A stretch of DNA of 64,000 nt from Candidatus Binatia bacterium. GTDB lineage: Bacteria; Desulfobacterota; Binatia; Bin18. Shown one piece after another: positions 1 through 64,000 of this stretch (positions are counted from its first letter, which is position 1; every line of letters begins with the position of its first letter). The translations under genes were made by a program, and so were the position numbers. The stretch is taken from positions 998,486 to 1,062,485 of the forward strand of contig OZ246887.1 of assembly GCA_965231765.1 (NCBI GenBank), in the 5' to 3' direction. Below the pieces are notes generated by a model. It ran no database searches. It had not been told where the DNA came from and was given only the letters and a program-made list of their open reading frames with translations.

Positions 1-7
1 ATGAAAC

Positions 8-877
8 ATGCCTACGAGATGGCAACTGGGCCCTTCTTACTCCGATTATTTTGTGCAACTAAGCAGTTTGCTGCGCGCGCCCGTATACCGAAATCCGCCC
101 AACCAGCTTGGCAACGGTGAACCAATCCTTCTCATTCCAGGCTTTTTGGCCGGTGATTGGACACTCCGGGTCATGGCTGGCTGGCTGGGCCGCTTGGGCT
201 ATCGTGCCTACCTGTCCGGTATTGACTGGAATATCGACTGTCCCAACCGGACTGGCGAATTACTGCGCTGGCGGCTGGATCACATTATCAAAGAAACCGG
301 CCAGCCCATCACTGTTATCGGTCACAGCCTGGGCGGAATGCTGGCTCGTTTCCTGGGTGCCCGCTACTCCGGAAAGGTCAACAGTGTTATTTCGGTCGGC
401 TCGCCGATTCACCTGCCAGTCGAAGTCAATCCACTCGTCTTGTTTACCTCGCACGCCTTATATCCATTCAGACGCCTGCGCGGAAACGTTCCACCCGAAT
501 GTGGCAGCCTCGAATGCCAATGCCAATTTCAACAGAGCGTCTTTTCTCCGCTTCCCTCACATATTGCGTGTACATCCATCTTTTCCAAGAAAGATGAGGT
601 TGTTGCCTGGCACTCCAGTATTGACCCTGCAAGCCAAAACCTCGAAGTTTCAGGCAAGCATTTAGGCCTGATTGTGAATCGGCAGGTCTACCAGGCCCTG
701 TTAGAGGTCCTGTCAGAGGGCATGAACCAGTCTCAGTCCGCCCCTGCTGAAGTGCATCTCAACGAGAACGGACAGCCCATCCACAAGAAAGAAACGGAAG
801 AGGACACAGAAATCAGCCAAACGGCACCGCCAGCACTCTCAACCCAGAACCCTCAGCATAGCCCGCCCAGCCAGTGA
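8..877 (+). CDS. alpha/beta hydrolase (lipase/esterase-like)
   Basis: 289-aa ORF with nucleophile elbow GHSLGG and a low-complexity Pro/Gln/Ser C-terminal tail. Confidence 0.7.
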   Translation: MPTRWQLGPSYSDYFVQLSSLLRAPVYRNPPNQLGNGEPILLIPGFLAGDWTLRVMAGWLGRLGYRAYLSGIDWNIDCPNRTGELLRWRLDHIIKETGQPITVIGHSLGGMLARFLGARYSGKVNSVISVGSPIHLPVEVNPLVLFTSHALYPFRRLRGNVPPECGSLECQCQFQQSVFSPLPSHIACTSIFSKKDEVVAWHSSIDPASQNLEVSGKHLGLIVNRQVYQALLEVLSEGMNQSQSAPAEVHLNENGQPIHKKETEEDTEISQTAPPALSTQNPQHSPPSQ

Positions 878-1327
878 TTATTGCCCAGGCGTTTCAAACG
901 TTTTGGCGTCATCGTTTGTGGCAGTCACCTTCTTAGTATAGACATTCACATCCCACGCGCCTTCGTGGCTCCCACTCTCATTCTTATACGTGAACCGCAC
1001 CCAATAATCGCCATCTGGCCGAAAGACATTAAAATATTGACTCAAGGTTTCGATAATCCGGGCCTTCTGATCAGGCAGACCGGCTTTCCATGGTCCGAGT
1101 TCCCAATCCTTTCCCTCCCGGGCATCGTCTTGCGAGCGTTTTTCAATATTCGAAATGACACTAAAAACTCCCCCCTCGGGGATAAATGCCTTGACCATCT
1201 GGATCGCCTGCTTTTCCTTAGGCCCCATCTCAGTCGGCTCTCCACACGCAGACAGCAAGCTCAGCCCAAACAGACACAGCCCAAACATCGCAGTCGAGCT
1301 CACATTATTTGGAAATTTGGATCGCAT
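878..1327 (-). CDS. putative lipoprotein, unknown function
   Basis: ATG at 1327 preceded by GGAGGGAGAGGGG. N-terminus MRSKF..GLSLLSAC has a lipobox-like LSAC. The track start at 1342 is a TTG inside the RBS. Confidence 0.6.
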   Translation of the reverse strand: MRSKFPNNVSSTAMFGLCLFGLSLLSACGEPTEMGPKEKQAIQMVKAFIPEGGVFSVISNIEKRSQDDAREGKDWELGPWKAGLPDQKARIIETLSQYFNVFRPDGDYWVRFTYKNESGSHEGAWDVNVYTKKVTATNDDAKTFETPGQ

Positions 1328-1593
1328 CCCCTCTCCCTCCAATACAAAAAGATTCAGCCAGTGTGGTTCGGAAGCCTGAACTTCTCAGACTGCATGCCTG
1401 ACCTAGTCAAGCGTGCAGTCCATCCGTCTATCTATCCTATCTATCTTGCCATCCTGATCCATCCTGGGCTGTTGGCGAGCGATTGTACAACGAAAGACGC
1501 GTCCGGTCCATCAGGACGGACTACCTCTTCGCCTGCTTCTCAGGCTATACTGCTAATATACTGCTAAGAGACTCCCGGAGACTCTTGCTTTTT

Positions 1594-1609
1594 TGTCACC
1601 GAGGTGACA
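1594..1609. promoter_or_regulatory. perfect palindrome TGTCAC-N4-GTGACA, candidate Crp/Fnr-family operator
   Basis: tgtcaccgaggtgaca lies about 60 nt upstream of the Crp/Fnr-family gene. A second copy is at 2906-2921. Confidence 0.45.
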
Positions 1610-1667
1610 AGAACAGATTCTTCCAGCTGTTTGAGACGAGGATTTCAGTGAATAGTACTGAGGCACT

Positions 1668-2375
1668 ATGACACGTCAGCCTGTTTTAAATGTGATGTCA
1701 CTCCGTCGTATGAAGACCTTTAGTCGGGCTTCTGACCAGCAATTGAAAGAGATTCTGTCTCAGATTACCTTAGAACGATGTGAACGCCGGACCATCTTGT
1801 TCACCGAAGGCTCGACCTCTGACATGCTATACGTCTTAGTCTCAGGCGTCATCAAAATATCCCTGCGTACATCAGAGGGAGAAGATATTCTGGTCAGCCT
1901 GATTTCGCCCGGTGAGTTGTTTGGGATCACCTCAATGCTGCCGGGCATGCAGCGCCCCTTTCGGGCTGAGGCATTTAGCGACTGCTGGGTTGGTAAGCTT
2001 CCCCCAGAGACCCTGGTGACAGCTCTCCTGGGCGTCCCGTTTGCTGACTTCAGTGCTTTTATGGGAGGAACAGTCAGCCGCTGGTTTGGGCTCTTACATC
2101 GCTACGCGCACTTCCAGGGATTGGGATTACGCCAACGCTTATCCCTCGCATTGTTAGAGTTAGCCCATAAGTTTGGCGTGCAAGATGATCGTGGCACGTT
2201 GCTGATTCTGCAGCTCACGCACGAAGATCTGGCAGATTTGGTCGGTGCCTCACGTCAAAAAGTCACGGAACATATGCGTGAGTTAGAACGCCAACAGCTG
2301 CTCCAGCGAGACGGACGTAAGCTCATCGTCTCAACAGAACGTTTACAGAAGCTGGTGAACGTCGAGCAGCTGTAA
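1668..2375 (+). CDS. Crp/Fnr family transcriptional regulator
   Basis: N-terminal cNMP-binding-like beta-roll (ILFTEGSTSDMLYVLVSGVIKIS) and C-terminal HTH (THEDLADLVGASRQKVTEHMRELE). Confidence 0.85.
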   Translation: MTRQPVLNVMSLRRMKTFSRASDQQLKEILSQITLERCERRTILFTEGSTSDMLYVLVSGVIKISLRTSEGEDILVSLISPGELFGITSMLPGMQRPFRAEAFSDCWVGKLPPETLVTALLGVPFADFSAFMGGTVSRWFGLLHRYAHFQGLGLRQRLSLALLELAHKFGVQDDRGTLLILQLTHEDLADLVGASRQKVTEHMRELERQQLLQRDGRKLIVSTERLQKLVNVEQL

Positions 2376-2390
2376 GCACCTCCCAAACAC

Positions 2391-2419
2391 AAAAAAGGGG
2401 CTCGTGCGGAGCCCCTTTT
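2391..2419. terminator. bidirectional rho-independent terminator
   Basis: A6-GGGGCTC-gtgcg-GAGCCCC-T4 between convergent genes. Confidence 0.7.
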
Positions 2420-2475
2420 CATACCAGAGAACAGAGAGTGATCCCTGTTCTCTTTTCTACTTTATCGTTGCGTGT

Positions 2476-2802
2476 TTATTGGACCGCTTCAGTAGAGGCT
2501 TCCTCTGTCGCTTGGGGCTCAATTCTCCACATCTGACGGGCCAGCGTCGTGGAAGAACCAAGCACTTGTCTGGCCAGTGAGCGTTGCGCCTCAAACATTG
2601 GTGCGATAGGCGTCTTATTCGCCCAGGCCGTTGTTTTTGCGCTCATCTCAAGGGCTTGATTCGCCCATTGTTCACTGGTGTCAATATAGCGTGCTGCCAT
2701 CTCTTTCATCGGGGCTAGCAACGGAGAATTGGGAAGATTGGAGAGATTCATTTCGCCGAATGCTTTGGTAAATGGGTTATCAGTCCACATATTGTTTGCC
2801 AT
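2476..2802 (-). CDS. small helical protein, tentatively phasin-like
   Basis: ATG at 2802 preceded by GAAGGAGGA. 108 aa, Ala/Gln/Thr-rich and helical. The phasin assignment is only from overall resemblance. Confidence 0.5.
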   Translation of the reverse strand: MANNMWTDNPFTKAFGEMNLSNLPNSPLLAPMKEMAARYIDTSEQWANQALEMSAKTTAWANKTPIAPMFEAQRSLARQVLGSSTTLARQMWRIEPQATEEASTEAVQ

Positions 2803-2905
2803 CAAGGTATCCTCCTTCGTTACAGTGCTGAGAAGCAGTGTTCTTGTACCTGCAATAATGCTAGCTATAATCGCTAATTTTTGCAAGCATTTAACAAGGA
2901 AGATC

Positions 2906-2921
2906 TGTCACTTTAGTGACA
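2906..2921. promoter_or_regulatory. second TGTCAC-N4-GTGACA palindrome
   Basis: tgtcactttagtgaca lies about 100 nt upstream of the phasin-like start codon. Confidence 0.45.
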
Positions 2922-2932
2922 AAAAATACATT

Positions 2933-3301
2933 TTAGGCAGATGTATCCGCTTCGTTTACCTTCCGAAAAGAGCTGTACATATCGATCAGCATTTCTCGTT
3001 GCCGGGCGGACAGACTCGGGTCGTGCATGACCGCCTTGACCACATCGCTCTCTTCGGTCTCTTGCGGATCAAGAATACCGGCTTGGGTATATAGGGTTTC
3101 TGCCGACAGCTTCAAGCCTTTGGACAGAGATTGCAGAATCACACTACTCGGCATTCGCAGCCCGCGCTCGATCTGGCTGAGATACGGGTTTGAAATCCCG
3201 CAGATATCCGCCAGTTGACGGATCGATAGCTGAGACAGTTCTCGCTGACGACGCAGGAATTCTCCAAGACTCACGTACGGATCGGGTTTTTTTGCTGACA
3301 T
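2933..3301 (-). CDS. XRE-family helix-turn-helix transcriptional regulator
   Basis: SIRQLADICGISNPYLSQIERGLRMPS HTH signature. Confidence 0.8.
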   Translation of the reverse strand: MSAKKPDPYVSLGEFLRRQRELSQLSIRQLADICGISNPYLSQIERGLRMPSSVILQSLSKGLKLSAETLYTQAGILDPQETEESDVVKAVMHDPSLSARQREMLIDMYSSFRKVNEADTSA

Positions 3302-3376
3302 GTCTTACGTGCTAGCGCACTTTGCTTGCGCGTGCAAGCAGTCAGTGATTATGCACAGGCGGTTCGCGAACCGCCC

Positions 3377-4285
3377 CTACGGCTTCTCAATCAGGTCGGA
3401 CAAGAACTCCAAGGTATACTGGTTCACCAACTCCGGCTGTTCCTGTTGCACCCAGTGGCTACAGTCTGGAATATATTTGATATCAAAGCGATCAGTAAAA
3501 TACGGCTCCATGTTATAGGTGAGCTCTTTACCAAGCGCTGTATCAGCTTCTCCCCAGATCAGTCGGGTTGGACACGTGATCTGAGCAAATTGGCGCTCTC
3601 CGTGTTTGAACCGTTCACGAAATGCCGCACGGTAATAATTAATCGCGGCCGTCAGCATGCCTGGCTTATTCATGGCTTCAACATAGCGCTGCAAATCGTC
3701 ATCCGGAAACGCCTCTTTGCGAATAGCCATTCCCCGGAACATTTTCTCAACAAACCGAGGTGTATTCAGGCCTGCCAACCACTCCGGCAGCCATGGAATC
3801 TGAAAAAAGAATATATACCAACTGCGCCGCAGCTGCCGAAAATTTCCCTTGAGGTTTTTCTGAAAGGCGGCAGGATGCGGACAATTCATGACAACCAGCC
3901 GTTCAGTCGCCTGCGGATAGTCAGCCGCAAATGCCCAGGCGATCCCCCCACCCCAATCATGCCCAATGATAATCGCCTGTTCTTGCCCAAACGAACGTAT
4001 CAAAGCCATCACATCAGCCGTCAAGGCATCGATCTGATACTTGGTCACACCGCGCGGCTTGTCACTCTCGTTATAACCACGCAAGTCCGGCACCACGGCC
4101 TTGAAATGCTCCGCCAGAGCTGGAATCTGATGCCGCCACGAGTACCAAAACTCTGGGAAACCGTGCAAAAGAATGAGCAGTTTCCCCTTCCCCTGGGTTA
4201 CGTAATGCAGACGGATATCATTGACTGTGACAAAATTGTGTTGCCAAGGTTCAGAAGCTTCGGCAGCGAGAGATGCGTCATTCAT
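3377..4285 (-). CDS. alpha/beta hydrolase, epoxide hydrolase/haloalkane dehalogenase-like
   Basis: HGFPEFWYSWRHQIP and GHDWGG motifs. Confidence 0.85.
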   Translation of the reverse strand: MNDASLAAEASEPWQHNFVTVNDIRLHYVTQGKGKLLILLHGFPEFWYSWRHQIPALAEHFKAVVPDLRGYNESDKPRGVTKYQIDALTADVMALIRSFGQEQAIIIGHDWGGGIAWAFAADYPQATERLVVMNCPHPAAFQKNLKGNFRQLRRSWYIFFFQIPWLPEWLAGLNTPRFVEKMFRGMAIRKEAFPDDDLQRYVEAMNKPGMLTAAINYYRAAFRERFKHGERQFAQITCPTRLIWGEADTALGKELTYNMEPYFTDRFDIKYIPDCSHWVQQEQPELVNQYTLEFLSDLIEKP

Positions 4286-4293
4286 CGGCGTTC

Positions 4294-4335
4294 CCAGTCT
4301 TCAGTCTTTGACACTCAGTCCTCAGCACTCAGTCC
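4294..4335. repeat. six in-phase heptamers (ccagtct tcagtct ttgacac tcagtcc tcagcac tcagtcc)
   Basis: Read directly. The array fills the spacer between the citE-like stop and the hydrolase start. Confidence 0.7.
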
Positions 4336-5216
4336 TAAACTTCCATTCCCGCCTTTTTGGCCCGCTCCAACACAATTCGTTCAATATCGGCGATCGGCCC
4401 ATCAATCATCCGCCCCTGGAACTTGACGGCCCCATTGCCTTCAGCTACAGCGTGTTCAAAAGCTGCGACCAGATCTCGGGCATACGTGACTTCTTCAGCA
4501 GTCGGGGTGTAGACAGCATTGACCGGCTCGACTTGGTTGGGATGAATACATGCTTTGCCTTCATAGCCGAGCTGTTTGCCTTGGTGGGTTTCGGCTGCCA
4601 AGCCCTCGAGATCAGGAATGTCCAGATAGACATTATCGACTGGCACGATGCCCGCCGATTTGGCAGCCGTCACGACCTGACAACGAGCATGCCACACGAT
4701 GCCATCGGTCGAAGGCGCAGCTTGGATGCCCATCGACAAGGAAAAATCGCCATGCCCAAACGCCATACCCGCCAAACGTGGCGTAGCTTGGGCTAAAGCA
4801 AAGGCGTTCCCAATCGCTTGCGGCTGCTCAATCAGCGGCAACAAGACGACTGAGCCAGGCTCCCGTCCCGCTCGCTGCTCTGCCAGAGACACCAGTTTGT
4901 CCACAAACCGAATGCCCTCAACTGTGTTTGTTTTTGGTACCACCAGGCCATCCGCTCCGGCTTCGACCATACAGAGCACATCGTCAAGAAAGTACGGCGT
5001 ATCGAGATCGTTCACTCTCACTGTCCGCTCAAACCGGGAAAATCCTGAGTCCTGCAGGACTTCTTTGAGGGTCTCGCGTGCATGCGCCTTACGATCAGGC
5101 GCCACTGCATCTTCAAGATCAAAAATTAAGGTGTCGGCCTGCGAGGCTTGCGCCTTAGCAAAAAATCGCTCACTACTGGCAGGGACAAACAAAAGACTTC
5201 TGCGTAAACGGGACAT
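4335..5216 (-). CDS. HpcH/HpaI aldolase / citrate lyase beta (CitE)-like acyl-CoA lyase
   Basis: N-terminus RRSLLFVPASSERFFAKA..ADTLIFDLEDAVAP is typical of CitE/malyl-CoA lyase-like proteins. Confidence 0.85.
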   Translation of the reverse strand: MSRLRRSLLFVPASSERFFAKAQASQADTLIFDLEDAVAPDRKAHARETLKEVLQDSGFSRFERTVRVNDLDTPYFLDDVLCMVEAGADGLVVPKTNTVEGIRFVDKLVSLAEQRAGREPGSVVLLPLIEQPQAIGNAFALAQATPRLAGMAFGHGDFSLSMGIQAAPSTDGIVWHARCQVVTAAKSAGIVPVDNVYLDIPDLEGLAAETHQGKQLGYEGKACIHPNQVEPVNAVYTPTAEEVTYARDLVAAFEHAVAEGNGAVKFQGRMIDGPIADIERIVLERAKKAGMEV

Positions 5217-5281
5217 CTGTTGCTCCTTCTATACAGCCTGTACGGGTCCAAGTAGCGCGGACATCCCTGTCCGCTCCGCCA

Positions 5282-6484
5282 TCAAATAACCCCCTGCTCT
5301 TTCAGCTCAGCCAGCCGCTCCTGCGTCAAGCCGAGCTTGCCACAATAAATCTCCTCATTGTGGGTACCCATATGGGTCGGACCAGTCCAACGGATTGTTC
5401 CCGGCGTGCGGCTCAGCTTGGGCACCACGTTTTGCATTTTTATTGGCCCGAGTTCAGGATCAGACACGCTGGTAATCGTCTCCCGTGCCTGAAAGTGGGG
5501 GTCACTCAGAATGCCTTCGATATCGTACACAGGGACAGCGGCACATTGGTACTCGTCAAACTGCTTGAGTGCTTCTTTAAGTGTCTGTTGAGCGATCCAG
5601 CCGCCAACAAGCGCATCCACTTCATCAATATTGGCGACGCGCGCTCGATTATCTTTGAAACGCGGATCATTGATCAAATCGGGCTGACCAATTGCGGCAA
5701 ACACCCGCCCAGCCAAGGCATGCGCGTTCGCAGACAGGGCCAGCCACTTGTCATCTTTGGTCTTGTAAATATTGCGCGGCGCACCAATAGACGGAACGCG
5801 ATTCCCAGTACGCTGCTGGACTGTCCCCAGCTGATCATAGCTCAGCGCCTGATCCCCAGTAATGGTAAAAATTGGCTCCATGACGCTGAGGTCAATCATT
5901 TGACCTTTGCCGCTCTTGTTATCCCGCTCATATAAGGCAAACATCACCGACCAGGTACCAAACTGGCCAGCCACCGCATCGGCCAAACCAAATCCTGGCA
6001 ACGTTGGCGGCCCGTCCGGCTGGCCTGTGATATGTGCAAAGCCGCTCATTGCCTCGGCCAAGGTCCCAAAGCCTGGTTTATCTTTATATGGCCCGGTTTG
6101 CCCAAAGCCCGACACCCGGGCCACAATGAGTCGCGGGTTGAGCGCATGCAAGACATCCCAGCCGAGTCCCCAGCGCTCCAACGTCCCCGGACGAAAATTC
6201 TCAGTCAGCACGTCTGCATCAGCAACAAGCTGCTTCAAGATCTCCTGCCCTTCGGGCTTATTGAGGTCTAATGTTACGCATTTTTTATTCCGGTTGGTGA
6301 TCTTCCACCACAGCGGGATGCCGTCTTTCGCTGCCCCAAGCGAGCGCAAGCTATCTCCCAGACGTGGGTGCTCAACCTTGATCACCTCAGCCCCGAAGTC
6401 GCCCATATTTTGAGAGATCGTTGGTGAGGCAAAAAGGACAGAGATATCAACGACTTTGAGTCCTTCGAGCGGCAGAGTTCCCAT
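5282..6484 (-). CDS. family III CoA-transferase (CaiB/BaiF)
   Basis: LEGLKVVDIS..GDFGAEVIKVE..GD and NRNKK motifs. Confidence 0.9.
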   Translation of the reverse strand: MGTLPLEGLKVVDISVLFASPTISQNMGDFGAEVIKVEHPRLGDSLRSLGAAKDGIPLWWKITNRNKKCVTLDLNKPEGQEILKQLVADADVLTENFRPGTLERWGLGWDVLHALNPRLIVARVSGFGQTGPYKDKPGFGTLAEAMSGFAHITGQPDGPPTLPGFGLADAVAGQFGTWSVMFALYERDNKSGKGQMIDLSVMEPIFTITGDQALSYDQLGTVQQRTGNRVPSIGAPRNIYKTKDDKWLALSANAHALAGRVFAAIGQPDLINDPRFKDNRARVANIDEVDALVGGWIAQQTLKEALKQFDEYQCAAVPVYDIEGILSDPHFQARETITSVSDPELGPIKMQNVVPKLSRTPGTIRWTGPTHMGTHNEEIYCGKLGLTQERLAELKEQGVI

Positions 6485-6798
6485 GGATAGGCATCCCTTC
6501 TGTGCGGTCTTGGTAGCAGTTGTATTAGTGATCGAGACGTCAGTTACGAAGTTGCTGAGGGGAAAATAGAATTTAAAGATACTGACGAGTGGGAATGAGC
6601 TTACAGTCGGTTAAAAGAAGAACGTTCAGCTCGCCAACCTTGGCCAAGTAGAGGCAAAAGAGAAGAATATAGGAAATCCAAGGCTAATACCATCCAAGCG
6701 ATGCCAAAAAGCGGCGCGCCTGCTTAGCGGGGTTAGCCCTGAGAGGCTATTGAAAAACTCCGAAAATGGGGGACGAACAAAAAATAGCGGCCGTTCTC

Positions 6799-7797
6799 CT
6801 AGTCTTTCTCTAGCCACGTATCAGGCGAGGTTTCGACACCGTTTCTGGAGAAAATAGCGCTAATTTCTGCCATATCAGCTTCAGAAATCTCCCAGCCCAA
6901 TGCGCCGACATTATCTTCGACCTCCGCCTGGTTGCGGCAGCCGACAAGCGCTGTGCTGACTACAGGATTAGACGTTGTCCAGCGCAAAGCAAACTGAGGC
7001 AGGCTTTTACCATACTGGGCAGCCATAACTTTGAGTTCTTCAACGGCCTTGATATTGCGCGGGAAGTAGTCTGGGCCAAAGAGGGTTTGGAACAGGTTAA
7101 TCCCGCCCATCCGGCCTTGGCGCGCCCGCCAGTCATCAGACTCAAAATCCATATCGGCCGAAAAGGTACCGGTCAGCAGCCCATAGGCCAAAGATCCGTA
7201 GGCCATGACGCCGACGTTCTGCTCACGGCAATACGGAAAGATCTCTTTATGCATGCGCTGGTCAAACATATTCCAGCAATATTGGGCCACATCCACTCGG
7301 CGTGTCTGCATACTGGTCTCAATCTGTGCCCGCCGGAAGTTAGAGATGCCCACAAACCGGACTTTGCCCTGCTGGACGACATCATCTAGCGCCCGCATGG
7401 TCTCTTCAAAAGGCGTGTTCACATCCGGCCAGTGGACCATGTACACATCGACATAGTCCGTATTCAGGTTGGTGAGACTCTTTTCAATCGAATCCATCAC
7501 CCTTTGGCGGCCACTATCACGGAAGTTGGGCGCTTCTTTATAGCCAACGCCAAATTTTGTGACGACAATAGCATCTTTGCGACGATTGCCGAGGGCCTTA
7601 GCCAGCGACTTTTCCGAGGCGCCAAAACCGTAGGCTTCGGCGGTATCAAAGCAATTAATACCCAGATCGAGAGCGCGCTGAACCGCGTCAATGAACTGCG
7701 TCTCTTCAATACTGCCGTACCCGCCACCAATCTCCCAGCAGCCAATACCAATCGCCGAGACCTCTAAACCCGTCTGTCCAAATGGTCGATATTCCAT
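6799..7797 (-). CDS. aldo/keto reductase
   Basis: GIGCWEIGG..INCFDTAEAYG..SE and VGISNF motifs. Confidence 0.9.
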   Translation of the reverse strand: MEYRPFGQTGLEVSAIGIGCWEIGGGYGSIEETQFIDAVQRALDLGINCFDTAEAYGFGASEKSLAKALGNRRKDAIVVTKFGVGYKEAPNFRDSGRQRVMDSIEKSLTNLNTDYVDVYMVHWPDVNTPFEETMRALDDVVQQGKVRFVGISNFRRAQIETSMQTRRVDVAQYCWNMFDQRMHKEIFPYCREQNVGVMAYGSLAYGLLTGTFSADMDFESDDWRARQGRMGGINLFQTLFGPDYFPRNIKAVEELKVMAAQYGKSLPQFALRWTTSNPVVSTALVGCRNQAEVEDNVGALGWEISEADMAEISAIFSRNGVETSPDTWLEKD

Positions 7798-7916
7798 GCT
7801 CCCCTCCTTGCTCTTTAGACTCAGTCCTCAGCACTTTCTTACCTTTCTTACCTTCTCAACTGTCTTGTGTAAACGAATCGCTTCCATCATACTCTCCTCT
7901 TTTTGAGCCCTGGTGT

Positions 7917-8318
7917 TCATGAACCCTCCTGGCCGCCCTCCCCCACCATCCACTCTCCGCCCTCTTTCACCTGATACAGCTCTAGCAGCACGCCATCTGG
8001 TGCTTCACACATCACGTAACGAAATGACTCAGCCTCGGTGATTGTTTTGCGGAACGTAACCCCATTCGTCTGCATATGCTTGACAAGGCTATCCAGGTCA
8101 TCCGTACGAAGACCGAGGTGATTGACCAGACCACGGCCGACACCGCGCGGCTTCTGGTCGTAGACATGCATCGCCACACCCCCAATATCGAGGCGGACGT
8201 TACGCTTTCCTATGAGCGGGGTGTCATACACCACCTGCGCGCCGAACATGGTTGCATAGAAAGAAATCGTCTTCTCGACGTTCGACGAGAAAATATGCAC
8301 ATGATCAAGACAAATCAC
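7917..8318 (-). CDS. VOC family (glyoxalase/bleomycin resistance/dioxygenase) protein
   Basis: The VOC domain begins at ICLDHVHIF. I chose the GTG at 8318 because it forms a GTGA start/stop overlap with the upstream gene. The track start at 8387 would overlap that gene by 73 nt. Confidence 0.75.
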   Translation of the reverse strand: MICLDHVHIFSSNVEKTISFYATMFGAQVVYDTPLIGKRNVRLDIGGVAMHVYDQKPRGVGRGLVNHLGLRTDDLDSLVKHMQTNGVTFRKTITEAESFRYVMCEAPDGVLLELYQVKEGGEWMVGEGGQEGS

Positions 8319-8989
8319 TTGTCGTCCCTTCCCGCTGACTGCTTCTGAAAAACCGATACTAAAGGATTGTCCAACAACGTACGGCACTGCCGTGCAAGCT
8401 GCTGCTCTAACATTCCGGCTGAGCCTCGGCTCAGGACGAAGCCGTCAGTAGCTAATACCCGAAACATCTCGTGCAGCGCTCCCTGAAACGTCTCTTCACT
8501 CATCGGAATCTCACGGTTAAACATATTCGCCGTATAAATCGTCTGGATCGATTCATCAGCAAGCGCACTGAGATCGCTGATCGTTCCATGATGCAAACGA
8601 ATCTTTTCCGGCAGTTGCACATCTTCCGCACGCCTTGTGTGTAAAAACTGCGCCGCCTCAACAACCTGGGCGCCGATCCATTCATAACCATGCACGCGAT
8701 CAAGCTCAAAAACAGTCAGTAAATCATACGGCTCAAGCATATTCGTACCAAAGCCGAGACATAGCCCATAGGCCGGTCGGTTTGCTCGCACGACCTCTAG
8801 CAGATCAACCTGAGCCAGTGCTTTCACGAGCCCAATGGCTTGTTGGAGTGCGGGCGCAACATGTCCGCCAATGCTGTCGCGTAGGCCTGGATATTCAAAA
8901 ATTGTGGCATAGGCAAGATCATTCTGCCAAGGCACTTGGTCGTCGGGATGGATCTCGCCTTCGACAAAGACTTGCCACTCGTGTACCAA
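8315..8989 (-). CDS. class I SAM-dependent methyltransferase-like protein (start uncertain)
   Basis: GLCLGFGTN (motif I-like), DESIQTIYTANMF and FRVLATDGFVL. The track N-terminus reads through a REP-like palindrome, so a TTG at 8989 is proposed instead. Confidence 0.5.
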   Translation of the reverse strand: MVHEWQVFVEGEIHPDDQVPWQNDLAYATIFEYPGLRDSIGGHVAPALQQAIGLVKALAQVDLLEVVRANRPAYGLCLGFGTNMLEPYDLLTVFELDRVHGYEWIGAQVVEAAQFLHTRRAEDVQLPEKIRLHHGTISDLSALADESIQTIYTANMFNREIPMSEETFQGALHEMFRVLATDGFVLSRGSAGMLEQQLARQCRTLLDNPLVSVFQKQSAGRDDK

Positions 8990-9146
8990 GATCCCCCTCA
9001 CCCTAGAGCCCTTTCCCCCAAGGGGACGAGGGAACAACAGGACAAAAAATTCTGGTCGGGTACTTCATAGCTCATCGCTCTCTTCCCGCCCTTGCAATAT
9101 CACACTAATTACGCCATTTCCTCCCATATACGTAGGAGGAAAAATT

Positions 9147-9974
9147 ATGGGTGTGATGGAGAAACTCCAGCTGGACGGCAAAATCATCATTATGACGGGA
9201 GCCGGGCGCGGCTTGGGTCGAGCAATGGCCCTCGATTTGGCCAAGGCTGGGGCCGACATTGTTGCTGCCGCTCGGACCAAGGAACAGATTGATGAGACGG
9301 CTGAGCTGATCCGCGCCACCGGCCGCCGCTGTATAGCCGTGCAGGTCAATATCACCGACTCAAGCTCTGTACAGGCCCTGGTTGATACCACACTTGCCGA
9401 GTTTGGTCGGATTGACGTGCTGGTCAATAATGCAGGCGGCGTCACCCGAGGCTGGAATAAACCGCTTGAGGCAATCAGTGATGAGCAGTGGCAGAAGGGC
9501 ATTGATACGAATCTGACTGGAGCAGTTTTTTGTTGCCGAGCCGTGATTCCCCAGATGCTCCAACAAAGTGGTGGTAAAATCGTCAACATTACCTCTGGCC
9601 TTGGTGTCCGAGCCAGTAAGTATAATTTCATGTACTCGGCGGCCAAAGCTGGCTTGATCAATTTCACCCGCTGTATGGCCATGAACTACGCTGATCAAAA
9701 TATCCAGACCAATCTCATCCTGCCCGGTATCTTCCCCCACGAGGATCCAGCCACGATGAACTTCTGGCAGGGCGGAAAATTCATCCCAGTTGGTCGCGTC
9801 GGCAAGGATGAAGAGCTCGGCTATTTGTGCGTCTTCTTGGCCTCAGATGTGTCCAATTATATGAATGGTGAAATGATCAGCACGGAAGGCGGCGGTCTCG
9901 CCGGTGGCCACGTCCCAACAGGCTTTGCTCCAGTTGTTCCGTTGCCAGCAGGTACAACTGGAGGTGCCAGATGA
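9147..9974 (+). CDS. SDR family oxidoreductase
   Basis: TGAGRGLGRAMA, NNAG and YSAAKAG motifs, with RBS GGAGGA. Confidence 0.9.
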   Translation: MGVMEKLQLDGKIIIMTGAGRGLGRAMALDLAKAGADIVAAARTKEQIDETAELIRATGRRCIAVQVNITDSSSVQALVDTTLAEFGRIDVLVNNAGGVTRGWNKPLEAISDEQWQKGIDTNLTGAVFCCRAVIPQMLQQSGGKIVNITSGLGVRASKYNFMYSAAKAGLINFTRCMAMNYADQNIQTNLILPGIFPHEDPATMNFWQGGKFIPVGRVGKDEELGYLCVFLASDVSNYMNGEMISTEGGGLAGGHVPTGFAPVVPLPAGTTGGAR

Positions 9975-10744
9975 GTCTGCCGGCCTTCTCTCTGCAAAAT
10001 AAAGCGGCGCTTATCATTGGTGCCTCCAATCCTATCGGGCGGGCACTCTCCCTGGCCTTAGCGGAAGCCGGAGCCGATACCGCCATTTCTACTATGCTTC
10101 CCTCGCCACAAGAAGTTGCGGCCATTCAATCTTGTGGCAACGCCATTCAAGAAATGGGCGGTAAGGTTTTTGCCCAGACCATCGATATTACGAGCGAAAC
10201 CGATGTGGATGCACTCGTCCAACGAACGGTTGCTGAGCTGGGCAGTCTCGATATCTTGGTCAACGCCCCAGATTTACCGTTTGCCAAGCCCGTGCCTGAG
10301 GTCTCACTGACAGAGTGGAATCGGGTGCTGGAAGTCAACCTAACGGGAGTCTATCTGAGCTGTCGAGCGGCTGCGGGTCCGATGTTACATCAGCAAAAGG
10401 GGCGCATCGTCAACGTGGTTTCGATGCTCGGGGAACGGGGCATGGCGAATGGCAGCGCGTATTGTGCCGCTCAAGCCGGTGTGTTGAACTTGACGCGTGC
10501 CTTGTCGCAAGAGTGGGCGCGCCAGGGGATCACCGTCAATGCGATTGGGGCTGGCTGGACGGAAGGCATGGGCATGATTGCGGATGAAGCGCTCCAAAAG
10601 CAGCTGACTCGTTACGTACCACAAAAACGTTTAGCCCAACCCGAAGATATTGGCGATGCCGTCGTCACCTTTGCGTCAGAGGCATCGGGTTTTATCACCG
10701 GTCAGGTCCTGTGGCTTGAAGGCGGAGTGCTGAGCCGCTTGTAA
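9971..10744 (+). CDS. SDR family oxidoreductase
   Basis: ATGA overlap with the upstream SDR. GASNPIGRA and YCAAQAG motifs. Confidence 0.9.
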   Translation: MSLPAFSLQNKAALIIGASNPIGRALSLALAEAGADTAISTMLPSPQEVAAIQSCGNAIQEMGGKVFAQTIDITSETDVDALVQRTVAELGSLDILVNAPDLPFAKPVPEVSLTEWNRVLEVNLTGVYLSCRAAAGPMLHQQKGRIVNVVSMLGERGMANGSAYCAAQAGVLNLTRALSQEWARQGITVNAIGAGWTEGMGMIADEALQKQLTRYVPQKRLAQPEDIGDAVVTFASEASGFITGQVLWLEGGVLSRL

Positions 10745-10828
10745 CACTGCATGCCTTTTTTCAAAAGAACCCACTCTTGTGCTAGAACTATAGTTGTTCT
10801 AGCCTCCCGTTCAGGTTAAAGGAGAGAC

Positions 10829-11674
10829 ATGTTACAGGCAGTCAAACGACAACAGCTCAGCGACGACTGGATCTGGCAGACCATTCGGGAAGAAGCTGCT
10901 CGGGAAGCGGAACAAGAGCCGGTGCTGGCCAGCTTTCTGCACTCGATTATTCTCAACCACTCGTCTCTTGAAGAAGCGCTCAGCTTTCATCTGGCGGGCA
11001 AGCTCACCAACCTCAATCTTCCGTCGATGTCTCTGCGGGACATTATCATGGAAGCCATGACTCAGGATAAAAATATCGGTAAAGCTGTCCGAGCCGATAT
11101 CAAAGGCGTGCGGGAACGCGACCCAGCCTGTTCCACCTATTTACTCCCGCTGCTGTATTATAAGGGTTTGCATGCCCTCGAAGCGTATCGGACTGCTCAC
11201 TGGCTGTGGACCCAGGATCGCAAAACCCTGGCCGCCTGCTTTCAGAACCGGATTTCGGAAGTCTTTGGTGTCGATATCCACCCCGCCGCTCGGATTGGCT
11301 CGGGCGTTTTTATTGACCATGGCACGAGTCTCGTGATTGGCGAGACCGCAGTCGTGGAAGATGAAGTGTCGATGCTCCAAGAGGTCACCCTGGGTGGAAC
11401 GGGAAAAGAGAGCGGCGACCGGCATCCCAAGATTCGGACGGGCGTGCTGATCAGCGCTGGGGCAAAAATCCTCGGCAATGTCGAAGTCGGCGCCAACGCT
11501 AAAGTTGGGGCGGGCAGCGTCGTGCTAAGCGATGTCGCAGCCGGTTGTACCGTGGTTGGTGTTCCGGCCAAAGTCGTTGGGCGCGGTACCCACAGCCACC
11601 CTGCGCTAGAGATGGACCACCAGTTCCCGACCGACGTGAATATTCCAGAATACATCCCGCTTGAAGAGCACTGA
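10829..11674 (+). CDS. cysE: serine O-acetyltransferase
   Basis: SATase N-terminal helices plus hexapeptide repeats DIHPAARIGSGVFIDHGTSLVIGETAVV..GDRHPKI. Confidence 0.85.
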   Translation: MLQAVKRQQLSDDWIWQTIREEAAREAEQEPVLASFLHSIILNHSSLEEALSFHLAGKLTNLNLPSMSLRDIIMEAMTQDKNIGKAVRADIKGVRERDPACSTYLLPLLYYKGLHALEAYRTAHWLWTQDRKTLAACFQNRISEVFGVDIHPAARIGSGVFIDHGTSLVIGETAVVEDEVSMLQEVTLGGTGKESGDRHPKIRTGVLISAGAKILGNVEVGANAKVGAGSVVLSDVAAGCTVVGVPAKVVGRGTHSHPALEMDHQFPTDVNIPEYIPLEEH

Positions 11675-11701
11675 GCACCTTCCCTCTGTACGGCTCAAGA
11701 C

Positions 11702-11920
11702 ATGCTGCGACTGTACGACTATCTTCCGTCCGGCAACGGCTATAAAGTCCGCTTGCTCCTGACCCAGCTTGATACTGCGTTCGAGCGGATCGAACTGGAA
11801 GCCTCGGAATGGATTAATACCTATCGTGCCTTTTGGGAGAAACGCCTGGGTCATCTGGAGTATCACCTGCGTCTTCTTGGCACACTAGCGCTTGAATCCA
11901 CTACACAGAAGCATCTATGA
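11702..11920 (+). pseudogene. gene remnant: GST N-terminal fragment fused to unrelated tail
   Basis: MLRLYDYLPSGNGYKVRLLLTQL resembles the first ~33 aa of a glutathione S-transferase. Resemblance is then lost, and the tail ..FWEKRLGHLEYHL resembles the C-terminus of another family. Confidence 0.45.
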
Positions 11921-11954
11921 TGCGCTCATACCGATTGCCAAAGGAGAGTGCATC

Positions 11955-13790
11955 TTGGATACCGTCTCTGTGACCAATGAACGGATCGCTCAGCGCATCA
12001 CAGCCTTGTGTCAACGGCTGGAGCAAGAACAGGTTGATGTCTATCTGGTGCCGTCTGCGGATTCACATCTCAATGAATATGTGTCCGTCCACCAGCAACG
12101 CCGGGCCGCGATTAGTAATTTCACTGGCTCTGCGGGAGATGCGTTAATTAGCCGGCAGGGCAGCCATGTCTTTGCAGACTCGCGCTATTATCTGCAAGCT
12201 GACCAAGAGGTGGACCCGGCGCTCTTTCACATCCACAAAGTTGGTATGGAAGGCGAGCAGACACTCACCGAATGCCTGCGGGAGCTGGAAAAGGAACGCG
12301 GCAGCTTGCGGGTCGGCTATGATCCGTTTGTCGTCGCCATGGACATGCAGGCAACCTATACCAAAAGCTTGAAAGCCGCCGACTCAGCCCTAGTCCCTAT
12401 TTCTGGCAACTTGGTCGATGCAGTCTGGGAGAATCGCTCGGTGGCTGTCTCTCAGCCGATCTATCTGCTGTCCGATGCGGAAACTGGACGCTCAGTGGCC
12501 GACAAACTCAGCGCAGTCCGGAAAGAAATGGACCAGGAAGAGGCAGCAGTCTTAATCCTGACCAAGCTTGATGAAATTGCCTGGTTGACCAATTTGCGGG
12601 GCAGCGATGTGTCCTATAACCCAGTGTTTGAGGCGTATATGGTTATCGAGCATGAGCGGGCAACCTGTTTTACCCGTCTGACGCCGGAACCAGAGATACA
12701 GGACGCCCTCGTTCCGCATGTCACATTTGCGCCCTATGAGGCGTACACAGAGACCCTGCAACGGATTGGGACCGAAATAAGCGGAGCAAGTGGAAAAATC
12801 TGGCTCGACCCGTCCGGCACAACCATGGGCACCCGTTTGCTGCTGCCTGAAGGCCAGCAGATTCACGAAGCCCGCAATCCTGTTGTGCTGATGAAAGCCC
12901 TCAAAAATGAAGTTGAGATCACTGCGAGTCGTGATGCGCATAAACGCGCTGCCGCAGCGAAGATTCGCAGTCTGGCCCGCATGGAATGCGCGCGGGCTGA
13001 GGGCCAGGTTGTCAGTGAAAAGGCGTATGCTCAGATGCTCAGCGAAGAATATGCCCGCGAAGAGGGCTATCGCGACCTCAGCTTCACAACGATTTCAGCA
13101 GTGGGGGCGAATGGCGCGATTGTCCACTATGGTGGTGCCAACGACGAAGTCGCCTTGCGTGATGGCGAGTTATTCCTGGTCGATTCAGGCACCCAGATGG
13201 GTGCTGGTACGACGGACGACACACGGACGATTTGCATCGGCACACCGACTGCACGTCAACAACAGCTGTATACCTTAGTCTTACGCTGTCACATCCAGTT
13301 GGCCCGTCAAAAGTTTCCAGATGGCACCAGTGGCGTTGCCCTCGACGCGCTCACGCGGGGCCAGATGTGGAACGCTGGGCTTGATTACGGCCACGGCACC
13401 GGCCATGGCGTTGGCGCTCTTCTGAATGTCCATGAAGGTCCCCAACGCGTAGCCCCCCGAGGCAGTGATGAGCCCCTGAAGCCAGGCATGATTATCTCGA
13501 ATGAACCGGGCTATTACGAAGCTGGCTGGGGCGGGATTCGGCTGGAAAATCTCTACGTTGTGACAGTAGATGAAACACTGCCGGAACATCCGAGCGGCAA
13601 AAAATGGTACCAGTTGGATACCCTCACCTTGATTCCGTTTGATCACCGTTTGATTGATTGGGAGCAGCTGAGCGAGCCCGACCGGGATTGGTTGGCTGCG
13701 TATCACAGGCAGGTCTTGGAGACCATTCAGCCGGTGCTCAGTGACGGAGATCAGGTCTGGCTGCGGGCGGCGTGTGAGCCGTTTTTGTAG
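11955..13790 (+). CDS. M24B Xaa-Pro aminopeptidase (long form with creatinase-like N-domains)
   Basis: GYDPF.., HYG, DSG..GTTD, GHGVG..VHE and NEPGYY metal-ligand motifs. Start set to the TTG 8 nt after AAGGAG. The track start at 11892 is also possible. Confidence 0.85.
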   Translation: MDTVSVTNERIAQRITALCQRLEQEQVDVYLVPSADSHLNEYVSVHQQRRAAISNFTGSAGDALISRQGSHVFADSRYYLQADQEVDPALFHIHKVGMEGEQTLTECLRELEKERGSLRVGYDPFVVAMDMQATYTKSLKAADSALVPISGNLVDAVWENRSVAVSQPIYLLSDAETGRSVADKLSAVRKEMDQEEAAVLILTKLDEIAWLTNLRGSDVSYNPVFEAYMVIEHERATCFTRLTPEPEIQDALVPHVTFAPYEAYTETLQRIGTEISGASGKIWLDPSGTTMGTRLLLPEGQQIHEARNPVVLMKALKNEVEITASRDAHKRAAAAKIRSLARMECARAEGQVVSEKAYAQMLSEEYAREEGYRDLSFTTISAVGANGAIVHYGGANDEVALRDGELFLVDSGTQMGAGTTDDTRTICIGTPTARQQQLYTLVLRCHIQLARQKFPDGTSGVALDALTRGQMWNAGLDYGHGTGHGVGALLNVHEGPQRVAPRGSDEPLKPGMIISNEPGYYEAGWGGIRLENLYVVTVDETLPEHPSGKKWYQLDTLTLIPFDHRLIDWEQLSEPDRDWLAAYHRQVLETIQPVLSDGDQVWLRAACEPFL

Positions 13791-13871
13791 AGGCTATGGC
13801 TTAGCTCAAGGGTGAGGATGCGCACGTTACGACCTGACCGTAAAACACCCTCAGCCTACACAATATTGGCT

Positions 13872-13888
13872 CTCTCCCTGAGGGAGAG
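13872..13888. repeat. CTCTCCC-tga-GGGAGAG palindrome (REP-like family B)
   Basis: Read directly in a convergent intergenic spacer. Confidence 0.6.
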
Positions 13889-13910
13889 GGAGAAACTACA
13901 GGGGCTCAGG

Positions 13911-14339
13911 CTACGCAATTTCAACCAGCTCGATATCGAATGTCAGATCTTTTCCGGCTAACTTATGATTGGCGTCAACCGTGAGTTTGGTCCCAGACAA
14001 GGCCGTGACTTTCACCACAAGTGGCTGGCCTTCTTTTGGGCGCATTTGGAGCTGTTGGCCGACTCTGACTTCGAGGTTCTCGGGGAGTTGGTTGCGGTCC
14101 ATCTCCGCCACCATTTCCGGACGGTGGACACCATACCCCTGCTCGGGTGGGATATTGACCGTCACAGATTCGCCAGTCTTCAACCCTTCGACGGCTTTTT
14201 CAAAACCAGCAATCAGCTGGCCTTTGCCAATCGTAAACTCAAGCGTGTCCTTACCAGCAGAGGAGTCAAAGACCGTGCCGTCCTCTAATTTTCCAGTGTA
14301 GTGAACGCGTACGGTATCGCCTCGTTTTGCTTTTGCCAT
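13911..14339 (-). CDS. FKBP-type peptidyl-prolyl cis-trans isomerase (SlyD-like)
   Basis: MAKAKRGDTVRVHYTGKLEDGTVFDSS, with ATG at 14339 after GGAGGAGAG. Confidence 0.85.
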   Translation of the reverse strand: MAKAKRGDTVRVHYTGKLEDGTVFDSSAGKDTLEFTIGKGQLIAGFEKAVEGLKTGESVTVNIPPEQGYGVHRPEMVAEMDRNQLPENLEVRVGQQLQMRPKEGQPLVVKVTALSGTKLTVDANHKLAGKDLTFDIELVEIA

Positions 14340-14376
14340 AATCTCTCTCCTCCAGACTAGCGGGTAGATACAAAAA

Positions 14377-14410
14377 GGCCCCTGGAACCGTGAGCAGGTT
14401 TCCAGGGGCC
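14377..14410 (-). terminator. rho-independent terminator of the thiolase/CoA-transferase operon
   Basis: 11-bp stem GGCCCCTGGAA/TTCCAGGGGCC, flanked by an A-run on the left and a T-run on the right. Confidence 0.7.
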
Positions 14411-14568
14411 TTTTCTTTTCTGAACCAACCCAACTTATGCTCAACGAGTATGGGCGTGAGTCTACTTGGTTTCCGGCATCAATACAAGCCGAGCCAGACG
14501 GGACAGCCTCTCTCACTGCTCATGAAGCTCGGCTCTCAGCAGCTCCCAGAGCCTGGTCTTCGGATTGA

Positions 14569-15771
14569 TCAGCCAATAATGGAGGTGACTCTGAGGCGTT
14601 CAATATCGTCCGAGCTGTAACCCAGTCCCAGCAAAATCTCATCGGTATGCTGACCAAGGGTCGGCGGAGGACTCTGGACCGCGGCTGGGGTATCGGAGAA
14701 ACGCCACACGGGTCCGATCGTCTCAAAGGTCCCAGCCGTCGGGTGCTCAATTTCGCGGACGACATCCAACTCTTGGATCTGTGGATGCTGAAACAGGCTC
14801 ATATAGTTGGTAAACGGCACGGCATCGCCTTGAAACTCATGAATGAGATGCACAATTTCATCGTTTGTCTTTGTCGCAAACGCCTTTTCCCAAATCGGCT
14901 TGACTTCCGCCACATACCGCCCAACCCCAGTGACTTCACGTCCAAAGCCATCAAAGCGCGGGTCGGCCAAGGACTCTTCCATGCCAAGCGAGATCAGGAG
15001 CCGATCCCAGTCTTCACTACTGCCACGCCGCAGACTAAAAAAGACGTAGCCGTCTTTGGTCTTGTAGCCTTCATCAGGCGGCTTGGTATAGCTATCAAGG
15101 TGAAATCCGTACCAGTCGTCCGGATCGGTCATCGACGTCCACATAATGCCCCGCATGTGCAGCAGCGTCCCCAACATACTGACTGAGACCCGCTGTCCTC
15201 CGCCTTTGCGCAACCGATGGAACAGTCCAGCTGTCACTGCTTGAGAGATAAATACGCCTGTGCTGAGACTGGCAACATCCGTGCCTAAACGCACCGGCGG
15301 TTCCCCAATCCGGCCCAGCGAGTTGGTGTAGTCGGCCATCGCTTGAATGACGAGTTCAGCCCCAGGCAGATTGCTCAGCGGACCCTTTTCACCAAAGGCA
15401 CTGACTGCGCAGTAGATCAGTTTGGGATTGAGAACCTGCAAGTCGGCATACCCCAGCCCGAGCTTCTCAGCCTCCCCCGCGCCAAAGTCTTCCAGCACGA
15501 CATCTGCCTGTGTCACCAGGCGCCGCACGATTTCCTGGCCTTCAGCCGTGTGTATATCAAGCCCAAGACTCTTCTTATTGCGGTTGAGACTGAGGAAAAC
15601 TGCGCTCTCATCCCCGATAAACGGTGGTCCCATCGTCCGCGAGGCATCCCCGTCGAGCGGCTCAATCTTCACAATCTCCGCCCCAGCATCGCCAAGACGC
15701 ATCGAGCCAAACGGGCCGCATAACCCTTGGGTCAAATCAACAATGCGATAGTCGGATAGCGCACCAGGCAT
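14569..15771 (-). CDS. family III CoA-transferase (CaiB/BaiF)
   Basis: YRIVDLTQG..LGDAGAEIVKIEP..GD and NRNKKS motifs. Confidence 0.9.
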   Translation of the reverse strand: MPGALSDYRIVDLTQGLCGPFGSMRLGDAGAEIVKIEPLDGDASRTMGPPFIGDESAVFLSLNRNKKSLGLDIHTAEGQEIVRRLVTQADVVLEDFGAGEAEKLGLGYADLQVLNPKLIYCAVSAFGEKGPLSNLPGAELVIQAMADYTNSLGRIGEPPVRLGTDVASLSTGVFISQAVTAGLFHRLRKGGGQRVSVSMLGTLLHMRGIMWTSMTDPDDWYGFHLDSYTKPPDEGYKTKDGYVFFSLRRGSSEDWDRLLISLGMEESLADPRFDGFGREVTGVGRYVAEVKPIWEKAFATKTNDEIVHLIHEFQGDAVPFTNYMSLFQHPQIQELDVVREIEHPTAGTFETIGPVWRFSDTPAAVQSPPPTLGQHTDEILLGLGYSSDDIERLRVTSIIG

Positions 15772-15795
15772 AGTCTTCTCGTTTTTCTCTGCTCT

Positions 15796-16947
15796 CTATG
15801 TTTCAATGCCAAACTCGCGCAGGACTTCCTGAGTATGCTCTCCCTTGAGTCCGCCCGGACGAACTGGGCCAGCTGGGGTTTGACTAAATTCCCACGGCAC
15901 CCCGTCAACGCTGAGCGTGCCCCAATGCGGGCTGTCCATATCAACAATATGTTCGTTCTGCAGCACTTGGGGATGGTAGCGGAGTGCCTCAAAATCCTGG
16001 ACCCGACTATTCGACACCTGCTCCTTGGTCAGCCGAATCACCCACCAAGCAACCGGTTTGGCCCGAAACCGCTCTTCGAGGAGTGGGATCAGTTCCTGAC
16101 GATGCTCGACCCGTTTGGGGTTCGTAGCGAAACGCGGATCATCAATCAGCTCCTCCGCTTTGATGGCCCGGCAGAAGCGCGGCCACTGATCTTCACTGAC
16201 CACTCCAACAGTGATATATTTCTGATCCTCACATAAGAAGGCTTGGTGCGGGACTGTTGTTGTGACTGCACTGCCCATCGGCGCAGGCTGTTCTTGGGTA
16301 GCAAAATACTCGGCCAAGCGACTTGTTTGCAGCGACATCGACGCCGCTAACATTTCGATTTCGATATTCTGGCCCTGGCCTGTTTTCTCACGTGCCAACA
16401 AGGCTTGCAGGACGGCTTCGACAATCATCGAGCTCGTATTGATATCCAGATGCGCAAAATGACGAAACATCTCACCCTGCGAGCCTGGCTGGCCAGTCGT
16501 ACTACACCAACCCGAGAAAGCTTGAACAGTCGGATCAACGCCGGCCTCTTTTGCCATTGGCCCGGTTCTTCCGTAGGCCGAAGCTGAGACATACACCATC
16601 TTGGGATTCACCTGCGACACAACATCATAGCCAAGCCCCAAGCGTTCAACCGCCCCCGGCCGCATGTTTTGGATAAACACATCACTCTTCTCAAGCATCT
16701 TGAGCGCAATAGCGCGGTCAGCCTCTTGCTTAAGATCTAAGACGATATGTCGCTTATTAAAGTTGGCCGAGATATACAATACAGCCGAACCCTTAATCGG
16801 CGGAGGAATATAATGTGACAACTCGCCATCCGGAGACTCGACTTTGATGACATCAGCCCCCATCTCACCCAACAGCTTAGAAGCCCACGGGCCAACCGCT
16901 GCAATACTCAGATCAAAGACACGAATACCATCAAGAATACCAGGCAT
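15796..16947 (-). CDS. family III CoA-transferase (CaiB/BaiF)
   Basis: MPGILDGIRVFDLS.. with ATG at 16947 after GGAGGA. NFNKRH motif. Confidence 0.9.
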   Translation of the reverse strand: MPGILDGIRVFDLSIAAVGPWASKLLGEMGADVIKVESPDGELSHYIPPPIKGSAVLYISANFNKRHIVLDLKQEADRAIALKMLEKSDVFIQNMRPGAVERLGLGYDVVSQVNPKMVYVSASAYGRTGPMAKEAGVDPTVQAFSGWCSTTGQPGSQGEMFRHFAHLDINTSSMIVEAVLQALLAREKTGQGQNIEIEMLAASMSLQTSRLAEYFATQEQPAPMGSAVTTTVPHQAFLCEDQKYITVGVVSEDQWPRFCRAIKAEELIDDPRFATNPKRVEHRQELIPLLEERFRAKPVAWWVIRLTKEQVSNSRVQDFEALRYHPQVLQNEHIVDMDSPHWGTLSVDGVPWEFSQTPAGPVRPGGLKGEHTQEVLREFGIET

Positions 16948-17029
16948 GATTCCTCCACTGATCAGGACTGAGGGCTGAGTCAAAATATGACTCTTCGTGA
17001 TTCCCCCGCTCAGTCCTCATCACTCCGTC

Positions 17030-17443
17030 CTATTTTTTGGCCGGTTTAAACTTCGCCAGTGTCACTTCATCGGTAATGTCGTCAAAGATGATTTCGACTG
17101 GCATACCGATCTGAATATCCGCATCGTCTACCTCGACTAAGTTGGTCAGTAAACGTGGGCCTTCTTCCAGCTCGACCTCGGCAACGTTATACGGGATGTC
17201 GTCTTTAAAAGACGAAAAATATGCCTGATGAAACACAACCCAAGAGTTGACTTTACCTCGGCCACTCAGCTTTTGCCACGAAAAATTCCGTGACCAACAC
17301 TCGGGGCAGAACGGCGCGGGTGGATACCAGAGTTTGCCGCAGTCGTCGCATTTCGGCATCACAACCTGACGTTGCTTGAGACCGTCCCAGTACGGCTGAT
17401 TGAGCGAGGAGATGGCCGGCATGGGTTTCGTATATTCAGCCAT
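17030..17443 (-). CDS. Zn-ribbon OB-fold protein (DUF35 family)
   Basis: CDDCGKLWYPPAPFCPECWS zinc ribbon. ATG at 17443, abutting the thiolase stop. Confidence 0.85.
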   Translation of the reverse strand: MAEYTKPMPAISSLNQPYWDGLKQRQVVMPKCDDCGKLWYPPAPFCPECWSRNFSWQKLSGRGKVNSWVVFHQAYFSSFKDDIPYNVAEVELEEGPRLLTNLVEVDDADIQIGMPVEIIFDDITDEVTLAKFKPAKK

Positions 17444-17445
17444 GC

Positions 17446-18624
17446 TTACCTCCGATAAATCAGCGAATCGCCATAGGCATTTGCCCACTGGGCGACCTCG
17501 GCATTTGACACTTGCCGCTCGCCACATTCTCCGCGCAATTGGCGTACCAGCTCGACCTGATGGTTCCAGCCCATGATATGTCCCTCAGACATGAGTCCGC
17601 CGTTGGTATTCATCGGTAGCTCTCCACCGACTTCAATGCGGCCGCCTTGGGTAAACGCGGCGGCCTCGCCCTGGCCGCAGAAACCAAACCGCTCTAAAGC
17701 TGTCCAGGCCAGAATGGCAAACGCGTCGTAAGAGAACAGCACATCGATGTCTTTGGGCGAGATACCTGCCATTGCGTACACCGGCTGCACTCCCGGTTCG
17801 TAGTCAAACACCTCTTGCTGTGAGGTCCCAAAGCCAGGATAGGTCCAGATGAATTCGTGCCGCCCAGCCGGTAAACCTTGCATGCCACTGATATAGACTG
17901 GCGGCTTTTTACAATCCTTGGCCCGTTCACTGCTCGTCACCAGCACACAGGCCGCGCCATCATTGATCAGGCAGTAATCCAGCAAGTGCAGAGGCTCGCA
18001 GACAAAACGGGAATTTTGGTGGTCATCAACTGTAATCGGCTCCCGCATAATCGCCCCAGGATTCAGCGCAGCATGTTTGCGAAACGCGACGGCAACGGAA
18101 GCCAAGTCACGACTCGTCGCCCCAAACCGGTCAAAATATTTCTGGGCCACCAGAGCAGCCCCCGCACCAGGTGAAGTCATGCCAAAGACCGGGTCCTCGC
18201 CATGTCCGCCACCGGCCTCGCGGCCGCCCTCTGTGTCGCCTGCCCCACCCATCATTGGTTTCCGAAAACCCGAAAAACTAATCGAGGCGAGACACGCAAC
18301 AGTCTTCGCCAAGCCAGCGCTGACCATAAGAGCCGCCCATTGCAGACAGCTGGCGGTAAAACGGCCATGCGCCCAGGTTTGATTGTACGCTTGCAGCTTC
18401 AGGCCCAAGGCATAGGCCAAGGTGTCGGCGTCCGCCCCGATAGGTGTACCAAAACTGACAATCAGCCCGTCTAAATCGTCACGTCCGAGCCCCGCATCAT
18501 CCAGCGCATTCCGAATCGCCTCGCCCGCCAGATCAATCTGGCTGCGGTTCAGACGACGGCCATACGGCGAGTGTCCCACACCGCACACAGCGGCTTTGTC
18601 CTTCAAATCCCACTCGGGCATCAA
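17446..18624 (-). CDS. thiolase-like (SCP-x/nonspecific lipid-transfer type) protein
   Basis: Thiolase-fold motifs (C-terminal NTNGGLMSEGH) and the typical DUF35 partner gene. Confidence 0.85.
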   Translation of the reverse strand: MMPEWDLKDKAAVCGVGHSPYGRRLNRSQIDLAGEAIRNALDDAGLGRDDLDGLIVSFGTPIGADADTLAYALGLKLQAYNQTWAHGRFTASCLQWAALMVSAGLAKTVACLASISFSGFRKPMMGGAGDTEGGREAGGGHGEDPVFGMTSPGAGAALVAQKYFDRFGATSRDLASVAVAFRKHAALNPGAIMREPITVDDHQNSRFVCEPLHLLDYCLINDGAACVLVTSSERAKDCKKPPVYISGMQGLPAGRHEFIWTYPGFGTSQQEVFDYEPGVQPVYAMAGISPKDIDVLFSYDAFAILAWTALERFGFCGQGEAAAFTQGGRIEVGGELPMNTNGGLMSEGHIMGWNHQVELVRQLRGECGERQVSNAEVAQWANAYGDSLIYRR

Positions 18625-18683
18625 CGGCCCTCCTTCGGCTGACAGGGTAGGATAGAACAGCGGGAGGTGTCAACAGGAAACAC

Positions 18684-19619
18684 TTACCGAATGATAATGG
18701 GATTTGACTCAATCTGATCCAGCATTTGTGGAAACGGCTTGTCACAAAAGTCCAGCCGGATATGGAGTTGCTCGTCCGCTCGAACATCCTGCGGAATAGT
18801 CCAGCGCAGTATTTTGTCACGTGGGTCGCGGACGGCCAAACACGCGTCCGGCTCGCCAGTCACGGAAAATTTTTGTAGGACGTTCCCCTCCCGGACAAAA
18901 GCAAAGCCGGAGACGACGCCGAACGGATAGTCAGTAATACGGGCCAGCCGCAGCTGGATCGTTTCCCCGGACAGATACCTGTCCTTATCCGTCCGCACCA
19001 TAATACGCTTATTGTGGTCCGAAACGTTGGTCCGCACTTGGGACGAGGTTCCATCCCAATGCCGTGCGGGTCCGGTATCCACATGCAGGGAGCTGCCGTG
19101 GTAATAGCCCACCCCACAGCAGTCGAGGCCTTTGAGAATCTCAAAGGCCTGGGCACCGAGGCGTTTGCCGACCCGGAGGTCAGCAGCCATGCCTTCCATG
19201 TGGAGGCTCGTCTTGGCCGCCAGTACGCCCCGTTTTCGCAGCTGGGCGTTGTAGGCTGGGCTACGGTAGCCCGAAATAATACGGATCGGCCGCTGAAAGC
19301 GGTCCTCAAAATAGTCGAGAAAGGAAATGAAGCGCAGCGAGATATGCGCGTCCGAGGAAGCCTTGATGCCGAAAATGCGATCGATTTGTTGCCAGGCTTT
19401 AGGGGGATACGACCCGTCTGGCAAACGATAGCGCAGCGTTGCCGAGCGGCCGTTCTTGGCGTTCGACAGCTGGATGAGACCATCACCGCTCAGGAAATAC
19501 CGGTCGGTGGGCTGGCCGGATTGTACGGGCTCTGCCCAGCCAAGATTCCCTCCGCACAACACAAAAAAGCTGACTAAAACCACGCTCCACATACGCATTT
19601 CCGCCCCCTGCTGACTCAA
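18684..19619 (-). CDS. secreted DUF882/YcbK-like peptidase M15 family protein with extra C-terminal domain
   Basis: Signal peptide, then ISGYRSPAYNAQL..SLHMEGMAADLRV. Confidence 0.75.
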   Translation of the reverse strand: MSQQGAEMRMWSVVLVSFFVLCGGNLGWAEPVQSGQPTDRYFLSGDGLIQLSNAKNGRSATLRYRLPDGSYPPKAWQQIDRIFGIKASSDAHISLRFISFLDYFEDRFQRPIRIISGYRSPAYNAQLRKRGVLAAKTSLHMEGMAADLRVGKRLGAQAFEILKGLDCCGVGYYHGSSLHVDTGPARHWDGTSSQVRTNVSDHNKRIMVRTDKDRYLSGETIQLRLARITDYPFGVVSGFAFVREGNVLQKFSVTGEPDACLAVRDPRDKILRWTIPQDVRADEQLHIRLDFCDKPFPQMLDQIESNPIIIR

Positions 19620-19823
19620 CTATCCGCCCCGAATCCTAAAAGCCTCTTTTTGTCAGGTCAAGACAACACCCACCTGAGGCCATCAAAAGAGGCCGCGACT
19701 TCGAGCAAAGCCCACCCACCCGTTGAACTGACACAGCCGGTATGACATGGATGTAGTGGACAATGTGGTCGTCCCCACCACGGAGAGGAAGGCCGGCCGG
19801 ACAAAAGGTCGGAACCCAAACGT

Positions 19824-21401
19824 ATGACACTCGTAACTTGGTCGTGGTTCTTCCTGGTCATCTATATCGGCGGCATGCTGACCATCGGGGTGTTGGCCCA
19901 GCGGCGCGTCAAGAACGCCGACGATTTTGCCACCGCACGCAGCTCCTACGGCCCGCTATTTCTGGCCCTGGCGTTTTCCGCCACTACGGTCAGCGGGGCA
20001 ACCTTCCTGGGCATGCCGGGGCTGAGCTACACCTGGGGGCTGACCACCATGTGGGGCGTCTTTCTGACCCCGGTCGGCCTCGGTTTGGGCATGTTGCTCA
20101 CCATGCGCCTGATCACCAAGTCCGGGCATCGCTTCGGCAACCGCTCCATCCCCGAGTACCTCGGCGACCGCTACCAGTCCGAAGGCATTCGGGTGCTGGT
20201 GTCGCTGTTCTCCCTGTTGTTGTGTTTCTATCTGGCCGGGCAGCTCGTGTCGGGCCTCGTCATGTTCGAGATTCTGCTGGGTCTGCCGCCGATCTGGGCT
20301 CTGATCATCACCACCACAGTGCTGCTGATTTACGTGGTGCTGGGCGGGGCCCACGCCGACATCATCGCCGATGGGGTCCAGGCCTGCATGATGCTGCTGG
20401 TCGCCATAGTCGTCGTGGTCCTGTTTCTGGTCGGCTTTGGCCTGGAGCTGGGCGAATCGGCCAGAAGCGGATTCCTGGGGCTGGTCGATACTCTGGCCGC
20501 CCAGGACGAACACCTGGTTGGCGTCCTCAACACCAAAACCCCGCTCTATCACTCCTGGTGGTCGATTGCCTCGCTGGTGATCTCGCTCATTCCGCTGGGC
20601 ATGCTGCCCCACCTGGGCAATAAGCTGTGGGCCTTGAGAGACAGCGCCGACCAGGGCCGCTTTCTGGCCTTCACGGTCATCTTCATCCTCACCCTGGCCA
20701 TGCTGGCCCTGGGCGGTCTGCTGGCCCGGGCGCTGATGGGAGACGCCCTGTTTGCCGAGGGAGCGACCTCAAACCACGCCCTACCCCTACTCTTCATCGA
20801 ACTGTTTCCGACCTGGCTGGCGGCGCTCGTCGGGGTCGGCGTGCTGGCCGCCATCATGTCCACCGCAGACGGGCTGGTGGTGTCCTCGTCGCAGACGATC
20901 GCCAACGACCTCTACCGTCTGACCATAGCGCCGAGGTTGAAGCATCCGCCAAGCGAGGCTCAGCTCGACCGACAGGTCTTATACATCAGCCGGGTAGCCA
21001 CGGTGGTCATTCTCGTCCTGTGTGCGGCCATCGCCTGGGCCTGGGTTGAAACCAACGTCATACTGATTGTCTGGATCGGGACCGGCGGCATCATGTCGGC
21101 ATTTGCCGGTTCTCTGGTCTTTGGGGCCCTGTGGCGCGGGGTCACCCGGGTCGGGGCGTATGCCGGCCTGGTCAGCGGCTTTGTCAGCTTTCTAGTCCTG
21201 CACACCCAGCTGCTCAACCCGGCCTGGTTTCCGGCCGGCACCCTGCACGATGTGGTCGCCTGGCTGTACATTGAGGGCGTCAACCCATTTTCCTGCTCGT
21301 CCATTGCCGGTCTGACCTCGGTGGTGTTCACCATCGTTGTCTCCAAAGTGACCCGGCCGCTGCCCGAAACCCACGTCCGGGCGCTTTTTGAGGGTGTTTA
21401 A
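19824..21401 (+). CDS. sodium:solute symporter (SSS) family transporter
   Basis: 525 aa and multi-TM, with an SSS-like N-terminus (DFATARSSYGP..). Very GC-rich third codon positions create long shadow ORFs. Confidence 0.85.
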   Translation: MTLVTWSWFFLVIYIGGMLTIGVLAQRRVKNADDFATARSSYGPLFLALAFSATTVSGATFLGMPGLSYTWGLTTMWGVFLTPVGLGLGMLLTMRLITKSGHRFGNRSIPEYLGDRYQSEGIRVLVSLFSLLLCFYLAGQLVSGLVMFEILLGLPPIWALIITTTVLLIYVVLGGAHADIIADGVQACMMLLVAIVVVVLFLVGFGLELGESARSGFLGLVDTLAAQDEHLVGVLNTKTPLYHSWWSIASLVISLIPLGMLPHLGNKLWALRDSADQGRFLAFTVIFILTLAMLALGGLLARALMGDALFAEGATSNHALPLLFIELFPTWLAALVGVGVLAAIMSTADGLVVSSSQTIANDLYRLTIAPRLKHPPSEAQLDRQVLYISRVATVVILVLCAAIAWAWVETNVILIVWIGTGGIMSAFAGSLVFGALWRGVTRVGAYAGLVSGFVSFLVLHTQLLNPAWFPAGTLHDVVAWLYIEGVNPFSCSSIAGLTSVVFTIVVSKVTRPLPETHVRALFEGV

Positions 21402-21452
21402 GCCTATGAGAAGTCCCCTCACCTAGCAGCTCTTCCACAGAAAAAATTCAGC

Positions 21453-22271
21453 TTAATCGCCCACGGCGAGCATTTCGGCAATTTCATCGAGATACTCTTT
21501 CAGAGACAATCCGTGGCCTTTTGCCAAAATCGCCAGCGTATCGATCTTTGTCCGCTCTCCCCTTTCGATTCTTCGCACCTGGCGTTCAGAAAGTCCTTGA
21601 ATCTCGGCTTGCTTGATCCCACGCTGCTTGCGCAATGCGGCAACGGTCGCTCCGAATCGAATGTCATACAGCAGTCTTTCGCGTTCCTTTTTCTCACGCC
21701 ACGCATCATCTTTCAGGCAGCGAACCGCGTCAAAATCGATATGGACATCGCCCTCAGGCCAGTGCAGATAACTGCCTTCGCTGGAGATGGTAAATGAAGA
21801 ACGGTGTTGTGCTGGAATGCGCTTCAGGGCGGGCATTTCTTCAAAACCAACTCTGAACAAGCTGTGGTCACAGGCCATGACAAAGAGCTCATCGTGAGTG
21901 ACCTGGGCAGCGGCAATGAGTTGATCCGGACAGCCAAGACTCCAGGCCATGAGCACACGCTTTGGGACCTCTTTCCCCGAGTGGACAAGAATACGTCGGC
22001 TGATTCTGAGTTTTGCCTCATAGAGCATCTGGGGTAAAAACTGAGCGTTGTCGTCTTCTCGGACGAAAAGGGTTCGGAGATGGTTTCGATGACGTACAGC
22101 ACGGACAAACTCACTGACAGCAGGAAGGTCCGCAACAGAGGTGAGCACGAAAATATCCCGAGCGTTTACCTTTTTCAGATCCAGCTTTCGAAAAACGATG
22201 AAAGAAGGCGGAATGATGTCATAGCTAAATGGGTCCTGGGCCCAGACGGTCATTTCAGTAGGCTTTGACAT
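21453..22271 (-). CDS. DUF2442-like domain protein with C-terminal XRE-type HTH
   Basis: ATG at 22271. FTISSEGSYLHWPEGDVHIDFDAV (DUF2442-like) and the C-terminal HTH LSERQVRRIERGERTKIDTL. Confidence 0.6.
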   Translation of the reverse strand: MSKPTEMTVWAQDPFSYDIIPPSFIVFRKLDLKKVNARDIFVLTSVADLPAVSEFVRAVRHRNHLRTLFVREDDNAQFLPQMLYEAKLRISRRILVHSGKEVPKRVLMAWSLGCPDQLIAAAQVTHDELFVMACDHSLFRVGFEEMPALKRIPAQHRSSFTISSEGSYLHWPEGDVHIDFDAVRCLKDDAWREKKERERLLYDIRFGATVAALRKQRGIKQAEIQGLSERQVRRIERGERTKIDTLAILAKGHGLSLKEYLDEIAEMLAVGD

Positions 22272-22273
22272 GT

Positions 22274-22563
22274 TCAGCTCCCTCTCTCTACTTTGGCTTC
22301 CCACTCGATATAAATCGCGTCTCTGTGCCGGAGCACCAAGCTTAAAAGTTCCCGCTGTTCTTTGGGGGAAACTTCATGTTGAAAGCTAATTTTCTGCGTT
22401 TACACGCACCGAAAAGGACGCGTATCTCCCACTTGTCCGGTTTACGGGCGTGAAAATGAGGTGGTTCGTGATCTGAGGAATTGAACCATAGGTCCACACC
22501 GGCCAGTTGAAAACATTCCAACTTTCCCAAAAAGCAGCTCCTCCGCTTTCTCCTAGAGAGCAT
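22274..22563 (-). pseudogene. DUF4160 family gene, frameshifted
   Basis: DHEPPHFHA motif in one frame. The expected C-terminus KEQRELLSLVLRHRDAIYIEWEAKV continues in another frame after the C5A3 run near 22361-22368. Confidence 0.6.
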
Positions 22564-22621
22564 ACTCAAAACCGGACAATAAATCAATTTTGTACATTTG
22601 AAAAAATGTCTGGTAACTGAT

Positions 22622-22774
22622 ATGCGCCGAGATGCTGTATTCGTGTTGAAACACGTGAGCAAGTCACGCGAACCGTTTGTCATCACCCAACGAGGACAAG
22701 CCGCGGCTGTGAAAACTTTACGGCCAAGCTCGCTGGAAAAAAATGAAAGGCTTTGCTACTGTTCGCTCGGTTGA
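22622..22774 (+). pseudogene. possible Phd/YefM-type antitoxin remnant
   Basis: ..VSKSREPFVITQRGQAAAV.. resembles the antitoxin N-terminal core. The remainder is not recognisable. Confidence 0.3.
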
Positions 22775-22871
22775 TGGCACGGTGCACAGGGCTGAGGTGC
22801 ACTGGTACGAAGGACATAGGATTGGACGCAAAGAATTCAAAATCAAATTTCCTTTGCTGGATGAGCTATGA
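22743..22871 (+). CDS. 42-aa mini-ORF (MKGFATVRSVDGTVHRAEVHWYEGHRIGRKEFKIK..)
   Basis: ATG-started ORF below the track threshold. It resembles small proteins I recall from TA-rich loci, which is unverified. Confidence 0.3.
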   Translation: MKGFATVRSVDGTVHRAEVHWYEGHRIGRKEFKIKFPLLDEL

Positions 22872-22992
22872 ATGAGGGGCACGGTAAAAGCACCGTCCTT
22901 TGCGGTGTGCATCAACAATGTAGAGTACAAGGCGTCGCTGGAGGTGGGAAAGCTGTATCCGGAGTAAGCAAACCAAAAAGAGGAGCCTGTGA

Positions 22993-25320
22993 ATGCCAGA
23001 TACGAAGTGGTTGAGTCCGATCATTATGGAACCGGGCAAGCTAAAACGCGAAGCGGTGAAGCGCAGGAAGGCATATCAGGAACTGTCCGTGGAAGAGTCT
23101 GGGATACGCGGTCATCTTGATGACGGGTGGGAGATTGACAGAGAGCTAAAAAGAAAAACTCGATTACGAAAGCGGTTGTCTCATGACCAAATACTTGAAA
23201 ATCGAGTCTGGTACCTCTTCTATCTACTCGGATATCCTGAAATAAGTTCAGGAAGGAATTTCCAAATCACAATCCACCGTAAAAGTGCGGACCCTTATAA
23301 GAAGCAAATTGATGTTCTAGCTAAGGATGACGAAACGGTCATTGTCACAGAATGTAAATTATCTGACCATATTTATCGCCGAAGCCTACAAAAAGACGTT
23401 GAGGAGTTTTCTAACCTCAAAGGACCTATTTCCAGTGCGATAAAGAAACACTACGGACCTGACTTCAAACCAAAGATAATTTGGCTCTTTGTAACAAACA
23501 ATATCGTGTGGTCAGATCCTGATAAACAGAGAGCCGCTGGAGCAAAAATTGATGTAGTTACGGAGAGGGAGCTCAGTTACTACTTGCAGATAGCTGACCA
23601 CCTCCGTTCAGCAGCGCGATTTCAGTTTCTCGCGGAGTTCCTTAAGACTCAGAAAATCCCCGAGATGGAGAATGTACGCGTCCCTGCTGTCAAGGGAAAG
23701 TTAGGTGGTAAGGTTTTTTACTCATTCGTCTCAACTCCAAGACAAATGCTGAAAATATCATTTGTGAATCATCGATCTCTCAGCGATCCTAGCGGAGCAC
23801 CATCTTATCAGCGCCTTGTCAACAGAACGCGACTTCGTTAGATCTCGCAATTTATTTACGATGGCGGTTTCTTCCCTACCAACATCTTGGTGAACTTTTC
23901 AGAGAAATGTCGGTTTGACCCTATGGCGAAGGATAGCGACAATAACGTCACTTTTGGAAACCTCCACCTCCCATGCCGATATAGATCAGCTTGGATTATT
24001 GATGGACAGCACCGTCTTTATGGTTACGCCCCTTTGTCTGATGAACATCTGAACCAGAACATTATGGTCGTTGCGTTTGAGGAGTTGAAAAAAGAAGAAG
24101 AGGCGAATCTCTTTGTTACGATCAATCATGAACAGAAGTCTGTTCCCAAAACATTGCTGGACGACTTGGAGGGTGAGCTTAAATGGGGATCTACTCGTCC
24201 GACGGAAAGAATAGGAGCAATCAGTGCGCGTCTCATTGGGCTTCTCAATAACGATGTTGGAGAAGCACTGTACCAACGTGTCACACGGCAAGGTATCCCC
24301 CCATCGGAAAAGACATGTCTTACAGTGCCAGCGTTGAAGGACGGACTTCGTCGGTCAGGACTCGTTGGGCAAGCTATTCTCAAAAAGAAGGAGTATGCTC
24401 CTGGCCCCCTTTGCGGAACTGGGGATTCGGAGACACTGGATAGAGCACGCGTGGTCCTGAACAGCTATCTTCAGCTCCTTGCAAGCGCAAATCCCAAACA
24501 ATGGGAAGCAGGCCGGAAGGGATATCTCTGTACGAATACGTCCCTGCAAGCTTACCTGCAATTGCTTGGCGCCACAATCAGCTACATGGAGTCCAACAAA
24601 GGGCTCTCGGCTAGGGAACTTGAACCTAGTGAGATCATCGCTGAGATAGAGGAATACATTGATCCTATCCTCAAGTGGTTGGCCAAAGCATCCCCTGTAC
24701 AAATGGAGAAGGAATTCAAGGTCCAGTTTGGCTCTGGAGGCCCTAGAGAGTACTTCTATCGGCTCTGCCAAATGATCCGCAATGAATTTTCTGACTTCTC
24801 ACCGGAAGGAATTGACGAGTGGACAGAAGAACAATCAGAAGAGCGCGTTGCAGATGCGGATAAAAAACTCAAGGATCTCAACATCCAAGTGCAAAAGACA
24901 ATTTTCGACATTTTCAAACAGCAGTATGGTGCGAGCGGTGATTCATACTGGAACAAGGGAGTCCTGGATAAGAAAATTAAAATACATGCGTACGAGAAAT
25001 CCCAAGATGATGATGACGAAGATCGTCTACCCCTCGAAAACTATCTGGACTTCATCGAATATAAGAAGATCGTAGAAAACAAGACTCATTGGCCCCTATT
25101 CAAATCCATTTTCGACATCCCGGACCCAGGCGAGAAGGGTTATACCAAGAACATCCGATGGATGGAACGTGTCAATGAACTTAGGCGGATTCCTGCCCAT
25201 CCCACAGAGAAACGTCGCTACAAGGCAAGTGACTTTGAATACATTGACTATATCCATGAAAAATTCATCAGTTGTGTCAAGACAGCTAACCTCAGTTCTG
25301 TGAAGGTAAACGGTGAGTAA
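22993..25320 (+). pseudogene. PD-(D/E)xK + DGQHR (DndB/ParB-like) + Rx4H-tail fusion protein, interrupted by one in-frame TAG (23839-23841)
   Basis: Track ORFs 22993-23841 and 23887-25320 are in the same frame. Read-through gives ..YQRLVNRTRLR*ISQFIYDGGFFPTNILVNF.., a contiguous DGQHR-family core. The DGQHR motif is at 24001-24015. Confidence 0.7.
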
Positions 25321-26155
25321 CATAGTTCCCGTTCTAAAATGGGCTGGGGGGAAACGCTGGTTTGTGGCACAGTACTCAGCATTGCTACGTCGAGATGCAA
25401 TCAGGTATTTGGAGCCCTTCCTTGGTAGCGGAGCTATTTTCTTTCATACCAAACCTCAGCGGGCAATACTAAGTGACTTGAACCAGGAACTAATTGCAAC
25501 CTACGAGTCGCTACGTGACGAGCCGCAAGAGGTATGGAAGTATCTTTGTTTCCACGGACAAAAACATAGTAAGGAGTATTACTATCTTGTTCGGAGTCAG
25601 AAACCACGCACCTCAGCTCGGCGGGCAGCAAGATTTATCTATTTGAATAGGACCTGTTTCAACGGACTCTACCGTGTTAATCTCCAAGGCGTGTTCAATG
25701 TACCAAAGGGAACAAAAGATACGGTTATTCTCCCTACTGATGACTTTGGGCTTGTCTCCAAGATCTTACAATCATCATCTCTAACATCGCGAGATTTCTC
25801 ATACACCATTACAGAGGCAACGGAAGGCGACCTGCTATACGTTGACCCGCCGTACACTGTGCGTCATAACAATAACAACTTCCTCAAGTATAATGAGTGT
25901 ATCTTTTCTTGGCGTGATCAGAGACGCCTAGCCGATTGTCTCCTCCAGGCGGCGAAACGTGGTGCTTGCATACTAATGTCAAATGCAGATCACCCATGCA
26001 TCCATGACTTGTACAGTGACAGAGTCTGGCAACGCCTTTCTGTTAGCCGATTCAGCCGTCTAGCTTCATCTGCGAAACATCGCAAAGAGACCACGGAACT
26101 AGTAATTTCCAATTACTTGAACAAGCATGCTGAACAAGTATATCCACGGTCTTGA
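25313..26155 (+). CDS. Dam-class (alpha) N6-adenine DNA methyltransferase
   Basis: KWAGGKRW, FLGSGAIFF (FxGxG) and LLYVDPPYT. GTG start overlaps the upstream TAA stop. Confidence 0.9.
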   Translation: MSNIVPVLKWAGGKRWFVAQYSALLRRDAIRYLEPFLGSGAIFFHTKPQRAILSDLNQELIATYESLRDEPQEVWKYLCFHGQKHSKEYYYLVRSQKPRTSARRAARFIYLNRTCFNGLYRVNLQGVFNVPKGTKDTVILPTDDFGLVSKILQSSSLTSRDFSYTITEATEGDLLYVDPPYTVRHNNNNFLKYNECIFSWRDQRRLADCLLQAAKRGACILMSNADHPCIHDLYSDRVWQRLSVSRFSRLASSAKHRKETTELVISNYLNKHAEQVYPRS

Positions 26156-26507
26156 AAATACAGGCATTTTTCATTCTTCGCTCCTCGGTGTCAGATATGG
26201 AAGAAAGCACAAGGCACAAACATACCTGGAGTAATTCGATTTTACTGAATAGTCATCAGGAAATGCTCTAACAGGGACTCGCAATAATTCGGACTGCTGA
26301 AGCTGCCATCAGAGCCAGTATAGAGCGGTTGGATTGGTCACGCAGAGAGGCTGTCGGGTTACGCTCTGCTAATCTGACCTACGGCCGAAAGGGCAGGGCA
26401 GGGTGGTAAAGAGTCGCGGCATGCTCCTAGGCGCCCGAGATCGCCTAGTCAAGGCGGGAGACAATTGGTATGGTCTACCCGACAGAGCACACATAAGGAG
26501 GCGCAAC

Positions 26508-27755
26508 ATGAAGATATCCATGTTTCACCTGATGCCCTACCGGGACCTGCCGGACGATTTTGAACAACGCTACCACTCCGTCTGGGTTGATCCGCCCTGG
26601 AACGAACTGGGCGACGCCAAAAAAGTTGGCCAATACTACAACTGGACGCTTGATGAACTCATTTATGCCGCCAAATCCGGCATGGATGGCATCTGTGTCA
26701 ATGAACACCACCAAAATGCCTACGGCTTTATGCCAAACCCCAACCTAATGGGCTCAGTTTTGGCGCGGGCAACCAACGATATGGACGTGGCTATCGTGCA
26801 AATGGGTGCCACCTTGCCAACGACCAACCCGCCGACCCGCGTGGCAGAAGAATACGGCATGCTCGATACGATCAGCGGTGGTCGTTTAGTCGCTGGTATG
26901 CCTTTGGGGACAGCCATGGATGCCACGCTGTGTGCCGGCATTACCCCGATTGAACAGCGTGAGCGCTATTACGAAGCGCATGATCTGATCCTCAAAGCCT
27001 GGACCGCCGACGACATTTTCGCCTGGAATGGCAAATATTATCAATTGCCAAAGGTCAACGTCTGGCCACGGCCGATCCAGCAACCGCATCCGCCTATCTG
27101 GATCCCCGGATTGGGCAGCCTCAGCACTTGGGAATTTGCCGCTCAGCACAGCCACTGCTACTGCTTTCTCAGCTATTATGGTCCCAAGGCGGGTAAAAGC
27201 GTCATGGACGGGTTTTGGCAGTTCATCGATAAACGCGGGATCGAACCCAATCCGTACCGAGCCGGCTTTCTGCAACTCGTCGCCGTCGCCGAAACAGACG
27301 CCAAAGCCGAAGAGCTGTACGAGAAGCACATCCAGTACTTCTATAACAAATCCTTGCATATCCCGGCTGAATACTTCTTCCCACCGGGACATCAAGACTA
27401 TCGCAGTTTAGAAAACAACGTTCGTAAGGGCATTTTCAAGAGCTATTTTGATAAACTCGCAGATATCCCCAACTGGAAGTTCAAAGACTTTGTCGATGAG
27501 GGTTTTGTCATTGCTGGGAGTCCGTCAACCGTCCGTGACATGCTCACCGATGCAGTCAAAGATCTGCGGATCGGCAACCTGATGACGCTGTTACATATTG
27601 GCTCCATGCCGCATGACTTAACGCTCAAGAACATTGATATGTTCACCAGCGAAGTCATGCCTCACATGCACGACATGTGGGACGATAAGTGGGAAAATCA
27701 TTGGTGGCCAGAAAAGCTTAAAGCCAAACGTGAAACCACGCTTGCCGCGCTGTAA
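26508..27755 (+). CDS. LLM class flavin-dependent oxidoreductase
   Basis: MKISMFHLMPY.., with ATG at 26508 after AAGGAGG. Luciferase-like TIM-barrel pattern. Confidence 0.85.
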   Translation: MKISMFHLMPYRDLPDDFEQRYHSVWVDPPWNELGDAKKVGQYYNWTLDELIYAAKSGMDGICVNEHHQNAYGFMPNPNLMGSVLARATNDMDVAIVQMGATLPTTNPPTRVAEEYGMLDTISGGRLVAGMPLGTAMDATLCAGITPIEQRERYYEAHDLILKAWTADDIFAWNGKYYQLPKVNVWPRPIQQPHPPIWIPGLGSLSTWEFAAQHSHCYCFLSYYGPKAGKSVMDGFWQFIDKRGIEPNPYRAGFLQLVAVAETDAKAEELYEKHIQYFYNKSLHIPAEYFFPPGHQDYRSLENNVRKGIFKSYFDKLADIPNWKFKDFVDEGFVIAGSPSTVRDMLTDAVKDLRIGNLMTLLHIGSMPHDLTLKNIDMFTSEVMPHMHDMWDDKWENHWWPEKLKAKRETTLAAL

Positions 27756-27767
27756 GGAGGCACACGG

Positions 27768-28565
27768 ATGGGGGCCGTACGAGAACAGACCGTCAGTGTG
27801 TGGAAAAACCAGGTCAATCCAAAAGTCCAAGTCGCTGGCAGTGGGCCACCCGTGGTGTTTCTGCACGGTGCGTATGGGCTGACCTGGGACCCGTTTCTGG
27901 ATGCGTTGGCGGAGAAACATACTGTCTATGCACCTGAGCATCCGGGCACAACTCTGGGCGATCCGGATGGCATTAAGCCTTTAGATAATTTGTGGGACCT
28001 GGTGCTATATTACGATGAATTGTTCGACCAGCTGGGTCTGCAAAACCCAACAGTGATTGGCCATTCGTTTGGTGGCATGGTCGCGGCAGAAATCGCAGCG
28101 AATTATCCGCACCGGGTCGGCAAACTCGTGCTGGTGAGTCCAATTGGTCTGTGGCGGGACGATAGTCCGGTGAAAAACTGGATGATCATGCCAATGGAAG
28201 AGGTGGTCAAAGCCGCTTTCTACGACCAAAACGGTCCGCTCGCGCAGCAAATGCTGACCGTTCCAGAGGACGAAAAGGAAGCCCAAGATCTCCAGATTCG
28301 AGTGACGTGGTCACTCGCCTGCACCGGTAAATTTATCTGGCCTATCCCAGATAAAGGGCTCAAGAAACGCATCCACCGGATCGCGTCGCCGACCCTGATT
28401 GTGTGGGGCACCGAGGACAAGCTGGTCCCACCGGTGTACGCCCAGGAGTTTGGAAATCGGATTGTCGACTCGCGGATCGAAATGGTCGAGCGAGCGGCGC
28501 ATGTGCCGCAGTTGGAACAGCTTGATCAGGTCTCGGGCTTGGTTCAGGATTTTATCCAGTCTTAA
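27768..28565 (+). CDS. alpha/beta hydrolase (meta-cleavage product hydrolase-like)
   Basis: VVFLHGA and GHSFGG motifs. Confidence 0.85.
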
Positions 28566-28579
28566 CTCAGAGGAAGACC

Positions 28580-29821
28580 ATGGGAAAAGCTTTGAACGGA
28601 ATTCGTGTTCTGGATATGACCCACGTCCAGATGGGGCCTTCTTCTACCCAGATCCTGGCGTGGCTTGGTGCCGATGTCATCAAGGTCGAATTGCCGGGCC
28701 GGGGTGATATCACCCGCCAGCAGCTCCGGGACCTCCCTGACGTCGACAGCCTGTATTTCACCATGCTCAACTGTAACAAGCGCAGCATCACCATCAACAC
28801 CAAGACCAACACGGGTCAGGCGATCTTCCGCAAGCTTATTGAGGCCTGTGATGTGCTGGTGGAGAATTTTGCGCCTGGCGCCCTAGACCGACAGGGCTTC
28901 AGCTGGGACGCCATCCAGAAAATCAATCCTCGCCTGATCTATGCCTCGGGCAAGGGGTTCGGCTCTGGTCCATTCGCGGACTGCAAAGCGTACGAGACCG
29001 TCGCCCAGGCCATGGGGGGTGCGATGAGCACGACCGGCTGGGACGATGGCCCGCCGACCAGTACGGGCGCCCAGATCGGGGATTCGGGGACCGGAATTCA
29101 CCTGGTCGCTGCTATTCTGGCAGCACTCTTTCAGCGGGAGCAAACCGGACGCGGCCAGCGGGTCGAGGTCGCCATGCAGGACGCAGTGCTGAACCTGTGC
29201 CGGGTCAAGCTACGCGACCAGCAGCGGCTTGCCCACGGCCCCTTGAAGGAATATCCTCAATACCCGGACAAGACCTTTGGCGAGGCGGTGCCGCGTTCCG
29301 GCAACGCATCCGGTGGTGGCCATCCAGGCAGAGCGCTCAAATGTGAGCCCGGCGGTCCCAACGACTACATCTATGTGGTCGTCCAGGCCCAGGTCTGGGA
29401 GCCGCTGATGCAGCTCATCGGACGTGCAGAGCTTGTCGGCCATCCAGATTACGCAACGCCGGAGGCCCGTCTTCCACACCTTGATGAGTGTTTCAAAATT
29501 GTCGAGGAATGGACGCAGCAACACACCAAGTACGAAGCCATGAAACTCCTCAACGAGGTCAACGTTCCCTGCGGCCCAGTCCTCGACATGAGAGAGTTGA
29601 TGGAAGATGAGTCGCTTGCCGCACGGGGCATTGTGGTCGAGGTCAAGCATCCGCAGCGCGGTACATTCAAGACCGTCGGCTGCCCGCTGCAGCTCTCCGA
29701 TTCGCCGGTCAAAGTGAAGACCCCACCACAACTTGGCGAGCATACCGAGGAAATCCTGAGGGAGTTTGTCGGTTACGGAGATAAGGACATCGAGGAGGCG
29801 CAGGCCGAAGGCGCGATCTGA
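28580..29821 (+). CDS. frc: formyl-CoA transferase-like family III CoA-transferase
   Basis: Long collinear resemblance to Frc as I recall it: [46 protein letters not shown]. Confidence 0.7.
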
Positions 29822-29861
29822 AACAGTCCGCCTGGGGCAGCGCCCTGGGGGCCGTCACGAT

Positions 29862-30179
29862 TTAAGACACCCACGGTTCTCCCAAACGTGCAATCGCCGT
29901 CTTGGGGGAATACGGGGAAGAGTAAAATCCAACCGTATAGCCTGAGTCCGGCTCAATATCGTCTGGTGTCAACTCAACCAACACCATGTCTTCAGGAACA
30001 AAGGTGTCGGCGTTCGGCTTGGTGGCTGTCGTATCCAGAACAGGCGGCTGAGTCGCATAGGTTCGATGCAGGCCAAGATCTAAAGGCCACATCAGCGCGT
30101 CTAACGAGGCCTCGTACGCTGGCCGTCCTCCTAAAGCTCTTAGGCGGTTCTCGCGCCGTACAAACCACACTTTTGCCAT
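29862..30179 (-). CDS. hypothetical protein
   Basis: 105-aa ORF with ATG start and no recognisable motif. Confidence 0.4.
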   Translation of the reverse strand: MAKVWFVRRENRLRALGGRPAYEASLDALMWPLDLGLHRTYATQPPVLDTTATKPNADTFVPEDMVLVELTPDDIEPDSGYTVGFYSSPYSPKTAIARLGEPWVS

Positions 30180-30348
30180 GAATGATTTCCTCAGATTTTC
30201 AAATTCTTCGTATTCGGGTTATAGCACGGGAAGCCCACCTGCTATAGGAGGTCCGCCAAATCTACTGGTCGACTAATCTACTGATCTATTTGGGACACAT
30301 TGCGACACTGCGGGCAAGATGGTAACACTGAGCGGACGGAGGTTCGTC

Positions 30349-30618
30349 ATGAGAGAGAATATTCATCCAAAAGAGTATAGAGAAGTTGTTTTTCGAGATA
30401 TGTCGGCAGATTATTCAATTCTGACCCGCTCGTGCGTAGAAACGAAGGATACCATCGAATGGGAAGACGGCAAGACCTATCCATTGTACAAGCTGGATAT
30501 CTCAAGTGCCTCGCATCCCTTTTATACCGGCAAACAGCGCATCGTTGACACCGCAGGCCGCGTTGAGCGTTTCCGCCGCCGGTATGGCCTCAAACAAGAA
30601 GAACAGGCCGAAGACTAG
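30349..30618 (+). CDS. rpmE2: 50S ribosomal protein L31, type B (no CxxC zinc ribbon)
   Basis: [41 protein letters not shown]. Lacks the type A cysteines. Confidence 0.9.
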
Positions 30619-30727
30619 CTGGCCTTATATTTCCTGCCTGATACAGCAGCGAGGACAGCCCTGTTCTCGCGTGTGTTCCCCTCTTGTTCGCACACACAAT
30701 CCAGTAGTCTAAAATAGAGGCGCTACA

Positions 30728-31813
30728 ATGAGCGAGGCAAGCAACTTACGTGAAAAATTGACCGAGGTTGAAAAGCGCTATCAAGACCTGGAGGGCGAGC
30801 TCAGTAAGGCTGGAGTCGTTAGTAATCCTCAGGAATATGCCAAGCTGGCCAAAGAGCACGCCGACATGGGGCGGGTGGTCACCTGTTTTCGAAAATGGCG
30901 CAAAACATGCGAAGAGATAGAAGAGAGCGAAATCCTCCTCGATGACAATGATCCAGACGTGCGAGAGATGGCACAAGAAGAGCTCGTCAGCTTGCGTGAG
31001 GAGGACACCAGATTAGAGCAAGAGCTGCACCTCTTGCTCCTGCCCAAAGATCCGCTTGACGAAAAAAATGTCCTGTTAGAAATCCGGGCCGGGACTGGGG
31101 GTGACGAGGCGAGTTTGTTTGCCGCAGATCTGTTCCGCATGTATACCCGCTACGCGGAACAGCAAAACTGGCGTATGGAAGTGATGAGTTCTAGTCCGAC
31201 TGGCCTAGGTGGATTTAAAGAAATTGTCACCCTGGTAGAAGGCAATAGAGCCTATAGTCGTCTTAAATTTGAAGGCGGCGTACATCGTGTCCAACGTATC
31301 CCGGAAACAGAAACCTCAGGTCGTATTCATACCTCGGCCGTGACGGTAGCAGTCCTGCCGGAAGCTGAGGAGGTTGACGTTCACATCGAGGAGAAGGACC
31401 TCCGGATTGACGTGTATCGATCATCCGGACCAGGCGGCCAGAGCGTGAATACCACTGACTCAGCCGTCCGCGTCACCCACATGCCAACCAACTCAGTGGT
31501 GATCTGCCAAGATGAAAAATCTCAGCACAAAAACAAAGCCAAAGCGCTGAAGATCCTGCGCTCTCGGCTGCTTGAAAAAGCCCGTGACGAACAGCACCAA
31601 GAAATTGCCTCCTCACGCCGCAGTATGGTTGGCTCCGGCGACCGTTCGGAACGTATCCGGACCTATAATTTCCCGCAGTCTCGCCTGACCGACCATCGGA
31701 TTAATCTCACTCTGCATACCTTGGAACGTGTTCTAGAAGGCGAACTTGATGGAGTTGTAGATGCCTTGATTACGTCCTACCAAGCTGAGGCACTCAAGGC
31801 AGCAGCAGTCTAA
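30728..31813 (+). CDS. prfA: peptide chain release factor 1
   Basis: GGQ motif ([11 protein letters not shown]) and an RF1-type P-x-T tripeptide region ([14 protein letters not shown]). Confidence 0.95.
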
Positions 31814-31835
31814 AGGCTCAGAGCTTTTCCCGTAG

Positions 31836-31860
31836 GGTGGATAAGCGCAGCGCATCCACC
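31836..31860. repeat. REP-like hairpin GGTGGATAAGCGCAGCGCATCCACC (family A)
   Basis: Arms GGTGGAT/ATCCACC just downstream of the prfA stop. A related copy lies in inverted orientation at 54636-54664. Confidence 0.65.
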
Positions 31861-31944
31861 ACCTGCTGCCGAGCTCTCTAGAGATACACCCAAGGCGCAT
31901 CTGATCCCCTTCTTTTTCAAAGGGGGGCTAGGGGGAATTCTGGA

Positions 31945-32868
31945 ATGTCACGCGCAAGAAAAACCCCCTCCTCCGCCCACGTGCTCTCTGAAGCAACTTC
32001 TTTCCTCGCCACGCATGGCATTCCAACTCCGCGCCTTGATGCAGAAGTGCTGCTTAGCCATATCTTAGGCATGAGCAAGACTGCGCTGTACACTCATCTA
32101 CACACCCCGCTCGGCACTCCCGACGACAACGCCTTCTGGCACAAGATCGTGCGACGCGCAAAACGTGAGCCACTCCAGTACATCACTGGTGTCCAGGAAT
32201 TTTGGTCGCTCGATTTTTTAGTTGACCCCCGCGTGCTCATTCCTCGCCCAGAGACTGAGCTCGTGCTTGAAGTTGGTCTCGAATTGCTCGGAGATCCCGC
32301 GGCGGTATCAGCACAGTCTACGAAACAGTCTTGGCAACAGCCCATACAGATACTCGACCTCGGGACAGGCAGTGGTTGCATTGCTATTGCACTAGCCACA
32401 CAATTGCCACAGACGCAGTTCTGGGCGTGCGATGTCTCCTGCGACGCTCTCACCGTTGCTAGAGAAAATGCACGCCGTCATAAAGTCGATGATCGCATCA
32501 CTTTTATGCACGCTGATATGACTGATATGCATGACGGCCTGGAAAACAGGCTGTCTAATTTTGATCTGATCGTGACCAATCCGCCCTATATTACTCAGTC
32601 GGATCTGACGACTTTGCAGCCCGAAGTTCGCGACTGGGAGCCTCGCCTCGCTCTGGATGGCGGCCAGGACGGGCTAGATTTTTACCGTCGCTTGCTGCAA
32701 AACTGTCCCATGCTCTTGCGTCCTGGGGGCTGGCTGGTCATGGAGACTGGGCACGATCAAAGCGAGTCAATCAGACGTATGGCTGAGGCGCAACCGACGC
32801 TCACAGACTGCTCTGTCAGGCATGACTACGCTGGACTGCCACGAGTCGTGAGTGTGCAGCGGAAATAG
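31945..32868 (+). CDS. prmC: release factor glutamine N5-methyltransferase
   Basis: LDLGTGSGCIAIALA and IVTNPPYI, downstream of prfA. Confidence 0.9.
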   Translation: MSRARKTPSSAHVLSEATSFLATHGIPTPRLDAEVLLSHILGMSKTALYTHLHTPLGTPDDNAFWHKIVRRAKREPLQYITGVQEFWSLDFLVDPRVLIPRPETELVLEVGLELLGDPAAVSAQSTKQSWQQPIQILDLGTGSGCIAIALATQLPQTQFWACDVSCDALTVARENARRHKVDDRITFMHADMTDMHDGLENRLSNFDLIVTNPPYITQSDLTTLQPEVRDWEPRLALDGGQDGLDFYRRLLQNCPMLLRPGGWLVMETGHDQSESIRRMAEAQPTLTDCSVRHDYAGLPRVVSVQRK

Positions 32869-32939
32869 GTGGTAATGGGTCAGCACAAGAAAAGTTGAGC
32901 TGGGGATACGGATGGCGTATCTCGGAGGTGGTAGGCAAT

Positions 32940-34247
32940 ATGGATACGATAGTCATACGCGGGGGTCGGCCGCTGCACGGAGAGGTGTGCGTCGGTGGTG
33001 CCAAGAATGCAGCGCTGCCATTACTCTTTGCCTCCTTGCTGACGGAAGACGAGTGTCGGCTCAGTCGCATGCCAGGAGTGGTTGATATTCGGACCGCCCT
33101 GCGCCTGTTGAATGAGCTCGGCGTCAGCGCCGATTGGCTGAGCGACAGTACGGTCACACTCACAGCACGTACCATCCGGCATTTGGAAGCTCCGTACGAT
33201 TTAGTCAAGACGATGCGCGCCTCCTTTTTAGTCTTGGGGCCGCTGCTGGCTCGCTTTGGGAAAGCACGCGTTTCAACTCCTGGCGGATGCGCGATCGGGA
33301 CCCGACCAGTCGATATCCACCTCGAAGGCTTCAAACAGCTGGGAGCATCGATTCGCATCCAACACGGCTATGTGGAGGCAACGGCCACGCGTCTGCATGG
33401 TGCCGATATTGTTCTAGAGTTCCCGTCTGTCGGAGCAACAGAAAATCTGATGATGGCTGCCACTCTGGCACAGGGCACCACGCGTCTCGAAAACGTTGCC
33501 CGTGAGCCAGAAATTGCGGACCTGGCCAAGCTGTTGAACGCGATGGGCGCGCGGGTCAGCGGAGCCGGTAGCAATATCATCACAATTGAAGGTGTGTCTC
33601 ACCTCCACGGGGCTGGACACGAAGTTATCCCGGATCGCGTCGAGGCTGGGACTTTTCTGATTGCCGGAGCCATCACTTCAGGTCACGTTTTTGTGCGGAA
33701 TGCCCAGGCACAGCACTTGGAGGCGTTTCTGCAAAAGCTCCGCGCAACGGGGATTCAGATTCGCGTCGAGCAGGATGGTATTTGGGTCAAGGGCGAAGGA
33801 CGGCCGTCGAATGTCGATGTGATTACCTGGCCCTATCCGGGCTTTCCAACAGATCTTCAGGCGCAGATGATGGCCCTCTTAACCATCGGCCAGGGGCGCA
33901 GCTTGATTACCGAAACAGTCTTTGAAAATCGCTTTATGCACGCTCAGGAACTCGCCCGCTTGGGAGCCAATATTCATATTCGGGGCAATACCGCGGCAGT
34001 GAATGGGGCTGCTTTCTTGAGTGGTGCTCCGGTCATGGCGACTGACCTGCGGGCCAGTGTATCCCTCATTCTGGCCGGTTTAGCCGCTCAGGGGAAAACT
34101 GAAATCTCGCGCGTGTATCACCTCGACCGGGGTTATGAAAAAATTGAGCAGAAGCTCTCGAAACTAGGGGCGGATATTCAGAGAATACCAGCAGAAAAAT
34201 CCGAATCCAGAACAGCTCTAGAACGAGAGAGATCAGAAACGGTATGA
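32940..34247 (+). CDS. murA: UDP-N-acetylglucosamine 1-carboxyvinyltransferase
   Basis: MDTIVIRGGRPLHGEVCVGGAKNAALPLL.. and the active-site region PGGCAIGTRPVDIHL. Confidence 0.95.
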   Translation: MDTIVIRGGRPLHGEVCVGGAKNAALPLLFASLLTEDECRLSRMPGVVDIRTALRLLNELGVSADWLSDSTVTLTARTIRHLEAPYDLVKTMRASFLVLGPLLARFGKARVSTPGGCAIGTRPVDIHLEGFKQLGASIRIQHGYVEATATRLHGADIVLEFPSVGATENLMMAATLAQGTTRLENVAREPEIADLAKLLNAMGARVSGAGSNIITIEGVSHLHGAGHEVIPDRVEAGTFLIAGAITSGHVFVRNAQAQHLEAFLQKLRATGIQIRVEQDGIWVKGEGRPSNVDVITWPYPGFPTDLQAQMMALLTIGQGRSLITETVFENRFMHAQELARLGANIHIRGNTAAVNGAAFLSGAPVMATDLRASVSLILAGLAAQGKTEISRVYHLDRGYEKIEQKLSKLGADIQRIPAEKSESRTALERERSETV

Positions 34248-35620
34248 TCATTCCCCTGCTCAAGACATCAGACCCGGCATGCCAACGCCGCCTAGACAAG
34301 CTCTTTGCCCGTGGCGACAGTGCCAGTAGTCAGGTTGAAGCCGCCGTCCGTGCTCTTCTGCGAGATGTCAAAAGCAAAGGCGACCGGGCACTGATTGCGG
34401 CGACCCATAAGTTTGATCGGGTGCGTTTGACTCCCGAGAGATTAGAAGTCACAACGGAGGAGTTGGACCAGGCACGTGCTGCCATGCCGAAAGCTGAGCG
34501 AACGGCGTTGCAATCTGCGGCCAAACGTATTCGTGCCTTTCACCGCCAACAAGGTCAATCATCATGGCAGTATCAGGACGAACTGGGAGTCACCTTAGGC
34601 CAAAAAATTACCCCTTTGGAGCGTGTGGGAGTCTATGTGCCAGGCGGGAAAGCCGCCTACCCGTCTTCTGTGCTGATGAATATTATCCCAGCCAAAGTCG
34701 CCGGAGTGGAAGAAATCATCGTTGTTTCTCCGCCTTCAGCTGACGGTGATCAGTATGGCATGCAGCCAGGCGTGCTTGCCGCAGCCCGTTTGGCTGGAGC
34801 AGATCGCGTCTTTCGGGTTGGCGGTGCTCAAGCTGTAGCCGCACTGGCGTATGGGACTCAGACAATTCCACGCGTTGATAAGATCGTGGGACCGGGCAAT
34901 ATCTATGTCGCAACAGCAAAACGCCTGGTCTTTGGCCAAGTCGCGATTGATAGCATAGCCGGTCCGAGCGAAGTATTGGTGATTGCCGATGAGACCGCCT
35001 CGCCAGCCTATGTGGCTGCCGATATGCTGTCTCAGGCGGAACATGATGAAATGGCCGCCCCGTTATGCTTGACGACCTCAGAGCCGCTGGCCAAGGCTAT
35101 TGTAGACGCCTTGACACACCAGCTTGCCAAACTCAGTCGACGCACCATTGCGACCGCATCGCTGAAACAATATGGAGCGGTCCTCATCGCCCGCGACCAG
35201 GCTGAGGTCGTACAACTAGCCAATGCGCTTGCCCCAGAACACGTTGAGTTGTTAGTCAAAAATCCGCGCTCGTGGCTCAAAGACATTCGGCATGCCGGTG
35301 CAATATTCTTGGGGAGCTTATCAACCGAACCCTTTGGCGACTACATGGCTGGACCGAACCATATTCTGCCGACTGGCGGAACCGCCCGGTTTTCCTCACC
35401 GCTGGGTGTGTATGATTTTCTGAAGCGGACAAGCATTATTGAGGCATCAGCCCTGGCGATCCGCAAGCTTGGTCCGCAAATTATGCGCCTGGCCGCAATG
35501 GAAGGACTCGATGCGCATGCTCGGGCAGTAGCGTATCGTCTCAATGGAGACCACAATGACAAATCTGGCAAAAGTAGAAAGACCAGAAACACCACAGCGC
35601 ACGGCAAACCTGCATCGTAA
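34244..35620 (+). CDS. hisD: histidinol dehydrogenase
   Basis: ATGA overlap with murA. SQAEHD and GDYMAGPNHILPT motifs. The C-terminal tail overlaps hisB. Confidence 0.95.
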   Translation: MIIPLLKTSDPACQRRLDKLFARGDSASSQVEAAVRALLRDVKSKGDRALIAATHKFDRVRLTPERLEVTTEELDQARAAMPKAERTALQSAAKRIRAFHRQQGQSSWQYQDELGVTLGQKITPLERVGVYVPGGKAAYPSSVLMNIIPAKVAGVEEIIVVSPPSADGDQYGMQPGVLAAARLAGADRVFRVGGAQAVAALAYGTQTIPRVDKIVGPGNIYVATAKRLVFGQVAIDSIAGPSEVLVIADETASPAYVAADMLSQAEHDEMAAPLCLTTSEPLAKAIVDALTHQLAKLSRRTIATASLKQYGAVLIARDQAEVVQLANALAPEHVELLVKNPRSWLKDIRHAGAIFLGSLSTEPFGDYMAGPNHILPTGGTARFSSPLGVYDFLKRTSIIEASALAIRKLGPQIMRLAAMEGLDAHARAVAYRLNGDHNDKSGKSRKTRNTTAHGKPAS

Positions 35621-36179
35621 AACAAAAGAAACTGACATTCAGCTCACTCTGAATGTTGATGGCAGCGGTCAGTACCAGATTGCGACTGGCGTGCCCTTTC
35701 TCAACCATATGTTGGAGCTATTCACCCGGCATGGCTTTTTTGACCTGACCGTCCACGCCACGGGCGACATCGAGATTGACGATCATCATACTGTTGAAGA
35801 TGTCGGTCTCGCCCTGGGCGAAACCTTTCGCACCGCCCTGGGAGAGAAGCACGGTATTCGTCGCTTTGGTGAAGCCAGCGTACCACTTGATGAAGCTCTG
35901 GTGAACTGCGTGGTTGACCTCAGCGGGCGGCCTTTTCTGGCCTATAATTTAACGATCCAACAAGAACAGGTCGGCGCCTTCGCCACCGAGTTAATCCACG
36001 ACTTTTTCCTGGCTTTCACCAATCAATTAGGCATGAATTTGCATTTTAATATGAGCCAAGGTCGCAATCCTCACCATATTATTGAAGCCGGTTTCAAAGC
36101 CTTTGCCCGCGCGCTGGGCAGTGCGGTTGAATATGATCCACGGGTAAAGGGCGTCTTATCGACAAAGGGAGTGCTGTGA
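35544..36179 (+). CDS. hisB: imidazoleglycerol-phosphate dehydratase
   Basis: RKTKETDIQLTLNVDG, DDHHTVEDVGLALG and NPHHIIEAGFKAFARAL. Start is at 35544 or 35556. Confidence 0.9.
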   Translation: METTMTNLAKVERPETPQRTANLHRKTKETDIQLTLNVDGSGQYQIATGVPFLNHMLELFTRHGFFDLTVHATGDIEIDDHHTVEDVGLALGETFRTALGEKHGIRRFGEASVPLDEALVNCVVDLSGRPFLAYNLTIQQEQVGAFATELIHDFFLAFTNQLGMNLHFNMSQGRNPHHIIEAGFKAFARALGSAVEYDPRVKGVLSTKGVL

Positions 36180-36500
36180 AATGGAGGCTATGAGGAGGCA
36201 CCAGACGTGAGCCCTGAGCCCCTATAAGCCGTGACCTTATTGGTTGAAGCCCTGAACACTCCCACCTAGCCGACATTGCATGGGCCGACATCGCCCTTGT
36301 GGTAGGCGGAGCGCAATGTGGTTTGATCTATGTCAGGCTGCGAAAAATGGTGCGTTCGTCCGAAGAGCGGAACCGACGACTCGACGCGAGGGAAGCCCGG
36401 CAAGCCGAACAGAGCCAAGCGCTTACAGAAATCCTAACCGAACTGGCCGTGCTTAGGCGGGCCGCCCAAGACTGAGCCACACCGCTGGGCCTCATGTGAG

Positions 36501-36534
36501 AGAGTGGTCAGTCTGATTAAAGACTGACCACTCT
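36501..36534. other. perfect 14-bp stem hairpin (AGAGTGGTCAGTCT-gattaa-AGACTGACCACTCT)
   Basis: Read directly, 27 nt upstream of the first island gene. No T-run follows. Confidence 0.7.
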
Positions 36535-36560
36535 GGTGACTGAGATCGGAGACAGTAACA

Positions 36561-37523
36561 ATGCAGCAAGTCGAAGAAAACGCTTTCCCGTTGGTTAGTC
36601 TATACTTCAAGCGAAGAGAAGGCCTACTCGCGGAGCTAGATCAGTGTAGCGAGCCAGCCGAAATAGCTAAACGCGTGAACAGCTTCGTCCGCGAGCTTGA
36701 ACGCCCATATACAGACTTAGTAAACGTTACCGACCAACAAGCTCGTCTTGTTCATCACACGCTCGGTATAATCGCTACCGCTGTCGGGGCGCTTTCCGCC
36801 GTTTCTGCTGCTGCCTCATTACCTACCATAAGAGATGGTGACTCGTTAACGAAAATGAACAACGGCTTAATAAAACGATTCCTGCTAAAAGTATTTCCGG
36901 CGGTACGTCACTGGATAGAATCGTCCCCGGCGGTGCGTTATCTGCTGCTTATCGCGGCCGCTTGCGTTGCGTCGGTTGTCCTCGTGTTGCTTAGCAGCCC
37001 CTCAATAACCGCGTTAATTTTGCTGTTTGCTATTGGGGCGATGGCAGTCGCATTGGCTTCATCTGTCCGATACGAAGACGCTCTCGCTTCACATTCCCCC
37101 TCCCCGCAAGAACCACAGGTTACGTTCGCTTTTGCTCTGAATAGCATTGATGGGACACTTTCACGCGCCCTGCGCGCGGCAGATGACCTTCTCGCCGTCG
37201 CCGCCCATGAGTCGAGTCAGAATGCAGGCGCTCCGGCGCTTAATCCAGACCGAATGCTTGAGCTGCTTCAAGACCTCGGCTCTCATAAGATTACCAGGAG
37301 CCCCGATAAGACGATAGACGACTTCGCTAAAGATAGCGTCCGGCTCCTGTACGCTGCTGGAATTACGCTTGTCGATTACAGTCCCGACCAAGCCCAATTT
37401 TTTGAAAAGCAGCCAGCAGGCATTTCTGAGCAGCGTACCCTGCTACCCGCTCTTGTCAGTGAAGACGGGAAGCTAGTGCGCCCAGGCACTATCCTCGTAC
37501 CTGTCGCCACACGTCCCAACTAA
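36561..37523 (+). CDS. membrane protein with GrpE-like C-terminal domain (tentative)
   Basis: Two hydrophobic helices (YLLLIAAACVASVVLVLL, ALILLFAIGAMAVALA). The C-terminus LLYAAGITLVDYSPDQ..LVSEDGKLVRPGTILVPV resembles the GrpE beta-domain pattern. Confidence 0.6.
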   Translation: MQQVEENAFPLVSLYFKRREGLLAELDQCSEPAEIAKRVNSFVRELERPYTDLVNVTDQQARLVHHTLGIIATAVGALSAVSAAASLPTIRDGDSLTKMNNGLIKRFLLKVFPAVRHWIESSPAVRYLLLIAAACVASVVLVLLSSPSITALILLFAIGAMAVALASSVRYEDALASHSPSPQEPQVTFAFALNSIDGTLSRALRAADDLLAVAAHESSQNAGAPALNPDRMLELLQDLGSHKITRSPDKTIDDFAKDSVRLLYAAGITLVDYSPDQAQFFEKQPAGISEQRTLLPALVSEDGKLVRPGTILVPVATRPN

Positions 37524-37535
37524 CATAGTCAACGC

Positions 37536-39560
37536 ATGACAAGAAGGAGGAACCTGGTGGCCATCTCTGAAACTTTGCAGCAATTACAATATCCTCAGCT
37601 TTTGCCGGAGACAAAAGACATCATCGGGTTTGATCTTGGTCATGGTGACACTTCGGTGAGTCGCGTTTCGGCGACCGGGGGAGATAGCCAGAAATTAGAG
37701 GTCGTCACAGGCTACAAAGTTATCCCGAGCGTTGTAGGAACTGAAAACGAAACGCCCATCGTTGGGAAACGTGCTCTTACTGATCCCGAAGTTATACAGC
37801 CCCGACAACAATTCAAGAGTCCAGATATTAGCAAACCAGAAGTTGGAGGTCCGCTCCGCTCATTTGTTTCTGGCGTCATGAAAAGTCTGAGAAGCAACAA
37901 CAGCACAGTCCTTTTCGACTCCACTACCCTCATTGTGTTCGGTCATCCTTCGGCCTGGTCCAACGAACAGAGGCTGAGCTATGGGAGACTGCTTAAAGGA
38001 CAGATCTCAGGGCCGCAGTTTATGCTCGTTCCTGAGTCCCGAGCTGCCTTTTTGACCATGCGGGAAGAAAAGGAGCTGAACCAAAACGATATCCACGAAC
38101 CAATCCTCATTGTAGATTTTGGCTCCTCCACCACCGATTTCACGTTTGTTCACGATCTCCGTCCAGGAGAATTACCCATTGGCAAGCAATATCCACTGGG
38201 AGCCTCTCGCATTGAGCAGCAATTGGTTCAGCATGCCCTCTCTACCTCTCCGCATCGTGCAAAGATCGAGGCGTGGTGGAAGCAGGCTCCCAGCGACTAC
38301 CATCGAACCGTTTTTAAATTTCGGGAAGCCAAAGAGGATTTCTTCAAAGAAGAAGCCATATGGCGTAAAGGCCGCCCAATGGAAGTGATAGGTCCCAGCT
38401 ACCGCATTAGTGACACATCGAAGATTAGGCTTGAGATAGATCTAACCGCTGAAGATTTTGACGCCGCTATCACTACTCCGTTGAGTGAGTTGGGCGACCC
38501 TCCAATATCGTGGCGTGACCGGCTTTGCACGGACTTAGGGGAAGCCTCACGAACGCTTCATGGAAAGTATGGAATCCAACCTAAGATTGTAATCCTCACT
38601 GGAGGCGCTGCCCGTATGAACTTCGTCCAGGAAGTCGCTAGAGAGGTATTCAGCCAATCTGCGGTACGTAAGGCTCCCGAACCTGAGTACGCGATCTCTG
38701 TAGGATTAGCCCATGCCGGATCTATTCGCTACCGCGCCTCGGCACTTCTCGACGAAATCAAAACGCTCATTAACTCCGGTGAGGTCCGAGATGTAATCGG
38801 CAAACAAATGGATGAATTCGCCAAGGCCATTGCTCGCGCGGTTGCTGATAGATTCACAGAACGGTTCGTTATTCCCGAAGTTATGGCCTGGAGAAACTCC
38901 GGCCATGGGACATTACAGGATGTCACTATCCGTATCTCGACGCGTCTTGAGAGCTGGCTAAAATCAGAAGATGGACGTCGAAAGATTTTTACTGCTCTTA
39001 ATCCATGGTACCAGCAGATCGAATTGATGCTTCATGGTATTACCGCTCCGATATGTCTCAAATACAAACTTGATGCGGACTCTCTCGATATCCCGAAATC
39101 AGACTATGACCTAAAGAGACTTGATATTGATCCAAGCGAATTGACCGGGCTCTCTGGATTAATGAGCGCGATGCTAGCAACAATTAGTTTTGTGATGGGA
39201 ACTATTCTGTTTGGAACTGGTACGGCAATATTACTCCCAACTGGTCCCTTGGCGCCGATTATAGCCGGGGCACTTTTGTGGATTCTTGGGGAGAGTGTGA
39301 AAGAGGAGTTAATGCGGTGGATTCCGGCCTCCATATTAGAAAACAGATTGCGGAAGAAAGCGGATGAGAATGAGGAAGAACTCCGTAAAGAGGTCTATCT
39401 TAGCATTATCGGTGGTTACGAGGACTACGACGAAGAAGATGCGGCTAGCAAGGAGAGGTTGGCGAGGCAGAATCGAGAGGAGATTATAGAAGGGATAACT
39501 AGCGGATTCGAATCCGCCTTGAGGCAGCGGGCGGAGGACGCCAGCGTGCTCATTAGGTGA
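37536..39560 (+). CDS. Hsp70/actin-fold ATPase with C-terminal transmembrane anchor and acidic coiled tail
   Basis: IIGFDLGHGDTS (phosphate 1), VPESRAAF, IVDFGSSTTDFTF (phosphate 2), LTGGAARMNFVQEVAREVF (adenosine). TM segment at ..LMSAMLATISFVMGTILFGTG..IIAGALLWILG. An alternative GTG start at 37557 has a better RBS. Confidence 0.8.
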   Translation: MTRRRNLVAISETLQQLQYPQLLPETKDIIGFDLGHGDTSVSRVSATGGDSQKLEVVTGYKVIPSVVGTENETPIVGKRALTDPEVIQPRQQFKSPDISKPEVGGPLRSFVSGVMKSLRSNNSTVLFDSTTLIVFGHPSAWSNEQRLSYGRLLKGQISGPQFMLVPESRAAFLTMREEKELNQNDIHEPILIVDFGSSTTDFTFVHDLRPGELPIGKQYPLGASRIEQQLVQHALSTSPHRAKIEAWWKQAPSDYHRTVFKFREAKEDFFKEEAIWRKGRPMEVIGPSYRISDTSKIRLEIDLTAEDFDAAITTPLSELGDPPISWRDRLCTDLGEASRTLHGKYGIQPKIVILTGGAARMNFVQEVAREVFSQSAVRKAPEPEYAISVGLAHAGSIRYRASALLDEIKTLINSGEVRDVIGKQMDEFAKAIARAVADRFTERFVIPEVMAWRNSGHGTLQDVTIRISTRLESWLKSEDGRRKIFTALNPWYQQIELMLHGITAPICLKYKLDADSLDIPKSDYDLKRLDIDPSELTGLSGLMSAMLATISFVMGTILFGTGTAILLPTGPLAPIIAGALLWILGESVKEELMRWIPASILENRLRKKADENEEELRKEVYLSIIGGYEDYDEEDAASKERLARQNREEIIEGITSGFESALRQRAEDASVLIR

Positions 39561-39590
39561 GACCTTTGTTTTCTGACAGGAGCAATCAGC

Positions 39591-40549
<959 letters not shown>

Positions 40550-40582
40550 GGTCTGCAAAAGAGACGATGTTCTCCGAACCCC

Positions 40583-41656
40583 TTAATCCGGAAAATTCGG
40601 CATGACCTCTTCCATCAGCAGGCGTTGAGAGTTTTCCCAGCCTTCTTTGTTCTCCAACTGATCGAACGTCAAGACGAGCAAACAGCCAAAACCACCAGTG
40701 TCGTCCACCATGGCACCTAGCTTGTCCGTCACAGCCTGTGGTGATCCGACGAGCCAGACATACTCAGCCAGGTATTCCATAGTCACATCAGAATCCGGCA
40801 CTTCGGGGTGATGTTTAAACAAACTGACCATACCAAACGACTTAAACAGTGGCAGCAAATACTCAGCATAGACACGGCCGAGCATACCGTTGACGGCTTT
40901 GTCTTTGGCCTCTTTATCAGTTTCGGCCACATACACTTCACGTGAGACGTGCCACTCACTACGGGACGGTTCACGCCCGGCAGATTCCGCTCCCTCGACG
41001 ATGGCATCCCAGTGAGTTTTGAGATAGCCATTACTCAGGGCAATACTCATTGGCATGAAGCCTTTGGCCCCACACATCTTGAGCGTATCCGAGCCTGGCG
41101 TCAGACCAGCAATGCCAATAGGCGGATGCGGATTCTGAAATGGTTTGATGTGGAACTTGAGCGTGTCCAGCATCGTGTCGATACGGTTGACCGACCAGTA
41201 GTCGCCTTTAAATTCAAACGGCTCTTCGCTCTCCCACAGCTTCAGAATAATATCGAGAGCCTCCATAGTCATGCGGCGGTTCTCACCCCCTGCCCCATCC
41301 ACGTTAAAAAGTTTCCAGTCACTGGGCAGCCCGCTGGTCCCCACCCCGAACATAAAACGTCCTTGGGCCATGTGATCCAGAAAAGCAACACGGTGGGCTA
41401 ATTCAACAGGGTGATGATATGGAAGCAGATGTGCACCGGGGCACAGTTTGATATTCTTTGTGCGTTGTAAACCCTGCGCAATGAGCAGGTCTGGTGCTGG
41501 GTTGGGCTCCCACGGGGCGGTAAAATGCTCCCCCATCCAGGCTTCATGAAAGCCTAATTTGTCAACGAGTTCCAAATGATCAAGGTCCCACTGGTGCCCA
41601 TCGTATAAACTTCTTTCGGGTGGATGCGACGGCATCATAAACACGCCAGCTTTCAT
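40583..41656 (-). CDS. LLM class flavin-dependent oxidoreductase
   Basis: MKAGVFMMPSHPP..EAWMGEHF luciferase-like pattern. Confidence 0.85.
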   Translation of the reverse strand: MKAGVFMMPSHPPERSLYDGHQWDLDHLELVDKLGFHEAWMGEHFTAPWEPNPAPDLLIAQGLQRTKNIKLCPGAHLLPYHHPVELAHRVAFLDHMAQGRFMFGVGTSGLPSDWKLFNVDGAGGENRRMTMEALDIILKLWESEEPFEFKGDYWSVNRIDTMLDTLKFHIKPFQNPHPPIGIAGLTPGSDTLKMCGAKGFMPMSIALSNGYLKTHWDAIVEGAESAGREPSRSEWHVSREVYVAETDKEAKDKAVNGMLGRVYAEYLLPLFKSFGMVSLFKHHPEVPDSDVTMEYLAEYVWLVGSPQAVTDKLGAMVDDTGGFGCLLVLTFDQLENKEGWENSQRLLMEEVMPNFPD

Positions 41657-41739
41657 ATCTCCTCCTTATACAGGTTCCATTTGGCTCGTCTTTTGTACCA
41701 TTCCTACTCGTATCGGGCAAGGAAAGGGCTACTCAGAAG

Positions 41740-43140
41740 CTAACGAGCGGGACGGCACTTCCAGTAGTAATGGTGCATAGTCGGGCCTTCTTTGCGGCGG
41801 CGCAAAGTGAGAACCACCGTGTCTCCGACCCGGACGTCTTCAGGATCAACGTCTGTCATTTGGATGTACACACGACCGCCTTCATCCAGATCAACCACAC
41901 TCATAATAGTTGGTGAGTCAGCCGCGACATATAAGTGATCTCGGGTAAAGGTGAAGACTTCGCCGACGTGGGCCAGCGGAACTTCTTGCAGCGAGTCATG
42001 ATTGTGGCACGCAATACAAATCCGGGTGATGGGATACTGTTTGGTGCCACACCGTGGACATTGCGAGCCGTACAACCGTACGTTTTGCTTCTCTTCTTTG
42101 GCCAGAAACACATTCGACAGCTCGGGGCCGTCCTCATGTTCAGCCGCGTACGTCCGCATTTTTTTGAAGATCTGATACGAGGGATACAACCGCTTCTCGC
42201 TCAAATGATCAGACACCGACTGGACAAGGGAACGCGCACGGATCTCTTCCGTGACCTGCAAAAGACAAGCATCAGTGCCTTCTCCATAACCTAGCAGCAG
42301 CAGCAAATCTCCGGGATTTGCGGTCTCTAAGGCAGCCGCAAGTAGCACAAACGGGGCGGCGCTGCCACATGCTCCTATTTCAGAGTAGAGAGGATTTTGC
42401 ACCTGCGCGTCTTGAAAGCCAAGCTTCTTTGCCGCTCCGAGGTGGGCACGCCCGTCTGGCGAGGGCAGAATGACCTTGGCACAGTCTTGGGGCTGAAGCC
42501 CGTGTTTGTGTAATAACGCCGTGCCAACGGCGACAACGCTGGCTTGATACCCCCGCTCGGAACTAAAACGAGACGCCTGAGTTTGGATAAAACTGTCTGT
42601 ATCGCGCCGCCATTCATCCAGAAAACCATCTGAGCGTGAAGCCAGGCCAAGAATCTCGGCAATCACACCTTCGCGGCCAAGCGTCACTGCACTGCCTGCA
42701 TCACCAAACCACTCCTCCTCGCCCTCTCCAGGCTGTCCATCGCGTACCTCTCCAGATGCGATCAGCACCTGTGACAAGCGCCCACTGCTGACGGCGTCCA
42801 TAGCCGCCCGGAGCGCCGTTGTGGCTGAACGAAGACTCCCAGCAAAATCTGCGGTTTCACACGCAGCAGGTACGTCGCAAGCCGCAGCCATAAAGCTGGC
42901 ACAGGAGCGTTGCCAAAACGGTGCTGAGGTTGAGGCAAAATATAGGCCATCAATACTTGTCCTGCCTTTTTCCTCAAGACAACGCTGCGCAGCCTCCAGG
43001 CCAAGTGTCAGCGCATCCTCATCAAAATAGATAGCTGCCCGCTCGCCCCTGCCTGGGCGTCTGGCCCAGGCCTGCCCAATTTTTTCTCGTTCCAAACGAT
43101 AAAATGGAATGTGATAGCCGCAGCTGATAATGCCAATCAC
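41740..43140 (-). CDS. HMG-CoA synthase/thiolase-fold protein fused to DUF35 Zn-ribbon OB-fold
   Basis: N-terminus MIGIISCGYHIPFYRL.. is condensing-enzyme-like. The C-terminus has CPRCGTKQYPITRICIACHN and an OB-fold. Confidence 0.75.
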   Translation of the reverse strand: MIGIISCGYHIPFYRLEREKIGQAWARRPGRGERAAIYFDEDALTLGLEAAQRCLEEKGRTSIDGLYFASTSAPFWQRSCASFMAAACDVPAACETADFAGSLRSATTALRAAMDAVSSGRLSQVLIASGEVRDGQPGEGEEEWFGDAGSAVTLGREGVIAEILGLASRSDGFLDEWRRDTDSFIQTQASRFSSERGYQASVVAVGTALLHKHGLQPQDCAKVILPSPDGRAHLGAAKKLGFQDAQVQNPLYSEIGACGSAAPFVLLAAALETANPGDLLLLLGYGEGTDACLLQVTEEIRARSLVQSVSDHLSEKRLYPSYQIFKKMRTYAAEHEDGPELSNVFLAKEEKQNVRLYGSQCPRCGTKQYPITRICIACHNHDSLQEVPLAHVGEVFTFTRDHLYVAADSPTIMSVVDLDEGGRVYIQMTDVDPEDVRVGDTVVLTLRRRKEGPTMHHYYWKCRPAR

Positions 43141-43202
43141 AGGTCATATCTCCTAGACTCTCAAGCATTCCTACTTGCCACGTTTGTCGTGTTTCAAATT
43201 CT

Positions 43203-43373
43203 CTACCCGCCATACAATACCAATGCGTTTTCAAGACGCAGCCGTAGAGATGTCGGGATTTCTTCTTTGCGGATCAGATCAACTGAGGAATCTGCCGGCA
43301 AGCCTAAAGACTCTGGAAGCATTTTTTCATTCGCTCCGGGAACCAAATGGACAGCGCGTCGTAATCGAGCCAT
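43203..43373 (-). pseudogene. 56-aa N-terminal fragment of a CitE-like lyase
   Basis: AAGGAGA RBS then MARLRRAVHLVPGANEKM..ADSSVDLI. It parallels the N-terminus of the intact citE-like gene at 4335-5216, then terminates. Confidence 0.4.
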
Positions 43374-43403
43374 GCGATTCTCCTTGTATTTCTGTCCAGA
43401 TGC

Positions 43404-43865
43404 TTACGACACGGCCGCCTCTTTTTTCCGTAACATGCCTGCCCGCTTACAGTGCATGACGACTTCCCCGCGCTGATTTTTGGCCCGGTGCTCAAACATC
43501 ACAATGCCCCATTGCGGACGAGACTTGGACTCCCGCTTTTCGATGACCTCAGTCTCGGCATATATCGTATCACCAATGAAAACAGGTTTTGGGAACTTGA
43601 CCTCTTCAAAGCCGAGATTACCAACCGTTGTCCCTAAGGTGGTATCACCAACAGACAGCCCAACTGCTAATCCAAGGGTAAACAGACTGTTGACCAGACG
43701 TTGTCCAAACTCAGCCTTTTTGGAAAATTCCTCATCCAAGTGCAAGGGCTGAGGGTTCATGGTCATTGTAGTGAAGAGCAAATTATCCGTCTCGGTAACG
43801 GTCCGCCCTGGCTGGTGGTGAAACACATCTCCAACATTTAATTCCTCAAAATGTTTCCCGGCCAT
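43404..43865 (-). CDS. MaoC-like (R)-specific enoyl-CoA hydratase/dehydratase
   Basis: Hot-dog fold motifs: [25 protein letters not shown]. Confidence 0.85.
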
Positions 43866-43945
43866 GTTGTCCTCCTTTAGGCTATATTCAGAATGCTCGT
43901 GGAGGCTTCCTTAGCATGCAATTGACTTTACTTCACCGGCATATC

Positions 43946-45091
43946 TTACCATTTTTGATACCAAATCCGCCCATCTTTAATGGTCAGCTGATTCACCAGG
44001 CGCTGACTACCGATCATATGATTCTGGTCCGTATCCACAAAATCAAACTCACCTTCTTCTAAGCTGAAGACAGCAACATCCGCGATAGCGCCAGGTTTGA
44101 GCGTGCCAAGATTCCCCGCCTCACCAATCACGTAGGCAGGATTGGTCGTCGCGCGTAACATGACGTCTTCGAGGCTCATACCTAAATTCAACAGCTTCGA
44201 CATCGTCGTCGGCAGGTCAAAGACGGGGCCTTTGATGGCACTGCCCAAGCTCAGGTCGGTGGCAATTGTATCGGGGTAAAATCCTGCGTCCAGGATCTGC
44301 TTCACAAAAGGAAAGGGAAAATGCATCCGGCCATGCGCACAGTCAAAGATAATACCCTCTTTTTGCGCATCCCAGACTTCTCTCAGAATCGCTTTTTTGT
44401 CCGGCCCCATAATACCGTGGGTATAGCGGTGAAAGCAGTGGGTGACGACATCGCCTGGTTTTAGAAATGAGAGGATCTGCGGAATCGGTAGCAGGGCGTC
44501 GGTGATGTGAACCATCAGTGGCACCTCAGCCATATCTGCCGCTTGCCTGGCAAGACGGAGCGGCTCAGTGCCTGCCGAGTCAGGGACGACATCGTTGCTG
44601 AAACGCAGCTTGACTCCAATCGCGAGGTCCCGATTGGCACGAATCGTCCGCGCGCAGCCTTCCGGATCGGCGTACGCCATATGCATGAGTTCGCCGACCT
44701 GCAAATGAATCAGCCCTAAAGCCGACAGATGCACAAAACAACGCAGCCGTACCTCACTTCGATCTGCGACGGACTGACGCAGCCCAGGAAACGTCGCTGA
44801 ACCAGCACTGCCCGCATCAATAATTGTGGTCACGCCACTTGCCGAGCAGCGCTGATCGGTCTGGCTGCCCATATCATGGGCGTTAATAAACACATGGGCA
44901 TGCAAATCAATCAGGCCGGGACACACCAACTTGCCTGAAACGTCTCGGACACGCACCGCTTCCGATTCGGGAATGTCTGGCTGGACTGCTGCAATCTTGC
45001 CCTTGTGAATCGCCACGTCGGCTTTGCCTCGGAACGGCCAGCCTGGATCAATAACTTCACCGCCTTTGAGTACCAAATCATAAGCCGTCAT
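43946..45091 (-). CDS. amidohydrolase/deacetylase family metallohydrolase
   Basis: MTAYDLVLKGGEVIDP.. and LIDLHAHV metal-binding motif. ATG at 45091. Confidence 0.8.
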   Translation of the reverse strand: MTAYDLVLKGGEVIDPGWPFRGKADVAIHKGKIAAVQPDIPESEAVRVRDVSGKLVCPGLIDLHAHVFINAHDMGSQTDQRCSASGVTTIIDAGSAGSATFPGLRQSVADRSEVRLRCFVHLSALGLIHLQVGELMHMAYADPEGCARTIRANRDLAIGVKLRFSNDVVPDSAGTEPLRLARQAADMAEVPLMVHITDALLPIPQILSFLKPGDVVTHCFHRYTHGIMGPDKKAILREVWDAQKEGIIFDCAHGRMHFPFPFVKQILDAGFYPDTIATDLSLGSAIKGPVFDLPTTMSKLLNLGMSLEDVMLRATTNPAYVIGEAGNLGTLKPGAIADVAVFSLEEGEFDFVDTDQNHMIGSQRLVNQLTIKDGRIWYQKW

Positions 45092-45134
45092 CGATGTTCT
45101 CGTTCTTTCTCGTTTGCGGTGCCATAGGAAGAGC

Positions 45135-45785
45135 TTATTTTGGCTCCCATTTGTCTCTATGCACAAGTTTCTGGAGCCGGATTTTTTTAGTGTGCGGTTT
45201 GCTGGGCCGTTCGGCAGGATAACCAATCGTGATCAGACCAACGGGCCGAACATGCTCGGGCAGGCCCAAAATTTTTGCGACTTCAACGGGATTGTACGCT
45301 CCAACAAAGCACGCGCCTAAACCCTGCTCGATAACTCCCAGCAAAATCAGTAGCGAGGCAAACGAGGTATCGACTAAGCTATAAAAACTGCCTCGGGTGC
45401 CATATTTTTTTCCCATCCGTTGAATATCAGCACACGTCGCAATAATCACCGGAGCCGTTGCGACGGAGGTCTGCTCAAAAGCTGCTGTGGCTAATTGAGA
45501 TCGTACGTCGGGATCTTGTACAACAATGAACTCCCAGGGCTGGAGGTTCCCCGCACTTGGCGCTTGGACCGCATACTCCAGCAGGCGCTGAATAAGCTCT
45601 TCTGGGACTGCATCATTTTTATACGCCCGAATCATCGCCCGGCGTTTGACAACAGAGGCAAAGGAGAATGACTCAGCCGCCGCATTATTGGGCTCATTTG
45701 CTTCAGCCAGCATTTCAGCTTGGGCCAAAAGAAAAGCTGCTCCAGTGCTTTGGAGCAGCTTCCGACGAGAGACTTTGGATCTCAC
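45135..45785 (-). CDS. nitroreductase family protein with twin-arginine signal
   Basis: SRRKLLQSTGAAFLLAQA Tat-like signal, followed by a nitroreductase fold (RAYKNDAVPEE..SAGNLQPWEFIVV). Confidence 0.75.
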   Translation of the reverse strand: MRSKVSRRKLLQSTGAAFLLAQAEMLAEANEPNNAAAESFSFASVVKRRAMIRAYKNDAVPEELIQRLLEYAVQAPSAGNLQPWEFIVVQDPDVRSQLATAAFEQTSVATAPVIIATCADIQRMGKKYGTRGSFYSLVDTSFASLLILLGVIEQGLGACFVGAYNPVEVAKILGLPEHVRPVGLITIGYPAERPSKPHTKKIRLQKLVHRDKWEPK

Positions 45786-45842
45786 TTATTTTTCCTTAGT
45801 GGGGCAACACGGCCAGAGATGGCCGGGCCACTGTTAGAAACG

Positions 45843-46919
45843 CTAACGCTGCACAAACCGCAGCACATTTCCTCCGCCAGTCTGCGTAGCACCAAGCTCG
45901 ACTTTTGTGATGAGTTCTAAGGTCTCCGCATCAAAAACAGCCACGTCATGCCAGTTGCTGCCACAGTACACCTTTTTCCCTTCGGGATGGATAAATGGCA
46001 TAAAATACGTATTGGGCAGCGGTGTGCTCTTTTCAATATGGCGGGTTTGAGGGTCAACCTTCCACAACGTGTTATACGCAAAATAGGCTTTCTTCGTCGT
46101 CGGGGACAGTGCGCCAGTCAGCACGTAGAATTCTGGAGCGAAAGGCTGTATTTCAACGACTTCGATTTCTGGCTCAGCTTGCTTGAGATCCAAAGAAGCC
46201 ATACCTAACGTGACCTGGCCGGTAATCGTATCCGTCACAAACGCCCCGAATGAGACGAAGTAGTCATGTTCCTGATACGGGTTGCCTAGTGGTAAGCCGT
46301 CGGTTCGGCCAACCCCAGTAATATTCCGATTCAGCAGCGGTAGGGTATCAAGATGCTCGCCAGTTTCTGTATCGTACACAAAGATATCCTGACCAACACT
46401 GAAGATATACAACCGTTTGCCATCTTTCGACGAGGCCAGCGACATGACCTGACGCGGTGCCGCAAACGTACGCAGCGTCTCCTGGGTATCTAAATTAATA
46501 ATGCGGACACGGTTCTCGACCGCCTCATACCTCCCCTGCCCTTTTTTGACCGGCATTTCGTGAATGAACAGCCGGTTGCCCTGGGCATTGACATCGATAG
46601 CCATTGTGCGGACCAGCTCGTTGTCATTTGAGAGTGGAAAGCTTTTGACTTGTTTGCCTTCATCCAGGTCAATCATAGCCACACTTTGTGACAAGTTGTT
46701 GACCACATAGGCATACTGCGGATGGGCAGGATCGGGAGCGATATTGAGGGCCGGGCCGCGCCCTTCCAGCCCAATATTTTTCACCACGGTATCGGTTTCG
46801 GTATCAATGACAACCAAGTTGTTTGGATGGACTGAAGCGAGGAGATACCATTTTGCCCAAGCTGCCTGGGGGAAGCCAATCAGGACAAGACACAGGAATA
46901 GAGCGTGGTAGAAGCGCAT
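45843..46919 (-). CDS. qhpB: quinohemoprotein amine dehydrogenase beta subunit (beta-propeller)
   Basis: Signal peptide MRFYHALFLCLVLIGFPQAAWA then propeller repeats. Position is directly after qhpC. Confidence 0.75.
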   Translation of the reverse strand: MRFYHALFLCLVLIGFPQAAWAKWYLLASVHPNNLVVIDTETDTVVKNIGLEGRGPALNIAPDPAHPQYAYVVNNLSQSVAMIDLDEGKQVKSFPLSNDNELVRTMAIDVNAQGNRLFIHEMPVKKGQGRYEAVENRVRIINLDTQETLRTFAAPRQVMSLASSKDGKRLYIFSVGQDIFVYDTETGEHLDTLPLLNRNITGVGRTDGLPLGNPYQEHDYFVSFGAFVTDTITGQVTLGMASLDLKQAEPEIEVVEIQPFAPEFYVLTGALSPTTKKAYFAYNTLWKVDPQTRHIEKSTPLPNTYFMPFIHPEGKKVYCGSNWHDVAVFDAETLELITKVELGATQTGGGNVLRFVQR

Positions 46920-46935
46920 CTGATTCTGTTTCCGT

Positions 46936-47265
46936 TTAATCGATTTTTGGGAAAACAACTTCGAGGTTTTTCCAATCTTCCTGGGTTGTGCCTGAGCACG
47001 CTTTGGCCCACTCCGGCGTATTCTGGAGACTATCCGGCACTTGTGCTGGCCACCAGCATACGTTTGCACAGCTCAGCAGGTCGGCCTCAACGGGAGCGCA
47101 CATGCTGCTTGTGCCCCCCCACGGGTTCGCCTCCCAGCCAGGGTTAAAGATTGTCGTGCAGCCAACAGGTTGAGCCATACCCATGACATCATCCTGATCC
47201 TGTTGGTCAGCGTGGAAAGCCTCGACCCGTTCAGCCTTTTGATTGAGTGGTTTCAGGTGTTTCAT
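46936..47265 (-). CDS. qhpC: quinohemoprotein amine dehydrogenase gamma subunit precursor (CTQ/thioether peptide)
   Basis: 109 aa. The core MAQPVGCTTIFNPGWEANPWGGTSSMCAPVEADLLSCANVCWWPAQVPD has four Cys plus the Trp, with acidic partners at the expected spacing. Confidence 0.8.
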   Translation of the reverse strand: MKHLKPLNQKAERVEAFHADQQDQDDVMGMAQPVGCTTIFNPGWEANPWGGTSSMCAPVEADLLSCANVCWWPAQVPDSLQNTPEWAKACSGTTQEDWKNLEVVFPKID

Positions 47266-48731
47266 GTTAACTCCTTCGGTGCATCTCCCCGCGCACGTAG
47301 GACGTACTGTTCGACAAAGCCGGGATTTTTGCGTTGCAATTCCATATAGACCCCAATGCCGTACTCTGTCCAGGCTCTGAGAAAGTCACAGTAGTGCAGG
47401 TTGGGGTGTAAGGCGTCACCAAACTGGGTCATGGCTTCATGATAACAACCGCCTCCGCACAGCCCGCGTACCCAGCAGGTCTGACAGACTGTCTTTTTGC
47501 CCAAATGGGCGTTATTGATGAACGCATTCAAGCGATCATATTCGAGACCGTCTTTGACGTTGCCGTATTTATGCTCCTCAGTTCCAGGAAAACGATGGCA
47601 CAGGTACACGTCGCCATTGCCATCCACATCCAGCAAACCCAATCCTGCCCCGCACGGAAAAAATTTATTGGTCCCAACATGGATGTCCGTCAGCAAGGTA
47701 CTCAGGTTTGAAAAACCGGTGTAGCGATTCTGCGCCGCTCGCTCGGCGTACAGACTCCCCAGCTCCCGAAAACCGGCTAGGACCTGGTGCAAATCTGCCG
47801 GCTCTAGGCCATATTCTTCCCCGTTTTTGGCCGTAACAGGGGAGAACCCGACTTCAAAAAATCCAAGTCCGCTCAGATGTTCGTAGGTGCGGACAATGTC
47901 GATAGCGTCTTTGGTGACGGTCACTCGGGCCACAACTGGCCGGGCAGTATACCGCTCAAAGAGGCGCTCCAGACGAGGCTGGATCACCTCATACGAACCT
48001 TTTCGAGTGCCATTACTGGTCAGAAACGAACGCCGCTTGTCATGCAGCTCTTTGGGACCGTCCATACTAATAGTGATACCAAAACGATGCTGCTGGAAAA
48101 AATCAATGACCGTATCGGTCAGCAGCGTTCCATTGGTTGTGATAGAGAAATCGACCTTCTTTTTTTCCGCGTGGCCTTTCTCTTCGGCATAGGCCACAAT
48201 CCGACGCATCAGCTTAAAGTTCAGCAGTGCTTCACCACCAAAAAAGATCAGATTGACCTCTGGATTATTGCCAGCCTTTTGGAACAAGAAATCAACGCTG
48301 GTTTGCGCGGTGTCCCAGTCCATCTCGACCGGAGCAGCCCCATATTTTGCCTCCTCCGGCTCATAACAATACGTGCAGTGGAGATTGCATTTATTGGCCA
48401 CATTGACCACGACAGAGCTGACCGGAAAGTGTTCAACGTCAAGCTCCGGTACTGCCGCTGGGGCGGAAGACTGTGAGGACTGTTCGGTTTCGAAAATCTG
48501 TAAACGAACAAACTCCTCAACCGTTTCGCTCACCTCTACGGCAGAAAACCGATCAGCCAGGGCCCGCGTAATGTGTTCAAGTGTACAGGCCGGACGGACC
48601 TGAGCGTATTGCAGGATCGCCTCAGAGACAGCATCCATCTCGAACAGCGACATGCTCTTGGCTGCAACCAGAATAGGACCCGAGTCAGCCCCGACCGGGT
48701 AGGCGTTCTCTGGATGGAATCGTAAGTGCAT
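47262..48731 (-). CDS. qhpD: radical SAM/SPASM maturase of QhpC
   Basis: CNLHCTYCY (CxxxCxxC) and the C-terminal Cys cluster CQTCWVRGLCGGGC. 4-nt overlap with qhpC. Confidence 0.85.
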   Translation of the reverse strand: MHLRFHPENAYPVGADSGPILVAAKSMSLFEMDAVSEAILQYAQVRPACTLEHITRALADRFSAVEVSETVEEFVRLQIFETEQSSQSSAPAAVPELDVEHFPVSSVVVNVANKCNLHCTYCYEPEEAKYGAAPVEMDWDTAQTSVDFLFQKAGNNPEVNLIFFGGEALLNFKLMRRIVAYAEEKGHAEKKKVDFSITTNGTLLTDTVIDFFQQHRFGITISMDGPKELHDKRRSFLTSNGTRKGSYEVIQPRLERLFERYTARPVVARVTVTKDAIDIVRTYEHLSGLGFFEVGFSPVTAKNGEEYGLEPADLHQVLAGFRELGSLYAERAAQNRYTGFSNLSTLLTDIHVGTNKFFPCGAGLGLLDVDGNGDVYLCHRFPGTEEHKYGNVKDGLEYDRLNAFINNAHLGKKTVCQTCWVRGLCGGGCYHEAMTQFGDALHPNLHYCDFLRAWTEYGIGVYMELQRKNPGFVEQYVLRARGDAPKELT

Positions 48732-48742
48732 AATATCCGTCC

Positions 48743-50404
48743 TTATTCAATCCGTGGAAAGAGAAACCGAGGCGGCATGACCAGCAAATGTGCTCGTGCG
48801 CCCATCGGTCGTTTGGCTCCCTCAGGCTGATACCAGGCTTCGACCCACACGTCGCCGACGTTGCCTTCGAGCATATGCCGCTGTGGGTTGGGACCGTCCA
48901 AGGCTGGGGTGAAGAGCCCGGCGTCATCGAGCGTGCCGACGAACTTGATATCATCGTCGTTCGTCCGCTTCACATATTCTTTTACATTCCACTTGACTGG
49001 TGTGACTCGACCGAGATTAACATCGTCAGCTGTGCCTTTTTTACCGTCCGCTCCGTTTGTATAGCCAGACACCTCAAACTGCTGGAAAATCTTCGGCGCG
49101 CGCCCTCCGCCCGGACGGGCAAAACCATGTTCCGGAGACAGCCGAATATACTCTATCGTCTGGTAAATAGCCAGCGAGAGTTTACTGCTGACTCCTGGAA
49201 TGGTAACGGCTCGAACCCCAGGTTCGGCCGCAGCGTCAATTGCCACTTCGACAACAATAGCATCATTACCCTGCTGAGTGACTGATTGGATTGAGACACC
49301 TGCACCCAAAGACAGCGATTCAGCACTCAGCCCTGGGGGCAAATTGATGCCAAACAACTTCACCGTCTGGCGTGTTCCAGCTTTGAGCGCAGCCGGTATA
49401 CTCTTCAACAGCCGGGCAGGTCCAAGGCTCCGATACCAGGTCTCTTGCATGGCCAGGTCACCATAGTCAGTCACCAGGCGGCGGCCCTGGATTTGTGTGC
49501 CGTCCTCGCTCGCAAAAAAGATCTCTTTCTGTTTTTTCTCGGCCTCTCCCTCACCAACTTGGGCGATCCCCCGCCACTGAAAACCAGCGTAGACAACTCC
49601 AGTCGTTTTGCCAGAGAGTGCGAAACCATTGGAGAATTCGTAGCTCAATGTTCCAGTATAGTGATCACCTTCCACCGCGGTGAGAGTCAGCCGGCCAACA
49701 TAGTCGCCACCTCTCCCGACATCATGCCCGACGACTTTCCACTCACCTGCGTAGTCAACTCTAGGCCGGGATTGCCACGTCGTCCACGCATCCGTATTAA
49801 ACGGCAGGGCTTGCGCCAAATGGGGAACGGCCTGCTGTTTGGCATAATCGAACCAAAACGTCTGAATCATACCCGCCGAAACGGTTTCATTTTCAACATT
49901 CGGCATCAGAGCCAGTTTGGCATCAATGAGTCGATCCCACTGTTCTGCAGTCCGCCGCTGCAGCGCAATCCGCGCGTATGAGTGGCACTGGATACAGCCG
50001 CCCTGCAATGCTTCAGGCACCTGCTGCGTCGTGACGGTATGATCACGGGCCAAAATAGGCTGAAAAGGTGCGACCTCCGCCGGAGCCAAGCCGTACTGAT
50101 CGCTCAGGTATTTGACCAAGGTGCGCGCTTCACCGGGTTGGAGCTCTACGTTATGCGTCAACACCATACGCGAGATGGTCATCTCCCAGCCTTCTGGAGT
50201 CTTGCGCTGAAACTCAATCGCATCAAATTTGGCGTCGGATTCGTGCGGCGCATGACAGCCCGAACAGCGATTTTCCAAAACTGTGCGAGCGGCGTCTTCA
50301 GCGCTCCAGGCGTTGTGTGGAATCAGTATGAGGCTGCTTAGGGACAGCCAGACAGAAATGTACAAAGTGTATGCCACGTTCCGGGTCTCTCCCCTCAAGA
50401 CCAT
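48743..50404 (-). CDS. qhpA: quinohemoprotein amine dehydrogenase alpha subunit (dihaem cytochrome c)
   Basis: Signal peptide and two CxxCH sites (CSGCH, CIQCH). 553 aa. ATG preceded by AGGAGA. Confidence 0.8.
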   Translation of the reverse strand: MVLRGETRNVAYTLYISVWLSLSSLILIPHNAWSAEDAARTVLENRCSGCHAPHESDAKFDAIEFQRKTPEGWEMTISRMVLTHNVELQPGEARTLVKYLSDQYGLAPAEVAPFQPILARDHTVTTQQVPEALQGGCIQCHSYARIALQRRTAEQWDRLIDAKLALMPNVENETVSAGMIQTFWFDYAKQQAVPHLAQALPFNTDAWTTWQSRPRVDYAGEWKVVGHDVGRGGDYVGRLTLTAVEGDHYTGTLSYEFSNGFALSGKTTGVVYAGFQWRGIAQVGEGEAEKKQKEIFFASEDGTQIQGRRLVTDYGDLAMQETWYRSLGPARLLKSIPAALKAGTRQTVKLFGINLPPGLSAESLSLGAGVSIQSVTQQGNDAIVVEVAIDAAAEPGVRAVTIPGVSSKLSLAIYQTIEYIRLSPEHGFARPGGGRAPKIFQQFEVSGYTNGADGKKGTADDVNLGRVTPVKWNVKEYVKRTNDDDIKFVGTLDDAGLFTPALDGPNPQRHMLEGNVGDVWVEAWYQPEGAKRPMGARAHLLVMPPRFLFPRIE

Positions 50405-50523
50405 ACGGCTTCTCCTGACCTTTGCTGTGTTGTTGAGATCTTACACCCCTGCCTCTCGGAGTCAAATGCATTCTGCGTTGACCGACAAGTCGCCATATGC
50501 TCTTCTTTCTGAAAATAGCCTCT

Positions 50524-51237
50524 ATGAACCAGAAACCTGATTTGAAGAATTTGACTGGAGCAGGCGTACGCATTGCGCTCATCGACAGTGGCATAAATGC
50601 AGAACACTCGCATGTCGAGTCGGTTGCTGGTGGGATTGGCTTTTCTTTGGCGGACGATGGCACTATCCAAGACAGTCAGGACTACAGCGACCAACTTGGT
50701 CACGGGACTGCCCTCGCGGGTATTCTGCGGGCCAAAGCACCTCAGGCTGAACTGTACGCGGTGAAGATTTTTGCTGATCGGCTCGGCGGTCCGATTGCCG
50801 TTTTGGAAGCTGGCCTGCGGTGGACGATCGAGCACCACATACAGATTATCAATCTCAGCTTAGGAACAAACAAGCCAGAGCACCGAGAGCGGCTTGCTAC
50901 ACTTGTTGACCAAGCCTGCACTGAAGGATTAATTCTTGTCGCCTCCTCACCACCGGGCCTGACCGAGATGTTCCCGGCTGCGTTGCCTGGGGTTATTGGC
51001 GTGGCTGGAGATGATCAGTGTGGCTGGGAAGCGTACCGCTATATCCCAAACGATCCTATTCCGTTTCGTGCCCATTCCCAGCCACGCCCCCTGCCGGGCT
51101 TGCCGCAGGAACGCAATTTCCGTGGGCATAGTTTTGCTTCAACACACGTTTCGGCTTTACTCGCGCGACACGTCCAACAGCACCCCAGGCTCACAGTCGA
51201 AGAGGCAAAAGCCTTCCTCATGACCTACCCAGACTAA
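50524..51237 (+). CDS. qhpE: subtilisin-like serine protease (QhpC leader peptidase)
   Basis: Asp (ALIDSGI), His (GHGTALAG) and Ser (GHSFASTHVS) triad contexts. Small size fits QhpE. Confidence 0.7.
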   Translation: MNQKPDLKNLTGAGVRIALIDSGINAEHSHVESVAGGIGFSLADDGTIQDSQDYSDQLGHGTALAGILRAKAPQAELYAVKIFADRLGGPIAVLEAGLRWTIEHHIQIINLSLGTNKPEHRERLATLVDQACTEGLILVASSPPGLTEMFPAALPGVIGVAGDDQCGWEAYRYIPNDPIPFRAHSQPRPLPGLPQERNFRGHSFASTHVSALLARHVQQHPRLTVEEAKAFLMTYPD

Positions 51238-51253
51238 ATGTTCGGTATAGGGT

Positions 51254-53017
51254 CTAAGCTTTCACCGCCCCCTTCTGACCCTCGTCTTGTAATACTGCCT
51301 GTACCCCGCTCGGTAAAACGGTTTCGTCTCCATACAGTCCTTGCCAGGCGATGCGACCGTCATCAAAGATAAGAATGGGATCACCCACGTGCAGAGATGA
51401 AAGGCGATGGGTCACAACAATGACCGTCCCGTCCTGCATAAACGTCTCTAACGCCTCACGGATCTCGGCTTCACTCGTCACATCAAGCCCAGACAGTGCC
51501 TCATCCAGTATCAACACAGTTGGACGTTTGAGGACTGCGCGGGCCAGAGCAATACGCTGCTTCTGTCCGGCAGAGAGCCGTGCCCCGCGCTCACCAACCA
51601 GCGTGTGGTAACCGTGTGGCAGAGACACAATAAAATCATGCAGTCCGACAGTTTTTGAGGCGGCTCTAACAGCATCCTCAGACACCTCAGGATCAGTATA
51701 CCGAATATTCTCAAGCACCGAGGCATGGAAGAGCACCGGCTCATGTCCAACCAGTACAATTGAGCTGCGCAGCCAGTGAATCTCACACTCGGAGAGAGGC
51801 TGTCCGTCAAGAAGGATAGTACCAACTTGGGGTTCGTATATACGTACTAATAAATCCGCGAGCGTCGATTTCCCAGTGCCACTCGGGCCGAGGATCGTCA
51901 GCCGCCCGCCGGCAGGAATAGAAAAACTCACATCCCGCAAAATTGCTTCGTCCGGATTGTAGGCAAAAGATACGTTGCGGAATTCGATATCTCCCCGGAA
52001 GTCAACAATCTGTTTGCCGTGTCCAAGTCGTTCAACGTGCTGCTGACCAAGGTCGAGGAATTCAAAAATGCGATCGACGGACACCCCTGCGCGTTCAATC
52101 CGCAGATACAGATCCATCAAGACTTGGAGCGGACTGAAGGCTCGTGACTGATAGGCCGAGAAGGCAACCAGCCCACCAATACTCATCTGGCCTTCAATGA
52201 CCAGATAGCCGCCATACAGAGTGGTCAACGCTCCACCCAGGAACGTGGTCGCCGTCGAGGCCGTGCTGGCGAAATAGCCGAGCATTTCAAAACGTGTCAC
52301 AATCTTCACGAACTGTTCACCTAAGACTCCTAACCGCCCCAGCTGCACCTGCTCGGCTCCGAACAGTTTGATAAAACGCACCGAGGATAAGGATTCAATC
52401 AAGAAAGAAGAGATCTCGGCATTCAGTTCGCGCACCCGCCGCGTCTCATCGACCATCAACGGCCGGACCTTCTGGACGCCGTACAGCTGCAGCGGCAACA
52501 CAATCAGACTGACCAGAAAAAGCTGCCAGTTCAGCCAGACGAGGAAGGCCACGGTCGCGATCAATACAAAGATATTTGTGACAAAGGTAAAGGCGGCATC
52601 GGTGAGGACAGACTGGACCTCAGCGATATCTGTATTAAGACGTGAGAGCAAATCGCCAACTCTGTTTTGCGTGTGAAAACGCACAGACAAAGCCTGCAGA
52701 TGGCCAAACAAGTGCTGGCGCAGGGAGAACAGAATACGCGCCGTGATCTGGGTGTAATAATAGCGGTTGAACGCACCGATGACATACCCAGCCGCAGTCA
52801 CCCCAACCATGACCCCGCTCAGCACAAACAGCAAATGTAGGTTTTTGGCCAACAGGACATCGTCGATCAATATTTTGGTGAAAATCGGCCACAACAGCCC
52901 CAACAGTGTCCCAAACAGAGACAGTCCAAAGACAAGAATCAAGCGCCGAACAAAGGGCCTGACAAAAGGCAGCAGGCGGCGGAAACGGGAGAGAGAGGAA
53001 GCGAAAGAGGGCATCAT
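51254..53017 (-). CDS. qhpF: ABC exporter, fused permease/ATPase
   Basis: Six-TM domain plus Walker A GPSGTGKST, signature LSAGQKQR and Walker B ILILDEA. Start set at the MM at 53017. Confidence 0.75.
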   Translation of the reverse strand: MMPSFASSLSRFRRLLPFVRPFVRRLILVFGLSLFGTLLGLLWPIFTKILIDDVLLAKNLHLLFVLSGVMVGVTAAGYVIGAFNRYYYTQITARILFSLRQHLFGHLQALSVRFHTQNRVGDLLSRLNTDIAEVQSVLTDAAFTFVTNIFVLIATVAFLVWLNWQLFLVSLIVLPLQLYGVQKVRPLMVDETRRVRELNAEISSFLIESLSSVRFIKLFGAEQVQLGRLGVLGEQFVKIVTRFEMLGYFASTASTATTFLGGALTTLYGGYLVIEGQMSIGGLVAFSAYQSRAFSPLQVLMDLYLRIERAGVSVDRIFEFLDLGQQHVERLGHGKQIVDFRGDIEFRNVSFAYNPDEAILRDVSFSIPAGGRLTILGPSGTGKSTLADLLVRIYEPQVGTILLDGQPLSECEIHWLRSSIVLVGHEPVLFHASVLENIRYTDPEVSEDAVRAASKTVGLHDFIVSLPHGYHTLVGERGARLSAGQKQRIALARAVLKRPTVLILDEALSGLDVTSEAEIREALETFMQDGTVIVVTHRLSSLHVGDPILIFDDGRIAWQGLYGDETVLPSGVQAVLQDEGQKGAVKA

Positions 53018-53067
53018 AAAGTGATCCAGTGGGGAATATTCACACCATCCAGGCTTTGCTAAGGTTT

Positions 53068-53128
53068 GATCTCGTTCCTCTGGCTTTTCATAGCCGATCA
53101 CACCTGAACCCGCCAGAGGAACGAGATC
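53068..53128. promoter_or_regulatory. 17-bp perfect inverted repeat in the qhpF/qhpG divergent spacer
   Basis: GATCTCGTTCCTCTGGC (53068-53084) and GCCAGAGGAACGAGATC (53112-53128), 27 nt apart. Confidence 0.55.
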
Positions 53129-53151
53129 CCCAAGGGAGCAGGCCAGATAGC

Positions 53152-54630
53152 ATGCCTCAGACAGCAGCGCAGCCAATCCCAACCAGCGCAGATATAGTCG
53201 TGGCCGGAGGCGGACCAGCCGGGGCAACGATTGCCCGCCTGTTAGCCGACTACGGTTTCCACGTCGTACTCATCGAAAAACGCCGATTTCCTCGGTACCA
53301 GATTGGCGAATCGCTCACCCCACGTATTCTTCCCCTATTTGACTTTCTCGGTATCCGTTCCCGCATTGAAGCAGCCGGTTTTCTCCCGATTACTGGTCAC
53401 ACCGTGTGCTGGGGAAGTCCACAGCCTCGGACGGCTTATTACAGCCCGGATCGGATGCGACATGGATTCCAGGTCTGGCGCCCTGACTTCGACAGTCTGC
53501 TCCTCGAACATGCTCGGCAGAGCGATGTTCAAATTGTTGAGGGGCAAGCTGTGACTGGGATGCGTTTTCACGCTGGAGATAGGGTCACGCTCCAGACCAC
53601 GTCTCAGCAGCGGATCACGGCTTCGTTCTTTATCGATGCGACGGGCCATTCCGGCCTGCTTGCCGGTCAAGGCTGGCGGCAGCGTGACCCTATTTTTCAA
53701 ACGCTGGCGATTACGGCGTACTGGCATGGGGTCCAAGAAGAGGACGGCGTCGATCGCGGCAATACCCTGATAGAAGCCTACCCAAACGGCATGCTGTGGT
53801 CCCTGCCCCTGCATACCGGGCTGCGCAACGTGACTGTGCTGCTTGACTGGTCGGCTGGTCAGCAGATCCGTGAGACCAGCCTGGCCGAGTTCTACACATC
53901 CGAACTTGGCCAGGCCGCCTACACAAGCTCCCTCTTGCATGGAGCGCAGATCAGGATCTCGCCTCGTGCGTGTGACGCCTCGCTGTATACAGCCACGACA
54001 TTTGCGACCGAGCGGGCGCTTTTAGTTGGCGATGCGGGGCTCTTTATCGATCCGCTGTCATCAGAAGGAGTCCACAAAGCAATGGCCTCTGCCATAACTG
54101 GCGCAGTCGTGGTGAATACGATTTTGCGGCGGCCGTGGATGCGTTCTCAGGCCATAGCCTTCTACCACGAGCGCCAACAACAGACGTATGACTCACACTA
54201 TCAGCAATCCGTTGCCTATTATCGCGAAGAACGCCGCTGGTCCGAGCAGGTGTTCTGGCAACGCCGGGCCGGGGCAATGCTGCAAGCCCAGCCCCAAGCG
54301 CCGCCTCTCTTATCCCAGCCCCAAACGCTGTCCCACTTACAGTGGTCTTCGACGGTCAGTATCGAACAACGCCCAACGATCGAAGGAGTCTATATCGAGC
54401 TTCGAGAAGCGGCCATCACTCCTCGTTATCCAAATGGGGTACGCTATCTTGATCGCGTCTGTGTCCCGACGCTGCTCAGGGTCGTAAAACGCAATCCTGC
54501 AATTGGTGCGATTATTCCGGCCTACCTGGGTCACCCTGATGGAAAAGACTGTCCACCAGAGGCAGTCAGGCAAGTCTTAGCGCGTTGCTATCAAGAAGGG
54601 CTGCTGGTCAAGGTGCCAGCATATGCTTAG
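53152..54630 (+). CDS. qhpG: FAD-dependent monooxygenase (halogenase-like fold)
   Basis: DIVVAGGGPAGATIARLL..VVLIEKRRFPRYQIGESL and GDAGLFIDPLSSEGV. ATG at 53152. Confidence 0.7.
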   Translation: MPQTAAQPIPTSADIVVAGGGPAGATIARLLADYGFHVVLIEKRRFPRYQIGESLTPRILPLFDFLGIRSRIEAAGFLPITGHTVCWGSPQPRTAYYSPDRMRHGFQVWRPDFDSLLLEHARQSDVQIVEGQAVTGMRFHAGDRVTLQTTSQQRITASFFIDATGHSGLLAGQGWRQRDPIFQTLAITAYWHGVQEEDGVDRGNTLIEAYPNGMLWSLPLHTGLRNVTVLLDWSAGQQIRETSLAEFYTSELGQAAYTSSLLHGAQIRISPRACDASLYTATTFATERALLVGDAGLFIDPLSSEGVHKAMASAITGAVVVNTILRRPWMRSQAIAFYHERQQQTYDSHYQQSVAYYREERRWSEQVFWQRRAGAMLQAQPQAPPLLSQPQTLSHLQWSSTVSIEQRPTIEGVYIELREAAITPRYPNGVRYLDRVCVPTLLRVVKRNPAIGAIIPAYLGHPDGKDCPPEAVRQVLARCYQEGLLVKVPAYA

Positions 54631-54635
54631 TGTTT

Positions 54636-54664
54636 CAGGTGGCTGGGCTCCGCTTATCCACCTG
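54636..54664. repeat. REP-like hairpin, family A, inverted orientation
   Basis: CAGGTGG..15 nt..CCACCTG. The reverse complement contains GGTGGATAAGCG, as at 31836. Confidence 0.6.
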
Positions 54665-54691
54665 ACGGGGACGATACGGGACGAGAGGCAA

Positions 54692-55258
54692 TTATGGAGA
54701 ATCCAGAGAACCAGTGGCATTCACCAGTCGATAATCCTGGGCTAAATCGTCCAAGAGCGATCCCAGCGCAGCTTCTACGCTGTGGACAAAGCTGGTTCGC
54801 AAGGTCAGGGTCAATTGTCCTGCGGCCCATGTGGGAGCGAGCATTGTGACTTGCTCAGTCCGCGTCAAATGCACGATTTGACGGACTTCCACGTCGAGAC
54901 AATAAGCCAACACACTGCTCGGATGCTCAGTCGTGTGGAGTGACAGGACTAATACGGTCGGAAAATCGCCAACCGGAATAGAAGTCCGGCGTAAGCGCTC
55001 ACGAGCGGCAATCTTGAGCCGTACGCTGTCCACACCGAGCGAACGAGCAGCTCGACTCAGCGTCCCAACCTCAATCCGGAAGCCTTTGACGCCATCCAAG
55101 GTTATCGCGTCAGCGCCAGCGCTGAATGCCTGACTGGGGCATGAGAAGAGGAGCACTATGCTGAGGATCGCCCAGCGGCACAACCGGCACAACCGGCACA
55201 ACCGGCATAACAAGGATCGCTGCGCTAAGGACTGAGTGAAGAGAGAGTCTGTGGCCAT
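54692..55258 (-). CDS. secreted hypothetical protein
   Basis: Signal-peptide-like N-terminus ending AFSAG. No recognisable domain. Confidence 0.55.
   Translation of the reverse strand: MATDSLFTQSLAQRSLLCRLCRLCRLCRWAILSIVLLFSCPSQAFSAGADAITLDGVKGFRIEVGTLSRAARSLGVDSVRLKIAARERLRRTSIPVGDFPTVLVLSLHTTEHPSSVLAYCLDVEVRQIVHLTRTEQVTMLAPTWAAGQLTLTLRTSFVHSVEAALGSLLDDLAQDYRLVNATGSLDSP
55176..55211. repeat. 9-bp tandem repeat CGGCACAAC x3 plus one variant
   Basis: Read directly. It encodes (CRL)n in the n-region of the signal peptide of the 54692-55258 ORF. Confidence 0.8.
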
Positions 55259-55278
55259 TTTTTCCTGCTCAGTTCTGG

Positions 55279-55764
55279 TTACTCAGTCCTCTTATCCCTC
55301 GTCTCCTTCTCATATTGAAGCTCGACTGCCTTCTCAATCAGGCCAAACAAACGCGTCTGTTTTTCATGCGGGAGTGATTGGAGCGCTTTTTGGATCAATT
55401 CGGTACTTTCAGACAGTTCGCGAGCTGATGCGTCGGCGCCTTTTTGGGCGACTGAGACAAACGACTCACGTTCCCGAGGCGACAGCCCTTGGAGTGCCTC
55501 GGCATATAGCTTGTCCATTTCCTTCCGCTCTTCGGCAGCCAGGAGTTTTTTCCCTTCGCGTGACATCTCTAGGCCTCGCCTGGCTGCCGGAATGCCTGCT
55601 TGCTCCATGATATCCCGCCAGCCTTCTCGGGGAACTGGCCGGTACGTATACACCAGCGCAATCAGGACCGCAAAGACGACGAGGGCACTCATGACCAGCC
55701 AGCTGCCGCGCTTTGATGGAGGAGATGTTAGAGCAGATTCTGAAGCGGATTCATGTGTCGCCAT
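55279..55764 (-). CDS. single-pass membrane protein, helical/charged ectodomain
   Basis: TM helix WLVMSALVVFAVLIALVY followed by a Glu/Lys/Arg-rich helix. Confidence 0.55.
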   Translation of the reverse strand: MATHESASESALTSPPSKRGSWLVMSALVVFAVLIALVYTYRPVPREGWRDIMEQAGIPAARRGLEMSREGKKLLAAEERKEMDKLYAEALQGLSPRERESFVSVAQKGADASARELSESTELIQKALQSLPHEKQTRLFGLIEKAVELQYEKETRDKRTE

Positions 55765-55839
55765 GCGTGTTCATTAAAGGACTTTCAACCGAGCGACAAG
55801 AGTGGCTCTTTTCTTGCCGAGCCGCTATGGTATATCCGC

Positions 55840-56484
55840 ATGACAGGCCAGCGGCACGAATCACAGCCGACTATTCGGTTCCCCGAAATCGTAGGACGAG
55901 TGGGCGTTGTGGGTGGAACACCACAAGACACAACGCAGCTGTGTGTCGGGCTCGCCCTTCGTCAGGCCCAACAACGCGGTCTCGTCCTGTGCCTGGACGC
56001 GCGAAGAGATACGCAGACAGAAATCCAGTTCCGTCTTTTGCTACGAGAGAATGCCCGCTATATTCCGCTGCCGCCCTCGGGAAGGTTGCCGAAAGAGATT
56101 CCGCACGAAGTCCTGAATATCGTGGCTCAAGGACTCCAATCCGGGCAAATCCAGCCGACTCAGCCCACGCACCAGGCGGCAGCCCCACCTCCCCTCCTTT
56201 TAGTTGATAATGTAAATGCCGGAGCAACCTGGGAACGGACGCTCTCCTTCGTTCTCAAGGCTGGGGCAACAGTGGTTTCGTTTTTAGGCTCAGCCGCTGA
56301 GGTGGCTTTTGGACGCTACGATACGCTGCTCGTGCTGCGAGCAGCGGTAGAGGCAGCGGATGAAATCAGTCGCGCCGTGGGGCGCAAAGTGAGCCCGGAG
56401 GAGATTATGAGTCTGCCTGTAGGACAAGGCTGGCTCATTCACTTCACCACAGTCCATCGGGTCAAACTCCTCGACGCGGGCTAA
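55840..56484 (+). CDS. hypothetical protein
   Basis: ATG at 55840. No confident motif. Confidence 0.45.
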   Translation: MTGQRHESQPTIRFPEIVGRVGVVGGTPQDTTQLCVGLALRQAQQRGLVLCLDARRDTQTEIQFRLLLRENARYIPLPPSGRLPKEIPHEVLNIVAQGLQSGQIQPTQPTHQAAAPPPLLLVDNVNAGATWERTLSFVLKAGATVVSFLGSAAEVAFGRYDTLLVLRAAVEAADEISRAVGRKVSPEEIMSLPVGQGWLIHFTTVHRVKLLDAG

Positions 56485-56647
56485 AGCTGCTCAGCCTTCA
56501 GCTTGTCCAGCGCTCCGTGCTTCTTGATAATCATAGACCAGGTCAGCACGCAGGAAGACACACCAACAAGCGAGTCGTTTTATGTGCCTACAGGTTCTTC
56601 TCCTTGCTCCTCTTACCGGGACCGGAGCAAACCAGCCTTAGAGTTGA

Positions 56648-56839
56648 CAAGCGCGACACGAGCACGGAATAATCCGGGCCAACAAAACGGCCAAAAAGAC
56701 GGAAATTGAAGAAACGGTCGGGTATGTATATCGAGAAGGGCAACGACTCGGCATCCCCGTCCCTTACACCGAGTTCGCCTATCAAACGCTCAAAGCCATT
56801 GAAGACAACTTTGACGGCCGAGTCAGCGAAGTCCGCTAA
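56648..56839 (+). pseudogene. C-terminal fragment of a ketopantoate reductase (PanE/ApbA)-like gene
   Basis: Start-less frame ..KKTEIEETVGYVYREGQRLGIPVPYTEFAYQTLKAIE.. matches the PanE C-terminal pattern TEI-x3-G-x-(n)-G-I-x-V-P. Confidence 0.45.
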
Positions 56840-57006
56840 ACCGAGCCCGGAATACGCAGCACCTCGCCAATCTGGAAATGTGAACTATCCAGGCGGTTTG
56901 CCCGCACCAATGCCTGTACGGAAATGCCATGGCGAGGCGCAATTGGCTCAGGACTTGCGGATAGTCTGCGCCCACGGGCGCGAGGTATGACCCCAAAGCT
57001 CGTCAC
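56836..57006 (-). CDS. possible 56-aa LysM-like mini-protein or remnant
   Basis: GTG start. ..RHGISVQALVRANRLDSSHFQIGEVLRIPG resembles the second half of a LysM domain. The first half is atypical. Confidence 0.3.
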   Translation of the reverse strand: MTSFGVIPRARGRRLSASPEPIAPRHGISVQALVRANRLDSSHFQIGEVLRIPGSV

Positions 57007-57136
57007 AACATATCAGCCCACTATTGAGAAGCTCCGATGTTTTCCCTATGCTATTGGCCAATTCGTTGCGCCCTCAGAAGAATCAGCGCGAAGCGAATCT
57101 GAGAGTCAATTTGAGAATAGGGAGGCATCAGGGATC

Positions 57137-57238
57137 ATGGACAGGAGTCAAGGACAAGGCCCAGCTTGGATGGTATTTTTGGTGTGGATACTTCTTCCAC
57201 TCCTCCTCTTTTTCCTCATCATCACATTCACTGGCTGA
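57137..57238 (+). CDS. 33-aa single-TM mini-protein
   Basis: RBS GGGAGG then MDRSQGQGPAWMVFLVWILLPLLLFFLIITFTG. Its stop is 15 nt before the DsbA-like start. Confidence 0.35.
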   Translation: MDRSQGQGPAWMVFLVWILLPLLLFFLIITFTG

Positions 57239-57253
57239 TAAGGAGATTATGGA

Positions 57254-58297
57254 ATGAGAATGCGCTCAGCGTCCGGTAGTATTGGAATTGCCGGAGCTAT
57301 TGCCGGTATGCTGCTGAGTTTACCGACAGTATTGTCCGCCCAAGAAACCCAAGAAACCCCAGCAGCACGAGAAATATTGGCAACAGTCGACGGACAGGCC
57401 ATCACGGCAGCCGAGATTGAAAGGAGCATCAAAGGCCAGATGCTCCGCATCAATAATCAGGTCTATTCGGTCAAAAAAAAAGCCGTTGATGCCCTGATTG
57501 CTGACCGCTTGCTGAGCCGGGAAGCCACCAAACGGAACATCTCTCGGGCGGAGCTGCTCAAGCAAGAAGTGGCGGATAAAATCGAAGCTGTCACTGATAA
57601 AGAAGTTGAAGAATTTTACAACAAAAACAAAGCCCGCATGGGCAATAAACCCTTAGAGGAGATGAAAGCTCGCGTCACCCAACATCTCCAGAGCACCAAG
57701 AAGACACAACGCCAGAAAGCCTTCACTGCTGGGCTGCGTAAAACAGCAAATGTCCAGATGAATCTGCTGCCACCAATTGTGGAGGTCGCGGTTGATGGGG
57801 CTCCCTCCAAAGGGCCAGCCGAGGCTCCTGTGACGCTGGTCGAATTTTCGGACTATCAATGACCGTACTGTGCACGAGTTCAGGCTGAACTCAAAAAAGT
57901 CCAAGAAGCCTATAAAGACCAAGTCAAAATCGTTTTTAAAGATTTCCCCTTATCGCATATCCACCCGCAGGCGCAGAAGGCAGCCGAAGCCGCCCGGTGC
58001 GCTGGCGAACAAGGGAAGTACTGGGATTATCACGATGTCTTATTCCACAACCCCAAAGCCCTACAGATCGATAAACTGAAAAAGTACGCAGTAGACCTCA
58101 CGCTCGACCCCGCAACGTTTGACACCTGCCTCGACAGTGGCAAACATGCAGCTGCCGTCCGCAAAGATGTGGCCCAAGGTTCACAACTCGGGGTGAGTGG
58201 TACGCCAGCCTTCTTTGTCAACGGCCGTTTTATCTCTGGAGCGCAGAAGTTCCCGGCTTTTCAAGAGCTGATTGATAGTGTTTTAGCCGCTCAGTAA
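57254..58297 (+). CDS. secreted SurA-N-like + DsbA-like thioredoxin-fold protein with in-frame TGA (candidate Sec) at 57860-57862
   Basis: The track ORF stops at ..VEFSDYQ*. The same frame stays open for 145 more codons: PYCARVQAELKK..GVSGTPAFFVNGRF... So the TGA occupies the first Cys of the FxDxxCPxC motif. Confidence 0.7.
57876..57892 (+). promoter_or_regulatory. candidate bacterial SECIS hairpin
   Basis: GAGTTCA-GGC-TGAACTC starts 13 nt after the TGA and has G residues in the apical loop. Confidence 0.5.
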
Positions 58298-58317
58298 AGG
58301 AGTAGGCGGGCAGAGAT

Positions 58318-58393
58318 TTGCCCTCTCTCGTGCGGGAGAGAGGGCAAGATCGGAGAAAACCCTCACCCCGGCCCTCTCCCTAGAGGGAGAGGG
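58318..58393. repeat. two REP-like palindromes of family B (TTGCCCTCTCTC..GAGAGAGGGCAA and CCCTCTCCC-taga-GGGAGAGGG)
   Basis: Read directly between the convergent stops at 58297 and 58414. Confidence 0.7.
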
Positions 58394-58413
58394 AGCAAAG
58401 AAAAAGAGCCGGA

Positions 58414-59466
58414 CTATAAATCCCGCACCGCTGGTACGACCTCTTCAGCAAACCGTCGCATGCTTTCCAAGACCTGGGCTTGGGGAATTAAGCCGCCCGG
58501 ATTAAACCAACAAATGATCTGATTCATACCGCACTGTTGGTGGGCGTTGCGGATCTTTGCAATGCATTGGTCTGGCCGACCGTAGAGTGCCATCGTCTCA
58601 TCAATCATCTCCCAGGTAACGGCATTCATGCGTTCTCGGACTTCTTTCAGATACGCATACGATGCGGTTTGATCTCGCTCGCCGAGACGCGCCTGGGCGC
58701 TGACCGTGCGAAAGTAGTGCATAATGCTCGGCTCGACCTGCTGGCGTATCTTGGCATCTGTGTCTGCGACGTACAGCGGAAAGAGGACTGCTGTGTCGGC
58801 CGTATCCTGATGCCCAGCCTGTTGAAAGGCCTGATGATAGCCAGCCAGATGACTGGGCAACTTTGGCAGTGGATTGATCGGCGACGCCACAAATATGGGA
58901 TAGCCACGCTGTCCGGCAAACGTTGCCGTCTCTGGACTATTCGCCGCAATCCGCACGGGTGGATGCGGTTTCTGGAACGGCTTTGGCACGACAGATGTGG
59001 GCGGGATCTGAAAATACGTGCCAGCATGGGCAAAGGTGTCTTGGGTCCAGGCTTGCTCCATAATTGTCAGCGCCTCTTCAAAGCGCTCCCGACTCTCATC
59101 GCGCGGGACGCCCAAGCCTTGAAAATGGATCGCAATAGTGCCCCGCCCAACCCCTAACTCTAATCGCCCTTGACTGAGCAAATCGACTGTGGCCGCGTCT
59201 TCAGCCAAGCGTAAAGGGTGCTGCAAAGCCAACAAGGCCACAGCCAAACCCAAACGAATCCGCTGCGTTCGCTGTGCCAGCGCCGTGGCAACTATGAGTG
59301 GTGAGGGCATAATCGAAAATGGTCGATTAAAATGCAGCTCAGCCAGCCAGGCGGTATCAAAGCCCAGCTCATCCGCATATTCGATTTGTTCCAGCGTTTC
59401 CTGGTAACGGGTGACTTCGTTCTGCTCCGGGGCACATGGGAGTTGGTAAAAAAGGCCAAATTTCAT
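58414..59466 (-). CDS. LLM class flavin-dependent oxidoreductase
   Basis: MKFGLFYQLP..FDTAWLAELHF luciferase-like pattern. Confidence 0.85.
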   Translation of the reverse strand: MKFGLFYQLPCAPEQNEVTRYQETLEQIEYADELGFDTAWLAELHFNRPFSIMPSPLIVATALAQRTQRIRLGLAVALLALQHPLRLAEDAATVDLLSQGRLELGVGRGTIAIHFQGLGVPRDESRERFEEALTIMEQAWTQDTFAHAGTYFQIPPTSVVPKPFQKPHPPVRIAANSPETATFAGQRGYPIFVASPINPLPKLPSHLAGYHQAFQQAGHQDTADTAVLFPLYVADTDAKIRQQVEPSIMHYFRTVSAQARLGERDQTASYAYLKEVRERMNAVTWEMIDETMALYGRPDQCIAKIRNAHQQCGMNQIICWFNPGGLIPQAQVLESMRRFAEEVVPAVRDL

Positions 59467-59570
59467 AATTACATCCTTGAAAAAGTAATGAGAACTGAGG
59501 AAAGAAGGGCTTTCTTATTTTTTCGACTCAGCACTCAGTCCTTTCCTCTTCATCCCACATTTTCCTACTT

Positions 59571-60917
59571 ATGCGCAAGTCAAAAGCAGCAGGCAATCAA
59601 AACCTGCCTGCCGTGTTCTCCCCCCCTATTGGCCTAGACGAAAGAGGTATGGTAACTCTTTTCAGTATGCCAGGAAGGAAATCGAAAGTTGATCGCCGGA
59701 ATGCCGTGCAAGCCCCCTCATTCACCCCTGCTGCGCGAGCGGAAACTCCACCGCCGCCGAGCGGACCGCTTATGCTGATTCGCGTGCTCGCCCTGCTGGG
59801 GTTCGGAATTGGTACCTATCTTTCGATATTGCACTATCAGACGGGAGCGGATGAGCTCATTACGGCTCCGTTCTGCGAAGCTGGAGCACTGATCGATTGC
59901 AAGTCGGTCCTCAATAGCGCGTATGCAACACTGTTTGGATTACCCGTGGCCTTATGGGCGGCTGGAGCCTACGCCGTAATCCTGGCTTTGGCTTTTATTC
60001 CCGCTTTGATTGCCAAGACACAGCTTTTAATCCTGACCTGTGTGTGGATGTTTGTTTTTGCCTTGTATATGGCCAGTATTTCTTTTCTCAAACTCCAGTC
60101 CGTGTGTCTGCTGTGTGCTGGTCTCTACCTGGTCAACATTGGCCTGTTGGTCGGGGCAATGCTGCTCATCCGTTCATCAAAAACCTTAAAAACCTTTAAT
60201 CAGTCGCAGCTTGTGTATGGGCTGGCTGGCTGCGCGGTCCTGATCGGCGGGATTAGCGTGTGGCAGACACAGCAAGCCCAAGCACATGTTTCGCCGCTTG
60301 ATTTTATTGCTCCACCTCCTGAACGGCTCGATACAAGCTTTGTCAACTATTACAACCAACAGCGAGAAGTCGCGGTCCAGGGCGAGGAACGTCATGTCAA
60401 AGGCGCACCTGACGCACTGCTCACGATTATCGAGTTTGTTGATTTTCGGTGTCCAAGTTGTGCCTTTGCACGTGATTCTCTGGCTCAACTCTATGCGACG
60501 AACCCAGGCGATGTCCGGATTGTCTTTCATCACTACCCGCTCGATCAATCCTGCAACCCGATTGGCCAACAAGTCCACCCTTCAGCATGTGCGGCCGCCA
60601 TTGCCTCAGAGTGCGCCAGTGATCAGGACCGCTTCTGGGAGTATGCCGATCGCCTGTTTGCTGACCAAAAGGCGAACCCCAGGCGCTTCACCCACGAGGA
60701 CCTCACATCGCATGCCGAAGCGCTGGATCTCGACGCTGAACGTTTTAACACCTGCTTAGACGATCCGAGTATGGAAGAGCGCATCCGCAAAGATGTTGCA
60801 GAGGGTCACCGCCTTGAGATTAAAGCCACCCCGACCCTGATCATCAATGGCCGGGTGATTGAGGGACTGCCGCCACCCAAAAAGCTGGCGACCCTGGTGA
60901 CGATGCATAAGCGGTAG
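59571..60917 (+). CDS. VKOR-family membrane protein fused to a DsbA-like thioredoxin domain (start uncertain)
   Basis: Multi-TM N-half with loop cysteines (FCEAGALIDC) and CLLC in a helix. C-half has EFVDFRCPSCAF and KATPTLIINGR. Confidence 0.8.
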   Translation: MRKSKAAGNQNLPAVFSPPIGLDERGMVTLFSMPGRKSKVDRRNAVQAPSFTPAARAETPPPPSGPLMLIRVLALLGFGIGTYLSILHYQTGADELITAPFCEAGALIDCKSVLNSAYATLFGLPVALWAAGAYAVILALAFIPALIAKTQLLILTCVWMFVFALYMASISFLKLQSVCLLCAGLYLVNIGLLVGAMLLIRSSKTLKTFNQSQLVYGLAGCAVLIGGISVWQTQQAQAHVSPLDFIAPPPERLDTSFVNYYNQQREVAVQGEERHVKGAPDALLTIIEFVDFRCPSCAFARDSLAQLYATNPGDVRIVFHHYPLDQSCNPIGQQVHPSACAAAIASECASDQDRFWEYADRLFADQKANPRRFTHEDLTSHAEALDLDAERFNTCLDDPSMEERIRKDVAEGHRLEIKATPTLIINGRVIEGLPPPKKLATLVTMHKR

Positions 60918-60926
60918 GTGTCTCGG

Positions 60927-61196
60927 TTATGCACCACCCCCGGCTTTCAAGGGGAACTCTTCGGGGTGTTCAATCGTCCGCAGGCCAATATCCACATCTG
61001 AATCAGGCCAGTAGAAGTGCCCCAGCGTTGGTTCTTCAACATTGACGATTCTGCTAACGGGAGCATCCCTAAACCAAGGAAAATCCTCGTACGGCAGAAA
61101 CAGTTCTCGGTCACCTGCCAGGAGCCATATTCCGTGCCTGGAGATGTTGGTAACCTCAACCGTTGAAGTGCCGATGCCAAGCGGTTCTGAATTCAT
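60927..61196 (-). CDS. DUF2442 family protein
   Basis: ATG at 61196. ..GIWLLAGDRELFLPYEDFPWFRDAPVSRIVNVE..HFYWPDSDVDIGL. Confidence 0.7.
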   Translation of the reverse strand: MNSEPLGIGTSTVEVTNISRHGIWLLAGDRELFLPYEDFPWFRDAPVSRIVNVEEPTLGHFYWPDSDVDIGLRTIEHPEEFPLKAGGGA

Positions 61197-61293
61197 CCTG
61201 TCGCCTCTGTATGACCTCTTCGACTTCATGGAGTTGTGACTCGGACAGCCGATAATTCCGGGCAAGCGCTACGTCAGGTTCAAGCCAAAATTT
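61156..61293 (-). pseudogene. 5'-truncated DUF4160 family gene
   Basis: ..AKFWLEPDVALARNYRLSESQLHEVEEVIQRRQDEFRTAWHRHFNG* is the C-terminal half only. The HxPPHFH half is replaced by the duplicated segment at 61294. Confidence 0.55.
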
Positions 61294-61393
61294 AGCCACC
61301 CCGACCCTGATCATCAATGGTCGGGTGATCGAGGGCCTGCCACCAGCGAAAAAGTTGGCAACCCTGGTGACGATGGCAAAGCAGCAGCGGTAA
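61294..61393 (+). repeat. displaced duplicate of the VKOR-DsbA gene 3' end (copy of 60824-60917)
   Basis: About nine-tenths identical by eye. It encodes ATPTLIINGRVIEGLPPAKKLATLVTMAKQQR*, versus ..PPPKKLATLVTMHKR* in the intact gene. Confidence 0.8.
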
Positions 61394-61449
61394 AGGCAGG
61401 GAGGAATTAGTAGTGGCGGGTGGCAAGTGCCTGGTGACGAGGGAGAAGT

Positions 61450-62490
61450 TTAGTCTATCGATTCTGTCGGGCTAAATCGTATTTCGTAGCTTTCAGCCAA
61501 AGCCCGCATGGCAGCGTGCCAACTCTCTCCTCCCCAGCGCCACGAGATCGCATATGTTCGCCCATCATGGTGCATAAGCTCGTTGTCCCTCACAATAAAT
61601 CCCTTGAGCCCCTTTACGGCCTTGATAAAATCCTTCTCGTCGAGGTCTCCCTCTGCTACCCGAAGGCGACGCTTATAGAATTTATCATCTACTTTGCTTG
61701 AAATTTCTTCAGGAGAGCGACCCGACTGGACTAAGGCTTGAATAACCCGAAAAATAGCGACCCTTTTCGATACGTTTTGATATTTTTCCCCAAGGACCTC
61801 AACATCGTAACGAGTCCTATATGGGCCGATGCTTTTCGTCTGCTTCTCTCGTTGGGTTTTCTCTCTCATTTGAATTCGAAACTCTTCCGTCTCGGGCAGC
61901 GGAATAACCTGCTGCACATCCAGGAGAACCCGGTCGCCATCGGAATAGGGTTGGAGACGCACACACCGAATATCGAGATCACGCTGATTCAGCCACATGA
62001 CTGTTGTGGTGAGTTCCTTGGAAAAATCGGCAGAGGCTAAGATCACTCGGACATCCCGGGCAAAACGCTCCTCATCCGGCTCATCCCATTCAAGGAATTC
62101 GAGCAGACTACTTTCAGGATCATCGTCGCGTCCCACCTCTTGGAGATGAGCGCGGTAGATGTCTAGCGCTTTATCGAAGGTCATTGTTGAGACCATCGCA
62201 GCGTATCGGAGTGCTTGCAGCTCCATATGCCCACCGCTCTCCGTCCGCTTTAACTCAATCACGACCAAATTGGCCTGCTGGTCAATGGCAAGCAGATCTA
62301 TCCGCCGTCTCGACTCCTCCCAATCACCAAACTCCTCGCTAATGACCAAGAGGTCAGCGTCAAGAACCTCGATTTTATCCCTGATGAGACGCTGCAAATC
62401 GGTCCGTTCTCTGAGCCCTTCACGGGCAAAATCGGTGGGTTGAAGGGCTTCTAGCGAGTTGGGCGTCACCTCATAAATGGACATACGCAT
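61450..62490 (-). CDS. PD-(D/E)xK nuclease-like (NucS/DUF91-type core) protein
   Basis: RRIDLLAIDQQANLVVIELKRTESGG..LQALRYAAMV. Confidence 0.55.
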   Translation of the reverse strand: MRMSIYEVTPNSLEALQPTDFAREGLRERTDLQRLIRDKIEVLDADLLVISEEFGDWEESRRRIDLLAIDQQANLVVIELKRTESGGHMELQALRYAAMVSTMTFDKALDIYRAHLQEVGRDDDPESSLLEFLEWDEPDEERFARDVRVILASADFSKELTTTVMWLNQRDLDIRCVRLQPYSDGDRVLLDVQQVIPLPETEEFRIQMREKTQREKQTKSIGPYRTRYDVEVLGEKYQNVSKRVAIFRVIQALVQSGRSPEEISSKVDDKFYKRRLRVAEGDLDEKDFIKAVKGLKGFIVRDNELMHHDGRTYAISWRWGGESWHAAMRALAESYEIRFSPTESID

Positions 62491-62526
62491 CCTCGAATAG
62501 CGGTTCCGAATCCATCCTCTCGCCCC

Positions 62527-63207
62527 TCACTTCCCTTGCCCGACAATCACATGCTCCTTGGTGATAATCACCGGCAGCTTGCCCGCTGCAATAAAGTTCG
62601 GCTCATCTTCCCGAGTCCGATCGTATTCTGGCGTGGTGGCTGAGGTTCGCATGGCTTGGGTGCTGTCAAACCAGGTCAGCGCCACGCCGTCGTAGAGTGG
62701 CGTTTTACCTTTTTGGTAAATCGAAAGCCGGGTGTGGCTTTGCACATAGCGTTTGACCACCGGAATAGACGCGCCCAGCGGACCATGAATCTCGCGCCAG
62801 TGGGTCTGGAAATCCTCAATTGGCATGCCAGGTTTGTGGCTCACAAACTCGACGTTTTTGACCCCATCGACCGGAATCGGACCGTCTTTGATGACGTGCT
62901 CTTCGGTGATGATCGAGCCTTGACTGGCCACGTCCATGAAGTTCGGCTCGTCAGCGCGTACAGCGGCAAACTCGGGTGTCCCGGCTTGGGCACGCATTGC
63001 ATCCGTATTATCGAACCACAGTTCGGCCATGCCGTCGTATATCGGCTCGCCTTTACGATAGCCGGATAAAATGGTGTGGGACTGCACGTAGCGACGAATG
63101 CCGGGGAGTTTGACCACGATGTCGGCATGCGTGGTCCGCCAGTAAGACTGGAAATCTTCGACGGACATACCAGGTTTGCGTTTAAAAAAAGCGACCATCT
63201 TGACCAT
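62527..63207 (-). CDS. tandem EthD-domain protein
   Basis: Two repeats of the ..KPGMSVEDFQSYWRTTHA..IRRYVQSHT.. pattern. ATG at 63207 after AAGGAGGA. Confidence 0.75.
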   Translation of the reverse strand: MVKMVAFFKRKPGMSVEDFQSYWRTTHADIVVKLPGIRRYVQSHTILSGYRKGEPIYDGMAELWFDNTDAMRAQAGTPEFAAVRADEPNFMDVASQGSIITEEHVIKDGPIPVDGVKNVEFVSHKPGMPIEDFQTHWREIHGPLGASIPVVKRYVQSHTRLSIYQKGKTPLYDGVALTWFDSTQAMRTSATTPEYDRTREDEPNFIAAGKLPVIITKEHVIVGQGK

Positions 63208-63234
63208 ACTTGTGTCCTCCTTGCAAAAGAGTCT

Positions 63235-63275
63235 TCTCCCCCGCCCGCTGGCGGGAGAGGGCTGGGCTGAGGGTG
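63235..63275. repeat. imperfect REP-like palindrome, family B-like (..CTCCCCCGCCCGCTGGCGGGAGAGGG..)
   Basis: Read directly. The track ORF N-terminal extension reads through it. Confidence 0.5.
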
Positions 63276-63486
63276 GAATCTCAGTCACCTATGGCATGCT
63301 CCGTCCCAGGTCAAGGGAAGACATCCTTATAGATTGAGCGCCCGGCAGCAAAAGCATATAAGAGATCGAAACAGGAACGGACACGCTCGGGACAAAAGGA
63401 GGAAAAAAGCTTATGCTGTCGTGAGGAAGTCTTGCCCGTCATGCGCCAACAGGCCACATAAGCAAAGAACAAACAAAGGATAAACA

Positions 63487-64000
63487 ATGGATTTTCAATA
63501 TTCACCGGAACAAGAGGAATTCCGATCTGAGTTACGCAGCTGGCTGGAAGCTCATCTGCCTCCAGAGCTGTGTGTCGAAGACGCCATGGATGAACGTGTT
63601 GCGCCAAACGTCGAGACGTTTGAGAAACGCCGCGCCTGGCAACAGAAAATGTATGAAGCCGGTTGGGTCGGTATTCCGTGGCCCAAAGAGTACGGTGGTC
63701 GGGGTGCAGGACTGATGGAACAGGTTGTGTTTGACGAGGAGTATACACGGGCGCGAGCACCGGTCTTGCCCGGCTTCTCGGGTATTGCGCTATGTGGTCC
63801 CACCCTTATGCAGTGGGGCACGGATGTACAGAAAGAGCAGTTCTTAAAACGCATATTGCGCGGCGATGATGTCTGGTGCCAGGGCTATTCCGAGCCCGGT
63901 GCCGGATCGGATCTCGCCAGTTTGCAAACCCGCGCGGTTGAAGACGGCGACGATTTTGTGGTGAATGGCCAGAAAGTCTGGACCTCCGGGGCCCAGTATG
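63487..64000 (+). CDS. acyl-CoA dehydrogenase (N-terminal part, runs off the window)
   Basis: MDFQYSPEQEEFRSELRSWL..GWVGIPWPKEYGGRG..GYSEPGAGSDLASL. Open to the window end, so it is absent from the track. Confidence 0.85.
   Translation, partial: MDFQYSPEQEEFRSELRSWLEAHLPPELCVEDAMDERVAPNVETFEKRRAWQQKMYEAGWVGIPWPKEYGGRGAGLMEQVVFDEEYTRARAPVLPGFSGIALCGPTLMQWGTDVQKEQFLKRILRGDDVWCQGYSEPGAGSDLASLQTRAVEDGDDFVVNGQKVWTSGAQY

Follow-up and report, generated by a model that had tools for sequence, protein, structure and literature searches.

We describe a two-gene cassette of 3.7 kb in a 64,000-nucleotide stretch of DNA (here called the window), with one gene for a DNA methyltransferase and one for a 775-residue fusion protein. 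Our reading is that this is probably a compact mobile cassette of the restriction-modification (R-M) type in which the large protein is a three-domain restriction or effector subunit. The preliminary description of this DNA had proposed a horizontally acquired R-M-like module with a multi-effector protein, and the results on fold, gene linkage and composition all came out in favor of that proposal. As judged from the sequence, the large gene is inactivated in this genome and the methyltransferase gene is intact.

The cassette is best read as horizontally acquired and mobile, given an empty site in relatives, an anomalous composition and a low divergence compared to its flanks. The inserted segment (22712 to 26437, no strand assigned) is missing from two close relatives. 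The window matches one locus (L085) as far as 22711, and the match to two others (L083 and L084) resumes at 26438, these two having 192 unrelated nucleotides in place of window positions 22676 to 26437. The segment had been thought AT-richer than its surroundings by eye, and the computed GC content of 45.9%, compared to 54.0 ± 1.9% (minimum, 49.5%) for all non-overlapping pieces of the same size, is the lowest within the window, as its tetranucleotide deviation is the largest. The GC3 is 0.45 to 0.48, whereas the downstream genes have a GC3 of 0.63 and the upstream transporter one of 0.83. Between two strains, the cassette has diverged by 0.28% and the flanks by 1.39%, a 5-fold difference (Fisher P = 2.6e-6). 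Composition and the empty site thus both bear out the suggested horizontal acquisition. At the left junction, the insert cuts off a phd/yefM antitoxin gene, of which a 5' fragment remains (22598 to 22711, plus strand; positions 1 to 38 of 74 in Pfam PhdYeFM_antitox) and which is a complete 81-aa gene in L085. This fragment is adjoined by a DUF4160 open reading frame and a DUF2442-HTH open reading frame, in agreement with the toxin-antitoxin debris noticed earlier. Scanning the borders for flanking repeats, tRNA genes, promoters and terminators gave nothing above chance.

The large gene (22993 to 25320, plus strand) encodes a fusion of PD-(D/E)xK, DGQHR/ParB-like and HEPN-like parts. Translation of positions 22993 to 25323 gives a frame of 775 codons with a single internal stop, so the 775-aa read-through product expected beforehand is indeed one frame, and the D107, E120-C-K122, YQR, DGQHR and RRIPAH motifs all lie where they had first been read. 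The interruption is an in-frame TAG at codon 283 (23839 to 23841, plus strand). A role for this TAG as a recoding signal can be ruled out because the codon is CAG (Gln) in two near-identical copies and the residue is Q in homologues. Between this gene and an intact 775-aa allele (P0272, carried by L086), the differences are S123L, Q283*, N314D and E757K. Private to this genome are the CAG-to-TAG change and two amino acid changes, one of them adjoining the catalytic Lys. For the source genome, this would mean a dead, decaying restriction-like gene next to a methyltransferase that is probably orphaned. A frameshift in L001 (+1 G) was also considered as an independent inactivation of the gene, but it is probably an assembly error since it lies in a homopolymer on a contig of 3x coverage and is missing from L086.

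The N-terminal domain (aa 64 to 216; 23182 to 23640, plus strand) is assigned to the PD-(D/E)xK, or restriction endonuclease, fold. In a Foldseek search of the whole-protein AlphaFold model against the PDB, the best matches were the PD-(D/E)xK domains of Cdn1 (E = 6e-5), VC1899 (4e-4), Can2 (3e-3), Card1 and AF1548, and only the nuclease domain was matched, none of the other modules. By definition, the core of this fold runs alpha-beta-beta-beta-alpha-beta, its second strand bearing the D and its third the (D/E)xK. The model has this topology (helix 64 to 78; strands 83 to 94, 102 to 111 and 115 to 129; helix 133 to 154; strand 161 to 172), with D107 (23311 to 23313) and E120-C-K122 (23350 to 23358) on consecutive strands and E69 (23197 to 23199) as a further core residue. 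When N-terminal fragments of 20 relatives were compared with Pfam, 13 matched Hjc, 10 matched Card1_endonuc (best E, 2.4e-6) and 8 matched NERD. Among 128 diverse full-length relatives with 25 to 50% identity, D107 is conserved in 96%, D112 in 93%, E120 in 88% and C121 in 96%, and the range for E69, D107 and E120 is 88 to 100%; K122 is conserved in 74% and replaced in 26%, which we counted against the R-M reading. The conservation of E69, D107 and E120 together with K122 is compatible with a predicted metal-dependent DNA-cleaving activity, and residue conservation was followed over a range of 25 to 80% identity in all. The structural matches, the Pfam matches of the relatives and the conserved catalytic-type residues all support the restriction endonuclease-like core first proposed for this part of the protein. 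A search of PDB sequences with the full-length family profile gave no meaningful match, and by sequence the large protein resembles no restriction enzyme of solved structure. Its nuclease domain has its closest structural and profile match in the CARF-regulated Card1, Can2 and Cdn1 enzymes of type III CRISPR, where a nuclease is likewise fused to a ligand-binding regulatory domain. In contrast to those enzymes, there is no CARF domain or CRISPR context here and the regulatory module is ParB-like.

The C-terminal part (aa 600 to 775; 24790 to 25317, plus strand) is an all-helical domain, probably of the Swt1/Abi2 HEPN-like type. C-terminal fragments from 13 of 23 diverse relatives match Pfam HEPN_Swt1 (PF18731; best E, 3e-7), with weaker matches among relatives to the Apea, Abi_2 and Csm6 HEPN models; the C terminus of one close relative (P0006) had no HEPN match in Pfam at an E value of ≤1. 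The Rx4H motif, RRIPAH (R731 to H736; 25183 to 25200), is conserved in the 128 relatives at 81% for R and 78% for H and is missing in about 20%; both residues are invariant in alignment A3, and the family consensus at the site is IRNxxxH. The AF2 model of the domain is all-alpha with a pLDDT of 92. Foldseek against the PDB returned nothing at an E value of <1 for this model, the highest TM-score being a non-significant 0.51 (E = 3.9) with the HEPN protein AbiF (8vz6), and searching the PDB sequences with a profile of the domain was likewise negative. Since the fold and profile searches were non-significant, the assignment rests on the motif and on the Pfam matches of relatives, which support a HEPN-like domain in the window protein by homology within the family. 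The HEPN signature claimed beforehand therefore stands as regards motif and family profile, but not as regards fold. It has been described before that, in R-M systems, HEPN domains are fused to restriction subunits and not to methylases, and the same survey has a table entry for a Swt1/Abi2-clade HEPN fusion, "ParB (Saro_3948)" (PMC3710099). Compared by that table entry alone, our protein shares the joining of a ParB-like part to a HEPN domain of the Swt1 type, as well as the R-M context; the PD-(D/E)xK part, the architecture of about 775 aa and the pairing with a methyltransferase are not described there.

Between these two domains lies a DGQHR module of the ParB/Srx superfamily (aa 232 to 526; 23686 to 24570, plus strand). 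Its scores are well above the curated cutoffs for TIGR03187 (144.3 bits compared to 58.85; E = 6e-42) and Pfam DndB (PF14072; 46.4 bits compared to 29.1). The signature motifs of the group, a QR pair, a near-invariant DGQHR and FxxxN (PMC4619093), are found as Y272-Q-R274 (23806 to 23814), D337-G-Q-H-R341 (24001 to 24015) and F374-VTI-N378 (24112 to 24126), each 100% conserved in the 128 relatives. The DGQHR-family core named in the preliminary description is accordingly well founded by both cutoff and motifs. The module (about residues 230 to 526) also gives weak matches to models of DpdB and DndB from the 7-deazaguanine and phosphorothioation systems, and DndB too has been described as ParB-like plus HEPN (PMC3632139). 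In contrast to these proteins, however, both equivalog cutoffs are missed widely (DpdB, NF041060, 64.4 bits compared to 300; DndB, TIGR03233, 25.4 bits compared to 328), and the nuclease domain at the N terminus is an addition that the stand-alone DndB and DpdB proteins lack. Nor are there dnd or dpd genes nearby, an ordinary m6A methyltransferase being the partner instead. The nearest characterized DGQHR proteins, DndB (a regulator) and DpdB (a modification helper), are not nucleases, an observation that goes against an R-M reading.

It is quite unlikely, in our estimate, that the large protein is instead an accessory or regulator of the methyltransferase, with the DGQHR module controlling or assisting modification and the nuclease- and HEPN-like parts serving as non-catalytic binding modules. 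Such a role would be in line with the central module scoring highest with DpdB (NCBIfam, 64 bits; PADLOC, 67 to 107 bits in relatives) and then DndB, with the requirement of the ATPase of DpdB for modification (PMC10164549) and with the description of DndB, the repressor of the dnd operon, as an ATP-modulated regulator (PMC4507180, PMC10853773). However, both scores are far under the equivalog cutoffs, and the retention of E69, D107, E120, K122 and Rx4H over deep divergence is unexpected for purely structural modules. Dam-class enzymes, moreover, act without a partner, and a disrupted large gene next to an intact methyltransferase gene is the pattern of a toxic partner rather than of a helper.

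The methyltransferase gene (25313 to 26155, plus strand) is intact and encodes an N6-adenine DNA methyltransferase of the Dam family (D12 class), scoring 224.1 bits with TIGR00571 (cutoff, 114.85), 160 bits with Pfam D12 (PF02086; cutoff, 22) and 310 bits with PADLOC MTase_II. As anticipated, it carries KWAGGK (25337 to 25354), FLGSG (FxGxG, for AdoMet; 25418 to 25432) and the catalytic DPPY (25844 to 25855), and its GTG start at 25313, within ...GGTGAGTAA, overlaps the large gene by 8 nt up to and including the TAA at 25318 to 25320, with AAGG a few bases upstream. The protein is not an orthologue of Escherichia coli Dam, since its score with the orthologue model NF008152 (139.9 bits) is under the cutoff of 441 bits. 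The nearest solved structures are those of DpnM (4e-47) and E. coli Dam (6e-29), both GATC enzymes, and of the base contact residues of E. coli Dam, whose roles are known (PMC4417163), K9, N120, L122, R124 and P134 are identical, while Y119 is replaced by F and Y138 by K. The target is therefore probably GATC, judging by these relatives and contact residues. The window shows no special avoidance of GATC such as a GATC-specific nuclease might leave behind, the observed/expected ratio of 0.87 being mid-range among 4-mer palindromes.

The pairing of the two genes is conserved. Of 78 complete loci, about 76 have an N6-adenine methyltransferase gene directly next to the large gene, L071 and L078 being the only ones without a methyltransferase, and the predicted co-occurrence of nuclease and DNA methyltransferase genes is thereby confirmed. 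The enzyme is Dam-class in 62 loci, in 57 of which it is directly downstream on the same strand (median gap, 26 nt), and in the others it is either MT-A70-like (DPPW) or another D12-like enzyme, of 377 aa. No third conserved gene was found beside the pair across the loci examined. When followed over the large protein's tree, the methyltransferase family has been exchanged several times, which is what a functional R-M pairing would predict; alternatively, it could mean that the large protein itself lacks sequence specificity. The arrangement resembles DpnII (R.DpnII plus DpnM) in having two adjacent co-oriented genes, a D12-class m6A methyltransferase closest to DpnM and a nuclease partner of the PD-(D/E)xK type, and it shares with DpnII-type Type II R-M systems the form of a mobile, compositionally foreign cassette. 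Unlike in those systems, the partner here is about 775 aa and adds DGQHR/ParB-like and HEPN-like domains.

The exchanges also bear on another explanation, namely, that the DGQHR module reads the methyl mark of the partner enzyme, as SspE reads phosphorothioate, and that infection triggers the DNase and/or the HEPN RNase, with an abortive-infection-like outcome unlike classical restriction. Tolerance of three methyltransferase families is easier to understand if m6A is read generally and not in one sequence, a HEPN RNase-like domain is present and, in enzymes of the GmrSD type, ParB-like DUF262/DGQHR domains are connected with modified DNA and with the use of NTPs (PMC4619093). We nevertheless regard this explanation as unlikely: Pfam scans revealed no m6A reader of the RAMA, SRA or YTH type, and the obligatory, overlapping order of restriction gene and then methyltransferase gene is what is classically seen with protective methylation. 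Like GmrSD, BrxU and SspE, the large protein fuses a ParB/Srx domain (DGQ(Q/H)R, QR, FxxxN) to a DNA nuclease (PMC4619093). The differences are that the nuclease is PD-(D/E)xK where those proteins have a DUF1524 HNH domain, that the ParB-like part is of the DGQHR (TIGR03187) branch and not DUF262, that a HEPN-like domain is added and that a methyltransferase is an obligatory partner of the gene. Because of this pairing, the logic of the cassette is not that of a Type IV (modification-dependent) system.

Returning to the R-M-type cassette that we favor, the methyltransferase would probably mark host DNA at GATC, and the 775-aa protein, as the restriction or effector subunit, would cut unmodified DNA through its predicted PD-(D/E)xK nuclease. 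In characterized HEPN proteins, this domain works as a dimer, and the HEPN-like domain may likewise dimerize the enzyme and perhaps cleave RNA as a second effector. Expression of both genes would be coupled through the overlapping stop and start. The DGQHR module may be an NTP-binding switch or a DNA-engaging regulator of the nuclease, as an analogy with DndB, DpdB and the GmrSD domain DUF262 suggests. Precedents for ParB-like NTPases in modification and restriction are the DpdB ATPase (PMC10164549), GmrS (PMC4619093) and a DndB-like protein that binds both ATP and GTP (10.1101/2025.10.10.680097). We infer the nuclease, NTPase and RNase activities of the large protein. A more specific version, in which a ParB-type NTP-gated switch couples the recognition of unmethylated (probably GATC) DNA to both the PD-(D/E)xK DNase and the HEPN RNase, is a tentative idea that we hold to be rather doubtful; if true, restriction and an abortive-infection-like backup would be combined within one enzyme, and the family would be a widespread and as yet uncharacterized class of R-M system.

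A literature search for a characterized system of nuclease, DGQHR and HEPN domains plus a methyltransferase found none, in line with the earlier remark that no such architecture was known; that ParB-like domains combined with PD-(D/E)xK or HEPN domains are linked to R-M systems is already on record in general form (PMC3632139, PMC3710099). Should the large protein prove to be a restriction subunit, no earlier R-M nuclease would have had a DGQHR/ParB-like module for NTP binding at its core, with a HEPN domain added. The two genes would also offer a simple model for the role of ParB-like NTPases in modification-based immunity, a question that concerns DndB, DpdB and GmrSD-type enzymes as well.

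The family is large, comprising 751 clusters (50% identity) at an E value of ≤1e-30, with a constant length of about 775 aa (almost all about 750 to 790 aa). It extends over many phyla, yet it is missing from PADLOC-DB v2.0.0, and its existing annotation is "DGQHR domain-containing protein" only. With the window protein and 10 diverse relatives as queries, that database had no dedicated full-length model and matched at the domain level only (DpdB, DndB, CARF_PDDEXK, the ZorD nuclease, PDC-M34B and PDC-S26). Enrichment in defense islands, which had been expected, could not be demonstrated because the nearest flanking open reading frames of 80 loci are mostly housekeeping genes; the few defense or mobile neighbors were a resolvase, Fic/SoFic, HARE-HTH, mad3/mad8 and a Type III methyltransferase. 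A compact two-gene unit among housekeeping genes and at toxin-antitoxin remnants, with a spread over many phyla at 60 to 80% identity, might also be a purely selfish addiction cassette that persists by post-segregational killing without protecting its host from phages to any meaningful extent. Both restriction and addiction behavior are seen in Type II R-M systems, so addiction is compatible with restriction, and sequence cannot tell the two apart; we consider the purely selfish form very improbable. The best 120 hits, at 60 to 80% identity, come from Desulfobacterota, Verrucomicrobiota, Acidobacteriota, Actinomycetota, Ignavibacteria and others. Phage genomes held stand-alone DGQHR domains only and no full-length family member. 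Five full-length members, all distant (30 to 32% identity), were found on plasmids, and pNL1 carries a homologue.

The segment at 22993-26155 carries a two-gene cassette that is probably a restriction-modification system. The gene of the large protein occupies 22993-25320 on the plus strand as a single reading frame of 775 codons, interrupted only by a TAG at codon 283 (23839-23841), and is followed on the same strand by a gene for a methyltransferase of 280 residues (25313-26155). The GTG start of the latter sits within ...GGTGAGTAA, with AAGG close upstream, and therefore overlaps the TAA of the large-gene frame by 8 nucleotides. All motifs named in the preliminary description were found in place when their coordinates were rechecked: D107 (23311-23313), E120-C-K122 (23350-23358), DGQHR (24001-24015) and RRIPAH (25183-25200) in the large protein and KWAGGK, FLGSG and DPPY in the methyltransferase. 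The segment had been judged by eye to be AT-richer than its surroundings, and computation bears this out: its GC content is 45.9%, against 54.0 ± 1.9% (minimum 49.5%) in all other equally sized windows of the 64 kb, its GC3 is far below that of the neighbouring genes, and its tetranucleotide deviation is the largest in the 64 kb.

The N-terminal part of the large protein (about residues 64-216) had been read as a restriction-endonuclease-like core, and both structure prediction and profile searches agree. The AlphaFold2 model of a 79%-identical homologue of equal length (P0006; pLDDT 81) has the alpha-beta-beta-beta-alpha-beta core of PD-(D/E)xK nucleases, with D107 and E120-x-K122 on successive strands, and its best matches in the PDB are nuclease domains, those of Cdn1 (E = 6e-5), VC1899, Can2, Card1 and AF1548. 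N-terminal fragments from 20 diverse relatives matched the Pfam families Hjc (13 of 20), Card1_endonuc (10 of 20, best E = 2.4e-6) and NERD (8 of 20), and relatives also matched CARF_PDDEXK and the ZorD Mrr-like nuclease in PADLOC.

The central module (residues 232-526) is indeed of the DGQHR family, as had been proposed: it scores 144 bits against the DGQHR domain model TIGR03187 (curated cut-off, 58.85) and also passes the cut-off of Pfam DndB. The QR pair, DGQHR and FxxxN motifs that make up the signature of the domain (PMC4619093) are all present and 100% conserved. The large protein falls far short of both the DndB and the DpdB equivalog models, which sets its module apart as a branch of its own within the family. 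Membership of the same family could also be read as making the large protein a DndB- or DpdB-like helper or regulator of methylation, which we consider improbable, and of the alternatives this one is the hardest to square with the conserved catalytic residues. Only two long stretches of the AlphaFold model are of low confidence (pLDDT < 50), and both lie in this module, at residues 256-276 (about 23758-23820; HRSL..P.GAP.YQR, including the YQR motif) and 382-395 (about 24136-24177; EQKSVPKTLLDDLEG). These stretches are among the most conserved of the family, and one may speculate that they are loops that become ordered only upon binding of a ligand or DNA.

The C-terminal domain (about residues 600-775) is probably of the HEPN type. 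The Rx4H motif noticed earlier is in place, within a family consensus of W..LN.IRNxxxH, the domain is modelled as all-helical (pLDDT 92), and 13 of 23 diverse relatives matched Pfam HEPN_Swt1 (best E = 3e-7), with weaker matches to other HEPN models. However, the C terminus of P0006, 73% identical to that of the window's protein, gave no significant match to any HEPN model, and a fold search with the C-terminal model returned nothing at E < 1, the top TM-score being 0.51 to an AbiF HEPN protein; for these two reasons the HEPN part of the earlier claim stands only as probable.

The assignment of the second gene to the Dam class was confirmed by scores of 224 bits on TIGR00571, 160 bits on PF02086 and 310 bits on PADLOC MTase_II, which make it a Dam-family, D12-class N6-adenine methyltransferase. 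It is not an orthologue of Escherichia coli Dam, scoring 140 bits on that model against a cut-off of 441. The nearest solved structures are DpnM (E = 4e-47) and EcoDam (E = 6e-29). Since both methylate GATC, and since most of the residues with which EcoDam contacts the GATC bases (PMC4417163) are identical here (K9, N120, L122, R124 and P134, with Y119 replaced by Phe and Y138 by Lys), GATC is, judging by sequence, the most likely target. No special depletion of GATC was seen in the window.

The large protein belongs to a sizeable and uniform family. A word-index search brought up over 2,600 relatives, of which the top 120 are nearly all about 775 residues long, 60-80% identical and from widely differing phyla. 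An exhaustive profile search yielded 3,327 representatives at E <= 0.001 and, at E <= 1e-30, 751 that are almost all 750-790 residues long and match end to end. In a survey of 80 loci from species-representative genomes, a Dam-class methyltransferase was present at 62, at 57 of these immediately downstream on the same strand (median gap, 26 nt). Nearly all other complete loci had an MT-A70-like (DPPW) or a different, 377-residue D12-like methyltransferase in the same position, and only two had none. The expected co-occurrence with an adjacent methyltransferase is thus near-obligatory, with a partner that is not always Dam-class; the large-protein tree shows that one methyltransferase family has replaced another several times. 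No conserved third gene accompanies the pair at the 80 loci. The enrichment in defence islands that had been anticipated was not demonstrated: the flanking genes are mainly ordinary housekeeping genes, with a few mobile or defence genes among them, so the pair behaves as a cassette that stands alone and not as part of large defence islands. The phage collection searched contained no full-length member, and on plasmids such members are rare. One distant full-length homologue (32% identity) lies on plasmid pNL1 of Novosphingobium aromaticivorans (NC_009426.1, 118850-125348), without an adjacent methyltransferase and beside genes for an ATP-binding protein, a radical SAM protein and, on the opposite strand, a second DGQHR-domain protein; this locus may represent another kind of modification system based on DGQHR. 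At L023, L027, L041, L053 and other Acidobacteria loci, immediately after the methyltransferase, the ORFs flanking the cassette include four that match the PADLOC model mad8 (best E = 2e-36) and two that match mad3; both models stand for parts of the MADS system. A 196-residue ORF that follows the methyltransferase at four loci is a likely source of the mad8 matches, and the proximity could be a local association within one clade.

As a restriction-modification system, the cassette would protect host DNA through the methyltransferase and attack unmethylated DNA through the PD-(D/E)xK domain. By analogy with the DpdB ATPase (PMC10164549), a DndB-like protein that binds ATP and GTP (10.1101/2025.10.10.680097) and the homologous motif of GmrS, for which an NTPase role is predicted (PMC4619093), the DGQHR module would be an NTP-dependent switch or a DNA-engaging regulator. 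The HEPN-like domain would serve in dimerisation and possibly also in RNA cleavage. It is unlikely that the large protein is instead a "licensed" effector that senses methylation, and very unlikely that the cassette is a purely selfish addiction unit.

Fusions of this kind are not a new idea, as Makarova et al. described the COG1479/DGQHR ParB-like core as a frequent fusion partner of HNH, PD-(D/E)xK and HEPN domains with links to modification systems (PMC3632139), and a table by Anantharaman et al. lists Swt1-type HEPN fused to ParB, with the HEPN domains of restriction-modification systems joining the restriction side (PMC3710099). The preliminary description knew of no characterised system with this architecture, and our literature search likewise found no paper that describes the family, with its constant three-part architecture, size and m6A methyltransferase pairing, or tests a member. 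The family lacks a model in PADLOC-DB v2.0.0, and public annotation names its members only "DGQHR domain-containing protein" or "DndB". The domain make-up, with its HEPN part as probable, the conservation of catalytic-type residues, the near-obligatory m6A methyltransferase pairing, the mobility and the nonsense mutation are shown, and the cassette, a neat pair of genes amenable to testing, could reveal the role of ParB-like NTPase domains in modification-based immunity; against its significance count the inactivated large gene in the window and the inferential nature of every statement on function.

The inactivating TAG is CAG (Gln) in two other sampled copies, and the copy on contig L086 encodes an intact protein of 775 residues (P0272). 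It is unlikely to be an assembly error. Relative to P0272 and the family consensus, the private changes in the window's large gene are S123L, which adjoins the candidate catalytic Lys, Q283* and E757K, and the methyltransferase retains its conserved residues. In L001, a second cassette-bearing strain, an extra G that splits the large gene is probably an error because it lies in a homopolymer in a 3x contig. Frameshifts or stops also split the large gene at about 7 of 78 otherwise complete loci (L041, L042, L045, L053, L065, L070 and L079), where the methyltransferase is usually intact (that of L053 is frameshifted too). A toxic gene may have been inactivated repeatedly, or the splits may be errors of long-read assembly; as several of the loci come from long-read MAGs, no conclusion is drawn.

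Horizontal acquisition, proposed earlier, is supported by the deviant composition and by close relatives in which the site is empty. Three contigs (L083, L084 and L085) encode the upstream transporter protein of the window identically. In L083 and L084, with flanks about 99% identical, the DUF2442-HTH gene is directly followed by a luciferase-like monooxygenase gene, and 192 nt, HigA-like as judged by eye from the sequence, stand in place of 22676-26437. At this site L085 holds other cargo, including an unknown gene of 382 residues, along with a phd/yefM antitoxin gene that is complete. Since the match of the window to L085 ends at 22711 and that to L083 resumes at 26438, the inserted segment is 22712-26437, which truncated a phd gene. 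The toxin-antitoxin debris described beside the cassette was recovered as a DUF2442-HTH fusion ORF (21453-22304, minus strand), a DUF4160 ORF (22342-22686, minus strand) and the truncated phd/yefM (22598-22711), followed by two small ORFs (22743-22871 and about 22872-22965); the site is a hot spot that varies between strains and is crowded with remnants of the toxin-antitoxin type. Immediately upstream, the sodium:solute symporter gene (19824-21401) is itself an upward outlier in composition (63% GC; GC3 0.83, against 0.63 in the downstream genes), and the variable site of L085 holds a paralogous fragment 75% identical to it. Between the window and L001, the cassette has diverged about 5-fold less than its flanks (0.28% versus 1.39%; 9 substitutions in the 3163 nt of 22993-26155 and 36 in 2598 nt of flanks; Fisher P = 2.6e-6), which suggests recent spread of the cassette or its recombinational exchange within the population.

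Follow-up and report, generated by a model that had tools for sequence, protein, structure and literature searches.

Is the TGA that ends an open reading frame inside a catalytic domain a stop codon or a selenocysteine (Sec) codon? The question is raised by a locus in a 64-kb stretch of DNA from an uncultured Candidatus Binatia bacterium; this whole stretch is called the window in the following, and all positions refer to it. An earlier, sequence-only reading had proposed that the frame continues past the TGA and that the locus encodes a secreted selenoprotein which ORF calling truncates. We conclude that 57254-58297 is very probably one gene, encoding a 347-aa exported thiol:disulfide oxidoreductase in which the UGA at codon 203 specifies Sec and forms the motif U-P-Y-C within a DsbA/BdbD-type thioredoxin fold.

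Gene structure and the active-site column

On re-reading, the ORF 57254-57862 terminates in ...APVTLVEFSDYQ-TGA, with the TGA at 57860-57862 as claimed. Translation of the same frame beyond this codon yields 144 sense codons before a TAA at 58295-58297. As the sequence-only reading had also stated, the continuation lacks its own start codon: the earliest in-frame ATG, GTG or TTG is a GTG at 58169, 103 codons past the TGA, and none occurs for 102 codons. A length of 347 aa for the read-through product is likewise correct. The residues encoded past the TGA comprise PYCARVQAELKK..., CAGEQGKYWDYHD and GVSGTPAFFVNGRF. The following features were assigned to the locus:

57240-57245, + strand: Shine-Dalgarno-like AAGGAG, 8 nt 5' of the ATG start, read from the sequence
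57254-58297, + strand: predicted full selenoprotein gene, 347 codons (202 + Sec + 144) plus TAA, based on translation, Pfam domains across the TGA, the same layout in L002 and L004, and dN/dS
57254-57340, + strand: probable Sec-type signal peptide (MRMRSASGSIGIAGAIAGMLLSLPTVLSA, followed by QE) without a lipobox Cys, with a basic n-region, a hydrophobic core and a small residue at -1
57341-57808, + strand: N-terminal helical domain resembling the SurA N-terminal chaperone domain (Pfam SurA_N_3, homologue model)
57809-58276, + strand: DsbA / Thioredoxin_4 catalytic domain, residues 186-341 (Pfam, PDB relatives, fold match)
57860-57862, + strand: in-frame TGA, the proposed Sec codon for residue 203, aligned with the invariant C203 of 31 homologues
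57860-57871, + strand: redox motif U-P-Y-C (translation and alignment)
57876-57892, + strand: SECIS-like hairpin with a 7-bp stem GAGTTCA/TGAACTC and the apical loop GGC at 57883-57885 (fold, bSECIS geometry, covariation, enrichment)
58202-58207, + strand: Thr-Pro of the cis-proline loop, T317-P318, both columns invariant in the alignment and directly ahead of a beta-strand in the model of homologue P0001
58295-58297, + strand: true stop TAA (translation; homologues terminate at the same column)

Two Pfam models match the 347-aa read-through product across the TGA, namely Thioredoxin_4 (PF13462; E 9e-32, residues 186-341) and DSBA (PF01323; E 4e-27, 95.7 bits with a cutoff of 25.6). This agrees with the earlier claim that the continuation holds the remainder of a DsbA fold. 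By sequence, the relatives in the PDB are 3gyk, C. diphtheriae DsbA and BdbD. The structural comparison uses an AlphaFold model (pLDDT 94) of the Cys homologue P0001, which is 84% identical to the window protein, and not of the window protein itself. Foldseek aligned this model with 3gyk at TMt 0.87 and rmsd 1.8, and with BdbD at TMt 0.83. The P0001 model displays the hallmarks of the DsbA/BdbD-type fold, i.e., an inserted helical domain, a CxxC (here CPYC) where the first helix of the thioredoxin fold begins, and the cis-Pro loop.

Upstream of the catalytic domain, the first segment is probably a Sec-type signal peptide, judging from the features listed above. The signal ends in ...TVLSA before QE, the first 45 residues contain no Cys, and the alignment places an equivalent hydrophobic N-terminus in all full-length homologues. 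The adjoining domain scores 24.7 bits (E 2.4e-5) with SurA_N_3 (PF13624), under the Pfam gathering threshold of 27.2 bits, and many homologues have precomputed matches to PF13624 or PF13623. The resemblance to SurA_N is thus real but weak for the window protein. In the P0001 model this domain consists of a beta-hairpin and long helices (pLDDT > 90).

The TGA falls on C203, the first Cys of CxxC and invariant in 31 full-length homologues, and hence exactly at the nucleophilic Cys where the sequence-only reading had seen it. Among 80 genome loci, this column holds TGC in 55, TGT in 15 and TGA in 5. Cys and Sec versions alternate precisely here, as an alignment of homologues had been expected to reveal: among full-length homologues the closest, L005 (84% identity), carries TGC, TGA is found in orthologues at 97% and 81% identity, and in five genomes at 41-53% identity (L009, L010, L036, L037, L079) the same column again reads TGA, followed by 143-151 open codons. 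TGA is also kept in L001-L004 and L086. Scanning metagenomes for D-Y-Q-TGA-P-Y/F-C retrieved at least 120 contigs; about 100 of them are open past the TGA, and nearly all complete frames extend for 141-160 codons.

The hairpin and the identity of residue 203

The hairpin GAGTTCA-GGC-TGAACTC lies where it had been described, starting 13 nt past the TGA, which results in a TGA-to-loop spacing of 20 nt. Bacterial SECIS (bSECIS) elements have a loop of 3-9 nt, an upper stem of 4-16 bp, a G in the first two loop positions and a UGA-loop distance of 16-37 nt (PMC13188914, Fig. 2A). With a 3-nt loop GGC, a 7-bp stem and its spacing of 20 nt, the window hairpin is within this geometry. Its minimum free energy is borderline with respect to the SECIS threshold of -7.5 kcal/mol or lower: it amounts to -7.7 to -7.9 kcal/mol in context and to -6.2 for the isolated hairpin, and an isolated-hairpin filter drops the element. 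The folding z-score against shuffles is 0.13. About 7% of the TGA triplets in the window have a hairpin of equal geometry with at least 7 bp behind them, and the hairpin alone is therefore weak evidence.

Of 120 Sec-type genes, 58% have a hairpin of bSECIS geometry with a stem of at least 7 bp, compared with 6% of 79 Cys-type genes and 7% of random TGA triplets, and for stems of at least 6 bp the enrichment of Sec-type over Cys-type genes is highly significant (Fisher p = 1.6e-18). The sequence-only reading had named a hairpin that is not conserved as a sign against its proposal. Within the Sec-type subfamily, the position of the hairpin is kept and its stem shows compensatory changes: six of eight pairs vary in both partners, and pairing holds in 93% of cells, compared with 16-46% once the partners are slid. 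The covariation score, from an alignment of only 7 distinct sequences that was centred on the hairpin by hand, was not reached by any of 500 shuffles. One compensatory pair in L010 comes at the cost of a residue change, Glu to Val. The hairpin fails to tell Sec from Cys among the nearest relatives, since the TGC-bearing L005 retains an identical one. L005 also has D-Y-Q ahead of its Cys and might be a Sec-to-Cys revertant.

The SECIS elements of E. coli fdhF and fdnG also form a hairpin directly 3' of the UGA, inside the coding region, with an apical loop that begins with G, followed by G or U. Compared with them, the window hairpin has a shorter and weaker stem, a 3-nt loop and no bulged U. 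We take its loop context, CAGGCUG, to resemble the fdhF apical loop. Rfam, applied to the whole window at the gathering threshold and to 57780-57980 at E ≤ 10, reported no SECIS or tRNA-Sec family; the generic bacterial SECIS has no matching Rfam model, so that this negative carries no information.

Genes for the Sec machinery were sought in the window and in about 2 Mb of relatives' loci. Neither selA, selB, selD nor tRNA-Sec was found there, with the exception of one tRNA-Sec. E. coli SelA, SelB and SelD, used as tblastn queries, matched nothing in the window or in any locus, ARAGORN detected no tRNA in the window or in nine Sec-type loci, and Pfam assigned none of the 30 window ORFs to the Sec machinery, only to housekeeping and metabolic functions. 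The exception emerged from a tRNA scan of all 207 sequences: its only tRNA-Sec gene is on L140, a metagenome contig with a distant relative, 1.2 kb from a Sec-type DsbA-like gene. We also searched the window systematically for other TGA-interrupted genes and obtained only adjacent genes that share a frame by chance. Genome-wide reassignment of TGA was ruled out, because TGA is the ordinary stop of 16 of the 54 other long ORFs in the window, where no coding continuation follows.

These results bear on an alternative in which the UGA is recoded and a full-length protein is made, but residue 203 is not Sec: Trp or Cys might be inserted by near-cognate decoding, or Cys via a Sec-like pathway. Sequence cannot identify the inserted residue, and the weak folding energy of the window hairpin, along with the lack of Sec-machinery genes within the 64 kb, leaves some room for this reading. 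We nevertheless regard it as improbable. The UGA stands in for a catalytic Cys, as is classic for Sec, and is followed by a position-conserved, covarying hairpin with a G-containing apical loop as in SelB-binding SECIS elements. The enrichment of such hairpins in Sec-type genes and the tRNA-Sec beside a family member on L140 point in the same direction. Trp at the nucleophilic position, moreover, would abolish activity, yet strong purifying selection acts on the domain.

Selection past the TGA

Between the window and L002, an orthologue with about 81% identity, dN/dS past the TGA is 0.105 (19 synonymous and 8 non-synonymous changes). Compared with L005 it is 0.087. The part 5' of the TGA has a dN/dS of 0.24 and is thus under weaker constraint than the part behind it. 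Decay elsewhere in the gene, along with TGC or TGT in close relatives, had been named as a sign that would speak against a selenoprotein; no decay was observed. Chance falls far short of explaining the position of the TGA, its conservation in relatives and the selection on the frame behind it.

Translation might also really end at the TGA, in which case the product is a 202-aa secreted SurA_N-like protein, and the DsbA-like part is either untranslated or made separately. Gene callers indeed report a product of 202-205 aa in several assemblies (P0057, P0096). Sec insertion in bacteria is inefficient, and some truncated product is therefore to be expected in any case. As the only product, however, the short protein is very unlikely: the 144 downstream codons are more tightly constrained by purifying selection than the part ahead of the TGA and offer no start codon over the stretch described above, a separate downstream product would miss the first strand of the fold and the active site, and the Cys-type homologues in the alignment are all single full-length proteins.

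A pseudogene or sequencing error, i.e., a nonsense mutation or miscall that turned TGC or TGT into TGA, is suggested by the single base that separates TGA from the codons of most homologues, by the TGC of the closest full-length homologue and by the lack of visible Sec machinery within 64 kb, but is effectively refuted by the conservation and selection data, as the TGA is shared by at least four independent assemblies and by a sister species (L086, L004, L001-L003; dS to the sister species 0.23-0.38), recurs at this column in distant genomes and the metagenome contigs with frames that are nearly all full-length, and precedes an intact frame under purifying selection. The shared TGA also makes a base-call error unlikely, a point that the sequence-only reading had proposed to check.

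Reading the UGA as Sec, we find the proposal of a secreted selenoprotein truncated by ORF calling well supported by the Cys/Sec alternation, the lack of decay, the conserved hairpin and the independent assemblies. As standard gene calling splits the protein, databases hold a 202-aa "SurA-like" fragment (P0057, P0096) from which the catalytic domain is lost. At least 120 metagenome contigs and several MAGs are mis-annotated in this way.

Known relatives and the genomic neighbourhood

The Sargasso Sea metagenome and, at a later date, 41 sequenced bacteria yielded predicted selenoproteins of the DsbA-like UxxC type (PF01323; PMC1088965, PMC1794560, PMC5029168), and the family is listed as 'DsbA-like protein form 1' in PMC13188914. 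The window protein has the DsbA-like thioredoxin domain and the UxxC motif (U-P-Y-C) that define this family, and it is by domain and motif that we place it there; published reference sequences are available, e.g., NIP15863.1. Common to both are Sec in place of the first Cys of CxxC in a DsbA-fold domain, a stem-loop just past the UGA whose small apical loop contains G, and widespread Cys-containing homologues. The Sargasso family corresponds to COG2761 (FrnE-type), whereas the window protein matches best to PF13462 Thioredoxin_4 (BdbD type), carries about 150 aa of SurA_N-like domain behind an N-terminal signal peptide, and is encoded next to a VKOR-DsbA gene. Since DsbA-like UxxC selenoproteins and SECIS hairpins have been predicted since 2005, the window protein is a further member of a known selenoprotein kind and changes no concept.

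The best NCBIfam match is NF041057 (Rcas_1661 family thioredoxin-like (seleno)lipoprotein; E 1.5e-36, residues 135-342), which also comprises exported thioredoxin/DsbA-like proteins in Sec and Cys versions. With 126.2 bits the match stays below the curated cutoff of 190. The window protein lacks the lipobox cysteine and has an extra N-terminal helical domain; we consider it a relative of NF041057 and not a member. BdbD and the actinobacterial DsbA-MdbA enzymes (PDB 3eu3; 4pwo/4pwp; 7unn; 3gyk) have the same catalytic fold, with TMt 0.83-0.87 and rmsd 1.8-1.9 as determined on the model of the 84%-identical Cys homologue, and share the CPxC at the N-terminus of helix 1 and the cis-Pro loop. At 24-31% sequence identity, these solved relatives are all Cys proteins, and none has a SurA_N-like domain.

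Downstream of the gene, the following features were recorded:

58320-58393 (58320-58345 and 58372-58393), no strand: two perfect 10-bp inverted repeats, possible transcription-end hairpins, between the convergent DsbA-like and luciferase-like genes, read from the sequence
58414-59466, - strand: luciferase-like monooxygenase, a conserved neighbour (Pfam PF00296, E 2.8e-70)
59571-60917, + strand: VKOR-DsbA fusion protein, Cys-type CPSC (Pfam VKOR E 1e-20 and Thioredoxin_4 E 3e-26)

The inverted repeats have no T-run, and for this reason a terminator scan did not call them. The luciferase-like gene is syntenic in L001-L003, L086, L009, L181, L006 and L008. The VKOR-DsbA gene starts 1.3 kb downstream of the DsbA-like gene, and this adjacency persists in relatives as distant as about 50% identity. 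In L009 (gene at 6292), a TGA is likewise present at the CxxC of the DsbA domain fused to VKOR. Actinobacterial enzymes of the DsbA-MdbA type work with VKOR as re-oxidant. The VKOR-DsbA protein is probably the quinone-linked re-oxidant or a partner of the Sec-type DsbA-like protein.

For the selenoprotein, we propose the following mode of action. The hairpin 13-30 nt past the UGA would act as a bacterial SECIS element and recruit SelB with GTP and Sec-tRNA(Sec) to the ribosome paused at the UGA. The protein would be exported via its N-terminal signal peptide, and the SurA_N-like helical domain probably holds unfolded client proteins, while the selenolate, or its selenenylsulfide with Cys206, may exchange with client cysteines. 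Recycling of the active site, via quinones, probably falls to the adjoining VKOR-DsbA membrane protein. It is conceivable, and we put this forward tentatively, that the SurA_N-like/DsbA(U) protein and VKOR-DsbA constitute a selenium-dependent module for oxidative protein folding in the envelope, apparently common among bacteria of soils and sediments (Binatia and Acidobacteriota among others), with both carriers being Sec proteins in some lineages.

A 2026 selenoproteome review makes no mention of a chaperone-fused exported Sec oxidoreductase or of a VKOR-linked selenoprotein architecture, and we found no published report on Sec use in Binatia. If the folding module exists, it would add a subfamily of chaperone-fused exported Sec oxidoreductases and a VKOR-linked selenoprotein, and the locus would give the first indication of selenocysteine use by Binatia. 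The homologues with Sec and Cys at 84% identity form a natural pair for studying the effect of selenium on a DsbA-type oxidase. For the uncultured Candidatus Binatia, the locus points to selenium in the redox machinery of the envelope.

The interrupted gene and its product

The gene at 57254-58297 very probably encodes a selenocysteine (Sec)-containing, exported DsbA-like oxidoreductase which gene callers cut to 202 aa, as judged from sequence comparison. Its upstream ORF (57254-57862) terminates with ...APVTLVEFSDYQ-TGA, and the same frame continues for 144 sense codons up to a TAA at 58295-58297. Since the earliest in-frame ATG, GTG or TTG 3' of the TGA is the GTG at 58169, this continuation has no start codon of its own. 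The features concerned are:

8 nt 5' of the ATG: AAGGAG, read from the sequence
57851-57859: D-Y-Q codons
57860-57862: in-frame TGA, proposed Sec codon
57876-57892: hairpin GAGTTCA-GGC-TGAACTC, 13 nt 3' of the TGA

When the stop is replaced by Cys, the 347-aa product matches the Pfam models Thioredoxin_4 (E 9e-32, residues 186-341) and DSBA (E 4e-27), both of which cross the TGA position uninterrupted, and residues 3-120 give a sub-threshold match to SurA_N_3. The N-terminal sequence resembles a Sec-type signal peptide and has no lipobox. All sequence statements of the sequence-only reading, namely the ORF end with its start-less open frame, the continuation of the DsbA fold across the TGA, the position of the TGA at the nucleophilic Cys and the hairpin, are thus correct.

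Nearest solved structures by sequence are a Silicibacter thioredoxin-like oxidoreductase (3gyk), DsbA and TsdA of Corynebacterium diphtheriae, and Bacillus BdbD. In an AlphaFold model of the 84%-identical Cys homologue P0001 (pLDDT 94, pTM 0.81), the N-terminal part forms a beta-hairpin followed by long helices, while the C-terminal domain resembles 3gyk (TMt 0.87, rmsd 1.8) and BdbD (TMt 0.83). CPYC lies at the N-terminus of the first thioredoxin-fold helix and an invariant Thr-Pro directly before a strand; their predicted placement is that of the DsbA-family active site and cis-Pro loop.

The DsbA-like and luciferase-like genes are convergent, and the 116 bp that separate them carry two perfect 10-bp inverted repeats, GCCCTCTCTC/GAGAGAGGGC (58320-58345) and CCCTCTCCCT/AGGGAGAGGG (58372-58393), which were not called in a terminator scan because a T-run is absent.

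Conservation of the TGA and its alternation with Cys

When the read-through product served as query in a protein search, thousands of full-length homologues were recovered, along with a truncated pair: P0057 (202 aa, 97% identity) and P0096 (205 aa, 81% identity), the latter encoded on a 4.34 Mb contig. Five loci from separate ENA assemblies (L001-L004 and L086) carry the TGA in the same column with the frame open to the same end, which speaks against a base-call error. Compared with L002, the window shows 19 synonymous and 8 non-synonymous differences downstream of the TGA, yielding a dN/dS of 0.105, whereas the value of 0.24 upstream indicates looser constraint. A dead gene or a sequencing error is effectively ruled out by the TGA shared among these loci and by the downstream dN/dS; the frame is intact, and the decay that the sequence-only reading had considered alongside Cys orthologues is not seen.

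The closest full-length homologue (P0001, locus L005, 84% identity) has TGC at the TGA position and the motif CPYC, and in an alignment of 31 full-length homologues both CxxC cysteines are invariant, the window TGA corresponding to the first. Species-representative genomes were scanned with this alignment and 80 loci were retained. The column holds TGC or TGT (Cys-type) in 70 and TGA (Sec-type) in 5, in line with the proposed Cys/Sec alternation. The latter are L009 and L010 (50-53% identity) and the Acidobacteriota MAGs L036, L037 and L079 (41-42%), and all five have a full-length open frame after the TGA.

A metagenome scan for DNA encoding D-Y-Q-TGA-P-Y/F-C-A matched at least 120 contigs, and therefore metagenomes of soil and sediment commonly contain Sec-type DsbA-like genes. 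Among the matches listed, nearly all complete downstream frames comprise 141-160 codons, i.e., one DsbA domain. BLAST comparison with each half of the window protein divides the contigs into several subfamilies, and the N-terminal domain of the window protein is common to 11 loci. D-Y-Q directly precedes the TGA in all five Sec-type genome loci, which were found without motif bias, versus 7 out of 76 Cys-type sequences (Fisher p = 1.6e-4, sequences counted as independent of phylogeny). Sec insertion may require this codon context, or the Sec-type genes may form a single clade; either could explain the link.

The downstream hairpin and competing readings of the TGA

In the published bacterial SECIS (bSECIS) model, the upper stem has 4-16 bp and the apical loop 3-9 nt, the first or second loop nucleotide is a G that mostly precedes another G or a U, the UGA-to-loop distance is 16-37 nt and the MFE is -7.5 kcal/mol or lower (PMC13188914). 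With its GGC loop, 7-bp stem and spacing of 20 nt, the window hairpin has this geometry; its energy, -7.7 to -7.9 kcal/mol in context and -6.2 kcal/mol isolated, is borderline. Considered alone it is weak evidence, since its shuffle z-score is 0.13 and 7% of the 2,344 TGA triplets in the window precede a hairpin of the same geometry with a stem of at least 7 bp. It is the comparative data, not the single hairpin, that carry the weight for the SECIS reading.

All members of the window's subfamily show a 7-8 bp stem and a G(G/U)C loop, and their hairpins end exactly 30 nt after the TGA. The position is constant, while the stems vary by lineage (GAGTTCA/TGAACTC, GGGTACA/TGTACTC, GAGGGTCG/CGACCCTC, GAGAGTCG/CGACTCTC), as do the encoded peptides (VQAEL, VQSVL, VGPTL). 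In a 23-column hairpin-centred alignment of 7 distinct sequences, with the register set by hand, 6 of 8 pairs are altered on both sides and 93% of the cells are paired, versus only 16-46% after sliding the partner columns; none of 500 shuffles scored as high as observed. In L010, one compensating stem change entails a Glu to Val replacement, a cost which argues for selection on the RNA and not on the protein alone. Sec-type sequences are enriched in hairpins of bSECIS geometry: 58% of the 120 examined have one with a stem of at least 7 bp, compared with 6% of the 79 Cys-type sequences; when 6-bp stems are also admitted, Fisher p = 1.6e-18.

Other Sec-type DsbA/Thioredoxin_4 subfamilies (metagenome loci L087-L206) have distinct hairpin classes of their own, for example GTCCAGC-GGTC-GCTGGAC, (GGT)ACGTC-CGTGA-GACGT(ACC) and a second hairpin located 34 nt past the TGA, CTCCAGC-AGGT-GCTGGAG.

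The UGA might also be read through with a residue other than Sec. This would equally yield the full-length product, but we consider it quite unlikely, as it leaves the covarying hairpin of SelB-binding type without account. Nor is the C-terminal part plausibly made as a protein of its own, since it has no start codon and would be missing both the fold's first strand and its active site. Genome-wide reassignment of TGA is excluded, as TGA is the stop codon of 16 of the 54 other long ORFs examined in the window, and the sequence behind these is not coding-like. The selenoprotein reading thus finds support in TGA conservation, selection and the covarying hairpin.

At 11672-11920, a frame stays open for 81 codons past the TGA of a serine acetyltransferase gene (10829-11674); its translation, ...MLRLYDYLPSGNGYKVRLLLTQL..., resembles the N-terminus of a glutathione S-transferase-like protein and is probably a small or truncated separate gene, not a read-through product.

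The Cys-type locus L005 (gene 860-1822, Cys codon 1385) carries the hairpin identical base for base, as well as the D-Y-Q context that marks Sec-type genes. The retention of both, the hairpin unchanged although dS is ~0.7 elsewhere in the downstream region, suggests a recent Sec-to-Cys switch as the simplest reading.

Sec machinery, gene neighbourhood and known families

Neither a tRNA nor an Rfam match was found within the 64-kb window, and Pfam scans of 30 of its ORFs detected no SelA, SelB or SelD. They gave CoA-transferases, luciferase-like monooxygenases, dehydrogenases, aldolase and thiolase-type enzymes, a peptidase, a transporter, a DNA methylase, and housekeeping genes including prfA, prmC, hisD and a murA-like gene. 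With E. coli SelA, SelB and SelD as tblastn queries, neither the window nor ~2 Mb of fetched loci gave a match. Across the wider family, a direct trace of the machinery was seen only on the metagenome contig L140:

1553-1648, minus strand: tRNA-Sec, anticodon TCA
2853-4133, plus strand: Sec-type DsbA-like gene, ~1.2 kb from the tRNA-Sec, which lies upstream

This gene belongs to another subfamily than the window's; its product combines a lipoprotein-like signal (…LAAC…) with a cyclophilin-type PPIase domain at the C-terminus.

The gene order DsbA-like, luciferase-like monooxygenase, VKOR-DsbA fusion is kept down to ~50% identity. VKOR is a DsbB analogue and hence the obvious candidate re-oxidant, so that the VKOR-DsbA protein may re-oxidise the DsbA-like enzyme. 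In L009, the fusion gene (5077-6774) itself has a TGA (6292-6294) at the first CxxC Cys (EFVDFR*PAC), followed by 156 open codons and, 12 nt downstream, the hairpin AGCGCC-CGTGC-GGCGCT; this locus thus holds two adjacent Sec-type genes. All other VKOR-DsbA neighbours examined (window, L001-L003, L007, L010, L086) have TGT.

HisD of the window is 72-75% identical to that of named Candidatus Binatia MAGs, and the closest named DsbA-like locus, L007, is likewise from Binatia. A HisD with 98% identity is encoded on an ENA/NCBI contig of 5.59 Mb, and one with 89% identity on the L002-carrying contig of 4.34 Mb. Two gene types are unusually dense in the window: there are four paralogous family III CoA-transferase genes (5282-6484, 14569-15771, 15796-16983, 28580-29821) and three luciferase-like monooxygenase genes (26403-27755, 40583-41656, 58414-59466). 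Many mobile-element genes flank the syntenic block in L001-L003 (IS66, DDE transposases, a Cas12f/TnpB-like fragment), which together with the DUF2442/HTH genes (21453-22304) and the D12 adenine methylase gene (25313-26155) of the window points to a genome rich in mobile elements.

UxxC DsbA-like selenoproteins were predicted in 2005 from Sargasso Sea data, with nine sequences and SECIS hairpins shown (PMC1088965), and later in Anaeromyxobacter, Desulfovibrio and Desulfotomaculum (PMC1794560). A subsequent survey counted 45 genes in 41 organisms (PMC5029168), and a 2026 review includes the group, with no occurrence of "VKOR", "vitamin K" or "SurA" (PMC13188914). The window protein matches NF041057, the curated NCBIfam "(seleno)lipoprotein" family of thioredoxin-like proteins (E 1.5e-36); at 126 bits against a cutoff of 190 and without lipobox, it is a relative, not a member.

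As DsbA-like UxxC selenoproteins are already known, the finding holds no conceptual surprise, and the SurA_N-like fusion and VKOR neighbourhood are variations of architecture, not a new principle. Our literature search found no paper on selenocysteine in Binatia. What the finding offers is a corrected annotation, a pointer to Binatia as users of Sec, and a natural pair of closely related Sec and Cys proteins.
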